This document shows positions 1-64,000 of a DNA stretch of 64,000 bases, piece by piece. The DNA is from Takakia lepidozioides. Its lineage: Eukaryota > Plantae > Bryophyta. Within the stretch, counting starts at the first letter, position 1. The number at the start of each line of letters is the position of its first letter. The stretch covers positions 20,770,001 through 20,834,000 of the forward strand of contig CM060734.1 of NCBI GenBank assembly GCA_030704615.1, in the 5' to 3' direction. Under the pieces are notes generated by a model. That model ran no database searches, had not been told where the DNA came from, and was given only the letters and a program-made list of their open reading frames with translations. The position numbers were made by a program, and so were the translations under genes.

Positions 1-795
1 AAAGTGCCGGTACGAGCACTAGCGATATTAGCGGGTATACGAGACAAGGTGTGCGGTTTAGGCCACCTTCACCTCCTGCGTCTTCTACGGAAGGTTCTGA
101 TTTGGATTGTGAATCAGGAGGACTCACACCGGCGGTGCAAGTTGTTTTCTTGCCATTGTTGTGGGACACAATGGAGGAGATGTATGGAGCCACCAAGGGG
201 CCACGTAGGTACTCTGGGGCGATGGGCACCATTGAGTTGGATGATTTTATCCAAGAGTTTGATAGTTGGTATAACTTGCAGCAAATGCGCAATCCACAAC
301 TATTACGCCTTTTATGGCATGGAAAGGGCTGTTTCAGCACCTTGAGGGGCCGCCCATAGATGATTACCATGAGTTTAGGCGGGTGTTGAGATCGAGGAGT
401 GGAGGATGTACTAGTCACCGGACTATGTCTCCATCACTAGAGGCACTAGAGGCACAAGGGCAACAGCCACACCGGCAGCTGCATCAGCAGCAGCAGCTAC
501 AACAGCAGCTTCCACGAGCAGTAGTGGGACTAGTGGTACAGCAACTACGACGTCCACCCAAGCTACTGCTGCACCAGCACCAGTGGCGGTGCCTGCCTTC
601 AACCCTGTTGTGGAGTTCTTCGAAGAGTTGAGAAGGAACTACCAAGGGATGAGGACAGAGAAGTTGAGGAGCTTGCAAGAGTTCCAGAGGAAGCCTACTG
701 AGAGTTTGAGGGAGACTTTCACTCACATGAGGCACTTGATTAATGTAACCCAAGGGGTTACGGAGGCTCAGGCAGTCCAGTTCTGGTACAGGATA
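1..795 (+). pseudogene. Family B gag fragment (frameshifted)
   Basis: Peptides TIELDDFIQEFDSW, MAWKGLFQHLEGPP and FQRKPTESLRE...AQAVQFWY match B2 gag at about 11975-12740. Confidence 0.85.
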
Positions 796-1521
796 TGTCG
801 CGGCCCTTTGCCTTGAGGGCAGGGGGTCGGGACGCAGAGGGGCTGCCCCTGTGGTGGGGGCAGTGGCAGCAATAGGTACGGGGGGCTGAAGCACCCTTGA
901 GTGCCCAAGGCACTCAAGGAGGCGGAGGCGCTCACTAGGTGGAGCCCCGCACACCGGGTTGCGGTGGGGGTGGCTCCACAAGGGGTGGTGGTAGCTTAGT
1001 GGGACTTAGTGGGGGATGGCATAGGACTCACCATGGGGCGGAGACCTGGTGGTGGGAGTCGTGGGGAGTCTTGGGACTCACCACGGTCCAATGGGGCTGT
1101 GGTGGGTGGGCCAAGACTCACCGCGACTCATCACCGGGAATCGAGGGTCTTCGTGGTGGTTCGCCATAAAATGGCATGGTTGTTTGTGAAACCCCCGCGG
1201 ACAGTCACATAAGTATATATAGGGAGTAGTAACCCCGAGAATGGTGCAAGCCCGTTGGTGACCAAAAACTAGTGAGTAAGCAAGCGAGCCGGAAAGCGAC
1301 CAAAGAGTGGGGAGCTATTCTGGACTGCCATCTACCAAAGGGAATTTCCACTAGGCCCAAATTGGTGGAGGGTCTGTTGGGGGAAGAAAGGGGGACCGTT
1401 ATGTCCTGGTGAGCAGCCGAAGCTCCGAGTTGGCCCGGCGGCCAGGTTGGGAGTTAGGCGCACGCATCAAAGCGAGTAACTATGACTTGAAGGGGAGCTT
1501 ACCGAAGTGAGGTGCGCGACA
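796..1521 (+). repeat. 5' LTR of A1
   Basis: Termini are TGTCGCG...CGCGACA. Homologous to 34381-35106 and 40617-41338 (reverse complement). Confidence 0.92.
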
Positions 1522-1523
1522 CT

Positions 1524-1535
1524 TGGTATCAGAGC
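1524..1535 (+). promoter_or_regulatory. Primer binding site (tRNA-iMet)
   Basis: TGGTATCAGAGC lies 2 nt after the LTR end. Confidence 0.92.
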
Positions 1536-1576
1536 TTAGAGTTCAGTACGCGATCGTCATTGGGATCGGCCTCATC

Positions 1577-4500
1577 ATGGGGTCGGGCAAGCCAAAGTGA
1601 AAGCGGAACGACCCGAAAGATGATGATCCTGGTGAGCCCGATGGGGATGACGTGTCACCGAAGCGGCCATTTGAGAAAGCGATGTATGCTTTTGAAAATG
1701 AGGCCACTCAAGAACGGGAGGAATCTGAGGAGTCGGAGCCCGAGGAATCTCTGAGAGCTCCGACAGACCAACAGATGCCTCCCATGCCAAAAGCCTTTTG
1801 GGAAAGGTTGTTGGCGCAGTTTGGTGGGACGTTGAAAGACGTGTTGAAGGCGGCTAATGTCACTTCCACTAAGGCAAAATTTAAGGTGAAGCCTAAGGAA
1901 CCCGGCACCTTCGAGGGCATCCAAAATCGGAAGGCACTCAACACATGGCTCTTGGAGCTAGAGCAGTACTTCCGGGCGGCCAAGTTGAGTGATGAGGAAT
2001 GGGTGGAATGGGTGGAAGTGGCTCCCACCTATTTGAGGGGCTATGCTCAACAATGGTGGCAAAAACGCCTTCACGACCGAGGTCCAAACCCAGAAACCTT
2101 GAATTGGAGTGGGTTCAAGGAACTGATGAAGAGACAGTTTGTGCCCCTCAACGCGTCCTGGCTTGCCCGGGACAAGATGAGGAATCTGAAGCAAACGGAT
2201 GACATTCAAGGATATGTTCAGGCTTTCAATGTGCTATTGCTCGAAGTCGCGGACATGGCAGAACCAGAAATGGTCTTCAATTTTGTGGCGGAACTGGCCC
2301 CATGGGCCAGACGGAAGTTGGAGGAGAAGCCACCTAAGACTTTGAACGAGGCAATTGAGAGGGCTGAATGTTTCTCGGATGTCCCTAGAGGCGAAAGACA
2401 AGGCCATACGGAGCTGAACCACAAGAAGACCCAGCGGGAGGGTGACACCTTTTGACCGGAAAAGAAGTGGGATAGGCCACGCGGTGACAATGGCACTTGG
2501 AAATCAAAGGGAGGGCCTTCACACGCCAAGACGACACCCGGTGCTCCAAAAGGAAAATCAGGTGCGACACCTTATGGCGGACAAAATGTGACCTTCGATG
2601 GAGTGTGCTTCAATTGTGGGGAGTCCGGGCACATGGCCAAGAAGTGTACGAATCCCCGGCAATTGAATGTGACTCGGGCAACCACGGAGTTGTCCGAAGC
2701 TTCCATCAGCCGCTTGGTGGAGGTGGTGGTCGCCAAGACTTGCAAGGTAGGCAACTACTCTTGTGAGTTGTATCAGGAAACTGGCGCCTTGCGTAAAGGG
2801 AGTCAGTTACTGTTTGTGAGTGGGATAATCTCCGGAACTAACGTGTCATTGTTGGTGGACACAGGAGCGTCGCACTCCTTCATGACACCGGCAACGGCAC
2901 GAAAGCTGGGACTCTCGACGAGTGATGTGGGGGCCTCTATTGAGGTGCGTTCTGCTAAAGGAGAACCACAATTGGCGACGAGGTTGGCGTTCGATGTTCC
3001 TCTTCAGCTCGGGAGTTGGGAGGGACGTGAGAACTTCACCATTTGCGACATCGATGGAGTGGATCTCATTTTGGGGATGACATTTTTTAGCAGATCCGGA
3101 GCGGTCATAGATGGCCGCAAGAGGGTAGTCACACTACTGTGTGGGAATGGTGGCGAAGTTTTACGAGTGTCGGAAATGCCCAACCCCGTGGGAGGGCGAA
3201 TAAACCTTCTGTCAGCAAGGGAGTGGGCCGTGGAGGAGTCACACGAGCCCCAATTTTTGCTTTATGTAAGACAAGTGAAGGGAGAAGGCGATGGGGAGCC
3301 GAGCCCAGATTGGATCAAGGGGATTTTGGAGAAATACTAGGATGTGATGCCGGAGGAATTACCAAGCGGCTTGCCAGCGCGAAGAGGAGTTGACCACAAG
3401 ATTGAGGTGATACCGGGATCGGAGCCGCCTGCCAAGGCGCCCTACCAATTGAGTCACAGAGAGTTGGTCGAGCTGAAGACTCAGCTCAAGGATCTAATGT
3501 CAAAGGGGTACATCCGGCCGAGTAAGTCACCTTACGGAGCCCCGGTGCTACTCGCAGACAAGAAGGATGGGACGCTGCAGATGTGTGTCGATTACAGGGC
3601 TCTAAATAAGGTGACTATAAAAAACTAGTACCCTTTGCCAAGGATCAACGACCTCTTTGATCGGTTGGTAGGAGCAAAGTATTTCAGCCGGATCGATTTG
3701 CGCTCGGGCTACCATCAAATTCGAGTGGCGGAAGGAGACGAGGAGTAGACCGCGTGCAGGACAATGTATGGTTCATATGAGTTCTTGGTGATGCCTTTTG
3801 GGCACACCAACGCACCCGCGACCTTTAGCACGCTAATGAACAGCCTTTTCCAGAAGTGGTTGGATGACTTTGTGATCGTGTACATCAACGACATCTTGGT
3901 GTACTCGAAAACAAAGGAAGAGCACCTGGAGCACCTAAAAAGGGTGTTCCAGAAATTGCGGGAAGAGAAGTTGTATGCTAAAGCTTCAAAGTGCAAATTC
4001 GGGTCACGAAAGTAGAGTTCTTGGGGCATGTGATTACACAAGATGGGATCAAAATGGATGACAGAAAGGTGAGGGCGATTTTGGACTGGGAGCCTCCGAC
4101 TTCGGTCACGGGAGTGCGATCCTTCCTAGGACTCGCCTCCTATTACCGGAAGTATGAGAGAAATTTCGCCATGATCGCGGGGCCGCTGTCAGACCTCATG
4201 TGTAAATCCAAAGTCTGGGTATGGAACACCTTTTGTGGCCAAGCTTTTGCCGAGTTGAAGCAGCGGATGGCGGAAGCTCCAGTCCTCAAAATTCCGGAGT
4301 TCGACCGGCCATTTGAGATCCATACGGATACGTCGGACTTCACAATTAGGGGTGTACTCATGCAGGATGGACGTCTAGTGGCTTACGAAAGTAAGAAATT
4401 GAATGAAGTGGAGCGACGGTGGCCTACGCACGAGAAAGAAATGAAGGCGGTGGTGCATTGCCTTGAGCTTTGGCGCCACTATATTGGTTCCAACCCGGTG

Positions 4501-6128
4501 AAGGTGTTCACGGACAATGCCACAGTGAAGTATTTTGCCACGCAGCCTAAGTTGTCCCCAAAACAAATTAGGTGGCAAGACACTTTGGCACTGTTTGACG
4601 TGGATATCTAGTACAAACTGGGACGGGACAATGTGGTGGCCGATGCTTTAAGTAGAAAGCAGCAGCTCATGATGGTGTACAGGGGCGAGACGGCGTTCCA
4701 AAGGAAGATCCGGAAGGCTTACCGGAAGGATGAGATGGCGAAGTCCGTGATGCGGGACTTGAGGATGGGGGTTAAATTGCAGTTCCACTTGCAAAATGGA
4801 CTGCTCTGGTACAAGCAAAAGCGTCTCTACGTGCCGAAGGGAGGGATCAGAGATAGTCTCTTAAGAGAATGCCATGATGGTCCGCTTGCGGGCCACGGCG
4901 GAGCCAAGCGCACCGCGGCACTCTTGAAGAAAGAGTATTTCTGGCCCAAACTGATATGTGAGTATGTCAAGACATGCACCACATGCCAACAAAACCAGAG
5001 CGAGTACAAAAAGCAAGCGGGGCTGTTACAACCCTTGCCGATTCCAGAGGGGTCTTGGGAAAGTGTCTCGATGGATTTCATGACTGCTATGCCGCTGTCA
5101 AAAGGATTCGATGCAATCATGGTGGTGGTGGATAGGTTCAGTAAAATGGGCCATTTCATCCCCACCAAGGAGATGGCAACGGCACAGGAGATGGGGCGAC
5201 TTTACTTCGCCCATGTCTTCAAGCATCATGGACTCCCGAAGGATATTGTCTCGGACCGCGATCCAAAGTTTACGAGTAAATTTTGGAGGGCACTTTGGAA
5301 GAAGATGGGGACGAGGCTCAAGATGAGCACCGCCTTCCCACCTACGACAGACGGCCAAACGGAAAGGGTGAATTCCGTGGTGAAGCAGATCTTGCGGAAT
5401 TACGTGTCAGCGGACCAATCGGACTGGGTGGAGCACTTGGACGCGGCAGAGTTCTGTTATAATAACACAAAACACCCGCAACGGGTGTTTCCCCCTTTCG
5501 TATTGGTCTATGGAAAAGCACCTCTAGTGCCGACAAGTTGGGCTACCCAAGACGTTGAGGAACCGGCAGCAGCGGCAGTGCTGGAAGAACGCGATCGTTT
5601 GTTGAAGCTCGCAAAGTACAACATTGCCAAAGCTAGGAAACGGTATGAACGGCAAGCAAATCGGAAGCAGAGGGAGGTTAAGTTTGAGGCAGGCACGGAG
5701 GTCTGGTTGAGCATCAATTTTTCGACTACCTCCGGAAGTGAGTCCACCCTCCGTATGCGGGACCCTTTCGCATCCGGAAGGTTATGAATGAGTAGTATGA
5801 ATTGGAGCTGCCGGCAAACAGCAAGGTGCTACCGGTATTCCACGTCTCCCTTTTGAAGCCTTACTTCAAAGATGAAGCGCATCCGAATCGGCATCAAATG
5901 TTGCACCTGCCACCTGTGCTGTTGGATCATGAAAATGAACCTGAGTATGAGGTGGAGGCAGTGCTTAAGTCGAGGAGGTTCAAGAATCAAGAAACGGAGT
6001 ATCTCGTGAATGGAAGGGCTATCATATCATCATGTGGAGCATCTCGGGTGCGTGCCTCAGAAATGAGAAACGCATCCGAGGCGGTTGCAGCTTTCGAAGG
6101 GCGACCTCAAAAGCGGAAGAAGCGTTGA
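1577..6128 (+). pseudogene. A1 gag-pol (Gag, CCHC knuckle, protease, RT, RNase H, integrase, chromodomain) with stops and frameshifts
   Basis: Motifs [36 protein letters not shown] (YIDD mutated), AYESKKL, SMDFM, VSDRD, DGQTER, PVFHVSLLK and EYEVEAVL. Confidence 0.92.
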
Positions 6129-6641
6129 TGGGGACATCAACCTTGGAGCATGGGGGAGGAAATGCATGCTTAGCCCGGCTTAGCTAGCTCAAGAATCCGA
6201 TTGCAAAACTTGTATTGTACAAATTTTGTTATAAATGAAATGGTTTCCAAATGTTGTGTGTCATATTTTGTTTGGAATGGTGATGCATGGTTTGGTTGGC
6301 TAGTGTGTAGAATGCATGCTAGCTTACAAAAGTGGGAGAGGTAAATTGGGTTAATCGTGTATTTGCGCAGTGCTAAAATCGGGTGACTCCCACCCAAGGG
6401 GCAAGGAAACTTGCGCCTTCTTTGGGAGTTCACGTGCTAGTTCGCACCTGGCGCGTGCGTGTACTACAACTGCACTACCGAGGGGGTTGTCTTGTAGTGC
6501 GGGCTAACGTGGAAGCTACATGCTTCCGTTCACGTACTATAATCGTGTAGCCTCGGGACGAAGTCGAAGTGCAGCTTCGGCGTGTTCCTGTACCTCAGGC
6601 CAACATTCCAAGGCGGACCCAATTGTAGTGATTAGCGCACC

Positions 6642-7229
6642 ATGGTGACATCTGGAGTTGTCATGTTAGACGCCCAGGATGGCATTTTCTATTTGAGTGG
6701 ACCGAGAAGCAAGAGGTACCGGCCACTGCGAGTCTTGTTGGACTCGGGAGCTCAGCCATTGATGCTGGGCAGAGCTGCTATTGCAGGCTTGGGCCTCACG
6801 GAGGCGGATATGGAGCCGTGCCCTTTCCAGATACAGACATCTCTAGGAGGATTAGAGCAGGCTCAGGGCATGACACGGCGGGAGTTGGGGATCAGACTAC
6901 AGCCGGATCATCCTACAGATGGCTCAGTGATGAGAGCCATGGCCATTGTGACAGACGCGGTCTCGTACGATGTCCTTGTTGGTGGGGGTGTGGTGTACCC
7001 CATGGGCTTCACCCTGGATTTTTTGGAGGAGTCAGCTTCCTATAGGCCTGGATGGCAGTCAGGGGAGGGCCGATGTGTGCAGCTCCCTGTGACGTTCATA
7101 GGAGGAGTTACAGTTGCCCAGCGAGGCAAGATGTCGATACTGACAACATTCACAGCTGCAATGAGTTGGCCTGGAGAGTTGCTTGAGGGCAACGCTCATT
7201 CAGAGGATGTGTCGCCTCCGGGAGAGTAG
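6642..7229 (+). pseudogene. B1 retropepsin aspartic protease region
   Basis: RVLLDSGAQ catalytic motif and a SYDVLVG C-terminal motif. Confidence 0.85.
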
Positions 7230-7458
7230 GATGACATGTATGGTATGGTGGAGTTGCCTGCCATGGTTGCTCACACTCCATTGTGGGGCTCGAGCAAGGA
7301 CTTGCAGCGGGTTGCTGATCGACGGGTGCAACAAGCCTGGGTAGAGGCTTTTGTACCGTCAGGAGAGGAGGACAGTGTAGGGATTGCACTAGGACCACCT
7401 CATTTGTCAGCATTGGACACCACACCGATCGTATGGTAGTGTCCGGATGAAGGCATTG

Positions 7459-8400
7459 GACGTGTTTGGCGGGATCAGCACCGGATTGGCTGTTGTGCTA
7501 CATGCAGGTATATGGGTACGGCGTTACTTGTATGTAGAGAGGGATGAAACTGCACGACGCGTCTCACTCCGTCATGTTGCTCAGTTGGTGCAGTAGTACC
7601 TTGAGTTGTTGCTGGTGTCTGCGGTTCGTGGATATCAACAGGCCTTGCCAGCAGACATTTCGTTGCTGGGGGCACAGGATCTGGAGCGGGTTGGCTCCAT
7701 TGATTTGGTAGTGGCAGGTTGGCCCTGCAAAGGGTATTCATCAATGGCAATGGATTGCGAGACTCGAGGTCGGGTCTGTTTTGGGAGATGGTGCGGGTTT
7801 GCGCCACTTACAGCTTCATCAAGCTGTATCTCCAGCATACATCTTGGAGAATGTGCCACTGATGGGCAATTCTCGGGCCAGGGTGATGGCCAGTGTGCAT
7901 CAAGTCCGGTCGTGGCTTGGGTCAGCAGTGTTGCTGGATGCAGTTGCAGTAGGGTTGCGGGCTCATCGTCCACGATTATGGTGGACTAACTTGATGCCAT
8001 CCGCATTGCTCAAGCGTGCATTTGATGGGGTGCAGCGGCCAGCACACCTCACAGTTGATAGCATCTTAGATACAGGGAGGCAGTCTCAGCATGTGAGACA
8101 CGATGACCCTTCGCCTTTGGCAGTGGTCAACAAGGTGGGTCAACCACGAGCAACACTACCTACACTGCGCAGCTTCCCAGGATCACATGCTTTCCGGGAT
8201 AGTGGATCTGGGCTCCTGTGGGATGCTCACTTGCAGCAGTTAGTGGAGCCTAATGCCGACGAGCAAGAGCGGGCTATGGGTTTTTCTATTGGGACAACGG
8301 CAGTGCCTTCTCTTTCTGAGGCATCACGTCGTCAGGTGTTGGGGCAAGCGATGGATCTCAATTGCTTGACCTGGATTATCAGCTTGGCTATGGCTGAGCA
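7459..8400 (+). pseudogene. B1 C5 cytosine DNA methyltransferase domain (DNMT3-like) inside the polyprotein
   Basis: Manual translation across frameshifts gives motif I DVFGGISTGL, II YLYVERD, III ADIS, IV DLVVAGWPCKG, V GLRDSRSGLFWE, VI YILENV, VIII AHRPRLWWTNL, IX EQERAMGF and X RRQVLGQAMD. Confidence 0.9.
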
Positions 8401-8779
8401 ACGTAGAGTGCGGAGTGCACTCCCCTTGACGGTCTCTCTGCCTACCGAGACGGTACAGGAAGTGGGTGGGGGCGAGCCGGTGAGGACCACGGGGTGTAGA
8501 CATCCATGGCACACGTGGGAGGTGCTCGAGGTTCAGAGGGAGTTGGCAGCCAAGGCGGCTGTGATGGATGAGGTTGGGGATTCTTCTCGGGTTGAGGAGG
8601 TCCTCAAGGATGAGATGATGGGGCAGGATGAGGCCTTGTCATTGACTGAGTAGGCAGGGAGTACTGCTCATGAGGTTGCGGCATAGCAACCTCGGGACGC
8701 GTCTCCTACCTCTAAGTCTGCTGGACTTAATGTTGCAGTTACGGAGGACAATTGAGAGCCTGACATTGGACCCATTATC

Positions 8780-9226
8780 ACTGGAGGAGAGAGACGACGT
8801 ATACGGCGGTTCCTGAGGGCTTACAAGAATTGCTTTGCCTTCAGTTTGAATGATTTGGGAGCACTGAAGGGTCAGGAGATTCGTATTGACGGACACGCTA
8901 ATCTTTCGGAGACCCTATAGATACAGTGACATGGAGAGGTCTTTGATTCAGATGAGGACTCAAGATCTCTGGGAGGCTGGTTTGGTGGAGCTTTCTGGTG
9001 GAAAGTATGCTTCAGCCACGGTGATGCTAGCCAAAAATGATGTCTATGACAATTGGACGGAGAGACGTATGTGCGGTGACTACCGGGCTGTAAATCGTCA
9101 GACCAAGTCCGATAAGTATGCCATGCCCACACCTGAGGAGATCTTTGATGCCATTGGGCATGCCAAGGTCTTTAGCACTCTGGACTTGCAGTCCGGATAT
9201 CACCAGTTGCCGATCAAGGAGGCGGA
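8780..9226 (+). pseudogene. B1 reverse transcriptase, N-terminal half
   Basis: Motifs RRPYRYS, RMCGDYRAVN and FSTLDLQSGYHQLPI. Cut by the B2 insertion. Confidence 0.88.
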
Positions 9227-10019
9227 TGTTATGGTTTTATTTGTGATTAGTTAGAAATAATTATTTCTAACTAATTAGTACATTATATATTTATATTTGT
9301 ATTTTGTTGGCATTGGGACTTCATTTGGTTCCATGTGCCAAGTGAGGTGACGAACCTCACTTAGGACGTGGGGAGGGTGTTGCAAGGTTTGCAAGAAGAA
9401 AGCCTTGTGGTGTTTATGTATTCAAGGAGAGCCTTATTGAAAAGTTTGAGAGCTTGTGAAGAAGCTCTTGTTCTGCAAGTGTTGCAGGGTTTGAGGAGTT
9501 CAAGAAGAGTTCGGGTGTTAAGGAAGCAAGCGGTGCATGTGTGGAGCATGTGTGGAGCATGGTTTCAGCTTGTAGGAGTCTTCAACTTCATGCTTAGGAG
9601 AGCTATGAGTGGAGGTAGACATTTGATTTCTCTTTGGGGCAGAATAGTGTATTTGTGGAGCATGCTTTGAGTTGGGGTTTCAATCCCAAGCTTGGGAAGA
9701 GCATGTCTATGGAAGTGGCAAGTGCAGGGCTGGATTAGGAGCTCTAAGAAGTGAACTATGGCCATAGAAAGAAACACTATGAGTGCATGCGATGGCTCGA
9801 AGAGGGTATGCCATAGAAAGCTCAATAGCTTGTTCTATGTTTGTTTCAATAAGTTCCATAGAGAAAGAGAGCTTGTTGTGTGGCAAATAGCTTGCTCAGG
9901 GAGTTAGATGCACTCTTGGTGGCCTATTGATGCTCAAGAAACCAAGAACAACACCTCTGGTTGCTCCATAGAAGCCATAGCTCGTTGCAGCAATCGCAGA
10001 GGCAAAGCGGCGCAAACCC

Positions 10020-11190
10020 TAGCTTGGGAACGCGTGGGAACGCAAAAGAACGCGTGAGAACGCTTGGGAACTCCTTGGGAACTCGTGGGAACATTGTCCC
10101 AGAGTTGGGAGTACCACCGTTGTCCAATCGGATGAACTATTGAGCCAGTGGATGAAAATCGGCGCTCCTGGATGAGAATCGGTTGCAGTGGATGAAACTG
10201 TGCCAAAGGATGAAATCTCGTCAGCGGATGAAATATTGCGCTATCGGATGAAAAATCACGGCGACGGATGAAACTCCGTCAGTGGATGAAATCGTGGCAG
10301 TGGATGAACTATCGCGCTATCAGAGGAAAAATCACGGCCAGATGAAACTGCATCAGCGGATCAACTATCGTGCCATCAGATGAAAAATCGTGGAGACGGA
10401 TGAAACTGCGCCAGCGGATCAAATCATGCCAGTGGATGAAATATCGCACCGACGGATGAACTATCGCGGCGGATGAAGTATCGGACCTACGGATGAGAAA
10501 TCGCGGTTTTGGATGAAATTTGGTCAGTGACGGATGAAAAATCGATTAACTATGGATATTTTTGGAGTCTTTTGGGGCCTGCTTTGAGGACTATTTGGGG
10601 TCTATTGAGGCCAATATCTTACAGGTATTGGGGCCTGTTTGAGGACTATTTGGGATCTATTGAAGCCAATATCTTGCAGGCTTGTGGAGCCTGCTTGGGG
10701 TTGTTTGAAGGACTATTTGGGGTTTTTTGAGGCCAATGTTTGGCAGGCCTGTGGAGCCTTGTGAGGGCTGGTTGGAGGACGATTGGAGGTCTTTGGAGGC
10801 CCATATTGGGCAGGCTTATGGAGTTTTCTAAGAGCTCTTTGGGGGACTATTGGAGGTCCTTGGGGTCAAATACTTGGCAGATTTGAGGAGCTTCTTAAGG
10901 GCTGTTGGAGGTCCTTGGAGGCCAATATTTGGCAGATTTGATGAGCTTCTTAAGGGCTGTTGGAGGACTATTGGAGGTCCTTGGAGGCCAATACTTGGCA
11001 GATTTGAGGAGCTTCTTAAGGGTTGTTGGAGGACTGTTGGAGGTCCTTGGAGGCCAATACTTGGCAGATTTGAGGAGCTTCTTAAGGGCTGTTTGGAGGA
11101 CTCTTGGAGACCATATTGGGCAAGCTTGTGGAGCTATCGTGAGGGCTGGTTGGAGACCATGGAGGCCACTAATTGGCGGGCGCCTAAGGC
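10020..11190 (+). repeat. Three adjacent tandem arrays in the B2 leader
   Basis: GGGAAC-type ~10-bp units (10020-10105), GGATGAA-anchored ~20-bp units (10130-10545) and TTGGAGG-based 55/66-bp units (10560-11190). A mirror copy lies at about 28780-29860. Confidence 0.85.
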
Positions 11191-11790
11191 CTTTTGGTGG
11201 ACTGTTCAGAGTCCAAGTTTGCGAACTTCTTGAACCTCGGTGGGTCTATGTTAGGGGCTGATTGAGGGCAGATTTCAGAAGTTCATGGCAATAATTTGAG
11301 GGCTCTTGAGAGTTATTTGAGAGGTTATTTAAGGATAGTCTTATCTATTGCTTAAGCAATAGTGAATGTGAAGATAGGGGGAGTAATGGGATAAGAGCAT
11401 TCTGGGCTTAGAGATTGCTTTAGCTTCTCTTCTCTATAGTCTTCCATCATTCTTATAGGCCAAAGCTTTTCCGTAAGCGGATGTAGAGCTGGTTTGGATA
11501 GAGACTTGGCCATCTTGCAAGTTTATTGAAGCCGCAAGGAGATCGATGGATTTAAGCTGTGGGAGATGTTGTTGTTTGAGTTTCCTGTGTTTGGATCCTC
11601 CTCCCACACATGCATGCTTGACTGTGCGCCATGCTAGTTTGGTTTGGGCGCTTGCTTTTATAGGTGGTTGTGCCGGAAATATTGTGGCCGGCCAATCCTA
11701 GAGCGTACTGTCGGTGGTGAGACTGGGGTGATGACCAGCAGACCATCATTGTTTCTCTTATGGTGAGGCTGGGTTGATGACCAGCAGACC

Positions 11791-13611
11791 ATAGGAGTGC
11801 CTGCGGTGGATGCAGGTGCAGGTGCAGGTTCAGAATATGAATCTAGTATTCCAAACCATAAGCCGCAATAGGTTCTCTACCAGGTTACCTTGTGGAAAGG
11901 AGGATTACAGACGAGTTGATCGCCGGTTTGACTGTGAGTTTTCATCACGGAGGTGCCACCAGTTGCTGAGGAGAGTGCCAGTACAAGCACCAGCGATACT
12001 AGTGGGTATACAAGACAAGGTGTGCGGTTTAGGCCACCTTCACCTTCAGTGTCTTCTGAGGAAGGTTCAGACTCAGAGTTAGGAGGATTCTCGCCGAGGG
12101 TGCAAGCCATTTCCGTGCCATTGTTGTGGGATAAAATGGAGGAAATGTATGGAGCTACCAAGGGGCCACGTCGGTACTCGGGAGTTGTGGGCACCATCGA
12201 GCTTGATGATTTCATACAGGAGTTTGATAGTTGGTGTGATTTGCAGCAGATGCGCAATCCACAACTGTTTACGCCTTTTATGGCGTGGAAGGGGCTGTTT
12301 CAGCACCTTGAGGGGCCGCCTATGGATGACTACCATGAGTTTAGGCGGGGAAATGAGGTGGAGATTGAGGAGTGGCGACAATATTGGTCACCTGACTATG
12401 TCTCCATCACTAGAGGCACAAGGGCAGCGGCGATACCAGCTACACCAACATCCCCAACTGCAAGCACTAGTAGTGGGACAAGTAAAGATGGAGCTGGGAA
12501 ATCCACTCAAGCTCCTGTTGCAGCACCAGCACCCGTGCCTGCCTTTAACCCAGTTATGGAGTTCTTTGAGGAGTTGAGGAGAAACTACTAGGGAATAAGG
12601 ACGGAGAAATTGCGGAGCTTGCAAGAGTTCCAGCGCAAGCCTACTGAGAGTTTGAGAGAGGCTTACACGCGCATGAGGCGATTGATAAATGTAACCCAAG
12701 GGGTTACGGAAGCTCAAGCAGTCCAATTCTGGTATGGGATATTGGACAAGGAGCTAAGGAGAAGGGTGCGGGATGCAACTCTCCTACAAGTAGACCAACC
12801 CACCTTAGCAAACGTGTTTTTGCTGGCAGAGCGGATAGAGCTCAATATGGTGGAGGAACGAGTGGTCATGGTGGGGTTTGGTAAGGAGACACAACGAAGT
12901 GGGGCTCCTAGCCAACAACAACCACTACCCCAACGTGCTCAAGGCAACAAGGGGGTTCAGGCGAAGCCCAGGGAAGGACAGAGAGGATCTCAATTGTAGA
13001 GGTCACTTCCTTCATTCTCAGGCCAACAACAGTCGGGTGGGACATGTTGGGATTGTGGAGGACCCCATGTTAAGAGAGATTGCCCGGAGAGAGGCAAAGG
13101 GCCGGCACAGTCACAGCCTACACAACTACAGTATGGGCATTGTGGCAAGTATGGGCATGAAGAGGCCCATTGTTATGACTTGCATCCTGAGCTACGGCCA
13201 GGCCAGTTCCAAGGGAAAAATGGTGGCCGAGGACGAGGCAATGTAGTCCAGAGAGGTAGAGGAGGCAGAAGTCGCGGTGGAGGTTGTAACCAAAACCAAG
13301 GAGCACAAGGTCAAGGTCAAGGTCATGACCAAGGCATGGTGGATAGGCTTGCCCAACTAGAGCAACGTCTTGCTGCCATGGCCACTACTAATGTGGCGTC
13401 AGCTCCAAGGCCTGAGGTTCAAGCCCCACCTGTACAACCTCCTATGCCTAGGGAAGACCAGATTGGTATGGGCTTCATGTGTGGAGCCGCACTTGCTGGA
13501 CCATTGCATGTGGACTGTGCAGCTGCTGTCACTCGAGCAGCAACGCGTGCTCCTGAGCCAAGAGGAGCAGATGTGGATTTTGATCCACAAAGAAGGGAAG
13601 CAAGTCGATAG
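11791..13611 (+). pseudogene. B2 gag with two zinc knuckles
   Basis: The frame-1 reading extends upstream to about 11791 through stop codons that look CGA/CAG-derived. Knuckles CWDCGGPHVKRDC and HCGKYGHEEAHC. Confidence 0.75.
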
Positions 13612-14050
13612 ACAAGGCTTCCACAGTCTTTCACATTGGCTGAGACAGTGCCAACTACGCCATCGATGGTACCGGCTCACCCAAGTGTGTCAGAGGTAGA
13701 GCCACGAGTATCAGTGGGGATAGTTGGTATGGCTCGGGAAATGCCAGTGGGTGGTGCTGTAAAGCAGGGTGCAGCCAGTACGTTGTTGGGCGGCTACGCG
13801 GTTTTGCCAAGCTCCATTGTTTTCTGCGATGACCATTGCAATGCCGGGGATTCGGCCAGCTGCTGTGTTCAGACTAGCAGCTAGACTCTGTGAGAGTGGT
13901 GATGCATCGGCACTATCTGCGGGGATAGCGGATAATGTGCAGTGCATGGATATCATGGACTCAAGGGTGAAGACAGCCACAGCTGCACCATAGCAAGCGG
14001 CAGCTGCAAGGTTGCAGGAGATGTCAGCTAGACCAGCCATTGAGCGTAGT

Positions 14051-14724
14051 ATGGTGACTCCTGGGGTAGTCATGGTGGACAATCAGGATGGTATGTTTTA
14101 GTTGGGTGGCCCAGCCGGGAAGAGGTTTAGGCCACTGCGGGTCTTGTTGGACTCGGGAGCACAACCATTGATGTTGGGAAGAGCAGCAATTGTAGGCTTA
14201 GGCCTTACAGAGGTAGATTTGGAGCCTTGTCCTTTCCACATTCAAACATCTTTGGGCGGTTCAGAGAAGGCACGAGGGATTACACGCAATGAGCTCTTCA
14301 TTCGATTGCAGCCGACCATCCTACGGACGGCTCAGTCATGAGAGCTAAAGCCATTGTTACGGACGCGATGTCTTATGATGTGCTTATTGGTGGGGCTGTG
14401 TTATACCCCATGGGCTTTACTTTGGACTTTTGGGAGGAAACGGCATCCTATATGGCAGAATGGCAGTTAGGAGATGGCCGACGTGCACTGCTCCCAGTGC
14501 GGTTTATTGGGAATGTAGCGGTGGATCATAGGAACATGATGCCCACATTGGCTGCATTATCAGGGGTGGCGGCTTGGGGTGGTGAGCTCTTGGAGGGCAA
14601 TAGCTATGCAGATGATAGGCCATCACCTGATGAGGACAAACAATTGGCATACAAGGCTGATTTGCTTCCTCATGTGCCTGTGCATATTCCACTTGGGGTA
14701 CGGTTGGGAATTTGCATCGAGTAG
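14051..14724 (+). pseudogene. B2 aspartic protease region
   Basis: Motifs RVLLDSGAQPLMLG and SYDVLIG. Confidence 0.85.
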
Positions 14725-14859
14725 CAGGCGAGTGTGTGCACCAAGCATGGCGGAGGCCTTTCCATTGGTGAGTGTGGGGAGTTCAGTGACATCACCTGAA
14801 CCTCCTGAGTTAGCTCCTTTGGACACAGTGCCCATTACTTGGCAACCACCTGACTCAGG

Positions 14860-15815
14860 GATTTATTTGCTAGACCTGTTTGGAGGCATGAGCACTGGGC
14901 TTGCAGAGTGTTGCAAGCAGGGATTAAAGTACGCAAGTATTTGTATAGTAGAAGGACTGAGATTGCTCGGCTATTTCCATGTGCCACATTTCCTGCCTCA
15001 CACACCGTATCTTGAAGAGTGTTGCCCTCTCAACAGTTCAAGGGTATCAAAGGCCTTGGCCCGCAGACATTACCTTGCTGGGAGCGGATATTTGGCAGCG
15101 GCAATGGTCATTACTTGTGAAACCGGATGTGCTTGCCAATACACTCTCCCGCAGTCATGGGAATGGCTTGCATTGATGCACGATCGCATTGTGTTTGTGG
15201 GGAGATGTTGCGAGTGTTGCGGGACTTGCAGACGAAGAATTGCAACCTCTAGGCTACATCTTAGAGAATGTTCCTCTTATGGGGGATTCTCGGGCCAGGT
15301 TATTGCCCTTGTGCATCATGTGCAGTCTTGGATTGGATCGGGCGGTGCTATTGATGCATCACGGTGGATCACGCGCGCATCGTCCTCGATTGTGGTGAAA
15401 CCAATCTTGCACCACCAGAGCTGCTCAAGAGAGCATACATTCCATTCATCGGCCACCCAATCTCACGGTTGAAGGCATTTTGGACCAAGGGAGACAACCA
15501 CAAGGGGTGCGACATGATACCGTTGGCCACCTCTAGCAGTGGTCAAATCGAGTGGGGGGCCAGCCACGGTTGGGGCTTTGCCTACGCGCATGAGCTTTCC
15601 CTCAGCGCATGCTTTTCGAGACAATGGTCCTGGATTGATTTGGACAGTGTGCTACAACCAATTGGTGGAGCCCAATGCGGATGAGCAGAGCGGCAATGGA
15701 ATTTGCCACCGGCACTACAGTATGCCAGCTCTGTCAGAGCATCACGCCGCCAAGTGTTTGGGTCAAGCAATGGACCTAAATTGCTTGACATGGGTCATTG
15801 GTTTGGTGCATGACT
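14860..15815 (+). pseudogene. B2 C5 cytosine methyltransferase domain (heavily frameshifted)
   Basis: Motifs IYLLDLFGGMSTGLA, PADIT, GYILENVPLMG, SRAHRPRLW, EPNADEQ and LGQAMDLNCLTWVI. Motif IV is garbled (GCACQ). Confidence 0.82.
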
Positions 15816-16289
15816 GAGGCAACGGAGATTGCAAGCATTGATGGCTACTCTGTCACTCCATTGGATATGCATCGCTCCTCCCTGCCTAACCGGACGGTGG
15901 AGGACAGTGAGTGGGGGCGAGCACAGGATCGTGGGTTGCAAATACCATGGCAGATGTTGGGATGAGATGCACAAGAGAGAGTCATTGGATCTCTCAAGCA
16001 GCAGTATGAGGAGTGGGGAGAGCCATGGACTGAGGATCAGTTGGAGGCCAAGGTGACCAAGGTTTTTGAAGAGGTTTGTAGGATGTTTCTTGCGCATAGG
16101 ATGTCTCAAGGTGGCTATGGCGGAAGCAAGTGGAGGCTACGCCATCAGTCAGATTGGGCGGACAAGCCCAAAAGGGTTGCTATCTAGCAACCAAGGATTC
16201 GTCTCCTACCTCCAAGCCTGGGTACCCAAGGTTGCAGTCACTGAGGACAATTGGGAACCAGATGTTGGATCTACAGTCACCCAAGAGAG

Positions 16290-19280
16290 AGACGGAGGAT
16301 CCAACAATTTTCTAAGGGCTTATAGAATTGCTTTGCCTTCAGTTTGAAGGATTGGGGAGTTTGAAAGGTCAGGAGTTCGTATTGATTTGGCAATGACACG
16401 CGCCAATCTTTCAAAGGCCCTACCGGTATAGTGACATGGAGAAGTCATTGATCCAGTCACGGACTTTGGAGTTGTTCAAAGCTAGATTGGTGGAGTTGTC
16501 AGATGGGGGTATGCCTCGCAACGGTGATGCCAGTTAAGAAGGATATCTAATGGCATTGGACAGAAAGAAGGATGTGTGGGGACTATCGTCCTGTGAACCG
16601 TCAGACTAAGTCCGATAGATATGCCATGCCAACTCCAAAGGAGATCTTGATACCATTGGGCATGCCAAGGTGTTTAGCACATTGGACTTGCGATCCGGTT
16701 ACCACCAGTTGCCATTCCATCAAAGGGCTGACAAACAAAAGACACATTCTGGGGATTGACCAACATGGGAAGGATTGTTTTACCAATGGCATTTCTTACC
16801 ATTTGGGTTGAAGAATGCTCCTGCAGAGTTTCAAAGGGTCATGGATAAGATTCTCGCGGGGCTAGACTTTGTCCGGTGCTATATTGATGACATCATTGTC
16901 TTTTAGTGCTACGGTTGAGGATCATGAGAGACACCTTCAGGTGGTGTTTCAGCGCTTGAGCGCACGAGGGTTGAAAACTGCACCCCGAAAGTGCAAGTTC
17001 TTCCACAATCAGAATTGTATCTGGGCCACATGATATACCCTGGAGGTTGGGTGTTCAATAGACAAAGGTGGAGGCCATTGGCATGGCATTCCACGCCCCA
17101 TGGATGTGAGCCATAGTTTCGTGTTTTCATGGGATTGACAAACTACTATCGACGGTTGGTCAAGGGATTTAGCAACATTGCAAAGGCTCTTACCAAGTTG
17201 ACAAAGGTGGGTCAGGAGTGGCAGTGGGGGAGGAGCAGGAGGAAGCCTTTGAGGAACTCAATGTTCGATTGACTTCTGCTGCACCTATGTTGAGGCGGCC
17301 TAGTTCGGGGGCGGTCTTTTCCATCTACATACGGATTTGAGTATGCTGGGGATTGGAGCAGTGCTCACACAGGTGGATGATGAAGGAAGGGGTTCGTAGT
17401 GGCATATGCTAGCCGCTCGAACAATGATGCCGAGGCGAAGTATAGTTTCCTATGAAGGGAGCGTCTAGCTGCAGTATGGGCATTGGCACATTTCAGATAT
17501 GGCAATCTCTTCAATCTCTTCACCCTTGTCACGGATCACCAACATTGAAGTGGTTGATGGAGTCAGACAAGCTTACAGGAAGCTTGCTCGGTGGGCTACT
17601 TATGCTTCAAGAGTACGACTTCCAGGTGGTGCATCGAGCCGGTATTGTCAATCGGATGCAGATGGATTGGGTCGTAATCCATGCACAGCGAGCATGATGA
17701 TATTGGAGCTCGTTGGCATGGTGAGACGGATGAAGATGGTGCCAGGATGGCATGCATCGGCCTTTTTTGTGCATTCTAGCAATGGGAGCTCAAGCTGGTT
17801 CATCCCATGCGATTGGTCATGTAGATAGCGTGCATGACAATCCAGAGACTAGTGAGAAGTTTTGGTGGTGCTAAGGATGTGCATGAAAGGCAACAGTGTT
17901 TGGCATACCTTCGTACCGGAGAGACAGCAGCTAGTGTGACTGCTAAGGAGAGAGATCCGGTCCTAACAACGAGCCAAGAGGTTCAAGTGGGAGGGGACTC
18001 ATCTACTCCGGGTATGGGAGGATGGACGAGTGGGATTGTGCCTCATCCAATACAACGAGTGCGATTGTACGCCATGCCCATGAGGAGTTGGACATTTTTG
18101 GTCGGCGCACTCATAGTTTGCTGCAAGGGCAGTAATTGGTGGCGGGGCATGCACACGGATGTGCAACCAGTTAGTGGCAAGGTGCATGGTGTGTGATAGA
18201 GTACGGGCTTCTTTCAACGCTCCTACTCCACAATTGCATCCTTTACACCATTATGGGTTTGGGCTATCGTTGGAGTCCTGACTTTTCAGGCCCATTGCCA
18301 CTGACAATCGCCATAACAAGTATGTGCTGGTGATGGTGGAACACTTCTCCAAATGCATTGAACTGGTGGCATTGCCTGACAAGGCAAGTGAGGGGGTTGC
18401 GTATGCATTCTTAGATTGAGTGCTTAGCCATTTTAGTGCTCTAGCCGAGGTACTCACGGACCAGGGGAGAGAGTTCTTGGGGGAGTTTCAGGCTTTGTGT
18501 GAGCAAGCCTTGATAGATCACCGCACTACTTCTTGGGATCATCCTGAGGCTGATGGCTTGCGGAGAGAGTTGTTCAGACAGTCAAGAGAGGTTTGCGCAA
18601 GTACGGTTTGCAGAAGGGACACCTAGGAGATTGGGACCTGCAACTGCCTTGGCTAGCTATGGGCTATAGGTTCAGCAAACAAGCTTCACTTGCCTCCTTC
18701 TCACCTTACTTTTCTTTCTTTCGGCCGAGAGCCGGATTTGCCTGCATCTATGATCCGGATGTGTGGAACAAGCATGTGCCCAGCGAGCAGAGTTGTTCAA
18801 GAGAGTCATGCCTATGGCTTTTGAGAACCTTGCATTGCCCAACACTGAGACACATTGAGGTACGTCACTATACGTGGAGGGGGATATTGGCCAAGTGTTT
18901 GGCGTTTCCACCCTGGGGACTATGTGTATCTGTAGCAGACAACGCCTACGACCTTGGATGTCACAGCAGGACGTGTGATTCTAAGGGTTAGGGAGGTGTT
19001 GCCTTCAGGAGTGTTGATTCAGGAGGGTCGAGATGGCATGGTATGGAAGGACCATATGCGCAATTGTGCGCCATGTCACCTTCCACATGTGGATGTGAAG
19101 ATAGATTCTAACCTTGCAGTGGTACCTGCAGGGTTGCGTTGCATGCTATGTGGGCATGCTGGTGGCGCCGCAACCATGTTGGTGTGTGACAAATGCTCAA
19201 GGGGGTGGCACATGGATGCTTGACACCGCCACTTGAGGAGGTTCCTATCGGAGAATGGTTTTGTCCACGATGCCTTGGAC
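16290..19280 (+). pseudogene. B2 RT - RNase H - integrase - PHD finger (many indels)
   Basis: Motifs [37 protein letters not shown] and LRCMLCGHAGGAATMLVCDKCSRGWH...EWFCPRC. Confidence 0.85.
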
Positions 19281-19540
19281 AGAGGCAGTGGGCATGACAA
19301 TGGTGAGGCGCAAGTGACCCAAGGTCTACTAGTGGGGCTTCAATGCCACGGATACTCACTGAAGATCATGGATTGTATGAAGGCGACTAAGATGGGACTA
19401 ACGTTTGCACCCGGCCACTTGATCTATCGACTTCAGGTGTTGGGACTTGTGCGATTGAAGACCAAGCGATGATCTTATTGGGGTAGATACTTGCAAGCTA
19501 TCCGGTGTTAGAGGGACCTAATCACCAGCTAGGGGGCGAT

Positions 19541-19626
19541 TGTGGCGTGGCTTTCTTAGGACTATATGCTAGAAGTGTGGTTGGGACAGCGATGTATGTT
19601 GTGGCACGATGCTTAGGTGCACGACA
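19541..19626 (+). repeat. Repeat X copy 1 (~86 bp, TG...CA), directly after the PPT
   Basis: Sequence tgtggcgtgg...gtgcacgaca recurs at 19977-20061. Confidence 0.85.
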
Positions 19627-19628
19627 GC

Positions 19629-19975
19629 TATCATGGTTTTATTTGTGATTAGTTAGAACTAGTTATTTCTAACTAATTAGGATATTATACATTTATATTT
19701 GTATTTTGTTGGCATTGGGACTTCATTTGGTTCCATGTGCCAAGTGAGGTGGCGAACCTCACTTGGGACGTGGGGAGGTTATCTCCACGTGAGACGTAGG
19801 CAGGCTCGTCTTCTTCTAGTCGAGCCTCCCGAGGCCTCTCTCGCCGCCATAGCTCTAGTACTTGAGATGGAGAGTGGGTGAGGTCTGTATGGTGGAGTCC
19901 TTTAGCAAGGTGCCATTGGCTTGACTTATATAACGTGATAGAGTGGTTTCTCCTCTTTTCACCATTTCTGTATCA
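19629..19975 (+). repeat. Internal copy of the 5'-terminal repeat C of B2
   Basis: Matches the sequence from 9227 onward and the reverse complement of about 30598-30944. Contains TATATAA near 19927. Confidence 0.85.
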
Positions 19976-19976
19976 T

Positions 19977-20061
19977 TGTGGCGTGGCTTTCTAGGACTAT
20001 ATGCTAGGAAGTGTGGTTGGACAGCGATGTATGTTGTGGCATGATGCTTAGGTGCACGACA
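19977..20061 (+). repeat. Repeat X copy 2, the 3' terminus of B2
   Basis: Direct repeat of 19541-19626, followed by the TSD CGGA. Confidence 0.85.
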
Positions 20062-22457
20062 CGGACAAACAGAAGACGGCATTCTGGGGGAAGAACGCTT
20101 GAGAGCGCACAGATTGAAATTACATCCAGGGAAGTGCAAGTTCTTTCACAACTAGATTGAGTATCTGGGCCACATGATATATCCTGGAGGATTGGGGATG
20201 CAGCAGACTAAGGTAGAGCCATCGCACAGATTCCACGCCCCACGGATGTGAGCCGAGTTCGAGCTTTCATGGGGTTGGCGAACTACTATAGACGGTTCGT
20301 CAAGGGATTTAGTGCTATTGCAAAGGCTCTAACCAGCTGACCAAGGTAGACCAAGAGTGGCAGTGGGAAGATGAGCAAGAGCGAGCTTTTCAGGAGCTCA
20401 AGGCGAGGTTGACCTCGACGCCCATCTTGAGACGACCTATCAGGGGGCGTCCCTATCAGCTGCATACAGATTGGAGCATGCTGGGGCTTGGAGCGGTGCT
20501 CACACAGGTGGATGATGAGGGAAGAGAGTTCGTAGTGGCTTATGCTAGCCGCTCAAACAACGCTGCAGAATCTAAGTATAGCTCATATGAGGGGGAGTGC
20601 TTAGCTGTAGTGTGGGCCATGACACACTTCAGGTGCTATCTATACGGCAATCTCTTCACCTTTGTCACGGATCACCAGCCACTCAAGTGGTTGATGGAGT
20701 CAGACAAGCTTACGGGGAAGCTTGCACGGTGGGCACTTATACTCCAGGAGTATGACTTTCAGGTTGTGCATCGACCGGGTTTGGTCAATAGGGATGCGGA
20801 TGGATTGAGTCGCAATCCATGCACAAGCCAGCATGATGACACTGGAGCTCGGTGGCATGGTGAGACGGATGAGAAGATGGTGCCGGGATGGCATGCATCT
20901 GTTTTTTTTTGTATTTTGGCATCGGGAGGTCAGGTTGGACCTACAATAGGGATGACTGTAGACGGAGTGTCTGAGGACCCTAAGGCTAGTGATGAGCCAG
21001 GTGGTGCCAGAGATATACATGAGGATTCGGTTGTGTTGGACTACCTCTGCACTGGAGACACGGTAGCTAGTGTGACTGCCAAGGAGAGGGATCGGATCCT
21101 GCAACGAGCCAAGAGGTTCAAGTGGGAGGGGATACACCTGCTTCGAGTGTGGGAGGATGGTTGGGTGAGGATCGTGCCTCACCCAACACAGCGTGCACGA
21201 TTAGTGCGGCATGCCCATGAGGAGTTGGGGCATTTTGGAGTGCGACGCACTCATAGTTTACTGCAAGGGCAGTATTGGTGGCGTGGTATGCACACATAGG
21301 TGCAACAGTTCGTGGCTAGGTGCATGGTGTGTGACAGGGTGCATGCTTCATTCAACGGCCCTACACCATAGTTGCATCATTTACCCATCATGGGATTGGG
21401 CTACAGGTGGAGTCTTGACTTCGCAGGGCCGTTGCCACTGACGATGCGCCACCACAGATATGTGTTGCTGATGGTGGAGCACTTCTCCAAGTGGATTGAG
21501 TTGGTTCCATTGCCTGACAAGGCTAGTGAGGGGGCTGCGTATGCATTCCTGGATCGTGTGCTTAGCTGATTCGGTGCTCCAGCTGAGGTACTCACGGACC
21601 AAGGAAGAGAGTTCTTTGGGGAGTTTCAGGCTTTATGTGATAAAGCCTTGATAGACCACCGTACCACTTCTCGGGATCATCCTGAGGCCGATGGCTTGGC
21701 AGAGAGAGTGGTACAGACGGTGAAGAGGGGCTTGCGCAAGTATGGCTTGCAAAAGGGACACCTAGGAGATTGGGATCTTCAGGTACCTTGGTTAGCCATG
21801 GGCTACAGGTTTAGCAAGCAAGCATCACTTGCCTCCTTCTCACCATATTTCCTTCTCTTTGGCCGAGAGCCGGATTTGCCTGCATCTATTCGCAGGGAGG
21901 CTGCAGTAGTCCTCAACCTTGATGATCCGGATGTGTGGACACAAGCATGTGCCCAGCAGGCAGAGTTGTTCAAGAGAGTCATGCCTATGGCTTTTGAGAA
22001 TCTTGCTATTGCCCAACACCGAGACACATTGAGGTATGCCACTATACGTGGAGGGGGATATCGGCCAGGTGTTCGGCGTTTCCACCCTGGGGACTATGTG
22101 TATCTGCAGCAGACAATGCCTACGACCTTGGATGTTACAGCAGGACGTGTGATTCTAAGGGTCAGGGAGGTGTTGCCTTCAGGAGTGTTGATTCGGGAGG
22201 GTCGAGATGGCATGGTATGGAAGGACCATGTGCGTGATTGTGCGCCATGTCACCTTCCACATGTGGATGGGAGGATAGATCCCAACCTTGCAGTGGTACC
22301 TGCAGGGTTGCGTTGCATGCTATGTGGGCATGCTCGTTGTGCCGCCACTATGCTGGTGTGTGATCGATGCTCAAGAGGTTGGCACATGGGATGCTTGACA
22401 CCACCTCTTGAGAGGGTCCCTGATGGAGATTGGTTATGTCCACACTGCTTGGGATAG
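20062..22457 (+). pseudogene. B1 RT tail (catalytic core deleted near 20090), RNase H, integrase and C-terminal PHD finger
   Basis: KTAFWG jumps directly to RLKLHPGKCKF. Then LHTDWS, AYASRS, EGECLAV, HEELGHFG...CMVC, SLDFAGP, LTDQG, GLAER and a C4HC3 PHD at 22314-22448. Confidence 0.9.
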
Positions 22458-22718
22458 TGGCAGTGGATATGACTAGTGGCAGCTAACAAGACATGGGAGG
22501 CCAAGCTCATAGGAGTCAATACCCGAGATCTCAGGCTCAAGTTCATAGGTTGCAAGACGGCGACTAACGATGGGGTAACTCTTGTACCCGGCCTCTCGAT
22601 CTATCGAGTTTGAGTGTAGTAGGGACAGTGGTGGAGGACTTAGTGAGGCTATGGCCACTATCACATCTTGTGACTACCTGGACTTAGAGGGACCTAAGCG
22701 CGAGCTAGGGGGGGTGAT

Positions 22719-22948
22719 TGTGATGGACTAGTGGCTGCACTAGTGGTGGACTAGTGGTTGCACTAGTGGTGGCTAGTGACAGCCTAGTGGTGGGCTAGTG
22801 GCTGCACTAGTGGTGACTAGTGGTTGTCTAGTGGCAGCCTAGTGGTGCACTAGTGGTGGACTAGTGATAGACTAGTGTTTGGTGTGCACATGTGTTGTGT
22901 GGTTTTGGACAGCGATGTAGTTATGTAGCGATATGTATGTGCACGATA
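22719..22948 (+). repeat. 3' terminal repeat/LTR of B1 containing a CTAGTGG array
   Basis: Follows the PPT AGGGGGGGTG (22707-22716). Its 3' part (ggacagcgatgta...gtgcacgata) is homologous to repeat X. Confidence 0.75.
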
Positions 22949-23919
22949 GATCAATGGTCTTACAATAATCTCTCATTCCCTCTCTCTCATCCCAGGTTTA
23001 TTTCTCTCGAGATCGGATCAAACTATCATGGGCACTCTCAAAGATTGCTTGCCCTTGGCAGATGCAAAAGAGCACCAGAAGTGCAGAGCGTGTGAGGTTT
23101 TTCTTGATAGCTCGTATGTTGGAGGTAGTTCGATTTAAGTTACTCCAGTCCTGATCATGAAGACGACAACAGGAAGAGCTGTAGGTCGCAAGGGCAGGGC
23201 AGGTTCATCGGGCGCCACCGCTTTGAGCAACACGAGTTATCTACAAGAGTTGATTAAGAAAACAACGGATGTGGGCATATTGAAGAAGGAGTCTCATTTC
23301 TTCCTAAAGACGGTTTTTCAAAGCTCGATGGCCTAGCGCCCCCACCGGGAGAGAGGGAGAGAGGGAAGATATATTTGTCATGTCAAGACAAAGACAAAGA
23401 CAAGACCACTAGGGTCTTTGTCAATAAAAGAAGAGACATGTCAGCCACTTTATAGTGGCACCATCCATCAATCATCAAACTGGAACATCAAACTAGAATT
23501 TCCTTCATACACCATATTAAAATTAAAATCATAGGTAAGGGTGGGATGGTGGGCTCTCATCCACACCATGCATTCATACCTGCAGCTGCAAATCACAGTA
23601 CATGATATAGCAAAAACACCACATTTACACCACATCTGACCATGTTTTTACACCATGCCAGGGGAGAGGTCTCTTTCAAACTTCCTAGCTGCTTCAAAAA
23701 ACCAGTAACCATTAATGACAAAGCAAAGAGCTTGAGACAAAGCAAAACAAGGCCTACAAACTGATGTGTGTGTCCCACACGAACAACCATAATCTTTGCC
23801 GTCATTGCCAGGTTTGTTATCAAGCTGAAAGCCAAGTAAACCAGGGCCAAAAAACTGATGTGTGTGTCCCACAAACCATCATAATCTCTGCCATCATTGT
23901 AAGGTTAACCAGGGCCTAA

Positions 23920-24415
23920 AAACTGCTGTCCTCAAGGGTCTACCCACTCTCGGCACTAGACGGATTTTAAACTTAGGGCGGGAAGCCTACCTTTGAACAA
24001 CAAACAGAAGCAGAGAGGAAAGGGAGAGTGCAATTGCCCGTTGTGTGGGCAACCCGAAGACAATATTCATTTCCTGATTCACTGTCCGGGGTTCTCTCAC
24101 CAGAGAGACGCTCTCCTCAAATCTATCAAGGGAATTGTGCCTGTATCTCTGTTTACCAACTTTGAAAGTCTCGAGGCTGAGCCAAAAGCCCAGGCCCTTA
24201 TGGGGCCTAGTTATTGGGCAAACCACACACACTAGATTGATGCTTGTGTGAAGGGATTTCTAGAGAATATCTGGAAAACCCGTATCAATGTTTTACGTCA
24301 AGGTAAGTCTTACTACCGACATCAGCCCCTAACAGAGGTAGGTTTTGTCCCTTTGTGTTCCGCTCAAACTGGGTGTGGGGTCAATGGCCACAAGGCTACG
24401 ACAAAATACGTCTTA
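23920..24415 (+). mobile_element. 3' fragment of a non-LTR retrotransposon ORF2 (RTE/RTEX-like CCHC region)
   Basis: Reads FKLRAGSLPLN...CPLCGQPEDNIHFLIHCP and ends at a microsatellite. Confidence 0.6.
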
Positions 24416-24421
24416 TGTGTG

Positions 24422-24431
24422 CACACACACA

Positions 24432-24475
<44 letters not shown>
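24422..24475. repeat. (CA)n(CT)n compound microsatellite
   Basis: Directly visible. Confidence 0.95.
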
Positions 24476-24479
<4 letters not shown>

Positions 24480-26174
24480 AAAGCGAAGCAGAGATGGCGG
24501 TGCGCAGTACAAAAAGGGCGGGACTCCATCAGGCGCCATTGTTTTCATCCAGAAGTGGATGTATACAATCCCACATCCAATTCTCGTCCGCCACATTAAT
24601 AGGATAGATGAATGAAGGTCACGAGTTACGAGAATAGTTCAACCGAATCTCCGGATACCATAAGTATCTCTAACACGTGTGAGGCTGCTCGCTTTCGAGT
24701 GTGATGGCGGAAGAAGAGTGAGAATTGTTGGGTGAAGAAGGCAAGAGTGCCGGGCACATGAGCAGAAATGGGCCTCAAAAGAGCCGCCCAGGCTGCCGCG
24801 GGCCGCCTAGGAGGCAGATTGGGCGGGGGCCACGGACGTGGGGCCTCGTGGGGGCAGGCGAGCCGCTTGGGCAGAATGCGCCCCCATGGCAGCGCCTATG
24901 GTAACTACCGTCCATGTTTTCCCTTAAACATTGGTAAATATAATTAGTTTTTACTACATTCTCGATTATTTACTGTGGTTGCAGTTTAGGGTTATGTGGC
25001 TAAAAATGGTTTACACTATATATATACACATATGTATGTATATGTGTGTATATATATATATATAAGAAAGAGGGACCGAGGCCTCAAGAATTTTATAAAT
25101 AATGGACAAAAGGTCCAAGAAATACAAGAGATCGAGGGAATGGAAAAAATAACCACTCGTGAGGCCGTGAAGGCTTATATGGGGAGACTACCCCTAGACA
25201 CCCCTATACTAAAAGGGAGGAGGAGTTTGGTTCGATTTTTGTTCAACATTCCAAAATATCTTATCCATGTCACCACGGAGGGGGAATGCTAGAATGTGAG
25301 CCTGGCTCCGCGAGCCCAGGAGCCTGTGAGCCCAAGAGCTTGACGTGAGCCCAATCCACCTGGCATGGAAATTAGGGAAGATGCAGGGTATATTTCTGTG
25401 GAAGAGGACCCATTACCGCGGAAACATGTCTTTATCCACATTAACCCTGAAACCCCAAACTCAAACCCCAACCCTTACCATCCTTAGATCACCCTACCTC
25501 AACCCCGACAGTCTCCATCCAACAATATCCATCCATCCATCCATCAATGACTCTCCACTCAACTATCCACATATTCAGCTCTATTGAATGACTTTTATGG
25601 CATGCAGAAGGTTAAATAAAGAGCAAGGTTGCCACGGAAAGTACAGGTTGCTTTGAAATTGGTGGAACGCAATTGGTGAAAATGTTTGCCTTCGGGAATG
25701 TGATGTTCATTGTAGTCATGACTCATTAGAATGTAAGTTGGCAAGACAAAGATGGTGCCATGGAAAACGGAAAATGTGTCCCTCATCTACAATAAATGTT
25801 GCATTTCAAGTACATGCGGAGGTGTTGTCTGCACTGCTAGAACTACAGCTACCACCTGAAACTGAGGTGCACTATCATCTATGAAGACCTTTGCCCAGAG
25901 GTGCCTGAGTGAGTTCCTGGAACTCCGATGCAAAGGTGGGGGAGAAAGCACAGCTGCTTGCACGCGAGCAATGCCCTCCGTGTAGTTAGGAAGGACGTAA
26001 GTACGAGGAGGGCTCCAACACAAGTCTTTAAAAAATAGGGAGGTCTCGGGCCACGGGAGAGCGGTTACAATCCTGCCACAGAAAATGCAACATTTGCGTA
26101 TCAATCAGAGAACAGAAGGGGAGGGGAGAGAGCATATGCACACGAGCAAATAAAGATGAAATGAACTTACTCAC

Positions 26175-26360
26175 ATGAAAAGTCATCGTCCAGGTCCTTG
26201 TCGTCTCTGTCGTTGATATCAATTGGCGCAATGACCTCCTGCACATTGGCAATAGACGTTGTCCCTTGCAACTCAGCGAGGAGGCCATTGAAAATATCCG
26301 CATCCCCTTCCATACCAAACAAGTGCCTGCCCCCTGCCTTGCAAGCATGGTAAGAAGTGT
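26175..26360 (-). other. Orphan spliced exon, weakly resembling the SAM-binding tail of an amino-methyltransferase
   Basis: Polypyrimidine-TGCAG acceptor and GTGAGT donor. Peptide TSYHACKAGGRHLFGMEGDADIF. Confidence 0.4.
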
Positions 26361-26544
26361 CTGCAAGAGACAAAATGAAGAATGTGAGTATCACTATAAG
26401 AAAAATTGGCTTTTACGATTCTGTGTTATGACTGCAAATGCAGTTACAAAAGCCATTTATGACTTCCCGACTCTGCTGACGTAAAAGCCTAGTTAGTTGT
26501 GACATAGAAGTTGTGGTTGCCATGGAGTCGTAAGTGACAGTCAC

Positions 26545-27047
26545 CAGGCTTTGTCCAGCTCCAAAAGCCAGGTGTTGAGTGCCTTCCGATTTTGGACGCC
26601 CTTGAAGGTGTCGGGTTCCTTAGGCTTTACCTTAAACTTCGCCTTAGTGGATGCCGCCCTCATCATGTCTTTCAACGTCCCGCCAAACTGCGCCAACAAC
26701 CCTTCCCAAAAGGCTGCTGGCATGGGAGGCATCTGTTGGTCTGGCGGAGCCTCTGGAAAGTCCTCGGGCTCCGACTCCCCAAATTCCTCCCGTTCTTGAG
26801 CGGCCTCGCTTACAGAAGCATAAATCGCCTCTTCCATTTGCCGCTTCGGTGACACGTCGCCCCTACCTCACGAGGATCATTGTCTTTTGGACCGTTCCGC
26901 TTTTGCTTTGTCTTGCCCGACCCCATGGTGAGGCCGATCTCAAGGACGATCGCGTACTAAACTCTAGGCTCTGATACCAAGTGTCGCGCACCTCACTTCG
27001 GTAAGCTCCCCTTCAAGTCATAGTTACTCGCTTTGATGCGCGCGCCT
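26545..27047 (-). mobile_element. Family A copy 3 fragment (LTR end, PBS at 26968-26979, gag start)
   Basis: Peptide KAKFKVKPKEPDTFKGVQNRKALNTWLLEL. LTR terminus at 26982. Confidence 0.88.
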
Positions 27048-27624
27048 CCGTGAGTACCTCAGCTGGAGCACCAAATCGGCTAAGCACACGATCCAAGAAT
27101 GCATACGCAGCCCCCTCACTAGCCTTGTCAGGCAATGGAACCAACTCAATCCACTTGGAGAAGTGCTCCACCATCACCAACACATATCTTTGGTGGCGCA
27201 TAGTCAATGGCAACGGTCCTGCGAAGTCAAGACTTCACTTGTAGCCCAATCCCATGATTGGTAAAGGATGCAACTGTGGTGTAGGGGCGTTGAATGAAGC
27301 ACGCACCCTGTCACACACCATGCACCTAGCCACAAACTGTTGCACCTCTGTATGCATACCACGCCACCAATACTGCCCCTGCAGTAAACTGTGAGTGCAT
27401 CGCACTCCAAAATGCCCCAACTCCTCATGGGTATGCCGCACTAACCGTGCACGCTGTGTGGGATGAGGCACAATCCTCACCCGACCATCCTCCCACACTC
27501 GAAGTAGGTGTATCCCCTCCCACTTGAACCTCTTGGCTCGTTGCAGGATCCGATCCCTCTCCCTGGCAGTCACAGTGGCTGCCGTGTCTCCCGTGCGGAG
27601 GTAGTCCAACACAGCCGAAGCCAC
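27048..27624 (-). pseudogene. Family B integrase fragment (copy 3)
   Basis: Very similar to B1 21026-21600 (HEELGHFG, CMVC, MVEHFSKW). Confidence 0.88.
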
Positions 27625-28242
27625 TATAACCTACTCTTGACTGGTCCTCTTCCCAATCGTGCTTGCTCATGCATGTACACAATCTGAAACCGTGCCCTGG
27701 AATTACCTGCAGCATGGTGCTTTCATCTCTGAAGCTGAAGATGGAATGCCAAGGTCTACCACCTCGTAACCCACATCGCCTCCGCTTCTAACAATCAAGA
27801 GCTCCACGGTGTTCCTTGCATAACAACTTGGTTTCTCTCATTCTCAAGCAAAAACCACAAGTGCTACAACTAACTCGTATCTGGCACTCACAGATACGAG
27901 CTGATCTTTCTCAAGTGATAAAGAAGAAGAATACAAGCACAAGCTTATGCGACCTCACAAAGCTGAAGCATAAACTCATGCATATATAACCTCATCACTC
28001 AAATACAAGTCAAGCAAAGTGCACCCCACGCCATGGGGAATCCACACTACGGCGCCATAGCTAGGCGCGGTGAGGCTCAACTCGAGAAAGATGAGCCTCC
28101 CGCGCTTGCCGTGAAGATAACCACTCCAGGGCCTAAATTTGCCTTGACCCCTGGATTGACACTTGGGCCAATCCCAAATGTCAATATGTAAAAGCTAGCT
28201 ATTTCCTAGCTAGTTTCACACTAGTGGTAAAATAACTTGACA
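27625..28242 (-). mobile_element. Terminal fragment D, a distant relative of repeat C
   Basis: Starts TGTCAAG on the minus strand. Has a subterminal hairpin and patchy similarity to C (gctcatc...gagcctc, gcttgactt). Confidence 0.5.
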
Positions 28243-30944
28243 CCCCAGCCTCACCACCGACAGCACGCTCTAGGATTGGCCGGCCACAATATTTCCGACA
28301 CAACCACCTATAAAAGCAAGCGCCCAAACCAAACTAGCATGGCGCACAGTCAAGCATGCATGTGTGGGAGGAGGATCCAAACACAGGAAACTCAAACAAC
28401 AACACCTCCCACAGCTTAAATCCATCGATCTCCTTGCGACTTCAATAAACCTGCAAGATGGCCAAGTCTCTATCCAAACCAGCTCTGCCTCCGCTTACGG
28501 AAAAGCTTTGGCCTACAAGAATGATGGAAGACTATAGAGAAGAGAAGCTAAAGCAATCTCTAAGCCCAGAATGCTCTTATCCCATTACTCCTCATATCTT
28601 CACACTCACTCTTGCTTAAGCAATAGATAAGATTATCCTTAACCTCTCAAATAACTCTCAAGAGCCCTCAAATTATTGCCATGAACTTCTAAAATCTGCC
28701 CTCAATCAGCCCCTAACATAGACCCACCAAGGTTCAAGAAGTTCGCAAACTTGGACTCTAAACAGTCCACCAAAAGGCCCTAGGCGCCCGCCAATTAGTG
28801 GCCTCCATGGTCTCCAACGAGCCCTCACAATGGCTCCACAAGCCTGCCCAATATGGCCTCCAAGAGTCTTCCAAACAGCCCTTAAGAAGCTCCTCAAATC
28901 TGCCAAGTATTGGCCTCCAAGGACCTCCAATAGTCCTCCAACAGCCCTTAAGCGTTCCTCAAATCTGCCAAGTATTGGCCTCCAAGGACCTCCAACAGTC
29001 CTCCAAAGAGCTCTTAGAAAGTTCCATAAGTCTGCCCAATATGGGCCTCCAAGAACCTCCAACCGTCCTCCAACCAGCCCTCACAAGGCTCCACAAGCCT
29101 GCAAAACATTGGCCTCCAAGGACCTCAAATAGTCCTTCAAACAGCCCCAAGCAGGCTCCACAAACCTGCAAGATATTGGCTTCAATAGACTCCAAAATCA
29201 AGCAGGCCCCAATACCTGCAAGATATTGGCCTCAATAGATCCCAAATAGTCCTCAAAGCAGGCCCCAGAAGGCTCCAAAAATATCCATAGTCAGTCGATT
29301 TTTCATCCGTCACTGCCCAAATTTCATCCAAAACCGCAATTTCTCATCCGGAGGTCGGATACTTCATCCGCCGCGATAGTTCATCCGTCGGTGCGATATT
29401 TCATCCACTGGCGCAGTTTCATCCGATGGCACGATAGTTCATCTGCTGACGCAGTTTCATCCGTCGCTGCGATTTTTCATCCGATAGGACGATAGTTCAT
29501 CCGCTGCCACGATTTCATCGGCTGACGCAGTTTCATCCGTCGCCATGATTTTTCATCCGATAGCGCGATAGTTCATCCGCTGACGATATTTCATCCACTG
29601 GCGCAGTTTCATCCGTTGCCGCAATTTTTCATCCGATAGTGCGATAGTTCATCCGCTGACAAGATTTCTGCAACCGATTCTCATCCAGAAGCGCTGATTT
29701 TCATCCACTGGCTCAATAGTTCATCCGATTGGACAATGGTGGTGCTCCCAACTCTGGGGCAATGTTCCCACGCGTTGCTATGCGTTCCCACAAGTTCCCA
29801 AGCGTTCTCATGCGTTCCCTTGAGTTCCCAAAGAGTTCACACACATTCCCAAGCGTTCCCAAGCTAGGGTTTGCGCCGCTTTGCCTCTGCGATTGCTGCA
29901 ACGAGCTATGGCTTCTACGGAGCAACCAGAGGTACTGTTCTTGGTTTCTTGAGCATCAATAGGCCACCAAGAGTGCCTCTAACTCCCTGAGCAAGCTATT
30001 TGCCACACAACAAGCTCTCTTTTTCTATGGAACTTATTGAAACAAGCATAGAACAAGCTATTGAGCTTTCTATGGCATACCCTCTTCTAGCCATCGCATG
30101 CACTCATAGTGTTTCCTTCTATGGCCATAGTGCACCTCTTAGAGCTCATAATCTAGCCCTGCACTTGTTACTTCCATAGACATGCTCTTCCCAAGCTTGG
30201 GATTGAAACCCTAACTCAAAGCATGCTCTACAAATACACTATTCTGCCCCAAAGAGAAATCAAATGTCTACCTCCACTCATAGCTCTCCTAAGCTTGAAG
30301 TTGAAGACTCCCACAAGCTGAAACCATGCTCCACACATGCACCACTTGCTTCCTTAACACCTGAGCTCTTCTTGAACTCCTCAAACCCTGTAACACTTGT
30401 AGAACAAGAGCTTCTTCACAAGCTCTCAAACTTTTCAATGGGGCTCTCCTTGAATACATAAACACCACAAGGCTTTCTTCTTGCAAACCCTGCAACACCT
30501 TGTAACTTAAGAGCCATCTACCCAGCTCTCTTCCACACACAAGTGCTAACTATGCTAACACCTTGCACTCATAGATGTAAGCAGGTCTTCTTCTAGTGAT
30601 ACGGAAATGGTGAAAAGAGGAGAAACCACTCTATCACGTTATATAAGTCAAGCCAATGGCACCTTTGCTAAAAGACTCCACCATACAAACCTCACCCACT
30701 CTCCATCTCAAGTACTAGAGCTATGGCGACGAGAGAGGCCTCGGGAGGCTCGACTAGAAGAAGACGAGTCTGCCTACGTCTCACGTGGAGATAACCTCCC
30801 TACGTCCCAAGTGAGGTTCGCCACCTCACTTGGCACATGGAACCAAATGAAGTCCCAATGCCAACAAAATACAAATATAAATGTATAATGTCCTAATTAG
30901 TTAGAAATAACTATTTCTAACTAATCACAAATAAAACCATGACA
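28243..30944 (-). mobile_element. Second copy of the B2-type 5' terminus and leader (repeat C plus tandem arrays), abutting the PPR pseudogene
   Basis: Reverse complement of about 9227-11730, and retains ~290 bp that are deleted in the plus-strand copy. Confidence 0.88.
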
Positions 30945-33900
30945 ACTGCCCTAGTTGACATGTATGCAAAATGTGGGTGCATTGAGGATGCAAAGGGAGT
31001 GTTCGACACTATGGCTGAGGAGTGCGATGCTTGCAGGGTATGCACAGTAGGGACATGGGATGGAGGCTTTGGAGACCTATGAGCAAATGATGGGGGAAGC
31101 ACATCATGTTTATGTGCATTTGCAATGCTTGTGCAAGCCTGACAGCCTTGGAGAAGGGCAACAGAGGTGCATGGGGATATCATCAAAGCTGGAATGGTAC
31201 CAAATGTCATTCTAAACACTGCCCTGGCAGCTCTGGAAAAGGGGGAAGAGGTGCATGGCGACATCTTCAGAGCTGGAATTGTACCAGATGTCATTCGGAA
31301 CAATACCCTAGTGGACATGTTTGCAAAATGTGGGTGCATCTAGGATGCAAAGGGAGTGTTCAACACTATGGCTGAACAAGATGTGGCGTCGTGCAAGCCT
31401 GGCAGCCCTAGAGAAGGGCAAAGAGGTGCATGGGGATATCGTCAAAGCTGGAATTGTACCAAATGTCATTCTACACACTACCCTAGCAGCTCTGGAAAAG
31501 GGGAAAGAGGTCCATGGCGACATCTTCAGAGCTGGAATTGTACCAGCTCTCATTCTGGACAATACCCTGGTGGGCATGTTTGCAAAATGTGGGTGCATCT
31601 AGGATGCAAAGAGAGTGTTCGACACTATGGCTGAACCAGATGTGGTGTCGTGGAGTGCGATGCTTGCAGGGTATGCACAGCAGGGACGTGGGATGGAGGC
31701 TTTGGAGACCTATGAGCGAATGATGGGGGAAACACATCATGGTTGTGTGCATTTGCAATGCTTGTGCAAGCCTGGCAGCCCTGGAGAAGGGCAACAGAGG
31801 TGCATGGGGATATCATCAAAGCTGGAATTGTACCAAATGTCAATCTAAACACTGCCCTGGCAGCTCTAGAAAAGGGGGAAGAGGTCCATGGCGACATCTT
31901 CAGAGCTGGAATTGTACCAAATGTCATTCTAAACACTGCCCTGGCAGCTCTGGAAAAGAGGAAAGAGGTGCATGGCGACATCTTCAAAGCTGGAATTGTA
32001 CCAGATGTCATTTGGAACAATACCCTAGTGGACATGTTTGCAAAATGTGGGTGCATCTAGGTTGCAAAGGGAGTGTTCAACACTATGGCTAAACAGGATG
32101 TGGCGTCGTGCAAGCCTGGCAGCCCTAGAGAAGGGCAAAGAGGTGTATGGGGATATCGTCAAAGCTATACCAAATGTCATTCTAAACACTGCCCTGGCAG
32201 CTCTGGAAAAGGGGAAAGAGGTCCATGGCGACATCTTCAGAGCTGCAATTGTACCAGATGTCATTCTGGACACTACCCTGGTGGACAGGTTTGCAAAATG
32301 TGGGTGCATCTAGGATTTAAAGAGAGTGTTCGACACTATGGCTGAACCAGATGTGGTGTCATGGAGTGCGATGCTTGCAGGGTATGCACAGCAGGGATGT
32401 GGGATGGAGGCTTTGGAGACCTATGAGCGAATGATGGGGGAAGCACATCATGTTTGTGTGTATTTGCAATATTTGTGCAGCCCTGGAGAAGGGCAAAGAG
32501 GTGCATGGGGATATCGTCAAAGCTGGAATTGTACCAAATGTCATTCTAAACACTGCCCTGGCAGCTCTGGAAAAGGGGAAAGAGGTCCATGGCGACATCT
32601 TCAGAGCTGGAATTGTACCAGCTCTCATTCTGGACAATACCCTGAGCTTTGGAGACCTATGAGCGAATGATGGGGGAAGCACATCATGTTTGTGTGCATT
32701 TGCAATGCTTGTGCAAGCCTGGCAGCCCTGGAGAAGGGCAAAGAGGTGCATGGGAATATCATCAAAGCTAGAATTGTACCAAATGTCAATCTGAACACTG
32801 TCCTGGCAGCTCTGGAAAAGGGGAAAGAGGTGAATGGCGACATCTTCAGAGTTGGAATTGTACCAGATGTCATTCTGAACTAGACCCTGGTGGACATGTT
32901 TGCAAAATGTGGGTGCATCGAGGATGCAAAGGGAGTGTTCAACACTATGGCTGAACGAGATGTGGTGTCGTGGAGTGCGATGCTTGCAGGGTATGCACAG
33001 CAGGGACATGGGATGGAGGCTTTGGAGACCTATGAGCATATGATGTGTGACGGGGTGAAGCCCAACCACATCATGTTTGTGTGCGTTTGCAGTGCGTGTG
33101 CAAGCCTGGCAGCCCTGGAAAAGGGTGAAGAGGTGCACGGCGACATCGTCAGAGATAGAATTGTACCAGATGTGATCGTGAACACTACCCTGGTGGACAT
33201 GTATGCCAAATGTGGGTGCATGGAGGATGCAAAGGGAGTGTTCGACAATATGGCTGAACGAGATGTGGTGTCGTGGAATGCGATGATCACAGGATATGCA
33301 CAGCATGGTTGTCATAGGGAGGTGTGCAACTATTTGAAGGAATGCAAAAGAACGGCTTGAAGCCGAGCAATATCACCTTTATATGTGTTCTCTCTGCATG
33401 CAGCCATGTTGGCCTACTGAATGAAGGAAGACGCTACTTTGATTCCCTGAGTCAAGATCATGGTGTCACTCCGACAGTAAAGCACTCTGGCTGCATGGTG
33501 GACCTTCTTGGACGTGAGGGACAACCGGATGAGGCAGTGAACATGATTAATAAAATGCCCATAAATTCAGGTGTTGTGGTATGGAAGGCCTTGCTTGGTG
33601 CCTGCAGAATCCATGGCAATGTGGAGATGGCTGAACGTGCAGCAACTATCCGAGCATGTGGGCTGAACAGGATGTCGCGACTTATGTATTGCTCTCAAAC
33701 ATCTATGCTGCAGCTGGCAGGTGGGATGATACTGCAAAAGTGAGAAGAATGATGAAGGTCAAAAGGGTTATAAACGAGCCAGGTCGCTGCTGCATTGAGG
33801 TTGGCAATAGGGTGCACACCTTCGTTGTGGATGACAAGTTGCATCCCAGAATTAAGGAAATCCATGCTGAGTTGAGAAGATTGGCTGGGAAGATGAAGGA

Positions 33901-34015
33901 GGCGGGTATGTGCCTGATAGGCGCTTTGTATTGCATGATGTGGGGGAGGAGGAAAAGGAATTTTCTCTTTGCCACCACAATGAGAAGCTGGCCATTGGTT
34001 TTGGCATATCCACGG
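30945..34015 (+). pseudogene. PLS-class PPR protein with E and truncated DYW domain; internally amplified pseudogene
   Basis: Motifs LVDMYAKCG...AKGVF..MAERDVVSW, TFICVLSACSH, CMVDLLGR, WKALLGACRIHG, YVLLSNIYAAAGRW, PGRCCIEV and (frameshifted) YVPD...[11 protein letters not shown]. No CxxC or terminal DYW. Confidence 0.92.
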
Positions 34016-34380
34016 GAAATGATAGTGGGGTCTACCCAGCATAGGTGGGAAGTCAGACCATAATTGCACTTGACTGAAGGGGTGATATTGGACTGACTTT
34101 GGTGACAGTGGATGGAATCAGAGTGCTGTCCTAATTATGGGTTTGGGTGGTATGGCTGAACGAGATGTGGTGTCGTGTTTGCTGCATGAATTCTAGGCTG
34201 TCATTGTCAGTTGCTAGCAACAAGGCAAGGATGTATGCATGATTTGTGCAGAGGCATGGATAGTTGAAGGAGCAGGGATGGAGTGTGGGTTTTGATTCAT
34301 CCAAGATGGCCGGATTTGAAGCTTCAGATCACCTATGACTCCCTGTGGAAGGATAGCTACAAGAAACCTGCATGGGTAGA

Positions 34381-35106
34381 TGTCGCGCACCTCACTTCGG
34401 TAAACTCCCCTTTAAGTCATAGTTACTCGCTTTGATGCGCGCGCCTGACTCCCAACCTGGCCGCCGGGCCAACTTGGAGCTTCGGCTGCTCACCGGGACA
34501 TAACGGTCCCCCTTCGCTTCCCTCTAAAACCCTCCACCTAATTGGGACTAGGAGAATTCCCTTTGGTAGATGGCAGTCCGGAACAGCTCCCCACTCTTTG
34601 GTCGCTTTCCGGCTCGCTCGCTTACTCACTAGTTTTTGGTCACCAACGGGCTTGCACCGTTCTCGGGGTTACTACTCCCTATATATACTTCTGTAGCTGT
34701 CCGCGGGGGTTCCACAACCAGCCATGCCATTTTATGGCGAACCACCACGAAAACCCTCGACTCCCGGTGATGAGTCGCGGTGAGTCTTGGCCCGCTCACC
34801 ACGGCCCCTATGGACCGTGATGAGTCCCAAGACTCCCCACGACTCCCACCACGAGGTCTCCGCCCCCATGGTGAGTCCTATGCCACCCCCACTAAGTCCC
34901 GCTAAGCTACCACCACCCCTTGTGGAGCCACCCCCACCGCAACCCGGTGTGCGGGGCTCCACCTAGTGAGCGCCTCCGCCTCCTTGAGTGCCTTGGGCAC
35001 TCAAGGGTGCTTCAGCCCCCCCCACCTATCGCTGCCGCTGCCCCCACCACAGGGGCAGCCCCTCATGTGTCCCGACCCCCCGCCCTCAAGGCAAAGGGCC
35101 GCGACA
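34381..35106 (-). repeat. 3' LTR of A2
   Basis: TG...CA termini; only a few differences from 40617-41338. Confidence 0.95.
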
Positions 35107-36010
35107 CACACCCCTACCAACAGGGAGTCGATGTCCTCATCGACTTGTCCATTTTGTAGAAACGAACATCCAAGTTGTGGCGTCCCACATCAAGGAGTTT
35201 GTTTCCGTACCATGGCGTCCCATGGCAAAGAACCAAACCCCACACTTGACTCTACTCTCCACTAGCTAGTTCGGCCGACTTCCTCCAAGTCCCGGCCAAG
35301 GGTGGAGCCTCTCCAGCTCCTCCCAGTGCACTCTTCTTGGCCTACTTCAAGGCCAAGGAACGATCCTCCCCGAGGATCGAATCGCCTTACTGCAACAACA
35401 TTGCTTGCGATCGCTCATGATGCCGCTTTTGGCATCACCTTGAGCAAGGGTTCACCTGGAACCCTCTTTGACTAGGAAGATAACCTTGAACCAACCGTGC
35501 GCCCCAATCACTACAATTGGGTCCGCCTTGGAATGCTGGCCTGAGGTACGGGAACACGCCGAAGCCGCACTACGACTTCGTCCCGAGGCTACACGATTAT
35601 AGTACGTGAACGGAAGCACGTAGCTTCCGCGTTAGCCCGCACTACAAGGCAACCCCTCGGTAGCGCAGTTATAGTACGCGCACGCGCCAGGTGCGCACTA
35701 GCACGTGAACTCCCAAAGAAGGCGCAAGTTTCCTTGCCCCTTGGATGGGAGTCACCCGATTTCGGCACTGCGCAAACACACGATTAACCCAATTTACCTC
35801 TCCCACTTTTGTAAGCTAGCATGCATTCTACACACTAGCCAACCACACCATGCATCACCATTCCAACACAATAGGACGCACAATATTTGGAACCCATTTC
35901 CTTTATAACAAATTTTTGTACAATACAAGTTTTTGCAATCGGATTCCTGAGCTAGCTAAACCGGGCTAAGCATGCATTTCCTCCCCCACGCTCCAAGGTT
36001 GATGTCCCCA

Positions 36011-39000
36011 TCAACGCTTCTTCCGCTTTTGAGGTCGCCCTTCGAAAGCTGCAACCGCCTCGGATGCGTTTCCCATTTCTGAGGCACGCACCCAAGATGC
36101 CTCCACATGATGATAGCCCTTCCATTTGACGAGATACTCCGTTTCTCGGTTCTGAACCTCCTCGACTTAAGTATTGCCTCCACCTCGTACTCAGGTTCAT
36201 TTTCATGATCCAACAGCATAGGTGGCGGACGCAACACTTGATGCCGATTCGGACGCGCTTCATCTTTGAAGTAAGGTTTCAAAAGGGAGACATGGAATAC
36301 TGGGTGCACCTTGCTGTTTGCCGGCAGCTCCAATTCATACACATCCTCATTCATAACCTTCCGAATGCGAAAGGGTCCCGCATACGGAGGTACGAACTTC
36401 GGACTCACTTCCGGAGGTAGTCGGAAATTCTTGATGTTCAACCAGACCTCTGTGCCTGCCTCAAACTTCACTTCCCTCCGCTTCCGATTCGCCTGCCTTT
36501 CATACCGTTTCCTAGCTTTGGCAATGTTGTACTTTGCGAGCTTCAACAAACGCTCGCGTTCTTCCAGTACCGCCGCTACTGCCGGTTCCTCAACGTCCTG
36601 GGCGGCCCAACTTGTCGGCACCAGAGGTGCTTTTCCATAGACCAATACGAAAGGGGAAACTCCCGTTGCGGAGTGTTCTGTGTTATTATAACAGAACTCT
36701 GCCGCGTCTAAGTGTTCCATCCAGTCTGATTGGTCTGCCGACACGTAATTCCGCAAGAATTGCTTCACTACGGAATTCACTCTTTCCGTTTGGCCGTCTG
36801 TCGTAGGTCGGAAGGCGGTGCTCATCTTCAGCCTCGTCCCCATCTTCTTCCAAAGTGCTCTCCAGAATTTACTCGTAAACTTTGGATCGCGATCCGAGAC
36901 AATATCCTTCGGGACTCCATGATGCTTTAAGACGTGGGCGAAGTAAAGTCGCCCTGTCTCCTGCGCCGTTGCCGTCTCCTTGGTGGGGATGAAATGGCCC
37001 ATTTTACTGAACCTATCCACCACCACCATGATTGCATCGAATCCTTTTGACAGCGGCATAGCAGTCATGAAATCCATCGAGACGCTTTCCCAAGTCCCCT
37101 CTGGAATCGGCAAGGGTTGTAACAGCCCCGCTTGCTTTTTGTACTCGCTCCGGTTTTGTTGGCATGTGGTGCATGTCTTGACATACTCCTCTGCCTCCTC
37201 CCTCAGTTTGGGCCAGAAATACTCTTTCTTCAAGAGTGCCGCAGTGCGCTTGGCTCCGCCGTGGCCCGCAAGCGGGCTATCATGGCATTCTCTCAAGAGG
37301 CTATCTCTGATCCCTCCTTCGGCACGTAGAGACGTTTTTGCTTATACCGGAGCAGTCCATTTTGCAAGTGGAACTGCGATTTAACCCCCATCCTCAAGTC
37401 CTGCATCACGGACTTCGCCAGCTCATCCTTCCGGCAAGCCTTCCGGATCTTCCTTTGGAGCGCCGTCTCGCCCTTGTACACCAACAAGAGCTGCTGCTTT
37501 CTACTTAAAGCATCGGCCACCACATTGTCCCGTCCCGGTTTGTACTGGATATCCACGTCGAACACCGCCAAAGTATCTTGCCACCTAAGTTGTTTTGGGG
37601 ACAACTTGGGCTGCGTGGCAAAATACTTCACCGTGACATTGTCCGTGAACACCTTCACTGGGTTGGAACCAACATAGTGGCGCCAAAGCTCAAGGCAATG
37701 CACCACCGCCTTCATCTCTTTTTCGTGCGTCGGCCACCGTCGCTCCACTTCATTCAGTTTCTTACTTTCGTAAGCCACTGGACGTCCATCTTGCATCAGT
37801 ACACCCCCAATCGCGAAGTCCGACGCATCTGTATGTATCTCAACGGACGATCGAACTCCGGGATTTTCAAGACTGGAGCTTCCGCCATCCGCTGCTTCAA
37901 TTCAGCAAAAGCTTGGCCACAAAAGGTGTTCCATACCCAGACTTTAGATTTACACAGAAGGTCCGACAGCGGCCCCGCGATCTTGGCGAAATTTCTCACA
38001 TACTTCCGGTAATAGGAGGCGAGTCCTAGGAAGGATCGCACTCCCGGGACCGAAGTCGGAGGCTCCCAGTCCAAGATCGCCCTCACCTTTCTGTCATCCA
38101 TTTTGATCCCATCCTGTGTAATCACATGCCCCAAGAACTCCACTTTCATGACCCCGAATTCGCACTTTGAAGCTTTGGCATACAGCTTCCCTTCCCGCAA
38201 TTTTTGGAACACCCTTTTGAGGTGCTCCAGGTGCTCCTCCTTTGTTTTCGAGTACACCAAGATGTCGTCGATGTACACGATCACAAAGTCATCCAACCAC
38301 TCTTGGAAAAGGCTGTTCATCAGCGTGCTAAATGTCGCTGGTGCATTGGTGAGCCCAAAAGGCATCACCAAGAACTCATATGAACCATACCTTGTCCTGC
38401 ACGCGGTCTTCTCCTCATCTCCTTCCGCCACCCGAATTTGGTGATAGCCGGAGCGCAAGTCGATCCGGCTGAAATACTTCGCTCCTGCCAACCGATCGAA
38501 GAGGTCGTCGATCCTTGGCAAAGGGTACCGGTTTTTGATAGTCACCTTATTCAGAGCCCTGTAATCGACACACATCCGCAGCGTCCCATCCTTCTTGTCT
38601 GCAAATAGCACCGGGGCTCCGTAAGGTGACTTACTCGGCCGGATGTACCCCTTTGACATTAGATCCTTGAGCTGAGTCTTCAGCTCGACCAACTCTCTGT
38701 GGCTCAACCGGTAGGGCGCCTTGGCAGGCGGTTCCGATCCCGGTATCACCTCAATCTTGTGGTCAACTCCTCTTCGCGGTGGCAAGCCGCTTGGTAAATC
38801 CTCCGGCATCACATCCTGGTATTTCTCCAAAATCCCCTTGATCCAATCTGGGCTCGGCTCCCCATCGCCTTCTCTTTTCACTTCTCTAATGTAAAGCAAA
38901 AACTGGGGCTCGTGTGCCTCCTCCACGGCCCACTCCTTTGCTGACAGAAGGTTTATTCGCCCTCCCACGGATTTGGGCGTTTCCGACACTCGTAAAACCT

Positions 39001-40561
39001 CGCCACCATTCCCACATGGCAGCGTGACTACTCTCTTGCGGCCATCTATGACCGCTCCGGATTTGCTCAAAAAGGTCATCCCCAAAATGAGATCCACTCC
39101 ATCGATCTCGCAGATGGTGAAGTTCTCACGTCCCTTCCAACTCCCCAGTTGAAGAGGAACATCAACCTTGTCGCCAATTGTGGTTCTCCTTTGGCAGAAC
39201 GCACCTCAATAGAGGCCCCCACGTCACTTGTCGGGAGTCCCAGCTTTTGTGCCGTTGCCGGTGTCATGAAGGAGTGCGACGCTCCTGTGTCCACCAACAA
39301 CGACACATTAGTTCCGGATATTATCCCATCCACGAACAATAACTGACTCCCTTTTCGTAAGGCGCCAGTTTCCTGATACAACTCACAAGAAAATTTGCCT
39401 ACCTTGCAAGTCCTGGCGACCACCGCTTCCACCAAGCGACTGATGGTATCTTCCGACAGCTCCGTGGTCGCCCGAGTCATGTTCAATTGTCGGGCTTCGT
39501 GCACTTCTTGGCCATGTGCCCGGGCTCCCCGCAATTGAAACACACTCCATCAAAGGTCGCCTTCTGTCCGCCATAAGCCGCTCCACCCGCTTTTCCTTTC
39601 GAAGCACCGGGTGCCGCCTTGACGTGTGAAGGCCCTCCCTTCGATTTCCACGTGCCATTTTTGCCGCGTGGCCTATCCCACTTCTTTTCCGGTCGGAAGG
39701 AGTCACCTTCCCGCCGGGTCTTCTTGTGGTTCAGCTCCGTACGGCCTTGTCTTTCACCCCTAGGGACATCTGAGAAACATTCAGCCCTCTCAATTGCCTC
39801 GTTCAAAGTCTTGGGTGGCTTCTCCTCCAACTTCCGCCTGGCCCATGGGGCCAGTCCCGCCACAAAGTTGAAGACCATTTCTGGTTCTGCCATGTCCGCG
39901 ACTTCGAGCAACAGCACATTGAAAGCCTGGACATACCCCCGAATGTCATCTGTTTGCTTCAAATTCCTCATCTTGTCCCGGGCAAGCCAGGACGCGTTGA
40001 GGGCACAAACTGTCTCTTCATCAATTCCTTGAACCCACTCCAGTTCAAGGTTTCCGGGCTTGGACCTCGGTCGTGAAGGCGTTTCTGCCACCATTGTTGA
40101 GCATAGCCCCTCAAATAGGTGGGAGCCACTTCCACCCGATCCTCGTCACTCAACTTGGCCGCCCGGAAGTACTGCTCTAGCTCCAAGAGCCAGGTGTTGA
40201 GTGCCTTCCGATTTCGGACGCCCTCGAAGGTGCCGGGTTCCTTAGGCTTCACCTTAAACTTTGCCTTAGTGGAAGTGGCATTAGCCGCCTTCAACACGTC
40301 TTTCAACGTCCCGCCAAACTGCGCCAACAACCCTTCCCAAAAGGCTGCCGGCATGGGAGGCATCTCTTGGTTTGTCGGAGCTCTCAAGGATTCCTCGGGC
40401 TCCGACTCCTCGGATTCCTCCCGCTCTTGGGCGGCCTCGTTTTCGGAAACATGCATCGCTTCCTCAAACGGCCGCCTCGGTGACACGCCGCCCCCATCGG
40501 GCTCACCGGGATCATCATCTTTTGGGCCGTTCCGCTTTCGCTTCGGCTTGCCCGACCCCAT
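36011..40561 (-). pseudogene. A2 gag-pol with chromodomain (a few frameshifts, some possibly sequencing errors)
   Basis: Motifs [22 protein letters not shown], integrase SMDF/SDRD/GQTE, YAGPF and EYEVEAIL...EYLVKWKG. Confidence 0.92.
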
Positions 40562-40616
40562 GATGAGGCCAATCCCATGGACGATCGCGTACTGAACTCT
40601 AAGCTCTGATACCAAG

Positions 40617-41338
40617 TGTCGCGCACCTCACTTCGGTAAACTCCCCTTTAAGTCATAGTTACTCGCTTTGATGCGCGCGCCTGACTCCCAACCTGGCCGC
40701 CGGGCCAACTTGGAGCTTCGGCTGCTCACCGGACATAACGGTCCCCCTTCGCTTCCCTCTAAAACCCTCCACCTAATTGGGACTAGGAGAATTCCCTTTG
40801 GTAGATGGCAGTCCGGAACAGCTCCCCACTCTTTGGTCGCTTTCCGGCTCGCTCGCTTACTCACTAGTTTTTGGTCACCAACGGGCTTGCACCGTTCTCG
40901 GGGTTACTACTCCCTATATATACTTCTGTAGCTGTCCGCGGGGGTTCCACAACCAGCCATGCCATTTTATGGCGAACCACCACGAAAACCCTCGACTCCC
41001 GGTGATGAGTCGCGGTGAGTCTTGGCCCGCTCACCACGGCCCCTATGGACCGTGATGAGTCCCAAGACTCCCCACGACTCCCACCACGAGGTCTCCGCCC
41101 CATGGTGAGTCCTATGCCACCCCTACTAAGTCCCGCTAAGCTACCACCACCCCTTGTGGAGCCACCCCCCGCAACCCGGTGTGCGGGGCTCCACCTAGTG
41201 AGCGCCTCCGCCTCCTTGAGTGCCTTGGGCACTCAAGGGTGCTTCAGCCCCCCCTACCTATCGCTGCCGCTGCCCCCACCACAGGGGCAACCCCTCATGT
41301 GTCCCGACCCCCCGCCCTCAAGGCAAAGGGCCGCGACA
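40617..41338 (-). repeat. 5' LTR of A2
   Basis: TG...CA termini; adjacent to the PBS. Confidence 0.95.
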
Positions 41339-41732
41339 GTAGATGGTCAACTGGAAGCCGCAGTAGCATCAGCACGATTGATAAAATCAGGCACTGCTCA
41401 TGAAGGCACCTTCTTCAACACGTTTCACCTTGTTTTTCCCTCTGATCAAAATCGGCAGCTAAATGTTGAATTCTGCAAGTTAGCTGGTTGAGTGAACCTT
41501 AAATAGTTTGGAGTGACTTTGACATGATACTGCCAATGTGACAACAGGATTAGTATCTAGAAACAGGTAACAGAGGCGAGGAGAAGCTGTGGAATGAATA
41601 CTTTTTGGACCCAGTCAACGTTGGGACAATCGAGCAAAAAGGTGAATGCCTATTGGATTACAAAGAGTAGCGGATGCATTTGAGCATAGGAACTAGAGTG
41701 ATAAGTTGAGTTGGGTGTTTCCTAGAATGGAT

Positions 41733-42140
41733 GTAGGCTGTCATTGTCAACTTCTAGCAGCAAGACAAGGATGTATGCATGATTTTGTGCAGAGGCATGA
41801 ATAGGTGAAGGAGCAGGGATAGAGTGTGGGTCCAGATTCATCCAAGAGGGCCGGATTTCAAGCTCCAGATTACCTATGATTCCTTGTGGAAGGGAAACCT
41901 GCATGGGTACATGGTCAACTAGAAGCCACAGCAGCAGCGGCACAATTCATAAAATCAGTCACTGCTAATCAAGGCACCTTCTTCAACACACTTCACCCTA
42001 TTTTCCCCTTTTATCAGAATCGGCCCTAAATTTTCATGTTGAATTCTGCAAGTTATCTGGTTGAGTGAACCTTTGATAGTTTGGAGTGACTTTGACATGA
42101 TACTGCCAAAGTGACAACACAGAAGTATCCATAAACAGGT
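41733..42140 (+). repeat. Diverged tandem duplicate of the A2 insertion site (about 34193-34380 plus 41344-41567)
   Basis: The empty-site sequence aaacctgcatgggtacatggtcaact lies at about 41895-41920. Confidence 0.8.
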
Positions 42141-42534
42141 TCCAATCTTGGTCATTACGGACTCATGGATTTGTGCACTATATGGGGCAGTTTTGAGGTG
42201 TTATCTTCATACATTGTCACGTTCTCTTCTTCATGCAGTTCATTTGATTTCGTGCATTGATGGCATGGTCTGTATGTTCCGAAGTCTGAATCACATAGGC
42301 AATGACATGATCATCCCCAGTGTGCAAGGATTGTGTTGGTTGCAATGCCGTAGTAGATCGATCGTAGCATCCGTGTTGCTATTCAGAGTAGAAACAACAT
42401 TGCACATGTATGAACTACAAGTCGCAGCCCCCAAGTTAGTGCAACCAGCAGGAGTGCCTGGTTCCCAACCCACAGTCGATGTAGTCACTAGTGAGGTAGT
42501 GCATTTCAAACCTCCAGTTGTAGCGGGATAGCTT

Positions 42535-42860
42535 GTCTACCTGGCGGTTGAGATGTTGAGGTTTGTGTGCTAGTATGGCAAGGTCGTCTGCATAGGCCGC
42601 AGCGGTGAATTCATTGAAAGAGGTTTTGTACTGATATCCTAGGTTACCACGGGCGAGCCATCTGAGCAGGGGTTTGAGAAATATGATGAATAGGTAGGGG
42701 CTCAGAGTGTCTCCTTGAATGGTTCCACGGAGTATGGGGATAGGAGGAGTGGAACTGTAGTAAGAACCTGCATATTCTGTGGTACTGTTGGTGTATATGT
42801 TACCAAAGAGTTGAATAGCATCTGTAGGGTATCCTACATCCGTTATAATGGCACTCTAGT
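42535..42860 (-). mobile_element. Non-LTR retrotransposon RT fragment
   Basis: Reads ILRGTIQGDTLSPYLF...AAYADDLA. Homologous to 62795-63245. Confidence 0.8.
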
Positions 42861-44569
42861 TGTCGACTCCACTTGCAAGTCGTGAAGGCAACTAGCAGAC
42901 AACTCACTGCGCCACGTGCTGTGGCCTCAGGCTTGCACGTGGCAGGACCCGGGAAGCCACGTGTGTCCTTGAAGATAACCGCTAGTCCGGTCGCTACTAC
43001 GAGTCCAGCACTCCGAGACATAGTTCACAACTTCGCAGTCTGATCGTGTAGTCGTTGATACGACTTGCTAGTTATTTTTGAACTAGTGGTTAGTGCTCGT
43101 GTAGTACGAGATCATAACTATTCAGCAGCATGAAGCAACGCGGCTACGGCGCGTGTCCTGCCTCCAAGAGAACACGTGGAGTTTTCACACCAAGCCACGT
43201 GGCTGTATTCCCGACGTGCACACGGTGGGGAAGTCGGAACCCCTCGATCAAAAGTCTACTGTGGTGACCGTCCAAGAATCAGTCAACGCCGCGCGTGGCG
43301 ATGCCACGTGGCCACACCTTAAAAATTACCCTGCAGTCGGCATCACGACTGACTGGAACGACTCCGACCACGTAATGACCGGAACGACTGGGCTGTCCGA
43401 TAGGTCTTGTCCTTTCGGACTCGTAGTCGCCCAGTCATTTTTTGACTGAAACGACTGGGTTTCCAGTCGTTTTTTGAGTCGTTATTTCGGCGATTCCTTG
43501 TAGTGTTGATTTCTATGCTTCTACTCAAGCAAAAATATGGTCTCTAGGTGGTGATAAGAGACATATTCTTGCTCTTTTCCACCCCAATGCACAACCAAGA
43601 GTGGTCCAATTCAACTTGCAAGTCATTGGCCACCAAATCAATCCCCCTTCTAGTCATTGGGATTTGATTGCGAACTGCCACATCTCTATTGCCGAACAAT
43701 CATGCATTTGTCTCATCACTTGACACTTGCTCCAAATCAACACAAATTATCTCAATGTGTAGGAGCAATGTTTGTCACTTACAATAATGCTCCCAAGCAA
43801 TCCGCCTTGGATCCCACTCTCACGCCATATGCTTCCTTTGGGGTCTTGCACCAATCCATCATCGGGCAGTTGCAGCCTATGGTGGACCAAAAATGCTGTC
43901 ACAACATTGTTTTTTTGGGACCTTGATTAGTTGTAAATTATCATACTCCTAAATGGCAATGCTGATAGTAAAAAGGGACTAAGCTATGAAGGCTCAACTA
44001 CATATATTTTCCCTATTCCAAGTCTCATAACCAAAAAAGCAAATGGTTAGAAATTATGGACTTTTGAATAGAAGGATTTGTTATAGTCCATATAAAAGGC
44101 CGTTATGGACTTTTTTTAAAGCATGATTCATAGAAAATTAGAAAAAATGACTTGCCCAAATGTGCTTTGAGGGATAAAGAATCTAGAATGAAAACATCAA
44201 CTCAACAATATTAAGTAAAATAAACTTTATGTATTATTTTGAGCCTTCAAAATAACTATTTTCGTAAAGTCCTTTACATATAGAATTCTTTGAAATATCA
44301 ACACTACCTCATTAAATACTTAGACCAAGGGTAGATCCCCGGGGTGGATCAAGGTCAAATTTGGAAAAAACTATTGTGATCCGAAACTATCACGATTTGA
44401 AAATAAAGTCTTTAATGGTCAATAATAGACGGTTGAGATCGTAAATTGAAGCGAATCCAATGGTTGAGGATTCGCCACATCCCCCTTTATGTACTTTTAG
44501 AGACTCATGGTGTGTCTCATTTTGGTCCACCGTAGGCTGCAACTACCCCATCCATGTGCTTCCCTTGGT

Positions 44570-46053
44570 CATTTGAATGCATATTCTATGACCTCTTGGC
44601 CTGTGTGTTGCTCTCCTTCATTATAACATGAATCAACACCTCTCCACTTCACACACAAATGGATCTCAAGGCCTTCACCTCTTGCTAGTTCAAGAGCTCC
44701 CATTCTCAACCTTGAACTTACAAACTCAAGAGAGCATGCTCCACATATGCACCACTTGCTCAAGGTCAACTATCCACCACAAAGCTCACACTACCAAGAG
44801 CATGAATAGCCAAGCATTGCTCCTCCTCTTGTCACATTACATAGTTAGGGTGAAGCTATACATACATTGAATGATGATCTCCCTTCAAGGATTTCCCACC
44901 ATATGTTCTCCAAGCCATTCCAATGCCCTAAGCTTGGCTCCACACCAAAAGTATGACGCCTCCCGAAGGGAGCGTAACTTATGGTGTCACTTGACCCCGA
45001 AGGGTTATTGCCTTCCAGTAGGAAGGTGGACACGTTCATGACACACCAGACGGTGGTTTGAACCCACAACCACATCCAATGTGGTATGTGCCCATTACCA
45101 CTGGGCTACATGCTGGTTGTCGGCTCCACACCACCATGATTGGATCAGATTTCTTCACATGCTCCCTTTCACAACCTCTTGAGCTTCTTAGTGCTCTCCA
45201 AGTGCTTGCCCTTGTTGTCTTCAAGCCCAAGCCTATGTAGCTCTTTGGCTTCTCTTCCACAACATCCACACTTTGAACTTGTTTAACCCTAGATTAATAG
45301 TGAAACGAACACTAACAAATTAGTTGCTCTCCACAAGCCATGGCACACACCATTGACTCCATAATGCATACAAAAGATTCTCAAACCCTAGAATCCATGC
45401 TTCCACACACACAAGACTTCCTCCTTGCAATCCTTGCAAAATATTAATGTGACTCAAGAGCTTTCTTGTCAAGCTCTCCAATTCATTGGTGCATGCAACA
45501 CCCAAGCACCTTTCCTTGCAACCCCTTGCAAGCCTTGTGATACAAGAGCTAAATTCTCCTAGCTCTCAACCTCCTTGATACAAATGCAAAACTAATCCTT
45601 ACACTCCGCACTCACAAGCATAAGGAGATCTTCTTGTAGTGATAAGAGATGAGAAATGAGAGAAGTGGAAGACAATGAAAACTCTCAAAGCATTCAAAGC
45701 AATCACACTAAGAACAAGCCCTAGTCCTTCCAAGTGAAATCCACTATATCACATAAACTAAGTCAAGCCAAGGGCACCTTTGCTAAAGGAATCGACCCTA
45801 CAAAGCCCTCAACACACTCCCTCTCAATACCTAGAGCTATGGAGGTGAGAGAGACTCATTGAGGCTCAACTACAAGAAGATGAGCCCTCCTCAACCCTCA
45901 CAAGGGGAAAATCCATCCCCATGTCCCAAAGTGAGGCTTGACACCTCACTTGACATATGAGACCAAATGAAGTCCATACAAATATAAATATCCAAAATGT
46001 CCTAATTAACTAGAAGTAGGTAATCCTAGTTAACCATGACAAAAACCATGACA
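44570..46053 (-). mobile_element. Terminal/leader region of a C-related element (subfamily C')
   Basis: Begins TGTCATGGTTTT at 46053 on the minus strand and matches the reverse complement of 63246-64000. The left boundary is uncertain. Confidence 0.7.
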
Positions 46054-48030
46054 TGGGATACCAGAGCGAGATGACGCAAGGAAGAGCGTGACCGTTCGTG
46101 GATCAGTTTGCACCCTAATGTTTTTGCCAGCTGGACAGGCCTAGCGACGGTGACTGGGGAGGAGGACGAATGGAATATTTATTGGGAAGCAAGGAATGAA
46201 GCTGCATTACCCCAGGGGGGTTGGAATCAAGAAGGATCCGCTCAGAGGAATGAAGAGGGAGCAGACCACGAAGTCGCCCCTAGGGACGGAGAAGAATTTG
46301 GCGAAGAAGCCGCACGAGGAAATGGAAGGGGAACAGACCAGGAAGTCGCCCCTAGCGATGGAGTAAGCACGGGCAACAATGAAGAATTTGCCTACAAAAC
46401 CGAGCAGCAAAGAGGGAGCAGACCACGAAGTCGCCCTAGTGACGAGGAGGAAATCGGCAAAGAAGCCAATCAAAGGAACGGGGAAGGAGCAGGCCACAAA
46501 GCCGCCCTCAATTACGAAGGAGAAAACAGCCACGAAGCTGGTAAAGAAAACGGGGAAGGAATCGCCAACAAAGGCACAAGGGCAAACAAAACGGGAGCAG
46601 GCCACGAAGCCGTACTGAGCAACGAAGAGGAAACTGGCTACGAAGCCGACTGGGGGAACGAAGCGGGAGCAGGCCACGAAGCCGCCCTGAGCAACAAAGA
46701 GGGAACCGGCTACGAAGCTGACTGGGGAGACGAGCAGGGAGCAGGCCGCGAAGCCGCCCCTAGCAACGAAAGAGGAATTAACTACGAGGGAGAAATTGGC
46801 AATAAAGCCACTAGAGGAATCAGGAGGGAGCAGACGAGGAAGCCGCCCCTACCAACGAGGTAAGAATCGGCTACGAGGCTGTACAGGATCACGAGGAGGG
46901 AGCAGGCCACGACGTCGCTCCAGCAAACGAGGGAATAATCGGCCAGGAGGCCAACCCAAAGAGTGGAAGAGAAATAGGAGGCCACATTGCCACGACAGTT
47001 GGAAAGGGGTTGACGATAACCACCTTAAGCAAAGATGTTGGAACATGAGGCGGCATGACAAGTGAGGCAAATGGAGATGGAACGCAGCTGACAAATCTTA
47101 CCTTGTTTCCCTGTTCATTGCGAGGGGGACATTCTGATTGGTGGACACGGTTCCGCGAAGAACAACCCAATGCGACATATGGATAGATTGAAGCGGCATT
47201 TGGGAGAAGATTCCGAGTAGTCAAGAACGACAAAAATATATACCGGACGATGCGCCACACCAAGCAGAAGAAGAGAGAAAGTGTTGACAACTATTATGAG
47301 CGTCTGCAGAAGCTCAATAGCACTTTGCCACCAAGATTCGTGCTTACGAGATTGCTTTTGTACGGAGCTATGGAAGATTTTCTGGGATCAGCGCAAGTGG
47401 TGGAGGAGATGCGATGCAGAGCTGCGTGAAAGAAGAAAGGGAAGGCCTCTAGCGAGGACAACGACTTGTCAACATCCGAGTCTAGTTCAGATTCGGAGGT
47501 TGAACCCAAGAAGGGGAGGAAGGATAAAAAGGGGAAAAAAAAGATGGTTGAGGAGGCAACACCTATGAGGAGGGACACCTACTACACCGCTTGCAAATTT
47601 TTTGGCCACACCGCATTGGAATGTGCGTTGGCAAAGATTACTGTAGCATTTGCAATATGACCAATCATAACATCGAGGAGTGTCGTTTCAATCTTTGAAA
47701 TCGGAAAAATGATTGAGCGGGGTAAGTCAATGCTGCACAGGTGGAAGAGGAAGCCATCCAGGACTTCCACCAAGAAGGACAGGGCTACAGACAAGCCTAC
47801 GGGCAAGGATATGGGCAAGGCTACGGCCAAGGTTATGGCCAAAATGATGGGTATTACCGAGGAGGCGAACGAGGTAAGGGCAGAGGACGAGGCCGAGGGC
47901 GAGCTAATCTCGGCGGCCCCAATGGTCCCTTTTCGGGTAACATGTTTCTTCTGTGGAGAAGAAGGGCATTTCGTACGAGACTGCCTGATCCGGCAGAAAC
48001 TCGTACAAGACCATAACGCCCAAACAGACA
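46054..48030 (+). pseudogene. Degenerate retrotransposon gag-like region (acidic repeats, capsid-like segment, zinc knuckles)
   Basis: Motifs QKKRESVDNYYERL, CSICNMTNHNIEEC and CFFCGEEGHFVRDC. Confidence 0.6.
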
Positions 48031-49445
48031 CGGAGCAGCGCTGGAAGGGTCGGAATATGTCACTAGAGGACTTTGCGGATATGCCCTCGTGCAATCTATC
48101 CGAGACTGTGCACAGTGTGTGGATGAAGCAATCCGGAAAGTCCGGACGGGACCTATACGTTGCAACTGCGGATGACATGGTCCGTGCACTTTCACAACAA
48201 ACAAGGTACCGCGACTTCCTGAGGGGACGGGGTGCTGGTAGGGGGCCAGATAGGGCAGAGTTGCTGCTCAGGGCTGCAAATAGATCGGGAGATCCTGCAA
48301 AGATGGCCAAGGCAGTGAACGACTGCACAATGGGAACACCTTTGCAGTCAAGGCTCCCACATCTGGAAGGTGAGGAGAGATTTGGTTCCTGCAAGTGCAA
48401 ACTTGACACCCTTCCGGGATCCGATGGCGATTCGCATCGGCACGATAGAGACAACTTCTTCATACCTCATGTACCTATGCCATCCACATTTGTTTCTGCC
48501 ACTCCCTTCGTGGGTGCATCTTCGTCTGCATAATCCACTCCCAAGTCTCCAACGACTACAATGCGGGGAGAAAAGGAGAAGATGTTGCCCGTCGAAGAGT
48601 CTGACTGTGGTGACGCAATGTGACACATTGAACGGACTCCCCAAGGATCAAAGTCGGATGTTCCGCTATCAGAGCAACCACATTTGTGAAGTGCACCTCT
48701 AAAATTTCAAGAGGCACTGGCGGCACTCCTGCGCCGACATACACAGGTTTGTTCAAACCATTCATAGTGCGGGAGTCTAAGCCTCACAAGTTCTGGTTCT
48801 GCCCTGATGACATTGCGCGTTGTGTAATGGGGACTGTTCGTGATTCGGTGATAATGAAGCCTCAAATTCCTGTCGTGTGGCCAGTGAAAGTGGGAACCTC
48901 ACTCTCCAAACTTGAGATGGAGATGCTGGAGGATGCTGGGTTTTGCCTTCCAAGAGGCCCAATTGTGCTTACACCCATGTCTTCAATGCCTTTGCCTTCC
49001 GCATTTCCTGCACGTTCCAGGTGGCAACGATTGGCCCACAAAAAGGAATGGAAAACAGGTCCGTCGGGTTGAGCCAGGTACAGATCATGAGTGCAAGGTT
49101 GAGTCTGCTAGAACCCTGTACTGTCGGGTGACCCAAATTATTAATTTCCCCCCTCCGTGATAAGGGCAGGTGTACACACTGGCAACCTCTGGATCTGTTG
49201 TTCATGATAGGACCTATGAGATTACAATTGGCAATTTTCCAAATTGCACTTGCTCGGACTTTCAGAACATGCTTTCAAGCTCTCTTGGAAAGAGAGACAA
49301 ATTTGTCCCGTGCAAGCATGTATACTACATCTATATTCAGAAGATGTTTTGTGATCCTAAACAAGACAAGTATATTCACCAATGTACGTTAGGTTACAGT
49401 GAGGTTCTTACACTTTTGCAGCGAGATAGTTGTAGTCAAATTTGA
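48030..49445 (+). pseudogene. C-terminal remnant of a putative MULE-like transposase gene with SWIM zinc finger
   Basis: CNLSETVH resembles the N..E..H third catalytic motif. SWIM pattern YEITI...CTCSDF...PCKHVYY at 49215-49330. Confidence 0.5.
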
Positions 49446-49785
49446 GGTGTTCGCGGTATTTGCAGCCTTTAAGCGAGTGACATTGCCATCACTATTAGCA
49501 ATGATGTTCTCAATTGGAATGCAGTTCCTAAGTTCTCATGTTTCGCTGGTTCGTTAGTGTTCTTTGTCTCAATGTCCGTGGTTCAATTTGGTCCAATCAC
49601 TTTTCCTTAATAACTTCAAAATTGCAACCCATATTCATCCCACATACACTCTATAAGACGGTGGATTGTGCTAATTGAACACAACCAAAACAATACTTGT
49701 TATGTTGCCAACGTTAGGCCCATCATGTCTACCACCACACTAATTCTTGCCAACAATGTCCAAGTTCTGTCTTGTTTGCATTTCC

Positions 49786-50512
49786 CACGGGGGGGGGGGG
49801 GGGGGGGGAGGAGGGGACTTCCAAATACTCCGATATTACGTGCAAAAAAAATATAGGGTACAATATATTCTTGGCAAATAATATTTAGAAAACAATTACA
49901 AATAAATATGGGTACCAATATATCGTGGTTTTGGAATTTAAATGAATATAGGGTCTGGAATATAGATTTTATTTTTATTTTCTTACAACTACCAATAGGG
50001 TCCTGATAAAGACATGGGACACGTGTCGTTTAGTTACTGGTTTATCAGGTGGGCTAGACTTGGATTTGGGGACTTGAACTGTTGACGACACTTGGTTCGT
50101 AAATCTAGAGGGCACCTTAAATTCAAGTATGATGTAACAGATAGTAAATGGATATAGATTCAATCATTAGTTCAGTTACTATGGCTTTTGACAAAGTTCA
50201 AAATGTTTACGGCTTGAATGCAACTGATGCCCAAGCTTTGGATGAATTTGTTTTGACCAAATAATGAACTATTATTTACTATAATTGTTTTTAAAAATTG
50301 TATTGTTACTATAGCGTGTCTGAAATTTGCTCGCAGCAGTAAAATATAATTAACATAGTCTGTCAGAAAATCCAGCATTTTACAAAATTATGTAAGTATA
50401 GGATGGCCGATAAAGACCAAAATAAAAATAATACCCCCATACAAATACCTTTTTTTCACACGTGATTCATAAAAGATATAGGAAGTGCCCCCCCCCCCCC
50501 CCCCCCCCCGAG
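49786..50512. mobile_element. Non-autonomous DNA transposon (MITE-like) with poly-G/poly-C terminal inverted repeats
   Basis: Ends read cacg(G)n..acttcc..acgtgcaaaaaaa and tttttttcacacgt..ggaagtg(C)n gag. Flanking direct repeat ATTTCC(CA). AT-rich interior. Confidence 0.65.
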
Positions 50513-50719
50513 ATTTCCCATCGTTCGTATTTGGTCCCAGGCAGCTTTTGCAACTTTCTATTTCACATGAGTTTGCGTCCATGGTCAGAGGCCATGTTTT
50601 TCCCTCGGTTATAGGCTCTACTTCTCTAATGTGTTCACGCTTAGTTGAATCTGCTCATGCTTAGTGTGCTAAGCGTGAGTATGCTCACGTGAGCGGCTCA
50701 CGCGCTAGCTTCTCCCTTC

Positions 50720-51990
50720 CTCCCACCACCATCACCCGGACCGTAACCTCATTACAACCATTGCCCATCTTGCTATTTCCCTGGACCACCCCGTTCACCT
50801 TATCAAAGTACGCTCCCATACCGGTATATGCGGCAATGAAACGGCATACCTCCTTGCTCAGGTAGGCGCTTCCAGACCCCCGGTAGATCCCATGGAGGAT
50901 CCCATTCACATTGCACATGCCCACCCATTCTAGCTAATACACCCCCGAACCCCGACCAATACGTAACCTTTTAACCATACTTGTTCGTGAAGCTAACAAA
51001 CAAGCCTTAGCGTCTGTAAGTCATACCCAAATACACATTCAGAAATGGACACAATCCACCGTACTCCATCATAAACTGTCAAACTACTTCTGGCACACCA
51101 AAGCTGCACTGACGCACAAATAAGACAAACACTCAAATTCAGATACGCTCAATATATGGGCCATCAACGCATACACATTTTTTTGCCACGCCTATATGCA
51201 TCCCCACACTACCCACTTTGCTCGCACACCCACCAGGTGCGTGACACCTGGCCACACCTCCTCAGCCAGTGTACCCACCTTGTCATCCATGGACTTCGTA
51301 TAACTTGACATAACCATGCAGTCTTGCACATTCATAAACTCCTCATGGACCGCACCGAAACCAGATGGTTCTCGCTCATTAATGCCGGCACCTACCAAGG
51401 CAGACCCCCAGACCATACCGTCCCGCCATGGTTACTCCCTCGTGTCTGCCCCCACTCCCCCTGCACCTGCCCCGCCAGACTATACCATGACATCTTGCTG
51501 GTCTATGGTCTAACCATAAACACCCCCCCGCCCACTGCTCCATCCCCAAACCTTACCATCCACTTTATCGAATTTACATACTGCCACGATCGCTACCCCA
51601 GCTCCTCCACTTTAGACAAATGACAGAAATATGGTCCGCTCATCCTAGCAATTCTCAACGTGGCTGGAACACCGGCCCACTAACTGTCATCACTGCTGGA
51701 ACTAGAGATGACATCCACAATGCCAGTATAACCGCTATATACAAAAACTTCAAAATCCCTATCTCTCCTATCCTTTAAGGCAATCCACCTCACGGCGCTT
51801 CGTTCCCTCACAACTATTATTACCAATAAGCGGCAACTTGAATCCAACCCCCCTCGGTACCCTAGGTACCTCTATCCCTTGGTTACTCGGTGTCCCTTGG
51901 ACATCTGTTTTATGTATAGGGCCCACCCTCGAAAGGGGGCAGTAGCCGTGAGGCGAAGTGGGGCTCTTAATTACGCTGGCTTCGGCTAGA
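50720..51990 (+). mobile_element. 3' part of an RLE (restriction-like endonuclease) non-LTR retrotransposon
   Basis: One frame reads (C/Y)PLC...DTWPHLLSQC...RIT(R/*)HN...RLYHDILL...IHFIEFTYCHD...K*QKY. Confidence 0.7.
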
Positions 51991-52020
51991 GTCTTCTCTC
52001 TCTCTCTCTCTCTCCCTCTC

Positions 52021-52340
52021 TAAAGCTGGTTGAATGGCCACTAATGGAACCGGCTCGTTGGCGGGCTCGATGGTGATGTAGGAAGGCAGTGCAAGCTTCG
52101 ACATGTTGGCTCGTTGAACTTGCCTGTGCATGTTGTTGAATTCCTTCCCTGCATTGATCGCATCTATTAATGTTGCAGGTCTTTGCTGCAGAACATGGAA
52201 GTGAGTAGCCTCTCGCAAACCACTCAAGAAACAATCCTTGAGCACCCCATCATCTAAATGAGTCCACGGATTTTGGAGCCGCATCAGCTCCCGAAATCTC
52301 ATTTCAAAGTCCGCTACTTCCTCTTGTCCTTTGCCCACAA
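52021..52340 (-). pseudogene. Retrotransposon gag fragment
   Basis: Reads QEEVADFEMRFREL...KDCFLSGLRE...RPATLIDAI. Confidence 0.55.
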
Positions 52341-52379
52341 AGAGAGACAGTAGTAGTAAAGGAGGAAGGGAGAGATGAT

Positions 52380-52821
52380 CTCATTTTTGGCATTCCATTA
52401 TCTCTGTTGTAGTCCACGTGGAACGACTCACTGTCAACGTCGAGGATTGTATCTTCCACCGGTTCATAGACATTATGGAGCCTATATACTTGCCAAAGCT
52501 TGCCTCGATTTTAGGGAGGGAGGTCAGGTAGATGGCTGGTAGAAAAAGGATAGCAATTACTCTAGGCTTCCAAGTAATGCCTTCTTTGTGGCCCCAATCC
52601 TGAGCCCAAGGGTAAAGGAAAACCTTGGAGTTGGATTTTTGCGAATATTGAATCGTAATGCTTCTTCTGCTTCATTAGCCGAATAGAATAGCACGGCATA
52701 AAAGCCCCTTCCCATGGTCAAACAGAAGTGTTGTGCCAAGCCCCCTGAACTGCCCCCAAATGTCCACCACCCAGCGACAAACCCACAACTGAGGTCTGAT
52801 TTTCCCATGAAAGTAAATGAG
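52380..52821 (-). pseudogene. Probable L1-type LINE ORF1 remnant, split by the Copia insertion (continues at about 57553-58712)
   Basis: MGRGFYAVLF resembles the DUF4283/RRM-like region of plant L1 ORF1. The upstream part is Ser/Pro-rich. Confidence 0.4.
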
Positions 52822-53128
52822 TGCTAGAATTGAGCAAGAACATGAACAAGAACTAAAGTCTTAGACTAAAGCTAAAACTAAAGCTTTCATCCCAACCATA
52901 GAAACCACCATCATACTCTTACCCTTAGACTAGTGGCTTCACCCCCGAGCTTGTACATGAAGGTCTCTAGAAAGTCCTACTTGGTCACTTCCACTTCCAC
53001 TATGGTGACCATCCACCTTCTAGCCATTCACCTTCCAAAGGTGAGTTAAACAAGATAGTCTCTTAGACTTCTAAACCTTTGGCCTTCAAGACTCTTAGTC
53101 TTCTAGATATGTTTAATTACTTCCAACA
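52822..53128 (-). repeat. Copia 3' LTR
   Basis: Direct repeat of 57246-57552. Confidence 0.95.
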
Positions 53129-53149
53129 CTCCCACTCAATTAAACCATA

Positions 53150-56100
53150 TCATTGAGCTACTTCGTTTGTCTTTGGAGAAGAGACACCAAGTAAGGCTGA
53201 ACACTTCATGTGTTTTGTTTGTGGTAGACTCTTCGTCAAAACATCCGCAACCATATCTCCTATAGCACAATAGATCATCTTGATCTCTCCCTTGCATACA
53301 ACTTCTCGTATGTAGTGATGTTGCACTTCAATGTGCTTTGTCCTTGAATGATACTTCGGATTCTGACTTAGTGCAATCGCACTTTGATTGTCACAATAGA
53401 GAGTCGTAGGTAGTGATTGGAAATGATCCAAATCTCCAAGCAACTTTCGTAACCAAATAGCTTCCTTTGCTGCTTGTGTAATGGACATGTACTCAGCTTC
53501 TGTTGATGACAACGCTGTTGCAACTTGTCGTTTGCTAGACCAAGATACAGCTCCACCTGCTAGGAGAAAACAATGGTCTGCAGTTGATTTTCTACTATCA
53601 ACGTCTCCTGCCTAGTCAGCATCAGCAAACCCTAACAAACTTGGATCTTCCACTCTCTTGTAGAGTAGACCAGAGGTTGATGTTCTTCTTAGATATTGAA
53701 ATATCCTCTTCACTGCTTTCCAATGGGTTTGTCCGGGATTTGAAAGAAATTGTGAGACCACTCCCACTGAATGTGCAATGTCTGGCCTAGTACAAACCAT
53801 GCAATACATCAAACTGCCGACTGCGCTTTGATAAGGAGTTTTCCTCATATCCTCTTGCTCTTCTTGAGTCTTAGGTGCCATATCCTTCGTAAGTTTCAAA
53901 CCAACTTCGAGAGGAGTTGCTGTTGGCTTACTCATCTCCAACTTAAACCTTTGTAGAATTGTCTCAATGTATTGTCGTTGATGCATGAATATTGAATGGT
54001 TTACTCGATCTCTGCTGATTTGAATACCAAGACAGAACCGAATCTCACCCATGTCAGTCATGGCAAACTCAGCACTCAACAGTGCTTTGGTTTCTGGCAA
54101 CAACCTTTGATGATCGTTGGTGACAATGATTGTGTCATCCACAAATAGAGCTATGACCACAAATTGCTCTCCCATCTTTTTCACATAGACGTTTGTGTCA
54201 GCAATGCTTCGCTCAAATCTTGCCTTTAAGAGGTAAGCATTGATCCTGGCATACCAAGCTCGAGGACTTTGTTTGAGTCCATACAAACTCTTTTGCAGCT
54301 TACACACAATATCACTTTCTCCTTGTACAAACCCTTCAGGTTGTCTCATGTAGATCTCTTCTTGTAGTTCTCCTTTCAGAAATGCGGTCTTAACATCCAT
54401 TTGATGAACTTCGTGATCATGTTGAGCTGCAAGAGCTAACAACACTCTGATAGAAAAAATCTTCACCACTGGTAAGAAGGTTTCATTGTAATCCATTCCT
54501 TGAATTTGTGCATAGCCTTTAGCTACAAGACGAGCTTTGTACCGGTAAATAGATCCATCAGCTTTGTACTTCAACTTGAAGATCCATTTGCAACCAATGG
54601 CTCTTCGTCCTGCAGACAACCTAGTGAGTGTCCATGCTTTGTTTTGCATCAATGAATCCAACTCTAAGTTGATTGCTTCTTCCCATTGTAGTTTGTTTGG
54701 AGAGCGCATCGCTTCCTCATATGTAGCAGGCTCAACCACTTGTGATGCTTCTTCCATAGCTTCAATGGCACTCATAGATGTAATCAGCCTACTAGGAGCT
54801 TTTCTTTCCCGCTGAGATCTCCTTAGAATTGGCACATCTTCAACTTCGACTCCTTGATCAACTCCATCAAGTTGAACACCTCCATCATTTGCTTCAGCCA
54901 TCTCTTGTATTGGCTCCTCATAAGACTGATCTTGGAAATGGTGTAATGGCTCTAAGCTCATTCCCATGTCATTTTCTCCCACTATCAAAGAGGGTATGAA
55001 GCCTTCATCAAACACTACGTCCCTACTGTATTTGACAGCCTTAGTTGTCTTATTGAACAACTTATATCCCTTCACACCTTCTGTGTAGCCAATGAAGATG
55101 CATCCTTCTGATTTGAAGTCAAGTTTCCTTCGCTTCTGAGTAGGGATATGGACATATGCACGACATCCAAAAATCCTACAATGAGCCATACTAGGCTTCT
55201 AACCACTCCATACCTCTTCTGGTGTTTTTCCTAACACTGATTTGGTAGGTATTCTGTTGTGAAGATATGCTGCAGTGCCAACAGCTTCTGCCCAAAAATG
55301 ATTTGAAAGATTCACTTCTTTCAATATACTCCTTGCAGATTCTTGTAGTGATCTACTCATCCGCTCAGCTATACCATTCTGCTCAGGTGTATATGGAACA
55401 GCTGTCGAGCTATTCCATTCTCTTGACAAAACTGATTGAAAGCCTTTGACTCACCACCATTGTCAGATCTCAAAATCTTAAGAGGCTTTCCAGTTTGTTT
55501 TTTTGCAAGCACTTTGAACTCCTTGAATTTCTCTAGCACTTGACTTTTCTGCCTTAAGGAAATTCACCACAACCCTCTTTGACAAATCATCAATGAATGT
55601 CACAAAGTACTTTGCTCCTCCAAGTGATGTGGTTTGCATTGGCCTGCACACATCAGAATGTACAATCTCCAATATACTTATGGCTCTTCGTCCACCATCC
55701 TTAGGAAATTGACCTCGATGTTGCTTCCCTTCCAAGCAACCTTTGCATAGACACATATCGCTCATCTCCTTCAATGGTAGTCCTTCCACAAGATGGCTTG
55801 AGAGTTGCATCTGTCTCAACTTCTTAATGCTCACATGACCTAACCTTTTATGCCACAACTCTGTTTCTGACATGACAGGTGTAGATCCCAACTGTGGTGA
55901 AAATGTGGTAAGAGCACTAGAGACATGATGTTGTAATCTATACAAACAATTATCAAGAATAGCTCTTGCTACCACAGCTCCTGAGCTATCTGTGATAGTA
56001 CAACTCTCATCTTGGAATACCACTGTGTATTCCTTTGTAACAATTTGCCTTACAGACAACAGGTTCTTTGTTAAAGTAGGGACATGTAGGACATTTTCCA

Positions 56101-57190
56101 CCTCTATGGTTTCCCCTTCATTGAGCATAAGAGAGACTGAGCCTTCTCCACCAATGACATGTTTGCTATCATCTCCCACAAGAACATATTGTGTAGGTGA
56201 AAGAGATCTATATGATAAGAAATGCTCTCTCTCTGAACTCATATGTTGAGATGCTCCTGAATCAACATACCACACATGCTTCTGTCTCTTAGTGGCTAAG
56301 AGAGACACAACAAATAGAATAACCTTCCTCTGATGAGTAGCTATGTTCCCTTGACTCTCTCTGCTGCGCTCATCTGCAATGCACTTTCTACAATCCTTGA
56401 TCATGTGACCAAGTTTCTTGCAATAAAAGCACCTCACTTTGGCCTTTTTGATCTTTGAGCTAGATTGAGGTTTCTGAAACCTCTGGGACTTCTGAGACAT
56501 ATGTGAAGGGAGTCTTCTATTCAAGACTACTCCAGTCTTGCCTGTGAACAAAGCCCTGTCTACCTCTGTAGACGTACCTTGACCTTTTTTTCTTGTTTCC
56601 TCCTTGAGGAGAAGTCCTATGACAACATCAATAGTTAAGTTGGTTTGTTCTGCTAGAGACACCACAAAACCATCATAGGATTCAGGTAAGGTTGCCAATA
56701 ACACCACTGCGGCGTGTTCATCAGTCACATTAGTTCCCACAGAGACTAGTTGATCTCGCAATACACAAAACAAATTCAAGTGTTGTTCAACTGACTCGGT
56801 CATCTTCAGACCATAGAACTTTTGCGTCGCATACACTTGCGATGTGACATCCTTCGTCTTATATATGCTTGCTAGCTTGTCCCAAACATCCTTAGCATTC
56901 TTAGCACTTATAATGAGATGCAACTGATTGTCTCTCAAGCTTGTGATGATGCTAGCTCTTGCTTTCTGATCTTTCCTATCCCATATGGCTTGGCCAACAA
57001 TAGTGTCGGGTCTTGGGACCGATCCATCAACCACTCCCCATAGATCTTTGTCTAGAAGGACCATCTCCATCCTAAACTTCCAAGTTTGATAGTTAGCTCC
57101 ATTGAATCGATCTTCCACTCTCACATCTAATGCACTCGTCATAGACATAGAAGGAGGATTGCTAGAAGACGACGCTCCAGCCATAATCAA
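53150..57190 (-). pseudogene. Copia gag-pol (Gag, CCHC, protease, integrase, RT, RNase H), disrupted
   Basis: Motifs CFYCKKLGHMIKDC, WYVDSGAS, WHKRLGH, HSDV, EQNGIAER, QMDVKTAFL, LYGLKQS, FVDD, SSTEAEY and RTKHI. Confidence 0.95.
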
Positions 57191-57245
57191 GTTCTCTCAA
57201 TCTCAACTACCAACTCTCTCCTAGAGAAGAATGGCTCTGATACCA

Positions 57246-57552
57246 TGTTAGAATTGAGCAAGAACATGAACAAGAACTAAAGTCTTAGACTAAAGCTAAA
57301 ACTAAAGCTTTCATCCCAACCATAGAAACCACCATCATACTCTTACCCTTAGACTAGTGGCTTCACCCCCGAGCTTGTACAAGAATGTCTCTAGAAAGTC
57401 ATACTTGGTCACTTCCACTTCCACTATGGTGACCATCCACCTTCTAGCCATTCACCTTCCAAAGGTGAGTTAAACAAGATAGTCTCTTAGACTTCTAAAC
57501 CTTTGGCATTCAAGACTCTTAGTCTTCTAGATATGTTTAATTACTTCCAACA
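57246..57552 (-). repeat. Copia 5' LTR
   Basis: TG...CA termini; adjacent to the PBS. Confidence 0.95.
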
Positions 57553-60132
57553 ATGAGGACACCTTGTTGCTCAGAAGATTTCTGGGCTTGATAACCCAAC
57601 TTTTCTTTGTTGAGAAGGAGAATTGGCTGCGTACTAGCGGTGGGGGCAGCCCCCGGGTCTTCCAGCAGTGTCTCAGACGCGACAGGTGAAAGATGAGTTG
57701 TCGTTGAAGCAAGACCTTTCCAGGGATTGAGCCACCCGACCCATCCGTTGAGATTGGCTTCCTCTCACTCCAACCTCTGCCCCTTCCCCTGGCACTAGAG
57801 GAAGGTCCTCCTTTGCTGCCTCGTTTGGCCAGAGTTCTTCTCGTCGACATTGCAATTGAAGAGTGCTGCAAGGTAAAACAAGGGACGGGGAGAAAACAAG
57901 GTAAGACGAGGCCACTATATCACTGCCTTGTGAATAATACAGACCCGCTTCAAACTGAGAAAGAGAGAAGAAGAGATTAGGCAAGAAGTCGCTGGGAAGA
58001 GCGAAGGAAGAGACAACTCTCTCTGGAGCTAAAATCAAGGATTAGAGGATCAACTCTGAGCTGGGAGGGAGATAAGAAAACACATTCGAAAGAGGAAGGA
58101 AGACTAGGAAGGGAGGGAGATATCTGCCTTAGACAGCCTTCCTTTGAGACAACAATTCAGAAGTTAGATGGTAAGAAAGAGCGAGAACATCACCTTTCAG
58201 TGCAGTAAAAGAAAGGGTGGCCGTGGAGTGTCAGGAGTCGCCATGCCATTAGTACCAGGCCAAGGGAGAGAGCTGAAGTCACCAATGAGGCCAGAATGCC
58301 AGAGGGAGCAAGCGGGTGTTAATCCTCAGAACGGAATCTTGGGGGGCAACAAGCCGCTAATGTTATGAGAGTTGACAAAGGTGGCGCAATCGAAAGTGTG
58401 CCAAAGTGAAGAAGCATTAAGAGAGCATAATCAGGAGATTAGCTTTAGCGTAATAGTGTAGCCATCAGCAGTTGGAGGAGCTGCGAGGCCCTAATTCCAG
58501 CTGTATAGGGTAAGAGGTGTTCCCCCAGCTGGAATGGTGACGAAAGAGAGCGTTTGAAGTGATGAAAGGTCCTCCTGGGCTCCCATCCACTTTCTAGAAG
58601 ATTCAGATGGTGAGAGGAGGAGGAAAGAGAGTAGGGGGAGGTCACAGGACATGACGGAGGAAGGGAGGCATGGCGCCAGGGACTGAAAAAAAACTAAGTC
58701 CCCTGGCTTCACTCACTGCAAATTGCGGAGCCCCCCTCACACCGCGAACCCGAGAGCGACTCCGCTGGTCTTCCTTGTTGGTCGGTCACTTTGGATTAAA
58801 TTCCACCTCTAGTTTGCTAAGTTAAGTTAAATTAAATTATTTATACCCGGGGTGGTAATTGGAACCACCTATGGATAACCGTCTGCAAATATCTTGTGTC
58901 TATTGAGAACCGACATATACTAAAAATTTGTGAATATTCTAACACTATGGAACTGGCTGGTATTGAAAAGTGAAAATATTTCAATACCATCCCGGCTGGT
59001 ATTGTAAAAAGTAGTACCAGCCCAACACTGGTCTTAACTCTTAACTCCTTAAGACTCCTGGGGAAAAAAAAAAAAAAACTCCTGAAGAGTGAGCAACTCC
59101 TTCAACCACACCCAAGTTATTACCAAGGATCTCACCAAGGGCTACTGCTCCAGATGTAGAGTCACCAGGTGACATAAAATTGTTACTATTCAGAGGCCTC
59201 ATGCCATATCACCTTGTTTCTAGATAACATAGTCTCCTGACACTAATGCAAACAATTCCTCTCCTTAAGGTGCATCAAGCAATAATCCCTTGTGTCCGAG
59301 ACAAAACCTTGTACATGACAATCTGTACAGGTAACTTCATGTACCATGCTAACAAACAAATCCTCATAACAAGCAACATCCAAGGTACCAGACCAATTTG
59401 GGAGCTCACTTCGTCACAGCTATGAACCCACAGGAAAGTTAGTCAAAGGTGGACATTTCCATGCAATCTTCAATATGAGCTGCTATCTACTTGCAACCTA
59501 ACCTAAGCTTGGGTGGAACAAGAGGGAACAGACCAGACACTACCTTTGTGAGGGGCTCGCTCCAGTAGTGGGACATGACTTGGTATAAACGTGTAGTGGA
59601 GAGAGAGAGAACGTACTAATACAACTAATATGACGTTGTTTGCCATAGCCTTGGTCCATAGACCCTGCGCCCAGTTGGGGTAGAACAAAAGGGAACAGAC
59701 ACTACCTTTGTGAAGGGCTCACTCCAGTAGTGGGACTTACCATGATATAAACAAGAGAGCGGTAGAGAGAGAGGGCTGGGGAAATAGCTTGGTCCCTTGT
59801 GGAGGTGTGCATTAGTACCAATATTAAATACCAAAATCTTTGAAGATCATTAAGAGGTCCACTGTTCAACATAGCACCAAAGGTTTGTGCAGGGAGGTTG
59901 AGAATAGTATAGGGAGGTTATTTGCAGAAATACAAAGCCAAGTCAGGCCTTTCACTGCAGTACCAAAAGAAGCTCAATCCGTAGACTTGACAAGCCTGAG
60001 GCGTCCTTCCCTCACAACATAGAAGCCATTTTATTGAAGCACTCTCTATCCTGTCCAAGTGAGTGCAACTGAAAGTTGCAAGATTGTCTCTGGAAGCACT
60101 GGGAGCCACATGACAAAGCCAGAGTAGGCTGC

Positions 60133-61944
60133 TTAATCCAAACGTCGCCTTTTCCTGCTGTGCATTAAGGTATCCATTGCATCTGTTGCATCTGCTGTCC
60201 CACCCTCTCTGGAAGGTGACATTTGGCGTCTACTTTCCATAAGAGCCTCAAATTCCCGTCGACCCATCCTCCCCCTCACCGCAGTGTCCTCAGCAGCATC
60301 TCTTGGCCTCACACGAGATGCAGCAACACTTACTGTAGCAATTGCTGGGCCAGAAGAAGATAGCCTACCCTCCTCCACAGATGGTTCTTGTAACACTGGC
60401 AAATCTGTGCCTACATTTCCAGGCCCACTTGCGGGTGGCACCTCTGCAATGGCTGGCCTGGCAAGCTGCGGAAAGGGGAGGCTGCGAGCAACGGCCTCCA
60501 TGCTGGCCAGTCTTGCACGGATTTGAACCAAGCGGCCAGCTGCCTCCACCCGACTTGCCGCGAGGCGACTGAGGGTCTCAGCACGTTCTTGTGATAATCG
60601 TGCTGAGGCTTCCATTGTTGCCCTTGCCTCCACCTCCATTTCCATCCTCCACTGCCGCCTTTGCTCGGATGTCAAAAGTGCAGCAGCACTTGCTGCAGGG
60701 GTCCCTACTTGCTCTCTCTGTTCTCCCATACTTCGGATAAGCAGCCCACCAGTGTGGAGAGTATCCCCAAGACTTTCCCGCAAAATTCGGGCCGCCCTGC
60801 CCCAGCTTAGCATCTCGTCAGACACCCGCCAGGATGCTAACACCCCGTCCTCTCTGCCCTGCTGCTCAAGTTGAAAACCCTCAGGCATCGCCCTCCCAGT
60901 CTGAGGCACTGTCTCCCCCTCCAATCTTCCTTCCGTTCTCAATGCCTCCATGTCCTGTCTCTCTCTCTCCCTTGCATCTCTCTCTCGCTGTTGTCTCACA
61001 CTCTCAACTCTGTGAGCTTGTGGTCGGGGTGGAACCCTAGGAGCTCCATCCTCTGAATTGGGACCTGAGGTAACCAAGCCGCTACCTCGCCCATATATAG
61101 GTGTGACAGTGCTCTCTGCAATTCCTCCCTTGCAGACAGGGCATTCCTTGTGAAAAGAATGAAGGTACAACCAGCGATAAAGGCATGGCCAGCAAAAGAG
61201 ATGACCACAAGGAGTCAACACGGGCTCACTGGCCATCTCTAAGCAAATATTGCACTCGAAGTTCTCGCTGTTGCTGCTTTCTCCCCCGGCTTTTAAGAGT
61301 AAGGCAGAGGAATTCACATCTCTGGCTCCTCTTTCCTCAGGCTGACTGGGAAAAGTCTGGACTTCCCCTCTGCTTGATCCGACTCCAGTCGGCCCTTCCC
61401 GGACAGCTCTCGTTGGTCGAAAGCGTCTCATGACACGCTGCACTGTTGGACCAGGGCGGCGCTCCATCTCCCGTTGAAGCTCAAATAGGAGGTGAAATTG
61501 CTCCCGTGTACTGCGTGGCTGGGGGGGCATCTCTCTCTGCATCTCCACGGCAGTCTGGTCCAGGGGAGGTAGCTGAGGCTGACCCGCCGTGACAACAATC
61601 CTTCTCTCTAAACCGTGCTCAAAATCCAGTGGAGGTTGCTCCACAGGTACGGCGAACCCTGCGGTTGTCTGAAAACTAAAACTCGGTGTTGGGGGCTCGC
61701 TTTCTGATTGCAAATCTAAAAAGACGCCATGTATACCTGGCCCAAACCTTGGCCATATTTGCCGAGCTTCTTGCCCAACTCCTAGACCTATTCTGCGGCC
61801 CTCGCCTCCCACGCCTGATCCTATGATGGTGTAACGAGTCAGAGGAGGAGCAAGGTTCAAATCAAGATTCACCCTCGCAGACACGGCACCACTCTCCGGA
61901 TCCTCCATATCAATTTCTGGCCCAATCACTGCCTGACCAGACAT
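60133..61944 (-). CDS. RING-HC (C3HC4) E3 ubiquitin ligase, RNF5/RMA-like RING, single-exon ORF
   Basis: Uninterrupted ~600-aa ORF containing FECNICLEMASEPVLTPCGHLFCWPCLYRW...ECPVCKG...VTPIYGRG. The start codon is uncertain (first ATG at 61944). Confidence 0.88.
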   Translation of the reverse strand: MSGQAVIGPEIDMEDPESGAVSARVNLDLNLAPPLTRYTIIGSGVGGEGRRIGLGVGQEARQIWPRFGPGIHGVFLDLQSESEPPTPSFSFQTTAGFAVPVEQPPLDFEHGLERRIVVTAGQPQLPPLDQTAVEMQREMPPQPRSTREQFHLLFELQREMERRPGPTVQRVMRRFRPTRAVREGPTGVGSSRGEVQTFPSQPEERGARDVNSSALLLKAGGESSNSENFECNICLEMASEPVLTPCGHLFCWPCLYRWLYLHSFHKECPVCKGGIAESTVTPIYGRGSGLVTSGPNSEDGAPRVPPRPQAHRVESVRQQRERDARERERQDMEALRTEGRLEGETVPQTGRAMPEGFQLEQQGREDGVLASWRVSDEMLSWGRAARILRESLGDTLHTGGLLIRSMGEQREQVGTPAASAAALLTSEQRRQWRMEMEVEARATMEASARLSQERAETLSRLAASRVEAAGRLVQIRARLASMEAVARSLPFPQLARPAIAEVPPASGPGNVGTDLPVLQEPSVEEGRLSSSGPAIATVSVAASRVRPRDAAEDTAVRGRMGRREFEALMESRRQMSPSREGGTADATDAMDTLMHSRKRRRLD

Positions 61945-62794
61945 TACCACGACCAATTCAGTCACCAGGCATATATTGTACAGACACAGGGAGATCCGCT
62001 TGATGCTTCACAGCTCAAGAATAGTCCTGCGAAGAAACCGGGTGAGGACGGATCCAGACGACAACCCCTCCCTCTCATGGAAGGGTTGCTTCAGAATCAC
62101 GGCAGTCTCGTTGTACCGAACGCCAAGATCACCACTGACATCTCGAACCAACTTCTGTAAGCCTTCAACATTGTTAGGAGCTGAAGAAAGGCGTGGGGGA
62201 GCGCCGGTCCTGCAACCCTCCTTGTCTCTCGTGCCCAAGCCTACGCTAATGGAGGAAGAGGGCAGGCCATATAACCGCTCAAGTGTCCTGCTTTACTGTT
62301 TGTCGTGGGGGGGAAGAAAAGCACACTGCTCAAGCGCCCATAAGTTCAGGGTTGCTAGAAAAACCCATTACGCTGTGACGTAATCTGGCAAGTGGGTTGG
62401 TATATCCTGTGAATAGGCCCTCGCACATGCACTTTGCTCATTCCCCTTCGCTGGCGAATTCGCCAGCGGTGGGCCCACCTCAAGGGATGGAAACGAACCG
62501 CCCTAATCGGCACATGCAGGGAACGGTTGTTGGACCTGCCGCTTTGTTCCTTTCGGTGTTGGTTTTTACCGAAGCTCGGTGTTTGCCATTAGATGCTCGG
62601 TGGCGCTTGTCAATATACGCTCAGTTGCTTGTTTATCAAACAACCATAGAAAAATGGACCGAGCTCTCATTAGGAAACTGTGCAATGTTCAAGTCCATAG
62701 TGAGGCACTTGCTTGCACACAATGAGCCTTCAATAGGGTTTAGTTTCCTTCCAATTTTCTATGTCATTGCAAAGAGGAAGAGACGTCCACTATG

Positions 62795-63245
62795 CTTGAT
62801 CTTGGGTACCCCCACTGATGCCGTCCAACTTATAGGAAACATCTACACATACAGTACCACTGAATACTTTGGTGCCTACTATGGCTCCACCCCTCCTATC
62901 TCCATCCTCCGAGGAACCATCCAAGGAGACACCTTAAGTTCTTACCTATTCATTATCTTTCTAGAACCCCTACTCTGATGGCTAGTCCGTGACAAACTTG
63001 GGTATGAATACAAAACCTCATCAAGTAACATCTCAGCTGCAGCATATGCAGACGATCTCGCTATCCTGGCACACAAACCACAACACCTAAATCGACAAGT
63101 TAACAAACTATTTAGATTCAATCTATGGTCAGGCATGGAACTCAGCTTACACAAATGCGTCATCACTACCGCCACACATCACAGTCGGCTCACCAAAGCA
63201 ACCATAGCCTCACATTGCAAACTCTATGTACACTACCAAAACATA
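62795..63245 (+). mobile_element. Non-LTR retrotransposon RT fragment
   Basis: Reads RGTIQGDTLSSYLF...AAYADDLA. Cut by C' at 63246. Confidence 0.8.
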
Positions 63246-64000
63246 TGTCATGGTTTTAGTCATGGTTAACTAGAATTACCTACTTCTAGTTAATTAGGAT
63301 AATTTTCATATTAATATTTGTATTTTGTGTGTTGGGACTTCATTTGGTCTCATATGCCAAGTGAGGTGTCAAGCCTCACTTAGGACATGGGAAAGGGGTT
63401 TTCCCCTTGTGAGTGTTGAGGAGGGCTCATCTGCTTGTAGTTGAGCCTCCATGAGCTTCTCTCACCTCCATAGCTCTAGATATTGAGAGGGAGTGTGTTA
63501 AGGGCTTTGTAGGGTAGATTCCCTTAGCAAGGGTGGTCTTGGCTTGACTTAGTTTATGTGATAGAGTGGATTTCACTTGGAAAGACTAGGCTTGTTCATA
63601 GTGTGATTGCTTCATGCTTAGAGAGCTTTCATTGTCTTCCACTTCTCTCATTTCTCATCTCTTATCACTACAAGAAGATCACCTTATGCTTATGAGTGCG
63701 GAGTGTAAGGATTAGTTTTGCACTTGTATGTTAAAGAGGTTGAGAGCTAGGAGAATTTAGCTCTTGTATCACATGGCTTGCAAGGGGTTGCAAAGAAAGG
63801 TGCTCAAGTGTTGCATGCACCAAGGAGTTGGAGAGCTTGAGAAGAAAGCTCTTGAGTCACAAGATTTTGCAAGGATTGCAAGGAGGAAGTCTTGTGTGTG
63901 TGGAAACATGGATTGTAGGGTTTGAGAACCTTTGTATGCATTATGGAGTCAATGGTGTGTGCCATGGCTTGTGGAGAGTGACTAAACGTTTGTTAGTGCT
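63246..64000 (+). mobile_element. 5' terminus of a C' element (runs off the window)
   Basis: Starts TGTCATGGTTTT. Homologous to 45310-46053 (reverse complement) and related to repeat C. Confidence 0.8.

Follow-up and report, generated by a model that had tools for sequence, protein, structure and literature searches.

What is a cytosine methyltransferase doing inside a retrotransposon of a moss, and is it a lasting part of the element or an accident of one copy? The question arises from a 64,000-nucleotide stretch of the Takakia lepidozioides genome (GCA_030704615.1, contig CM060734.1, 20,770,001 to 20,834,000, forward strand), here called the window, in which a preliminary description had placed a DNMT3-like domain between the protease (PR) and reverse transcriptase (RT) of a Gypsy element. 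Sequence and fold comparisons confirmed that the domain in this slot is a DNMT3-like, non-permuted cytosine methyltransferase (DNMT). In the element that we call copy 1, tblastn and a family HMM located it at 7444-8407 (+), motifs I to X, broken by frameshifts and stops, with the protease DSG motif upstream (6735-6755) and RT downstream (8756-9226), as described. Nine motifs between 7456 and 8362 follow one another in the canonical, collinear order that had been claimed, spread over three reading frames: motif I (LDVFGG) at 7456-7485, II at 7525-7548, III at 7651-7668, IV (VAGWPC, catalytic Cys at 7726-7728), V at 7752-7790, VI (ENV, Glu at 7847-7849), VIII (AHRPRLWWTNL) at 7961-7993, IX at 8261-8284 and X at 8327-8362. 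The reading frame is broken near 7456, 7743 and 7797, stops lie at 7437-7439 and 7594-7596, and copy 1 as assembled is unable to make the enzyme. Contigs of other copies differ from copy 1 at its break sites, so these breaks seem specific to copy 1 or to its assembly.

The identification does not depend on the broken frame. The family HMM, a profile of 194 relatives from which the window sequence was left out, scored 251 bits at 7799-8407 (E 4e-78) and 95.5 bits at 7456-7743 (E 9e-31), against a top score of -3.4 bits in five codon-shuffled windows, and an intact relative used as tblastn query recovered the copy 1 DNMT at E 2e-120. The Pfam profile PF00145, which had been proposed as a check, rose above its cut-off in neither of the two broken DNMT pieces of the window but matched 15 of the 18 relatives scanned; from NCBIfam, dcm alone matched, below its cut-off. 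Among solved proteins, the family profile was closest to DNMT3A (E 4e-22), followed by DRM (5e-13) and M.HhaI (1e-7), and DNMT3A/B were also best by fold (E 3.5e-15, TM 0.76 on the target, from a predicted model with mean pLDDT 65). The DNMT3A/B alignments are collinear, whereas that with DRM is limited to its permuted half; circular permutation, the hallmark of DRM, is absent from the family, in agreement with the earlier reading. The likeness to DNMT3 held up better than the likeness to phage enzymes that had been proposed alongside it. Of 136 phage records that matched, all were below 60% identity, and the 12 listed reached 23-31%, so a recent phage source is not supported; a search of IMG/VR viral contigs found no relative. 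The DNMTs of other retroelements are 33-73% alike to it.

Copy 1 extends from before window base 1 to about 22948. Its gag remnant (3-795, +), with the 5' end lost at the window start, was found by tblastn with Marchantia Mp4g09160 and is 79% identical to the gag of copy 2. Within this gag lies an unrelated chromovirus-like Gypsy (796-6633, +), truncated together with the flanking copy 1 part. The aspartic protease and a linker follow at 6636-7226 (+; LLDSGAQ at 6735-6755), identified by tblastn and by PF13650 at E 0.025, below its curated cut-off. Beyond the DNMT, the 5' part of RT (8756-9226, +) ends in the target duplication CGGA (9223-9226), where copy 2, a whole nested element with TG...CA ends and a heavily broken coding part, occupies 9227-20061 (+). 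CGGA flanks copy 2 on both sides (9223-9226; 20062-20065), and the RT of copy 1 resumes in register behind it, continuing at 20066-22454 (+) with the 3' part of RT, RNase H (RH), a DDE integrase (IN), an SH3-like domain and a PHD finger (PF17917, PF17921 and PF00628, the last at E 2e-9). The integrase residues D, D and E fall in 21408-21431, 21591-21614 and 21693-21716, the PHD finger at 22314-22448, and the element closes with a polypurine tract (PPT) and a single diverged B-like end (22707-22948, +). The preliminary description did not mention four features of these elements: PHD finger, split repeats, self-priming site and nested copy 2.

Copy 2 displays the order A-leader-gag-PR-DNMT-stop-RT-RH-IN-PHD-PPT-B-A-B and has no LTR pair. 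Its 5' repeat A (9227-9376, +) is truncated, with the promoter and self-priming part deleted, and its DNMT (14840-15811, +; tblastn, family HMM) is degenerate. The 3' end comprises the PPT at 19531-19538, B1 at 19539-19626, a 2-nt spacer (GC), A at 19629-19975 and B2 at 19975-20061 (all +). B1 and B2 differ by one mismatch and five gap columns, and the A|B2 junction is bridged by contigs of runs X1, X2 and X4 (three runs, one sample). A further 5' fragment of the family at 28241-30944 (-) retains a complete A (30944-30597) and the self-priming pair, with the site in A from 30765 and its complement directly after A. This fragment was ruled out as a clean solo LTR, since its inner flank is not the PPR gene. 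The 2.3-kb 5' leader (9376-11730; 28241-30500) contains two tandem arrays, of about 19/76-bp and of 55-67-bp units. At 27047-27622 (-) lies another integrase fragment of the family, the third, which shares 94% identity with copy 1, and a diverged A repeat with leader from a second subfamily occurs at 45310-46053 (-) and 63246-64000 (+), its self-priming pair showing compensatory changes. The family is very abundant in the Takakia genome: 23,033 run X1 contigs fall on the 2.6 kb at 6640-9227, a contig depth that is not a copy number. Rfam and ARAGORN searches gave no matches.

Other residents of the window were also mapped. A young chromovirus-like Gypsy at 34381-41338 (-) has LTRs that differ at 3 of 722 positions, and a copia element at 52822-57552 (-) has near-intact frames and LTRs 98.4% identical. 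PLS-type PPR repeats at 30945-33370 (+) are full of frameshifts and also internally duplicated, which, along with the density of indels in copy 2, suggests that some breaks are assembly errors. A host gene for an RMA-type RING E3 ligase lies at 60133-62007 (-), with its best named full-length matches in lycophytes (Diphasiastrum, 29-32% identity; Selaginella). Sequence comparisons placed the host among the streptophytes, and these matches make a seed-free land plant likely, with weak evidence for a vascular one. A further mobile element is represented by an open reading frame of 36-bp repeats rich in Glu, Gly and Ala (46075-46956, +) and a zinc-knuckle frame behind it at 47661-48533.

Although copy 1 is broken, the family has kept the enzyme. 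Among 194 full domains, the catalytic Cys is present in 190 and the ENV Glu in 193, and these two together with both motif VIII Arg are each kept in 189-193. The DNMT dN/dS was 0.10-0.12 in three near-intact pairs (RT 0.04-0.05, PR 0.09-0.12), 0.14 between copies 1 and 2 of the window, and 0.10-0.16 in all six unsaturated between-subfamily pairs, a level like that of PR and somewhat above that of RT. Six further pairs were saturated, and three pairs of close dead copies gave 0.39-0.65, a high value expected from post-insertion decay. These comparisons indicate that the family DNMT is under purifying selection, at a dN/dS of about 0.1, and the catalytic Cys and Glu, whose constraint had been proposed as a test at the outset, are among the residues retained. 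CpG depletion, measured as a possible trace of self-methylation, was not distinct in the family, with an observed/expected ratio of 0.49-0.57 against 0.52 in a host gene and 0.30 in the copia element.

The relatives extend well beyond Takakia. Named DNMT relatives occur in the land plants Calypogeia fissa (73%), Marchantia polymorpha (up to about 70%) and Sphagnum, and in the algae Klebsormidium nitens, Closterium, Scenedesmus and Cymbomonas, chlorophytes included; 522 clusters at 50% identity match the family DNMT at E <1e-30. In Marchantia, near-intact Gag-PR-DNMT frames are annotated as the hypothetical genes Mp4g09160 and Mp8g17980. In K. nitens, the protein KFL_013780020 has PR followed by DNMT; its alignment with the window piece covers 189 aa at 41% identity (E 5e-41). 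Among 80 metagenome loci, 58 of at least 4 kb were mapped for domain order; PR-DNMT-RT was the order in 44 of the 44 that showed all three domains, and 22 loci reach the PHD finger. Across 221 proteins, the DNMT lay between PR and RT in 66 and between RNase H and integrase in 99, and 56 were too short to place. The latter, RH|IN sister group (99 of the 165 placed) includes P0139 (Scenedesmus), P0175 (Cymbomonas), P0032, P0037 and others, and often reads GWEC and ENT in place of GWPC and ENV, the motif IV Pro being replaced by Glu in 59 of 99.

FastTree phylogenies of DNMT and RT, midpoint-rooted and limited to element domains from 26 of 57 RH|IN-type elements and from PR|RT-type elements, were broadly congruent. 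In both trees the RH|IN-type elements group as a single clade, suggesting that the DNMT was captured once, long ago, and that the domain moved later. Copy 1 groups with liverwort proteins and with the loci L002, L040 and L048 (support 0.92-0.93). The K. nitens elements are homologous and use the same slot but sit on a distant branch of this midpoint-rooted tree, which has no host outgroup. Contigs from other copies span the DNMT just as they do PR and RT.

Judging from the linkers downstream of the DNMT, a conserved stop separates Gag-PR-DNMT from RT-RH-IN-PHD in the subfamily of the window. Copy 1 has an in-frame stop in a TMV-type readthrough context, TAG CAA CCT, at 8684-8692 (+), and copy 2 has the exact UAG-CAR-YYA context (TAG CAA CCA) at 16185-16193 (+). 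Base 8692 is T in copy 1 and A in all of the summed run X1 depth of other copies (55 contigs), so CARYYA is complete there. An in-frame TAR-CAR-YY was present in 38 of the 40 linkers of the window's subfamily group, against a background of 0.08 per linker, and a scripted scan found it in 0 of the 22 remaining linkers (62 in total); the scan missed copy 2 through its indels, and this copy was then read directly. The 38 positive linkers include 34 close copies of one family and represent about five independent lineages. Exact in-frame UAG with CARYYA is found in copy 2, L043, L047, L048 and L049; the last base differs in copy 1 and in the L002 type, which reads CARYYC (5/6) with an ATG two codons on.

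In L043 and L049, open frames lie on either side of a single TAG, the downstream RT-RH-IN-PHD frame running for 1047 codons in the same phase, and the upstream frame of L049 is a whole Gag-PR-DNMT of 1369 codons that ends after the DNMT. Likewise, 29 of 49 PR-DNMT proteins end 57-181 residues past the DNMT domain. The initial view of a DNMT inside one polyprotein, in frame with PR and RT, thus needs revision: in intact relatives the domain is in frame with Gag-PR, with RT beyond the one conserved stop, and it closes the Gag-PR-DNMT frame at a likely leaky stop instead of simply lying within one Pol frame. The L055 subfamily (8 loci) has no stop and reads continuously through DNMT and RT, as does P0057. 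A long stem is also predicted 3' of the stop in copy 1 (8693-8800, +; arms about 8693-8714 and 8774-8800), beginning about 10 nt past the stop and with partner codons 80-100 nt downstream. The stem is predicted to covary between clades, since pairing between arms of the same clade (window/L002 or L043/L049) reaches about -19 to -27 kcal/mol, compared with -5 to -13 for arms from different clades; it is weaker in L047, L048 and copy 2, and whole-fold z-scores are weak to modest in most loci.

UAG-CARYYA is the TMV-type and UGA-CGG the TRV-type readthrough signal, and the TMV context allowed 6-10% readthrough in stable Arabidopsis lines and 32% in transient assays (PMC2754532, PMC4132726). The 3' contexts in the Takakia family and its relatives match these signals in sequence and are placed after the Gag-PR-DNMT of a retrotransposon. 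The stop after the DNMT is likely leaky, and the enzyme is thus predicted to be made at Gag levels. Such an amount is not essential, given that a stopless subfamily and chlorophyte-type elements with the DNMT inside Pol exist. Two Klebsormidium-like loci, L053 and L066, carry TGA CGG TTA, a TRV-type leaky context, just after motif X, at the place where K. nitens KFL_013780020 ends; a frame running on into RT past it was seen only in L053. This may be a second, independent readthrough signal.

The ends of the family consist of split repeats. The B-A-B 3' end is shared by copy 2 and 12 loci, and a lone B ends 7 loci; B before the 5' A, the mirror form A-B-A-coding-B, was seen in 0 of 26 5' ends. 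The mirror product would be expected from a circle, and its absence counts against one. Among 11 elements with both ends in view, seven have an exact 4-bp target-site duplication (TSD); the remaining four comprise one with a mismatch, one without a duplication and two ambiguous cases. All 13 B|A junctions examined are CA-NN-TG or one transition away, around a palindrome that is kept even where A and B are otherwise unrelated. In the 11 A|B junctions examined, A and B lie directly next to each other and share 0 or 1 base, the pattern predicted for end-joining. The 4-bp TSDs and the palindromic B|A junction suggest integration from a DNA circle; foamy-virus integrase is reported to cleave circle junctions of such a type (PMC1180852). 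That repeat A might be the LTR of some other element was ruled out, since in several subfamilies A and B enclose the coding region within a single TSD. Two copies of the form A-coding-B (L016:3596-13482 and L024:6206-14845) have 4-bp TSDs and no repeats, and may have arisen from one-LTR circles or by B-B recombination.

The bases after the 5' A contain no tRNA site. At 7 of 11 ends they contain an 11-17-nt perfect reverse complement of a site inside A, in three unrelated sequences, and at the other four a complement of 8-9 nt; in each of the six cases with a control, 0 of 50 positions reached the same match. A TATA box lies about 30 nt upstream of the self-priming site in L055, L060 and L070. 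These matches point to a Tf1-like self-priming site in place of a tRNA primer site. A TATATAA at 19927 is probably not a start signal, as it is downstream of the self-priming site. At the other end of the coding region, the chromodomain that marks chromoviruses after the integrase is absent, and the PHD finger stands there instead. Its nearest solved relatives are the PHDs of CHD4, ATXR5, KDM5B-PHD1, PHF21A, BAZ2 and UHRF1, which read unmethylated H3K4.

Retrotransposon-borne DNMTs of the kind to which the preliminary description linked this locus were reported by de Mendoza et al. (2018, PMC5890265), and the link is sound: KnitGypsy-Dnmt3 of Klebsormidium nitens has the same split repeats. 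The two share Gypsy domains, an intronless non-permuted Dnmt3-like domain, DIRS-like A-coding-B-A-B repeats and a Ka/Ks <0.2, so that a Gypsy-DNMT3 with split repeats is already known from Klebsormidium, and later papers of the group cite it as streptophyte Gypsy-DNMT3. However, its host is an alga and that of the high-copy Takakia family a land plant; its DNMT is given as lying in one ORF with RT, whereas the Takakia subfamily has a conserved stop between them. The Takakia family carries a PHD finger, a word absent from the main text of PMC5890265, and the available text does not mention a self-priming site, TSD or palindromic junction for KnitGypsy-Dnmt3.

Other systems resemble the family in part. 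SymbioDIRS-Dnmt3 shares A-coding-B-A-B repeats, a Dnmt3 domain beside RT and a likely circular intermediate (PMC5890265), but it and other split-repeat DIRS elements use a tyrosine recombinase, in contrast to the DDE integrase, TG...CA ends and 4-bp TSDs of the Takakia family. The hallmarks of the DIRS order, a tyrosine recombinase and no target duplication, are thus not those of the family. PAT, TOC1 and Ngaro are split-direct-repeat DIRS elements. The EpiLTRs/DAM-LTRs likewise combine Ty3/Gypsy, a DNA methyltransferase and a chromatin reader, but their DNMT is sister to DNMT4 and comes with a DAM domain and a chromodomain; their authors regard it as distinct from streptophyte Gypsy-DNMT3 (bioRxiv 10.64898/2026.05.21.726589). 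Tf1/Sushi and Tcn1 also lack a tRNA primer site and have sequence after the 5' repeat complementary to a site within it, but, unlike the Takakia family, are flanked by ordinary paired LTRs, carry a chromodomain and lack a DNMT (PMC6317226). The Chlamydomonas Gypsy-7a_cRei is a green-lineage Gypsy with a PHD finger and an intergenic insertion bias, with paired LTRs and no methyltransferase listed (10.1101/2022.06.16.496473). Judged by target sites and ends, the features of Phygy (REXdb) were not found in the family, in which 0 of 7 TSDs are NCGN and paired LTRs are absent.

From this anatomy we propose, at roughly even confidence, that DNMT packaged at Gag level methylates the element's own cDNA and that the PHD finger directs new insertions to chromatin unmethylated at H3K4. 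Transcription would begin within repeat A; on the resulting RNA, translation would mostly end behind the DNMT, with a minority of ribosomes reading through into RT-RH-IN-PHD. In the particle, the protease would free the DNMT, and reverse transcription, primed by the RNA on itself as in Tf1 and otherwise standard, would yield a linear cDNA B-A...B-A that closes to a circle. The DNMT would methylate the double-stranded cDNA, likely at CG, and the integrase would open the circle at the palindromic CA-NN-TG B|A junction, leaving A-coding-B-A-B and a 4-bp duplication. With the PHD finger steering insertion to nucleosomes without H3K4 methylation, the new copy would arrive pre-marked like the heterochromatin it lands in. 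The anatomy, its conservation and the selection on it are observed here, and every dynamic step of this cycle is inferred from them. De novo methylation of CG in yeast is reported for the related SymbioDIRS-Dnmt3 enzymes (PMC5890265). The one published assay of a family member, that of the Klebsormidium enzyme, gave none in the same host, a result that its authors deemed inconclusive.

To the idea that a host DNMT3 retrocopy or a separate nested insertion landed by chance in one element we give practically no credence: the window is indeed a nest of insertions and copy 1 is broken, but the shared slot (44/44 informative loci, and named liverwort, moss and algal proteins), the broadly congruent trees and the contig coverage refute it. 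A rather unlikely reading, though one to be taken seriously, is that the enzyme, made at Gag levels, enters the nucleus and acts mainly in trans, methylating the target site, sister copies or the host genome and so controlling copy number or reshaping the methylome. Gag-level amounts would exceed the need of one cDNA, the family is very abundant in Takakia and the PHD finger offers a chromatin link. However, a benefit in cis accounts more readily for the purifying selection seen in each lineage, the DNMT lies inside Pol, next to the integrase, in 99 of 165 placed proteins, and the K. nitens methylome is ordinary and plant-like (PMC5890265).

It is improbable that the domain serves the particle by binding nucleic acid or modifying RNA and is not retained as a DNA methyltransferase. 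The negative yeast result for the Klebsormidium enzyme and the Pro to Glu change in the RH|IN group would fit such a role, but the near-complete retention of Cys, Glu and both motif VIII Arg does not, and sequence and fold are nearer to DNMT3 than to DNMT2. Methylation of the cDNA could also stand while other steps differ, with Pol made through an internal promoter, splicing or reinitiation, or with the split repeats formed without a free circle; this too we consider quite doubtful. In Tca2, the junction alone reportedly directed no readthrough in yeast and held a minor promoter (PMC2194720), and in the L002 type an ATG follows closely behind the stop; yet copies 1 and 2, L043, L047, L048 and L049 are without that ATG and keep the frame and the CAR-YY context, and L053 and L066 use a different known leaky context at the matching place. 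As for the circle, the missing mirror integrant, and single-B copies that can come from B-B recombination as well, would suit its absence, but the abutting A|B junctions fit end-joining.

The Takakia family is thus a land-plant relative of KnitGypsy-Dnmt3, of a kind previously described only in algae. Our literature search, outside which most subscription papers lay, found no description of a land-plant Gypsy-DNMT3 family; nor did we find in print the leaky stop with its stem, the self-priming, the palindromic junction or the second DNMT slot between RNase H and integrase. What a retrotransposon gains from a silencing enzyme was not settled in 2018, and the Marchantia members make this question testable in a genetic model, with the stop after the DNMT providing a concrete dosage prediction. 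Taken together, split repeats and a palindromic junction suggest that a Gypsy integrase can insert in a non-standard way. In plant genome surveys the family can push up the number of DNMT3 genes counted, and LTR finders that look for a matching pair of ends are likely to overlook it. More tentatively, and at less than even confidence, these elements may belong to an unrecognised, green-plant-wide lineage of integrase retroelements, ranging from chlorophytes to seed-free land plants, that prime themselves, integrate from a circle at an internal palindrome, pack a Gag-level DNMT3 into their particles by programmed readthrough and deliver pre-methylated DNA into heterochromatin through a PHD finger. 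If so, paired-LTR finders would pass over the lineage, and where it reaches high copy number some of the host's methylome would be its work.

Follow-up and report, generated by a model that had tools for sequence, protein, structure and literature searches.

The window analysed here, the whole stretch of DNA under study, comprises 64 000 nucleotides of the bryophyte Takakia lepidozioides (GenBank assembly GCA_030704615.1, contig CM060734.1, positions 20,770,001 to 20,834,000, forward strand). It holds two diverged copies of a Ty3/Gypsy retroelement, elements B1 and B2, and the 5′ part of a third copy (Table 1). Element B2 is inserted within the RT of element B1, and a duplication of CGGA flanks the insertion. 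As the RT frame of B1 resumes at 20062, the stretch from there to 22948 is the 3′ half of B1; the 4-bp duplication and the continued frame rule it out as a third element. The stretch 9377-11730 was also considered as a separate insertion, but it is the leader of the family. Repeat A1 of element B2 matches both A2 and the copy on the minus strand (30944-30795) at 95% identity. Elements of this family are abundant in sequencing of this organism, with 59470 contigs of one run lying on 9000-23000.

Table 1. Elements of the family in the window, with their parts (positions count from the first nucleotide of the window)
Feature	Position	Strand	Remarks
Element B2, whole	9227..20061	+	A1-leader-gag-PR-DNMT-stop-RT-RH-IN-PHD-PPT-B1-A2-B2; TG...CA ends
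Left 4-bp target-site duplication CGGA, within RT of element B1	9223..9226	+	B1 RT frame continues past right copy
Right 4-bp target-site duplication CGGA of element B2	20062..20065	+	
Repeat A1, left terminus of element B2	9227..9376	+	3′ half and primer site deleted in this copy
Element B2 long 5′ leader, tandem repeats of ~67 and 76 bp	9377..12135	+	85-88% to minus-strand copy 30499-28241
Element B2 gag, Zn-knuckle-like and Gly-rich region	12136..13690	+	tblastn with Marchantia P0008, 49%
Element B2 aspartic protease (PR), LLDSGA, D at 14150	14060..14514	+	Relatives match Asp_protease_2
Element B2 DNMT3-like C5 cytosine methyltransferase domain	14855..15808	+	Frameshifted as assembled; frameshift-aware alignment to Marchantia P0008
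Element B2 in-frame stop TAG then CAA CCA	16185..16193	+	Likely readthrough site between Gag-PR-DNMT and RT
Element B2 reverse transcriptase (YIDD at 16880) and RNase H	16378..17701	+	Frameshifted
Element B2 integrase: HHCC, DDE core, C-terminal part	18006..19115	+	Pfam Integrase_H2C2 on B1 copy; rve on relatives
Element B2 C-terminal PHD finger	19137..19279	+	Pfam PF00628, two frames; E 2.5e-9 on B1 copy
Element B2 polypurine tract (PPT)	19527..19537	+	Immediately 5′ of repeat B1
Repeat B1 of element B2, 86 bp, TG...CA	19541..19626	+	87/93 aligned bases identical to repeat B2
B/A junction, near-palindrome of CA-GC-TG type	19623..19632	+	Proposed attachment site
Repeat A2 of element B2, 347 bp	19629..19975	+	12-nt motif at 19808 complementary to primer site
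Repeat B2, right terminus of element B2	19977..20061	+	
Element B1 gag	171-796	+	Interrupted by chromovirus 797-6633
Element B1 middle part: PR-DNMT-stop-5′ RT	6634..9226	+	
Element B1 DNMT3-like domain, GWPC at 7717	7449..8389	+	3 frameshifts, 1 stop
Element B1 in-frame stop TAG CAA CCT	8684..8692	+	Upstream of RT
Element B1 3′ part: remaining RT (with deletion), RH, IN, PHD, PPT (22703), single B repeat (22719-22948)	20062..22948	+	
Third family copy, 5′ part only: complete A, self-priming site, leader	28241..30948	-	

The window has other occupants. A conventional Gypsy element, likely a chromovirus, is present in two copies 92% alike, at 34381-41338 (minus strand) and 797-6633 (plus strand). 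The minus copy has 726-bp LTRs that are 99% identical, a tRNA-type primer site and a 5-bp duplication, and ~880 bp separate its 3′ LTR from a purine-rich tract that follows the coding region. The plus copy lies within the gag of element B1, with which it shares a deletion. Decayed tandem PLS-type PPR repeats occupy 30940-33400; their edge is where the third family copy has inserted. A copia element with long ORFs and LTR-like repeats 98% identical lies at 52822-57545 (minus strand). At 46075-48530 there are 36/72-bp repeats rich in purines, together with a zinc-knuckle ORF, which probably belong to another retroelement. A host gene at 60133-62007 (minus strand) consists of one ORF and encodes a RING E3 ligase of RMA/RNF5 type; in trees it groups neither with mosses plus liverworts nor with seed plants, and lies at low resolution near lycophyte sequences.

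The first-pass annotation of this DNA reported a second, diverged copy of the methyltransferase in the same position as in element B1, and this is correct. The domain of element B2 lies between PR and RT of a Ty3/Gypsy element and keeps, between the Asp codon of PR and the YIDD of RT, all four motifs that had been named: DLFGG (F at 14879), ENVPLMG (E at 15264), AHRPRLW (R at 15381 and 15387) and LGQAMDLNCLTW (15758-15793), spread over two reading frames. DLFGG had been described as common to both copies; this holds for B2, but B1 reads DVFGG. The catalytic motif, omitted from that description, is GWPC in B1 (7717-7728); B2 as assembled has GCAC there, with a frameshift on either side, and retains the Cys codon at 15134. 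A non-permuted order with PC, ENV and RxR is complete in B1, while B2 has Cys, ENV and RxR but AC for PC. The two domains are 70.6% identical in DNA (645/913 aligned bases; alignment score 445, best of 20 shuffles -190) and 61% identical in amino acids over 182 clean codons.

As assembled, the 317 codons of the B2 domain contain 13 frameshifts (10-23 depending on penalty and reference) but no stop. The RT of the same element has 12 in 281 codons and its RNase H nine in 160, the same density; loci of the family in metagenomes have ~0.2 frameshifts and one stop per 100 codons. Among the 12 of 19 rows listed, short-read contigs of at least 92% likeness mostly lack the indels of B2 where they span them. 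The depth without the indel is 13252/13270 at 15153 but only 19120/65924 at 14905, and, as the best sequencing run contains a fraction of 0.22 of the sequence words, the contigs represent close family members and not the B2 locus, so that they are no proof of assembly error in B2. Local long-read errors are the likely cause of the frameshifts. Element B2 is a broken-as-assembled copy of a Ty3/Gypsy lineage that has Gag, protease and DNMT3 in its first ORF and occurs in seed-free land plants.

With the C-terminal half of the B1 domain as query, 44 proteins were found among 2294 candidates. The best relatives, at 69-74% identity, are Calypogeia and Marchantia proteins; those of Riccia and of three species of Sphagnum rank lower. 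A family profile built from 16 of these relatives placed all DNMT3A/3B/3C chains of the PDB first (E 1.5e-19 to 9e-15; DNMT3A 1.5e-19), followed by DRM (2e-9) and then by bacterial C5 methyltransferases and DNMT2. The predicted structure of an intact relative, P0002 (pLDDT 66.8, pTM 0.74), matches DNMT3A with an E value of 8.7e-16. The halves of the B1 domain used alone gave weak matches, to DNMT3 chains only, and the window's own DNMT fragments gave no match to Pfam DNA_methylase, for which intact relatives alone score. By the sequence and modelled fold of the intact relatives, the domain would belong to DNMT3 rather than to DNMT1, DNMT2, DRM or the bacterial enzymes. It shares with DNMT3A/3B and the plant host DNMT3, as these are described in the accessible text of PMC6453930, the linear motif order I-IV-VI-VIII-X, and they are its best sequence and fold matches. 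It differs from them in being intronless and inside a retroelement, with no DUF3444, PWWP or ADD found, and it is only ~21% identical to DNMT3A in the fold alignment.

The motifs were followed through 54 metagenome loci, B1 and B2; most of the loci come from one close subfamily and two (L039 and L042) are the same insertion, so counts over loci are not independent. FGG is retained in 47 of the 49 sequences that cover it, PC in 49/53 and ENV in 44/56. Motif VIII RxR is intact in just 28/56, its losses being chiefly to H, C or Q, the pattern that CpG decay would be expected to leave. The enzyme is probably active in the intact relatives.

A stronger claim of the first-pass annotation was that the domain had been retained long term through retrotransposition and was not a one-off gene capture. 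The comparison of dN/dS that it proposed, between this domain and RT, has been made, and neutral evolution was not seen. Between B1 and B2, dN/dS is 0.19 for DNMT (95% bootstrap 0.09-0.32; 182 codons, breaks masked), 0.13 for RT (0.07-0.23; 132 codons), 0.22 for RNase H (95 codons) and 0.12 for integrase (278 codons), with gag at 0.12, PR at 0.16 and the PR-DNMT linker at 0.33. Over 30 alignment settings, DNMT ranged from 0.11 to 0.26 and RT plus RNase H from 0.15 to 0.19. For DNMT, pN/pS is 0.40 in frame and 1.11 and 1.78 in the off-frame controls. The domain is therefore constrained, somewhat less than RT; uncorrected pN/pS is 0.45 for DNMT against 0.23 for RT plus RNase H (difference CI 0.10-0.35), but the corrected difference includes zero. 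The DNMT dS, close to saturation at 1.74, qualifies the estimate. When element B1 is compared with the metagenome loci, median dN/dS is 0.12 for DNMT and 0.09 for RT. We are all but certain that DNMT is a selected trait of the element family. Read from sequence, constraint of this kind would show past function in the lineage and not activity of copy B2. In the C-terminal part of integrase (18432-19115 against 21570-22289), pS between B1 and B2 is 0.24, against 0.68 in DNMT, and recombination between subfamilies is suggested there.

A captured passenger in neutral decay, shared by the two copies merely through recent descent, would account for the 13 frameshifts and the damaged catalytic motif of B2, and for the close loci (dS under 0.3), where the median dN/dS of DNMT, 0.58, is above the 0.44 of RT. 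The RT and RNase H of B2 are frameshifted just as densely, however, and the low dN/dS is found at a dS of 1.74, near saturation. Differences between the two domains fall 58/39/104 by codon position (p 6e-8), and the domain is 57-74% identical in named liverworts across most of the query. The chance that it is such a passenger is very small, and the neutral reading appears by now largely refuted.

The same domain order is found in Marchantia, Calypogeia, Riccia, Sphagnum and the 54 metagenome loci. Trees were made for 24 elements, namely B1, B2, nine hand-chosen loci of the 54 passing the length filter and 13 two-domain proteins; both trees hold element domains only, and that of RT-RH is a quick tree. 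The DNMT and RT-RH trees give identical groups: B1 with B2; Marchantia with the main metagenome subfamily; L023; then P0059 with a distant clade. The RT of B1 and B2 stands on a branch apart from the chromovirus of the window. Such congruence points to one ancient capture, inherited afterwards. Long-term retention thus stands, as dN/dS, the wide distribution and the congruent trees speak against a recent passenger, while the denial of a one-off capture holds in that sense only, a single ancient capture being indicated. In the distant clade, a sister Gypsy clade, DNMT lies between RNase H and integrase and a PHD finger is also present, so that the position between PR and RT is fixed in the B1/B2 clade only. 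Proteins of this second clade are P0057, P0058, P0063, P0068 and P0071 and, by alignment, P0064-P0067 and P0070 of Haematococcus, one member being from a chlorophyte. Another protein, P0069 (1417 aa), combines a related C5 methyltransferase with a Dam adenine methyltransferase. Among viral contigs there was no relative, none of 24 pattern matches being confirmed.

The DNMT domain is followed by an in-frame stop. Of 56 sequences scored for the first in-frame stop upstream of RT, 40 had an alignable RT start, and TAG or TAA followed by CAA is conserved in 37 of these. The misses are L046, L048 and B2, the last because of a frameshift, as its TAG CAA CCA is present. Two Marchantia proteins, P0006 and P0008, terminate after the same linker; in L023 the reading frame is open for 766 codons past the stop, and P0059 is a single ORF without it. 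An in-frame stop after DNMT makes Gag-PR-DNMT3 a single ORF, and expression of RT-RH-IN-PHD would then likely depend on readthrough, a route that we hold to be reasonably probable. TMV likewise has an in-frame UAG then CAA between two replication ORFs in a plant, and its readthrough requires UAG-CAR-YYA, according to the accessible text of PMC2754532; in the elements the second codon is mostly CCC or CCT, and the strict CARYYA context occurs only in L020, L023 and B2, with a looser fit in the remaining sequences. Reinitiation, or a spliced or separate mRNA, could supply the RT ORF instead, and most loci do read CAA-CCC-ATG after the stop, where the ATG permits reinitiation. We consider this unlikely; B1, B2, L020 and L023 keep CAA-CC but lack the ATG, and RT shares the frame of the stop. 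By readthrough or by reinitiation alike, DNMT is made together with Gag.

The ends of the elements are unusual. They run A-coding-PPT-B-A-B (B2, L012, L027, L030, L042, L047, L050) or A-coding-PPT-B (B1, L018, L020, L048, L052); L005 is cut by a contig end, and L034 and L040 are rearranged. No left end is preceded by B, either in the loci (0/15, L039 and L042 being one insertion) or in the window (0/4). Outside A1 and the last B there is a 4-bp duplication, exact in six of the seven elements with both ends (CGGA, AAGG, CATA, TCTC, CACA, TACA) and matching at three of four bases in the seventh. The duplication lies outside repeat B2, which rules out A as the LTR of another family with B as its neighbour; the same ends in independent assemblies and the normal LTRs of the window's chromovirus rule out an assembly artefact. 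The B/A junction is a palindrome, GACA-GC-TGTC, or a decayed form of it, and is perfect as GACAGCTGTC in L005, L012 and L042. The A2/B2 junction has the bases that precede B at the PPT, is of the CA-GT-TG or CA-AT-TG type in 5/8 cases, and contains filler in L030 and primer-site bases in L034.

A motif at 163-179 of A has its complement in the sequence that directly follows A1. Perfect complements of 12, 12 and 16 nt occur in three different sequence versions, with control maxima of 7-8, and the third family copy folds for self-priming (z -3.49). A complement of at least 9 nt was found in only 10 of 22 A copies with leader-type sequence behind, two of the 10 having it at another position. Further A-type left ends, of other subfamilies, lie at 63246-63670 (plus strand), 46053-45640 (minus) and ~28240-27870 (minus), each with its own primer site behind, complementary to a motif inside A (in the third, 11/12 by eye).

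The enzymes and signals are those of Ty3/Gypsy: the order gag-PR-RT-RH-IN, a DDE integrase, a PPT, a primer site, TG...CA termini and a short duplication. The two complete matching end LTRs of a canonical element are missing, the ends being A and B, and the family is thus Gypsy by its enzymes but no canonical LTR element. The integrase carries a PHD finger where that of a chromovirus has a C-terminal chromodomain. The DDE integrase and 4-bp duplications set the elements apart from DIRS/Ngaro, and no tyrosine recombinase domain was found in them. Their duplications do not follow the NCGN target preference reported for the Phygy clade in the accessible part of PMC6317226. Self-priming Tf1/Tcn1-type Gypsy elements, on the evidence of that same text, also have a primer site complementary to a motif within the LTR, with no tRNA; the present elements differ in their split ends and in having a PHD finger in place of a chromodomain.

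Our overall account, which we hold with modest confidence, is of a Gag-protease-DNMT3 lineage in which methylation of the element's own newly made DNA is likely, as is integration by way of a circular intermediate. Element RNA would start inside A and self-prime as in Tf1. Most ribosomes would stop after DNMT, so that the enzyme would be packaged at the level of Gag, and readthrough of UAG-CAA would give RT-RH-IN-PHD. Where the primer site follows A and the PPT precedes B, ordinary reverse transcription is bound to leave B+A at each end, and the linear cDNA would be of this form. None of the inserts starts with B, so linear B+A ends cannot be what the integrase uses. The DDE integrase would instead nick after each CA of the internal palindrome B-CA.GC.TG-A. 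A 2-LTR circle opened at the B/A palindrome would become A-coding-B-A-B, the A2/B2 joint being the ligated circle junction; a 1-LTR circle opened in the same way, or both junctions of linear DNA, would give A-coding-B. Single-B copies can alternatively originate by later B-B recombination. To integration by junction opening we would give an even chance. A symmetric CA-nn-TG junction as integrase substrate was the circle-junction model of Panganiban and Temin (1984), as related in the accessible part of PMC11054761, according to which the model was disproved for retroviruses in favour of linear DNA. The present elements differ in that their junction is inherited and sits within the LTR, and its use is indicated by the order of the ends in the genome.

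Split ends might also be copied whole from an RNA running from A1 to B2. Whole-RNA copying with the internal junction as template has been proposed for elements of the DIRS/Ngaro type; here the internal B1-A2 junction would template both ends, with no end-joined 2-LTR circle. The repeat order is one that de Mendoza et al. call DIRS-typical in the available text of PMC5890265, and the CA-GT-TG or CA-AT-TG bases at A2/B2 could be inherited. The PPT lies directly before B1 and the self-priming site directly after A1, however, as in ordinary LTR reverse transcription, and the DDE integrase, the 4-bp duplications, the lack of any tyrosine recombinase found and the filler and primer-site bases at A2/B2 in L030 and L034 all argue against such copying, which we judge to be a minority prospect.

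Once packaged, DNMT3 would place de novo methylation on the cDNA, probably in CG or CHH, and the insert would arrive pre-marked; the PHD finger may steer the element to chromatin. To self-methylation of this kind we would give slightly better than even odds. The CG observed/expected ratio is 0.48-0.60 in these elements, 0.82 and 0.89 in the chromoviruses, 0.32 in the copia element and 0.57 in the window; being below the chromoviruses yet above copia and near the window, it is no specific footprint of self-methylation. Alternatively, the Gag-level DNMT3 acts on the host, methylating or shielding chromatin in trans, or binds nucleic acid without catalysis. The absence of CG depletion specific to these elements fits this, as do the place of DNMT in the abundant first ORF and the inactivity of the isolated Klebsormidium domain in yeast (PMC5890265, accessible text). 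Against it, the catalytic Cys and ENV are conserved, the sister clade has the domain within Pol, beside the cDNA, and related SymbioDIRS Dnmt3 domains methylate CG de novo, by the same part of PMC5890265; we think a host target improbable. In its most specific form, the self-methylation reading is of a widespread green-plant lineage with its integrase attachment site moved inside the LTR, which would open the palindromes of 1- and 2-LTR circles and whose Gag-packaged DNMT3 would methylate the circle before insertion; this we offer tentatively, at somewhat below even chance.

The closest described element is KnitGypsy-Dnmt3 of Klebsormidium nitens, from de Mendoza et al. 2018, whose repeats follow the DIRS order and whose Dnmt3 is under purifying selection, with Ka/Ks below 0.2; its isolated DNMT gave no methylation in yeast, a result that the authors call inconclusive (PMC5890265, available text). 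Gypsy context, a non-permuted Dnmt3, purifying selection and the order A-coding-B-A-B are common to the two. Both features that mark that lineage, a Dnmt3 in a Gypsy polyprotein under purifying selection and A-coding-B-A-B (here in B2 and six loci), are thus present, the likeness being to the published description and not to K. nitens sequence. The host here is a land plant, and DNMT ends a stop-closed Gag-PR-DNMT ORF, whereas that of KnitGypsy is placed in the Pol ORF; the accessible text on KnitGypsy gives no target duplications, self-priming, junction palindrome or mechanism. Protein searches and three supplements of PMC5890265 contained no named K. nitens match.

Transposon-borne cytosine methyltransferases have so far been described from dinoflagellates and a charophyte alga, and an opinion paper by Morozov et al. 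2019 held methylase-encoding transposons to be absent from land plants such as tracheophytes (PMC6338049). Streptophyte DNMT3 elements are mentioned, with land-plant copies unnamed, in the accessible parts of a 2026 preprint (10.64898/2026.05.21.726589) and PMC12344493, whose supplementary trees may hold some. The family is not described in the accessible parts of PMC6453930, PMC6317226, PMC10952607, PMC9516144, PMC2864245 and 10.1101/2024.09.22.614159. A literature search, with most subscription papers outside its reach, returned no account of copies in land plants, of the stop or of the way the elements integrate; within the accessible texts the repeat order was found in print for Klebsormidium only, with no mechanism. 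A known kind of element is here extended to land plants, and the DNMT trait itself is less surprising than the conserved stop or the split ends and their target duplications. If the ends reflect junction-opening by a DDE integrase, they would be a natural exception to the rule of linear-DNA integration for LTR elements. As Marchantia, a genetic model, has ORFs with complete Gag-PR-DNMT3, and intact DNMTs of the Mp4g09160 or Mp8g17980 type, it offers a way to test why an enzyme of silencing should be retained by a transposon. A DNMT3 encoded by transposable elements could confound bryophyte methylation mutants, and LTR finders that need two matching ends would likely miss or mis-trim such elements.

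Follow-up and report, generated by a model that had tools for sequence, protein, structure and literature searches.

Permuted terminal repeats in a plant Ty3/Gypsy family, with an attachment palindrome inside the LTR and a possible insertion route through end-joined circles

The terminal layout of the retroelement B2, in which a repeat named C begins the insertion and the order polypurine tract (PPT), X, gc, C, t, X ends it, is a real, family-wide variant of the Ty3/Gypsy terminal structure. The integrase of this family very likely acts on an internal site rather than on the tips of the long terminal repeats (LTRs). Moreover, the family probably inserts after the ends of its cDNA have been joined to a 2-LTR circle, in which the integrase would open a palindrome of the 5' LTR. 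With regard to the whole Ty3/Gypsy lineage concerned, from green algae to land plants, we lean towards the view that the attachment (att) sites have moved from the LTR tips to a palindrome in U3 and that insertion proceeds only via an end-joined circle opened selectively at the 5' LTR. The layout has already been published, in a single sentence of a figure legend; no published account was found of the internal att palindrome, the self-priming, the two inserted forms or the missing mirror form.

The B2 element and its neighbours

The window is the whole 64-kb stretch of DNA that was analysed. In it, B2 has inserted into the RT gene of B1, an older relative, and the uninterrupted target site is present in a contig of run X7. 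A sequence-only reading had described B2 as C...PPT-X-gc-C-t-X followed by a target-site duplication (TSD), without X at the 5' end; coordinates and alignment confirm this order, as follows.

9227-20061, plus strand: whole B2 element, order C...PPT-X-gc-C-t-X, flanked by 4-bp target duplications
9223-9226, plus strand: 5' TSD CGGA (4 bp), within the RT gene of B1; the site found empty in the contig of run X7
9227-9376, plus strand: C1, the 5' terminus of B2; first 150 bp of C, no X
9377-11937, plus strand: long 5' UTR with tandem repeats, common to the copy at 28241-30499 (minus strand)
11938-13608, plus strand: gag-like region with a CCHC-like motif; broken frames, found by tblastn with L081 ORF1, no match in Pfam
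13793-15808, plus strand: protease and C5 cytosine methyltransferase (Dnmt3-like) region; broken frames, found by tblastn with P0015 and L081 ORF1
16290-19280, plus strand: RT, RNase H, DDE integrase and PHD finger; broken frames, assigned by Pfam on the B1 paralogue
19531-19539, plus strand: PPT
19541-19626, plus strand: X1 (86 bp), 5' part of U3, terminating in CACGACA
19620-19635, plus strand: internal att palindrome CACGACA-gc-T(A)TCATG, one base decayed here
19629-19975, plus strand: C2 (347 bp), probably the remaining U3, R and U5, terminating in TATCA
19808-19820, plus strand: predicted self-primer (transcript start), complementing the bases after C in intact 5' ends
19976, plus strand: C-end/X-start join, t, the putative end-to-end join of the cDNA
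19977-20061, plus strand: X2 (85 bp), the 3' terminus of B2
20062-20065, plus strand: 3' TSD CGGA

B2 is a dead copy, with broken frames and a truncated 5' C, which is missing some 295 bp, the primer site among them. X1 and X2 are identical at 83 of 84 aligned bases, with three gaps; these gaps are probably assembly errors, because host short-read contigs agree with X2 at all three of them. No contig across the X2-TSD junction of B2 itself was found among the host contigs, so that the assembly and the TSD are the evidence for this joint. A 34-bp direct repeat in the 5' UTR of B2 (11716-11796) lies at the site where a C'' element struck the copy beginning at 30944. The window contains several further copies and elements.

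22707-22948, plus strand: 3' end of B1 in the single-X form, PPT and one X' (22719-22948), then unrelated DNA
30585-30944, minus strand: intact 5' C (30944-30597) and self-priming site (30596-30585); upstream X absent
27904-28242, minus strand: C'' of a third subfamily, which has a primer pair of its own; inserted in the 5' UTR of the 30944 copy
45628-46053, minus strand: C' 5' end of the second subfamily with primer site; upstream X absent
63246-63679, plus strand: C' 5' end of the second subfamily with primer site; upstream X absent
34381-41338, minus strand: conventional Gypsy family, taken as control; 726-bp LTRs 99% alike, 5-bp TSD GTAGA
796-6633, plus strand: second copy of the conventional control Gypsy family, inside B1
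52822-57552: LTR element; 307-bp LTRs 98% alike, 5-bp TSD ATGAG

The single X-like repeat that had been reported at the 3' end of B1 is thus borne out. The conventional elements of the window with TSDs (n=2) have duplications of 5 bp, in contrast to 4 bp in B2. Two candidates were rejected: a solo LTR of 2.7 kb (C plus 2.4 kb) ending at 28241, whose end is the start of another inserted C-type element, and a transposon end suggested by CACTA-like letters at the end of C, which represent the U5/primer boundary. A B1-like integrase fragment lies downstream of the C'' at 27904-28242 (minus strand). Elsewhere, the stretch 30945-33400 holds tandemly duplicated, broken repeat-protein-like fragments, which from their motifs we take to be pentatricopeptide-repeat-like and which suggest that the host is a land plant, and an open frame of 624 codons with a RING finger occupies 60133-62007 (minus strand).

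The element is Ty3/Gypsy by descent, with a variant terminal structure. B1 and B2 together encode gag, protease, a cytosine methyltransferase region, RT, RNase H, DDE integrase and a PHD finger, and both the gag-PR-RT-RH-IN order of Ty3/Gypsy and the Ty3-type RT with a DDE integrase were found; the best PDB match of protein P0003 is Ty3 Gag-Pol. The PPT, the primer site and the short TSD, which are hallmarks of this superfamily, are present. Matching LTRs at both insertion ends are lacking, as none of the 44 3' ends and none of the 15 5' ends surveyed below is conventional. The methylase region was located in B1 and B2 by tblastn, B2's own broken frames giving no Pfam match; PF00145 (methylase) was matched in the relatives L036, L056 and L081, and the best PDB matches of the L081 methylase are DNMT3A/B. 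No tyrosine recombinase was detected in 64 ORFs of at least 100 aa from B2, L036, L056 and the near-intact L081.

Among longer proteins, 278 homologues were found at E 1e-20 or better, and those named here are among 120 listed of these 278. The matches listed include Marchantia (77% identity), Klebsormidium (54%) and chlorophytes, the Klebsormidium case being an integrase-PHD protein of K. nitens 54% identical to the B1 query. In the integrase (window 21570-22454 and homologues), the second D is separated from the E by 34 residues in B1 and in 102 of 106 matched homologues, one residue fewer than in Ty3 from PDB, which served as the reference for this spacing. The closest relatives carry RDHPE in the loop preceding the E, and the shortened spacing or this loop might be linked to cutting at an internal site. 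In L081, a single in-frame stop (L081:3489-3491) separates gag-PR-methylase (1162 aa) from RT-RH-IN-PHD (1047 aa), possibly as a read-through site. Many of the predicted relatives begin at RT, and P0015 combines methylase and RT in a single frame.

Insertion ends in relatives and in the host

Relatives were collected as the best 80 of 499 metagenome hits and six loci from genome bins, and they come largely from a few related metagenomes. After removal of 11 duplicates, 75 distinct loci were left, 31 of which were unclassifiable (too short, deleted, collapsed or too distant). The 44 classifiable 3' ends comprise 19 with X-att-C-X, 21 with X followed by unrelated DNA, 2 that run off the contig and 2 in which C is interrupted after 62 bp; L022 was moved by hand out of the single-X class for the 62 bp of C after its X, and L029 and L031 are possibly one orthologous locus. 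A 3' end at the end of C, where a conventional LTR would end, occurs at none of these 44 loci. Similarly, no X precedes any of 15 5' ends (10 distinct ones in relatives and 5 in the window), all of which start at TGTCA or a decayed form of it. TSDs of 4 bp are exact in four of seven full-length relatives and in B2, agree at three of four bases in two relatives and are absent from one (L055).

The host copies were examined in Logan contigs of runs X1-X4, which are from one sample, and of X5 and X7. In that one sample, the most frequent loose end corresponds to position 19626, the end of X, with 36-41 contigs per run and unrelated flanks (agreement 0.38-0.40), counts that pool PPT-X-att and join-X-att. 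Flanks at the start of C appear in 5-6 host contigs, in three of the four runs of the sample. Other host contigs, about 10% diverged, cross C-t-X. Viral contigs gave zero matches when searched by junction pattern, by single protein or by alignment.

The sequence-only reading had made its case depend on the recurrence of X-C-X at independent loci, and this layout recurs at 19 of the 44 relative 3' ends; neither a layout unique to B2 nor ordinary LTRs in other copies were encountered. Its suggestion of a non-canonical replication route is supported by this family-wide layout. Given the recurrence, there is no need for the chimera, the tandem co-integration or the misassembly that it had also considered. 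The indel errors of X1 in the assembly, the X2-flank joint that is unspanned by the host contigs found, and the likeness of C alone to a TG...CA LTR with primer site would all agree with a one-off at the B2 locus, be it a misassembly, a chimera of an LTR-C and an LTR-X family, or tandem co-integration with a deleted copy. However, the same layout exists at 19 distinct loci in four other families, including L036 and L047 as full-length C...X-C-X copies with TSDs, and also in other host contigs and in Klebsormidium, according to the published legend (PMC5890265). Moreover, the divergences of C1/C2 and X1/X2 agree within L036 and L047 (0.91/0.93 and 0.89/0.89). A one-off is extremely improbable for B2 and already refuted at the level of the family.

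L011 and L081 show X-att-C-primer site-UTR, as expected of a conventional 5' LTR. This is likely an assembly collapse, because the L081 contig overlaps itself circularly and L082 from the same assembly is X-C-X. L081-L086 are plant- or alga-type retroelements in bins titled cyanobacterium, Mollicutes, Halorubrum and Halanaerobiaceae, and their presence there is probably eukaryotic contamination. In L068 (2241-2403), X2 ends already at an inner CACGACA repeat of X and does not reach the final one, which looks like the use of a second half-site. A distant relative, L069 (10293-11400), carries a long extra coding region past the PHD finger and has no att palindrome within 3.9 kb downstream; it may lie at the boundary of the permuted lineage.

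A fixed palindrome, a loose join and the insertion route

The extent of the LTR can be read from its priming sites. In a Tf1-type arrangement, the primer site complements the 5' end of the element's own RNA (PMC4600332, PMC6317226, in their descriptions of self-priming). At four intact 5' ends of the window (30944, minus strand; 46053, minus strand; 63246, plus strand; 28242, minus strand), C directly abuts 12-13 bases that are complementary to a stretch within C, and the sequence of these pairs varies between subfamilies and families while the complementarity is kept. The pair is perfect in L023, L047, L056, L011 and L081, has 1-2 mismatches, in some cases at a second site, in L005, L025, L036, L040, L055 and L083, is doubtful in L038, and is poor or absent in L003 (three mismatches needed) and L084 (none). 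A comparable pair arose in 2 of 100 shuffles. Since this is a Tf1-type self-priming site, the end of C should be the end of U5, and the PPT likewise places the start of U3 at the start of X. By the standard scheme, reverse transcription should then make X-gc-C at both ends.

The two junctions of the 3' end behave differently. The X/C junction is the palindrome CACGACA-gc-TGTCATG, in which the majority base holds in every column of 22 att copies and the changes are nearly all transitions, C>T or G>A. Its core, GACAGCTGTC, recurs after the PPT region in L013, L038 and L081-L084, at 46-70% integrase identity; a palindrome scan with arms of at least 5 missed L011, L081 and L082, whose sites were located by motif. 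The C/X join is variable, being exact, carrying 1-3 extra bases that match the start of the primer site, or having deletions, and the outer LTR ends of relatives have no fixed TG...CA tips. The claim that X-gc-C joins the two termini of the element is to be divided: this junction lies within U3 and is probably copied from RNA rather than made afresh, and it is C-t-X that is likely a join made anew. In family S2, X2 is nearest to its own X1 at 6 of 8 loci with 17 candidates each, and in family S1 at 0 of 4 (ranks 7-14 of 16); in the young L082, both X copies are 100% identical.

We propose that transcription runs from a start within C1 to an end within C2, and that the first 12-13 nt of the transcript would prime reverse transcription just past C in a Tf1-like manner. 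Ordinary reverse transcription would then yield X-gc-C...PPT-X-gc-C, whose outer ends, without fixed TG...CA tips, would be joined imprecisely. Both strands of CA-gc-TG would be nicked by the integrase just after CA, so that each end carries a 2-nt 5' overhang, as retroviral ends do after processing. If the 5' LTR alone is opened, the product would be C...PPT-X-gc-C-join-X, and C...X might come from cuts in both LTRs, from a 1-LTR circle or from later X-by-X recombination. C...X-C-X would be the sole form that can be copied again, because it has C at both ends.

The mirror form, C-X-att-C...X, was found at 0 of 15 5' ends versus X-C-X at 19 of 44 3' ends. Under symmetry, such an absence has P of about 2e-4, or 0.004 for the 10 relatives alone. 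Because the mirror form is never seen, a symmetric circle model fails, and a preference for the 5' LTR must therefore be assumed. Mirror copies could be hidden in part by assembly collapse or by C-by-C recombination, but a preferred 5' site is the more likely account of their absence. It is possible, hypothetically, that the preference arises as the 5' LTR becomes double-stranded first.

Genomic sequences are compatible with joining either before or after insertion, and we consider the circle-first order the more probable. In an alternative that we regard as unlikely, the palindrome in the 5' LTR of linear cDNA would be cut, both new ends, of the long piece and of the short X piece, held by the integrase and inserted, and the C-X break sealed in the chromosome by host repair, with no free circle. 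The same products, the TSD and the variable join are expected from it, and it is well established that retroviral integrases use linear DNA as substrate, as reviewed in PMC11054761. On the other hand, the chromosome would have to break each time an insertion is productive; most joins deviate from a precise one by a few bases at most, and no captured flank was seen. Moreover, it leaves the missing mirror form unexplained too.

For PAT/Ngaro elements, template jumps and read-through copying have served as models. Applied to B2, the C-X join would come from an extra template jump of RT or be copied from a transcript through X2, and the integrase would then use the palindrome. The layout does equal A1...B1-A2-B2 as described for those elements (PMC4157794, PMC6681497), the U5/primer and PPT/X boundaries of family S4 share microhomology (CACTTGA in L081), and a directed jump could account for the asymmetry. 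However, microhomology does not exceed 1-2 bases in the window's family, S1 and S2, close copies differ in their joins, and reverse transcription that is primed right behind C1 and then jumps to R in C2 would leave the join uncopied. Such an origin seems to us quite improbable, and an end-joined circle opened at the internal palindrome is still the reading that we prefer.

Comparison with known systems

To our knowledge, insertion proceeds from the tips of a linear DNA in all LTR retrotransposons and retroviruses that are well studied. The B2 family, which seems to rely on an internal palindrome and on the joining of ends, allows the old question of whether circles can be integration precursors to be tested. 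If the proposed route is true, this would be the first retroelement with a circle junction as part of its normal life cycle, and the split-repeat architecture of PAT/Ngaro could be derived from ordinary LTRs without a recombinase. B2-type elements, which also bear a Dnmt3-like methylase and a PHD finger, would be missed by pipelines that match LTRs, such as the LTR-FINDER set behind REXdb, though they are high-copy in the host plant.

The B2 family probably belongs to the lineage of KnitGypsy-Dnmt3 of Klebsormidium nitens, to which we liken it via the published description. De Mendoza et al. (2018) reported for this element, in the legend of their Fig. 4c, DIRS-like repeats (A-coding-B-A-B) with Gypsy domains (PMC5890265). 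The Gypsy domains, the Dnmt3-like methyltransferase and the A-coding-B-A-B repeats are thus shared with the B2 family, and the earlier statement that split repeats do not characterise Gypsy elements was too strong. The passages of their text on this element do not give boundaries, att site, primer mechanism, TSD, single-X form or mechanism, and treat the lineage as an acquisition of K. nitens (PMC5890265), whereas relatives of the B2 family occur in Marchantia (77%) and chlorophytes. The stop between methylase and RT in L081 is to be set against the KnitGypsy-Dnmt3 description. A 2026 preprint (10.64898/2026.05.21.726589) touches on streptophyte Gypsy-DNMT3, in the part concerned, only in passing. 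Our literature search, with subscription journals and Repbase reports outside its scope, found the layout only in PMC5890265, and found no mechanism and no internal att site in a Gypsy element.

PAT, TOC, Ngaro and VIPER share with B2 the order A1...B1-A2-B2 and an internal junction resembling joined termini (PMC4157794, PMC6681497). They are described as encoding a tyrosine recombinase, whereas the B2 family has a DDE integrase, a protease, a PPT and 4-bp TSDs. Tf1/Sushi and the plant Tcn1 chromoviruses are alike in their Ty3/Gypsy RT, integrase and self-complementary primer site (PMC6317226, PMC4600332); in the B2 family, Tcn1-type self-priming is predicted from complementarity with compensating changes. 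Those chromoviruses, as characterised in the same papers, have matching LTRs and a chromodomain, unlike the PHD finger, methylase and permuted LTRs of the B2 family. The plant Tcn1 set was collected, by the account of these sources, with LTR-FINDER, which needs matching LTRs (PMC6317226, PMC4600332). An insertion preference of NCGN is given for Phygy, moss non-chromoviruses, in its published summary; the TSDs found here (CGGA, ACTA, TACA, CATA and CCAA) depart from it.

With regard to the enzyme, HIV-1 integrase is reported to cleave the palindromic 2-LTR junction in vitro (PMC1905944). The integrases of HIV-1 and foamy virus resemble what is proposed for that of the B2 family, in what these reports describe, as DDE enzymes that cut an internal palindrome of abutted att ends (PMC1905944, PMC1180852, PMC4372172). 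The retroviral cleavage is presented as a side reaction on an end-to-end junction, with a linear precursor as the normal one, whereas the palindrome of the B2 family is encoded inside U3 and is found at every insertion end seen. A circle-junction model for retroviruses was proposed in 1984 and displaced by linear precursors, as recounted in PMC11054761. Finally, the copy-out/paste-in elements IS3, IS30, IS21 and IS256 are similar to the proposed route in that a DDE enzyme inserts a circle by opening abutted ends (PMC3299598). These are, in the outline given there, bacterial DNA transposons with a junction made by the transposase, whereas in the B2 family the junction would be templated by RNA and a second, imprecise join would close the molecule.

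Follow-up and report, generated by a model that had tools for sequence, protein, structure and literature searches.

The PHD finger at the end of the integrase and a DNMT3-like methyltransferase occur together as a family rule in the lineage to which B1 and B2, two dead Ty3/Gypsy copies of the moss Takakia lepidozioides, belong. Both copies have the order Gag-protease-DNMT3-like methyltransferase-reverse transcriptase (RT)-RNase H-integrase-PHD. They lie in the window, by which we mean the whole stretch of 64,000 nucleotides that was analysed (assembly GCA_030704615.1, contig CM060734.1, positions 20,770,001 to 20,834,000 of the forward strand). Their features, in window coordinates, are as follows.

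1..795, plus strand: B1 Gag fragment, 5' end outside the window (79% DNA identity to B2 11974-12742)
6634..7102, plus strand: B1 aspartic protease with LLDSGAQP (tblastn with protein P0163; weak PF13650 match)
7438..8422, plus strand: B1 DNMT3-like C5 methyltransferase with frameshifts and a stop (profile matches; motifs VFGG, GWPC, ENV, LGQAMD)
8684..8692, plus strand: B1 in-frame TAG CAA CCT between methyltransferase and RT (B2 and 12 of 13 close loci also have TAG CAR)
8700..9227, plus strand: N-terminal part of the B1 RT, cut by the B2 insertion (tblastn, 76% to P0121; contigs join 9227 to 20073)
9228..20061, plus strand: B2, another copy of the family, inserted into the RT of B1 (begins TG and finishes CA; 4-bp target duplication CGGA)
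about 14790..15810, plus strand: B2 DNMT3-like methyltransferase, heavily frameshifted (profile matches to E 4e-27)
16185..16193, plus strand: B2 TAG CAA CCA between methyltransferase and RT (CARYYA context)
19140..19282, plus strand: PHD finger of B2, interrupted right behind the His by a one-base frameshift (Pfam search of frames)
20062..20760, plus strand: C-terminal part of the B1 RT, YIDD segment missing, and RNase H (PF17917/PF17919; tblastn; contig joint 16952 to 20096)
21183..21720, plus strand: B1 H2C2 finger and integrase catalytic core with three in-frame stops (PF17921 and PF00665, stops read as X)
22080..22260, plus strand: predicted beta-barrel (SH3/Tudor-like) integrase C-terminal domain, directly before the PHD finger (low-confidence model)
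22314..22448, plus strand: C4HC3 PHD finger, intact, C-terminal in the B1 integrase frame (PF00628 match, PDB relatives)
22700..22948, plus strand: polypurine tract of B1 with its only 3' terminal repeat (B), which closes the element (motifs, similarity to repeat B in B2)

Structure of B1 and B2

The B1 element is split into three pieces (1-795, 6634-9227 and 20062-22948). The first interruption is a second Gypsy element (796-6633), only distantly related to B1, and the other is B2, whose removal rejoins the RT codons of B1 and which has CGGA at either side. In B1, the methyltransferase and the PHD finger are 14 kb apart because B2 was inserted between them. A contig of 2,173 bases from other copies runs from the end of the methyltransferase through the RT to 21120, and in B2 all domains follow in order, uninterrupted by insertions. 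The summed contig depth fell from ~1,060,000 to 183 past 22951, which shows both the 3' end of B1 and a much-repeated family, depth here not being copy number. The family was covered by one run guessed to be RNA, and this shows nothing on expression.

The terminal repeats of B2 are split. Repeat A is present at 9228-9376 and 19629-19976, and repeat B at 19539-19626 and 19975-20061, so that the layout is A-coding-tract-B-A-B. The layout A-coding-B-A-B was also found in locus L025, together with a 4-bp duplication, and in L034 and L074. A B|A joint was present in 20 of the 50 loci with at least 900 bases downstream, and the other loci, like B1, end in one B. The internal joint reads as though the 3' end of the element had been joined to its 5' end, and one guess for split repeats in an element with an integrase would be integration from a circle. 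A simple scan of B2, L025 and L034 found no self-priming complement of at least 11 bases. The 4-bp duplications CGGA and CATA, from two sites only, do not fit the NCGN of REXdb Phygy.

Further pieces of the B1/B2 family are located at 28241-30950, 45310-46054 and 27047-27622 on the minus strand and at 63245-64000 on the plus strand. The pieces elsewhere in the window include a 5' repeat A together with a leader and tandem repeats, and one is an integrase fragment 94% identical to B1. The second Gypsy family, probably a chromovirus, is represented by 796-6633 (plus), 34381-41338 (minus) and the fragment 26554-27047 (minus); it has a Tf2-like SH3 and, by eye only, a chromodomain-like tail. Its primer site is, we presume, tRNA-Met-like, and the LTRs of the minus copy at 34381-41338 are 99% identical. 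A young Copia element (52822-57552, minus) has 307-bp LTRs that are 98% identical. A decayed PPR gene with internally duplicated repeats lies at 30940-33320 (plus), with a copy of the B1/B2 family at its left edge; PPR genes of this kind are typical of land plants. In addition, an intact-looking host frame of 624 codons with a C3HC4 RING finger occupies 60133-62007 (minus), and another very-high-depth repeat, with no open frame identified, begins at 23946-24200 and extends beyond.

PHD finger at the integrase end

The C4HC3 finger that the earlier note had described as intact at 22314-22448 proved to be real. It reads CMLC-GHARCAATMLV-CDRC-SRGW-H-MG-C-LTPPLERVPDGDWL-CPHC and is followed by two residues and a stop (22455-22457). 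The PF00628 search that the note had proposed gave a match over the whole profile in B1 with 37.5 bits (E 2.5e-9), the curated cut-off being 24 bits, so the finger has both the C4HC3 ligands and a score above the cut-off that define the family. One frame from 20313, with stops read as X, contains RNase H, the H2C2 finger, the rve core and the PHD finger. The match is therefore not a chance one, and a chance origin was rejected on the whole-profile score and on this shared frame. A host PHD gene adjoining the element was likewise rejected as the source of the finger, as was a capture specific to this genome. The note had also let the finger end the B1 polyprotein. No intact polyprotein ends there, because the integrase frame has three in-frame stops upstream. 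Its second finger, placed in B2 at 19140-19275, is present, but it is frameshifted and each half scores only ~16 bits.

The finger is found at the C-terminal end of the integrase, which supports the view that it takes the place of the chromodomain of chromoviruses; no chromodomain match was obtained at the B1 integrase end, where the PHD finger is followed by the stop. The region directly before it (22080..22260) gave no Pfam match. Its strands come from a model with a mean pLDDT of 54, for which the best Foldseek matches were PHF1 N-terminal domains.

DNMT3-like methyltransferase

METHYLTRANSFERASE in the window, present as broken copies, was missed by Pfam. No Pfam match was obtained with the methyltransferase frames of the window and a family profile was needed, which was built from 13 relatives. 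It matched B1 7438-8422 in pieces at E 4e-40 and 1e-100, and B2 at E 4e-27. The presence of a methyltransferase in the PHD-bearing element, as claimed earlier, was thus borne out by a profile of relatives and not by Pfam. The open piece of B1 found 40 relatives, with Calypogeia first (73%), Marchantia next (best 62-70%) and then Sphagnum; the enzyme is 62-73% identical to the best liverwort proteins and 41% identical to K. nitens GAQ93235.1. Against the PDB, the family profile gave DNMT3A at E 6e-21, DRM at 3e-10 and HhaI at 1e-7. Foldseek with a low-confidence model (pLDDT 49), which serves as a cross-check only, returned DNMT3A/B as best. Judged by profile and Foldseek, the enzyme appears to be an unrearranged Dnmt3-type methyltransferase, as is characteristic of Gypsy-Dnmt3. 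The PC and ENV motifs are kept in nearly all streptophyte-type relatives, and many chlorophyte-type ones read ECQD or ECND.

Regularity of the pairing

An integrase-PHD query found 294 longer relatives. Among the 120 listed, 119 have the PHD finger and the one miss is truncated, a count that leans toward PHD holders since the query itself contained the finger. Named relatives include Marchantia, Klebsormidium, Coleochaete, Haematococcus, Pleodorina, Tetrabaena and a Chrzof1 gene model. The search from the methyltransferase side does not favour PHD holders. It gave 450 representatives at E <=1e-30, and the best 150 of these were examined: 64 have an integrase core, and in the other 86 the frame contains no integrase. 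Fifteen of the 64 end too early, 49 reach the integrase end, and 47 of these 49 carry the PHD finger. The two exceptions have long tails without a chromodomain and with one weak Tudor match. A search for long proteins with the P0163 methyltransferase, of low sensitivity, returned only 3 matches. P0163 itself is an intact protein of 2,811 residues with every domain.

The same picture was obtained at the DNA level. Out of 80 metagenome loci, 29 have at least 4 kb upstream; 26 of the 29 hold the methyltransferase and 23 hold both domains. The three without the methyltransferase also have no Gag or protease matches and look 5'-truncated. At 80% DNA identity the 29 loci, which are not independent samples, fall into six families, and both domains occur in every family.

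The position of the PHD finger is constant, always after the integrase, and that of the methyltransferase varies: before the RT in streptophyte-type elements and between RNase H and integrase in chlorophyte-type elements. P0048, P0068, P0179 and most long matches from the methyltransferase side are chlorophyte-type, often with ECQD for PCQ; such elements have 100-400 extra residues after the PHD finger, with one weak Tudor match. In P0068 the methyltransferase looks decayed and the PHD finger is kept. The lineage occurs in liverworts (among them Marchantia and Calypogeia), Sphagnum, Coleochaete, Closterium, Klebsormidium and chlorophytes. In a quick RT tree, whose single long-branch outgroup falls inside the family, B1 groups with P0191 and P0121 of Marchantia (SH-aLRT 91), and these belong to a larger clade that includes Coleochaete (99).

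The zinc ligands are invariant from chlorophytes to liverworts. The PHD codons are under purifying selection: a comparison of five close loci, of which two are duplicates, gave a pN of 0.25 and a nearly saturated pS of 0.69. The Jukes-Cantor dN/dS of the integrase core is undefined because pS is saturated.

Stop codon between methyltransferase and RT

L009, the most intact locus, has a frame of 1,369 codons for Gag, protease and methyltransferase, one stop, and a frame of 1,047 codons from RT to PHD in the same phase. At this point TAG CAR is found in B1 (8684), B2 (16185) and 12 of 13 close loci. The context was examined in 29 loci: the full CARYYA is present in B2, L009 and L011, most moss loci have TAG CAA CCC or CCT, and the other families have no common context. 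The Klebsormidium-like locus L026 has TGA CGG at this place. Methyltransferase and RT are thus in the same frame with one stop in L009 and L026 and with no stop in P0163, and GAQ93235.1 of K. nitens ends directly after the methyltransferase. CARYYA is described as a context that promotes readthrough in plant viruses (PMC4132726), and the TAG CAR of the element is likely a readthrough stop. The distance from methyltransferase to PHD finger is ~1,000 codons, with the two on either side of the conserved in-frame stop. The enzyme would then be made at Gag levels and the finger at integrase levels, an arrangement that fits separate jobs better than a unit like the ADD domain and its methyltransferase.

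Ligand of the PHD finger

The residue two positions before the His, which we take to be the position of the aromatic-cage Trp, is Gly in the B1 finger, as the earlier note had observed. Among 119 homologous fingers it is Gly in 113, Ala in 4, Pro in 2 and Trp in none. According to general rules for PHD fingers, those reading H3K4me3 have an invariant Trp (PMC3241642); the B1 finger has neither this residue nor the aromatic cage.

The nearest solved fingers are those of CHD4, KDM5A (PHD1), KDM5B (PHD1), ATXR5, Lid, PHF12 and BHC80. The KDM5A numbering was mapped onto B1 by alignment, with residue roles from the accessible text of 10.1101/715474: L309, P331, G333 and W335 form the Ala1 pocket, D312 contacts Arg2 and is essential, V330 contacts Thr3, and E305 and D292 are the acids on the K4 side that read unmodified K4. 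B1 keeps the equivalents of L309, D312, V330, P331, G333 and W335. D315 is replaced by Ser, and E305 and D292 are both Ala, so the Ala1 pocket and the Arg2 Asp of fingers for unmodified H3K4 are there and their acidic K4 contacts are not. The same pockets recur in the homologues, with Asp after Cys3 (the D312 equivalent) in 113 of 119 fingers and, before the Trp, Pro in 98 and Gly in 94 of 104. An acid at E305/D306 was found in 0 of the 14 nearest relatives compared with 64 of the 105 more distant fingers, and an acid before Cys1 in 2 of 14 compared with 65 of 105.

With no cage Trp, the Ala1 and Arg2 pockets kept and the K4 acids lost, reading of H3K4me3 by the B1 finger looks unlikely and binding to the H3 N-terminus likely; the conserved pocket residues point to an H3-like N-terminus as the ligand. 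A preference for H3K4me0 is unproven, because the nearest clade has lost the acidic K4 contacts, and this loss may make mark selectivity, and even affinity, low. The earlier assignment to the H3K4me0 type therefore stands in part: there is no cage Trp and the nearest solved relatives read unmodified H3, but the K4 acids are gone.

Comparison with known elements

KnitGypsy-Dnmt3 of Klebsormidium nitens was described with Gypsy domains and DIRS-type repeats (de Mendoza et al., 2018, PMC5890265) and is named 'Gypsy-DNMT3' of streptophytes in 10.64898/2026.05.21.726589. Judging from domains and repeats, it is very likely the family of B1 and B2. The Gypsy order protease-RT-RNase H-integrase is shared, and the DIRS-like A-coding-B-A-B repeats are seen in B2, L025, L034 and L074, whereas B1 ends in a single B and has its 5' end outside the window. 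Differences are the land-plant host and the stop between methyltransferase and RT, the methyltransferase of KnitGypsy-Dnmt3 being described in the same frame as the RT (PMC5890265), and, in the chlorophyte relatives, a methyltransferase that follows RNase H and precedes the integrase. In contig L026 the integrase-PHD part is 93% identical to K. nitens GAQ93509.1 and the end of the methyltransferase 73% identical to GAQ93235.1, presumably one of the copies of PMC5890265. Because L026 joins a Klebsormidium-like methyltransferase to an integrase-PHD, the described KnitGypsy-Dnmt3 lineage very likely carries both domains, and the novelty that the earlier note saw in their combination is lowered. 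The word 'PHD' has no mention in the accessible text and three supplements of PMC5890265, though its figure 4c and main supplement may show the domain.

Chromoviruses such as MAGGY also have a chromatin reader at the integrase C-terminus, with likely the same job, but B1 differs from them in having a PHD finger and not a chromodomain, a methyltransferase, and the split repeats of its family. Gypsy-7a_cRei and REM1 of Chlamydomonas are Gypsy elements with a PHD finger proposed to guide insertion; as far as it is described, Gypsy-7a_cRei has no reported methyltransferase, and its PHD finger is listed before the integrase (PMC9940879). EpiLTRs likewise combine a reader and a cytosine methyltransferase in one LTR element, but according to the available account the parts there are a chromodomain, a DAM and a DNMT4-related enzyme, of independent origin (10.64898/2026.05.21.726589). 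The fingers of KDM5A/B (PHD1), ATXR5, CHD4 and BHC80 resemble that of B1 in being C4HC3 with no cage Trp and with Ala1 and Arg2 pockets, whereas B1 is without the acidic K4 contacts (E305 and D292 of KDM5A) and without D315. PHD fingers in retrotransposons have been called widespread (PMC6673714; 10.1101/2021.11.30.470311). The accessible text of the REXdb paper (PMC6317226) mentions neither PHD nor methyltransferase, and that of PMC12344493, PMC9985172 and PMC9406493 contains nothing on PHDs. In the openly accessible literature searched, we found no paper stating the pairing of PHD and Dnmt3. A 2019 opinion, as given in its accessible text, held that land plants such as tracheophytes have no methylase-encoding transposons (PMC6338049); bryophytes clearly have them.

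Proposed role of the PHD finger

We hypothesize, with somewhat more confidence than doubt, that the finger in active copies of the B1 type tethers the integration complex to the N-termini of histone H3, as a chromodomain would. The conservation of the PHD finger throughout the family, its Ala1 and Arg2 pockets and its fixed place at the integrase end support this. The first frame, Gag-protease-methyltransferase, would be the abundant product, and RT-RNase H-integrase-PHD its readthrough extension. The protease of the element would separate the domains, and the methyltransferase may then act on the element's own cDNA within the particle. The finger would bind Ala1-Arg2-Thr3 of H3, probably disfavouring K4me3, and this binding could steer insertion away from active promoters. 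PHD finger and methyltransferase would be separate tools of one life cycle. The absence of a stop in P0163 and of the full CARYYA in most moss loci argues against the readthrough scheme. For a Chlamydomonas Gypsy with a PHD finger, intergenic insertion at 2.6 times chance is reported (PMC9940879), a bias that selection acting on the inserted copies may have produced. When tried in yeast, the Klebsormidium enzyme was without activity, a result that its authors called inconclusive (PMC5890265).

The earlier note had proposed a mobile reader-writer pair. Spelled out, the finger would guide or activate the methyltransferase in the manner of the ADD domain of animal DNMT3, and a K4-unmethylated target or the new copy would become methylated. 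The near-obligate co-occurrence (47/49) and the DNMT3 type of the enzyme speak for such a pair, as does the chlorophyte-type arrangement, where the methyltransferase stands directly before the integrase-PHD in one frame and an uncleaved fusion is possible. However, co-occurrence follows from the shared descent of one lineage, the K4-reading acids are lost, many chlorophyte-type enzymes have ECQD or ECND for PCQ, and P0068 keeps its finger beside an enzyme that looks decayed. In the B1/B2 family, moreover, the domains flank the conserved, readthrough-like stop at ~1,000 codons from each other, which argues against an ADD-like unit, and the proposal is not supported; we consider it unlikely. In its broadest form, an ancient, green-plant-wide Gypsy lineage would have a coupled reader and writer, with the finger docking on H3 without active marks and bringing the DNMT3 to the new copy or target. 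This appears equally improbable; if true, the lineage would offer a mobile equivalent of ADD-DNMT3, most plausible in chlorophyte-type elements, with methyltransferase, integrase and PHD finger side by side in one frame, and surviving in land plants despite the stated loss of such elements there.

It is doubtful, too, that the finger is a structural or protein-binding tail of the integrase, serving folding, multimerisation or a non-histone host partner without reading a mark. The acidic K4 pocket is lost in the nearest clade and PHD fingers with non-histone ligands exist (PMC3241642), but a tail of this kind leaves the strong conservation of the Ala1 and Arg2 pocket residues (113/119; 98 and 94 of 104) to be accounted for. 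It is very improbable that the finger was acquired a single time and has persisted by chance as a neutral passenger. Both copies in the window are dead and two of 49 relatives have long tails without it, as a passenger might allow, whereas zinc ligands invariant between chlorophytes and liverworts and a pN well below pS largely refute this reading.

Implications for Gypsy-Dnmt3 elements and their hosts

Each part of the element has a precedent, in the PHD fingers of Gypsy elements, in the Dnmt3 of Gypsy elements and in the reader and writer of EpiLTRs. New here is the census, in which the PHD finger is near-constant in Gypsy-Dnmt3 and the lineage extends far beyond Klebsormidium. The gene models P0185, P0186 and P0241-P0254 of Marchantia, P0205 and P0208 of Sphagnum and P0181 of Calypogeia correspond to the first frame of the retrotransposon, and some such bryophyte models are labelled DNA methyltransferase. 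Gypsy-Dnmt3 copies could in this way inflate the counts of host DNA methyltransferase genes. Furthermore, Marchantia, in which many copies are annotated as hypothetical genes, offers a ready system for PHD-steered integration and a packaged DNMT3.
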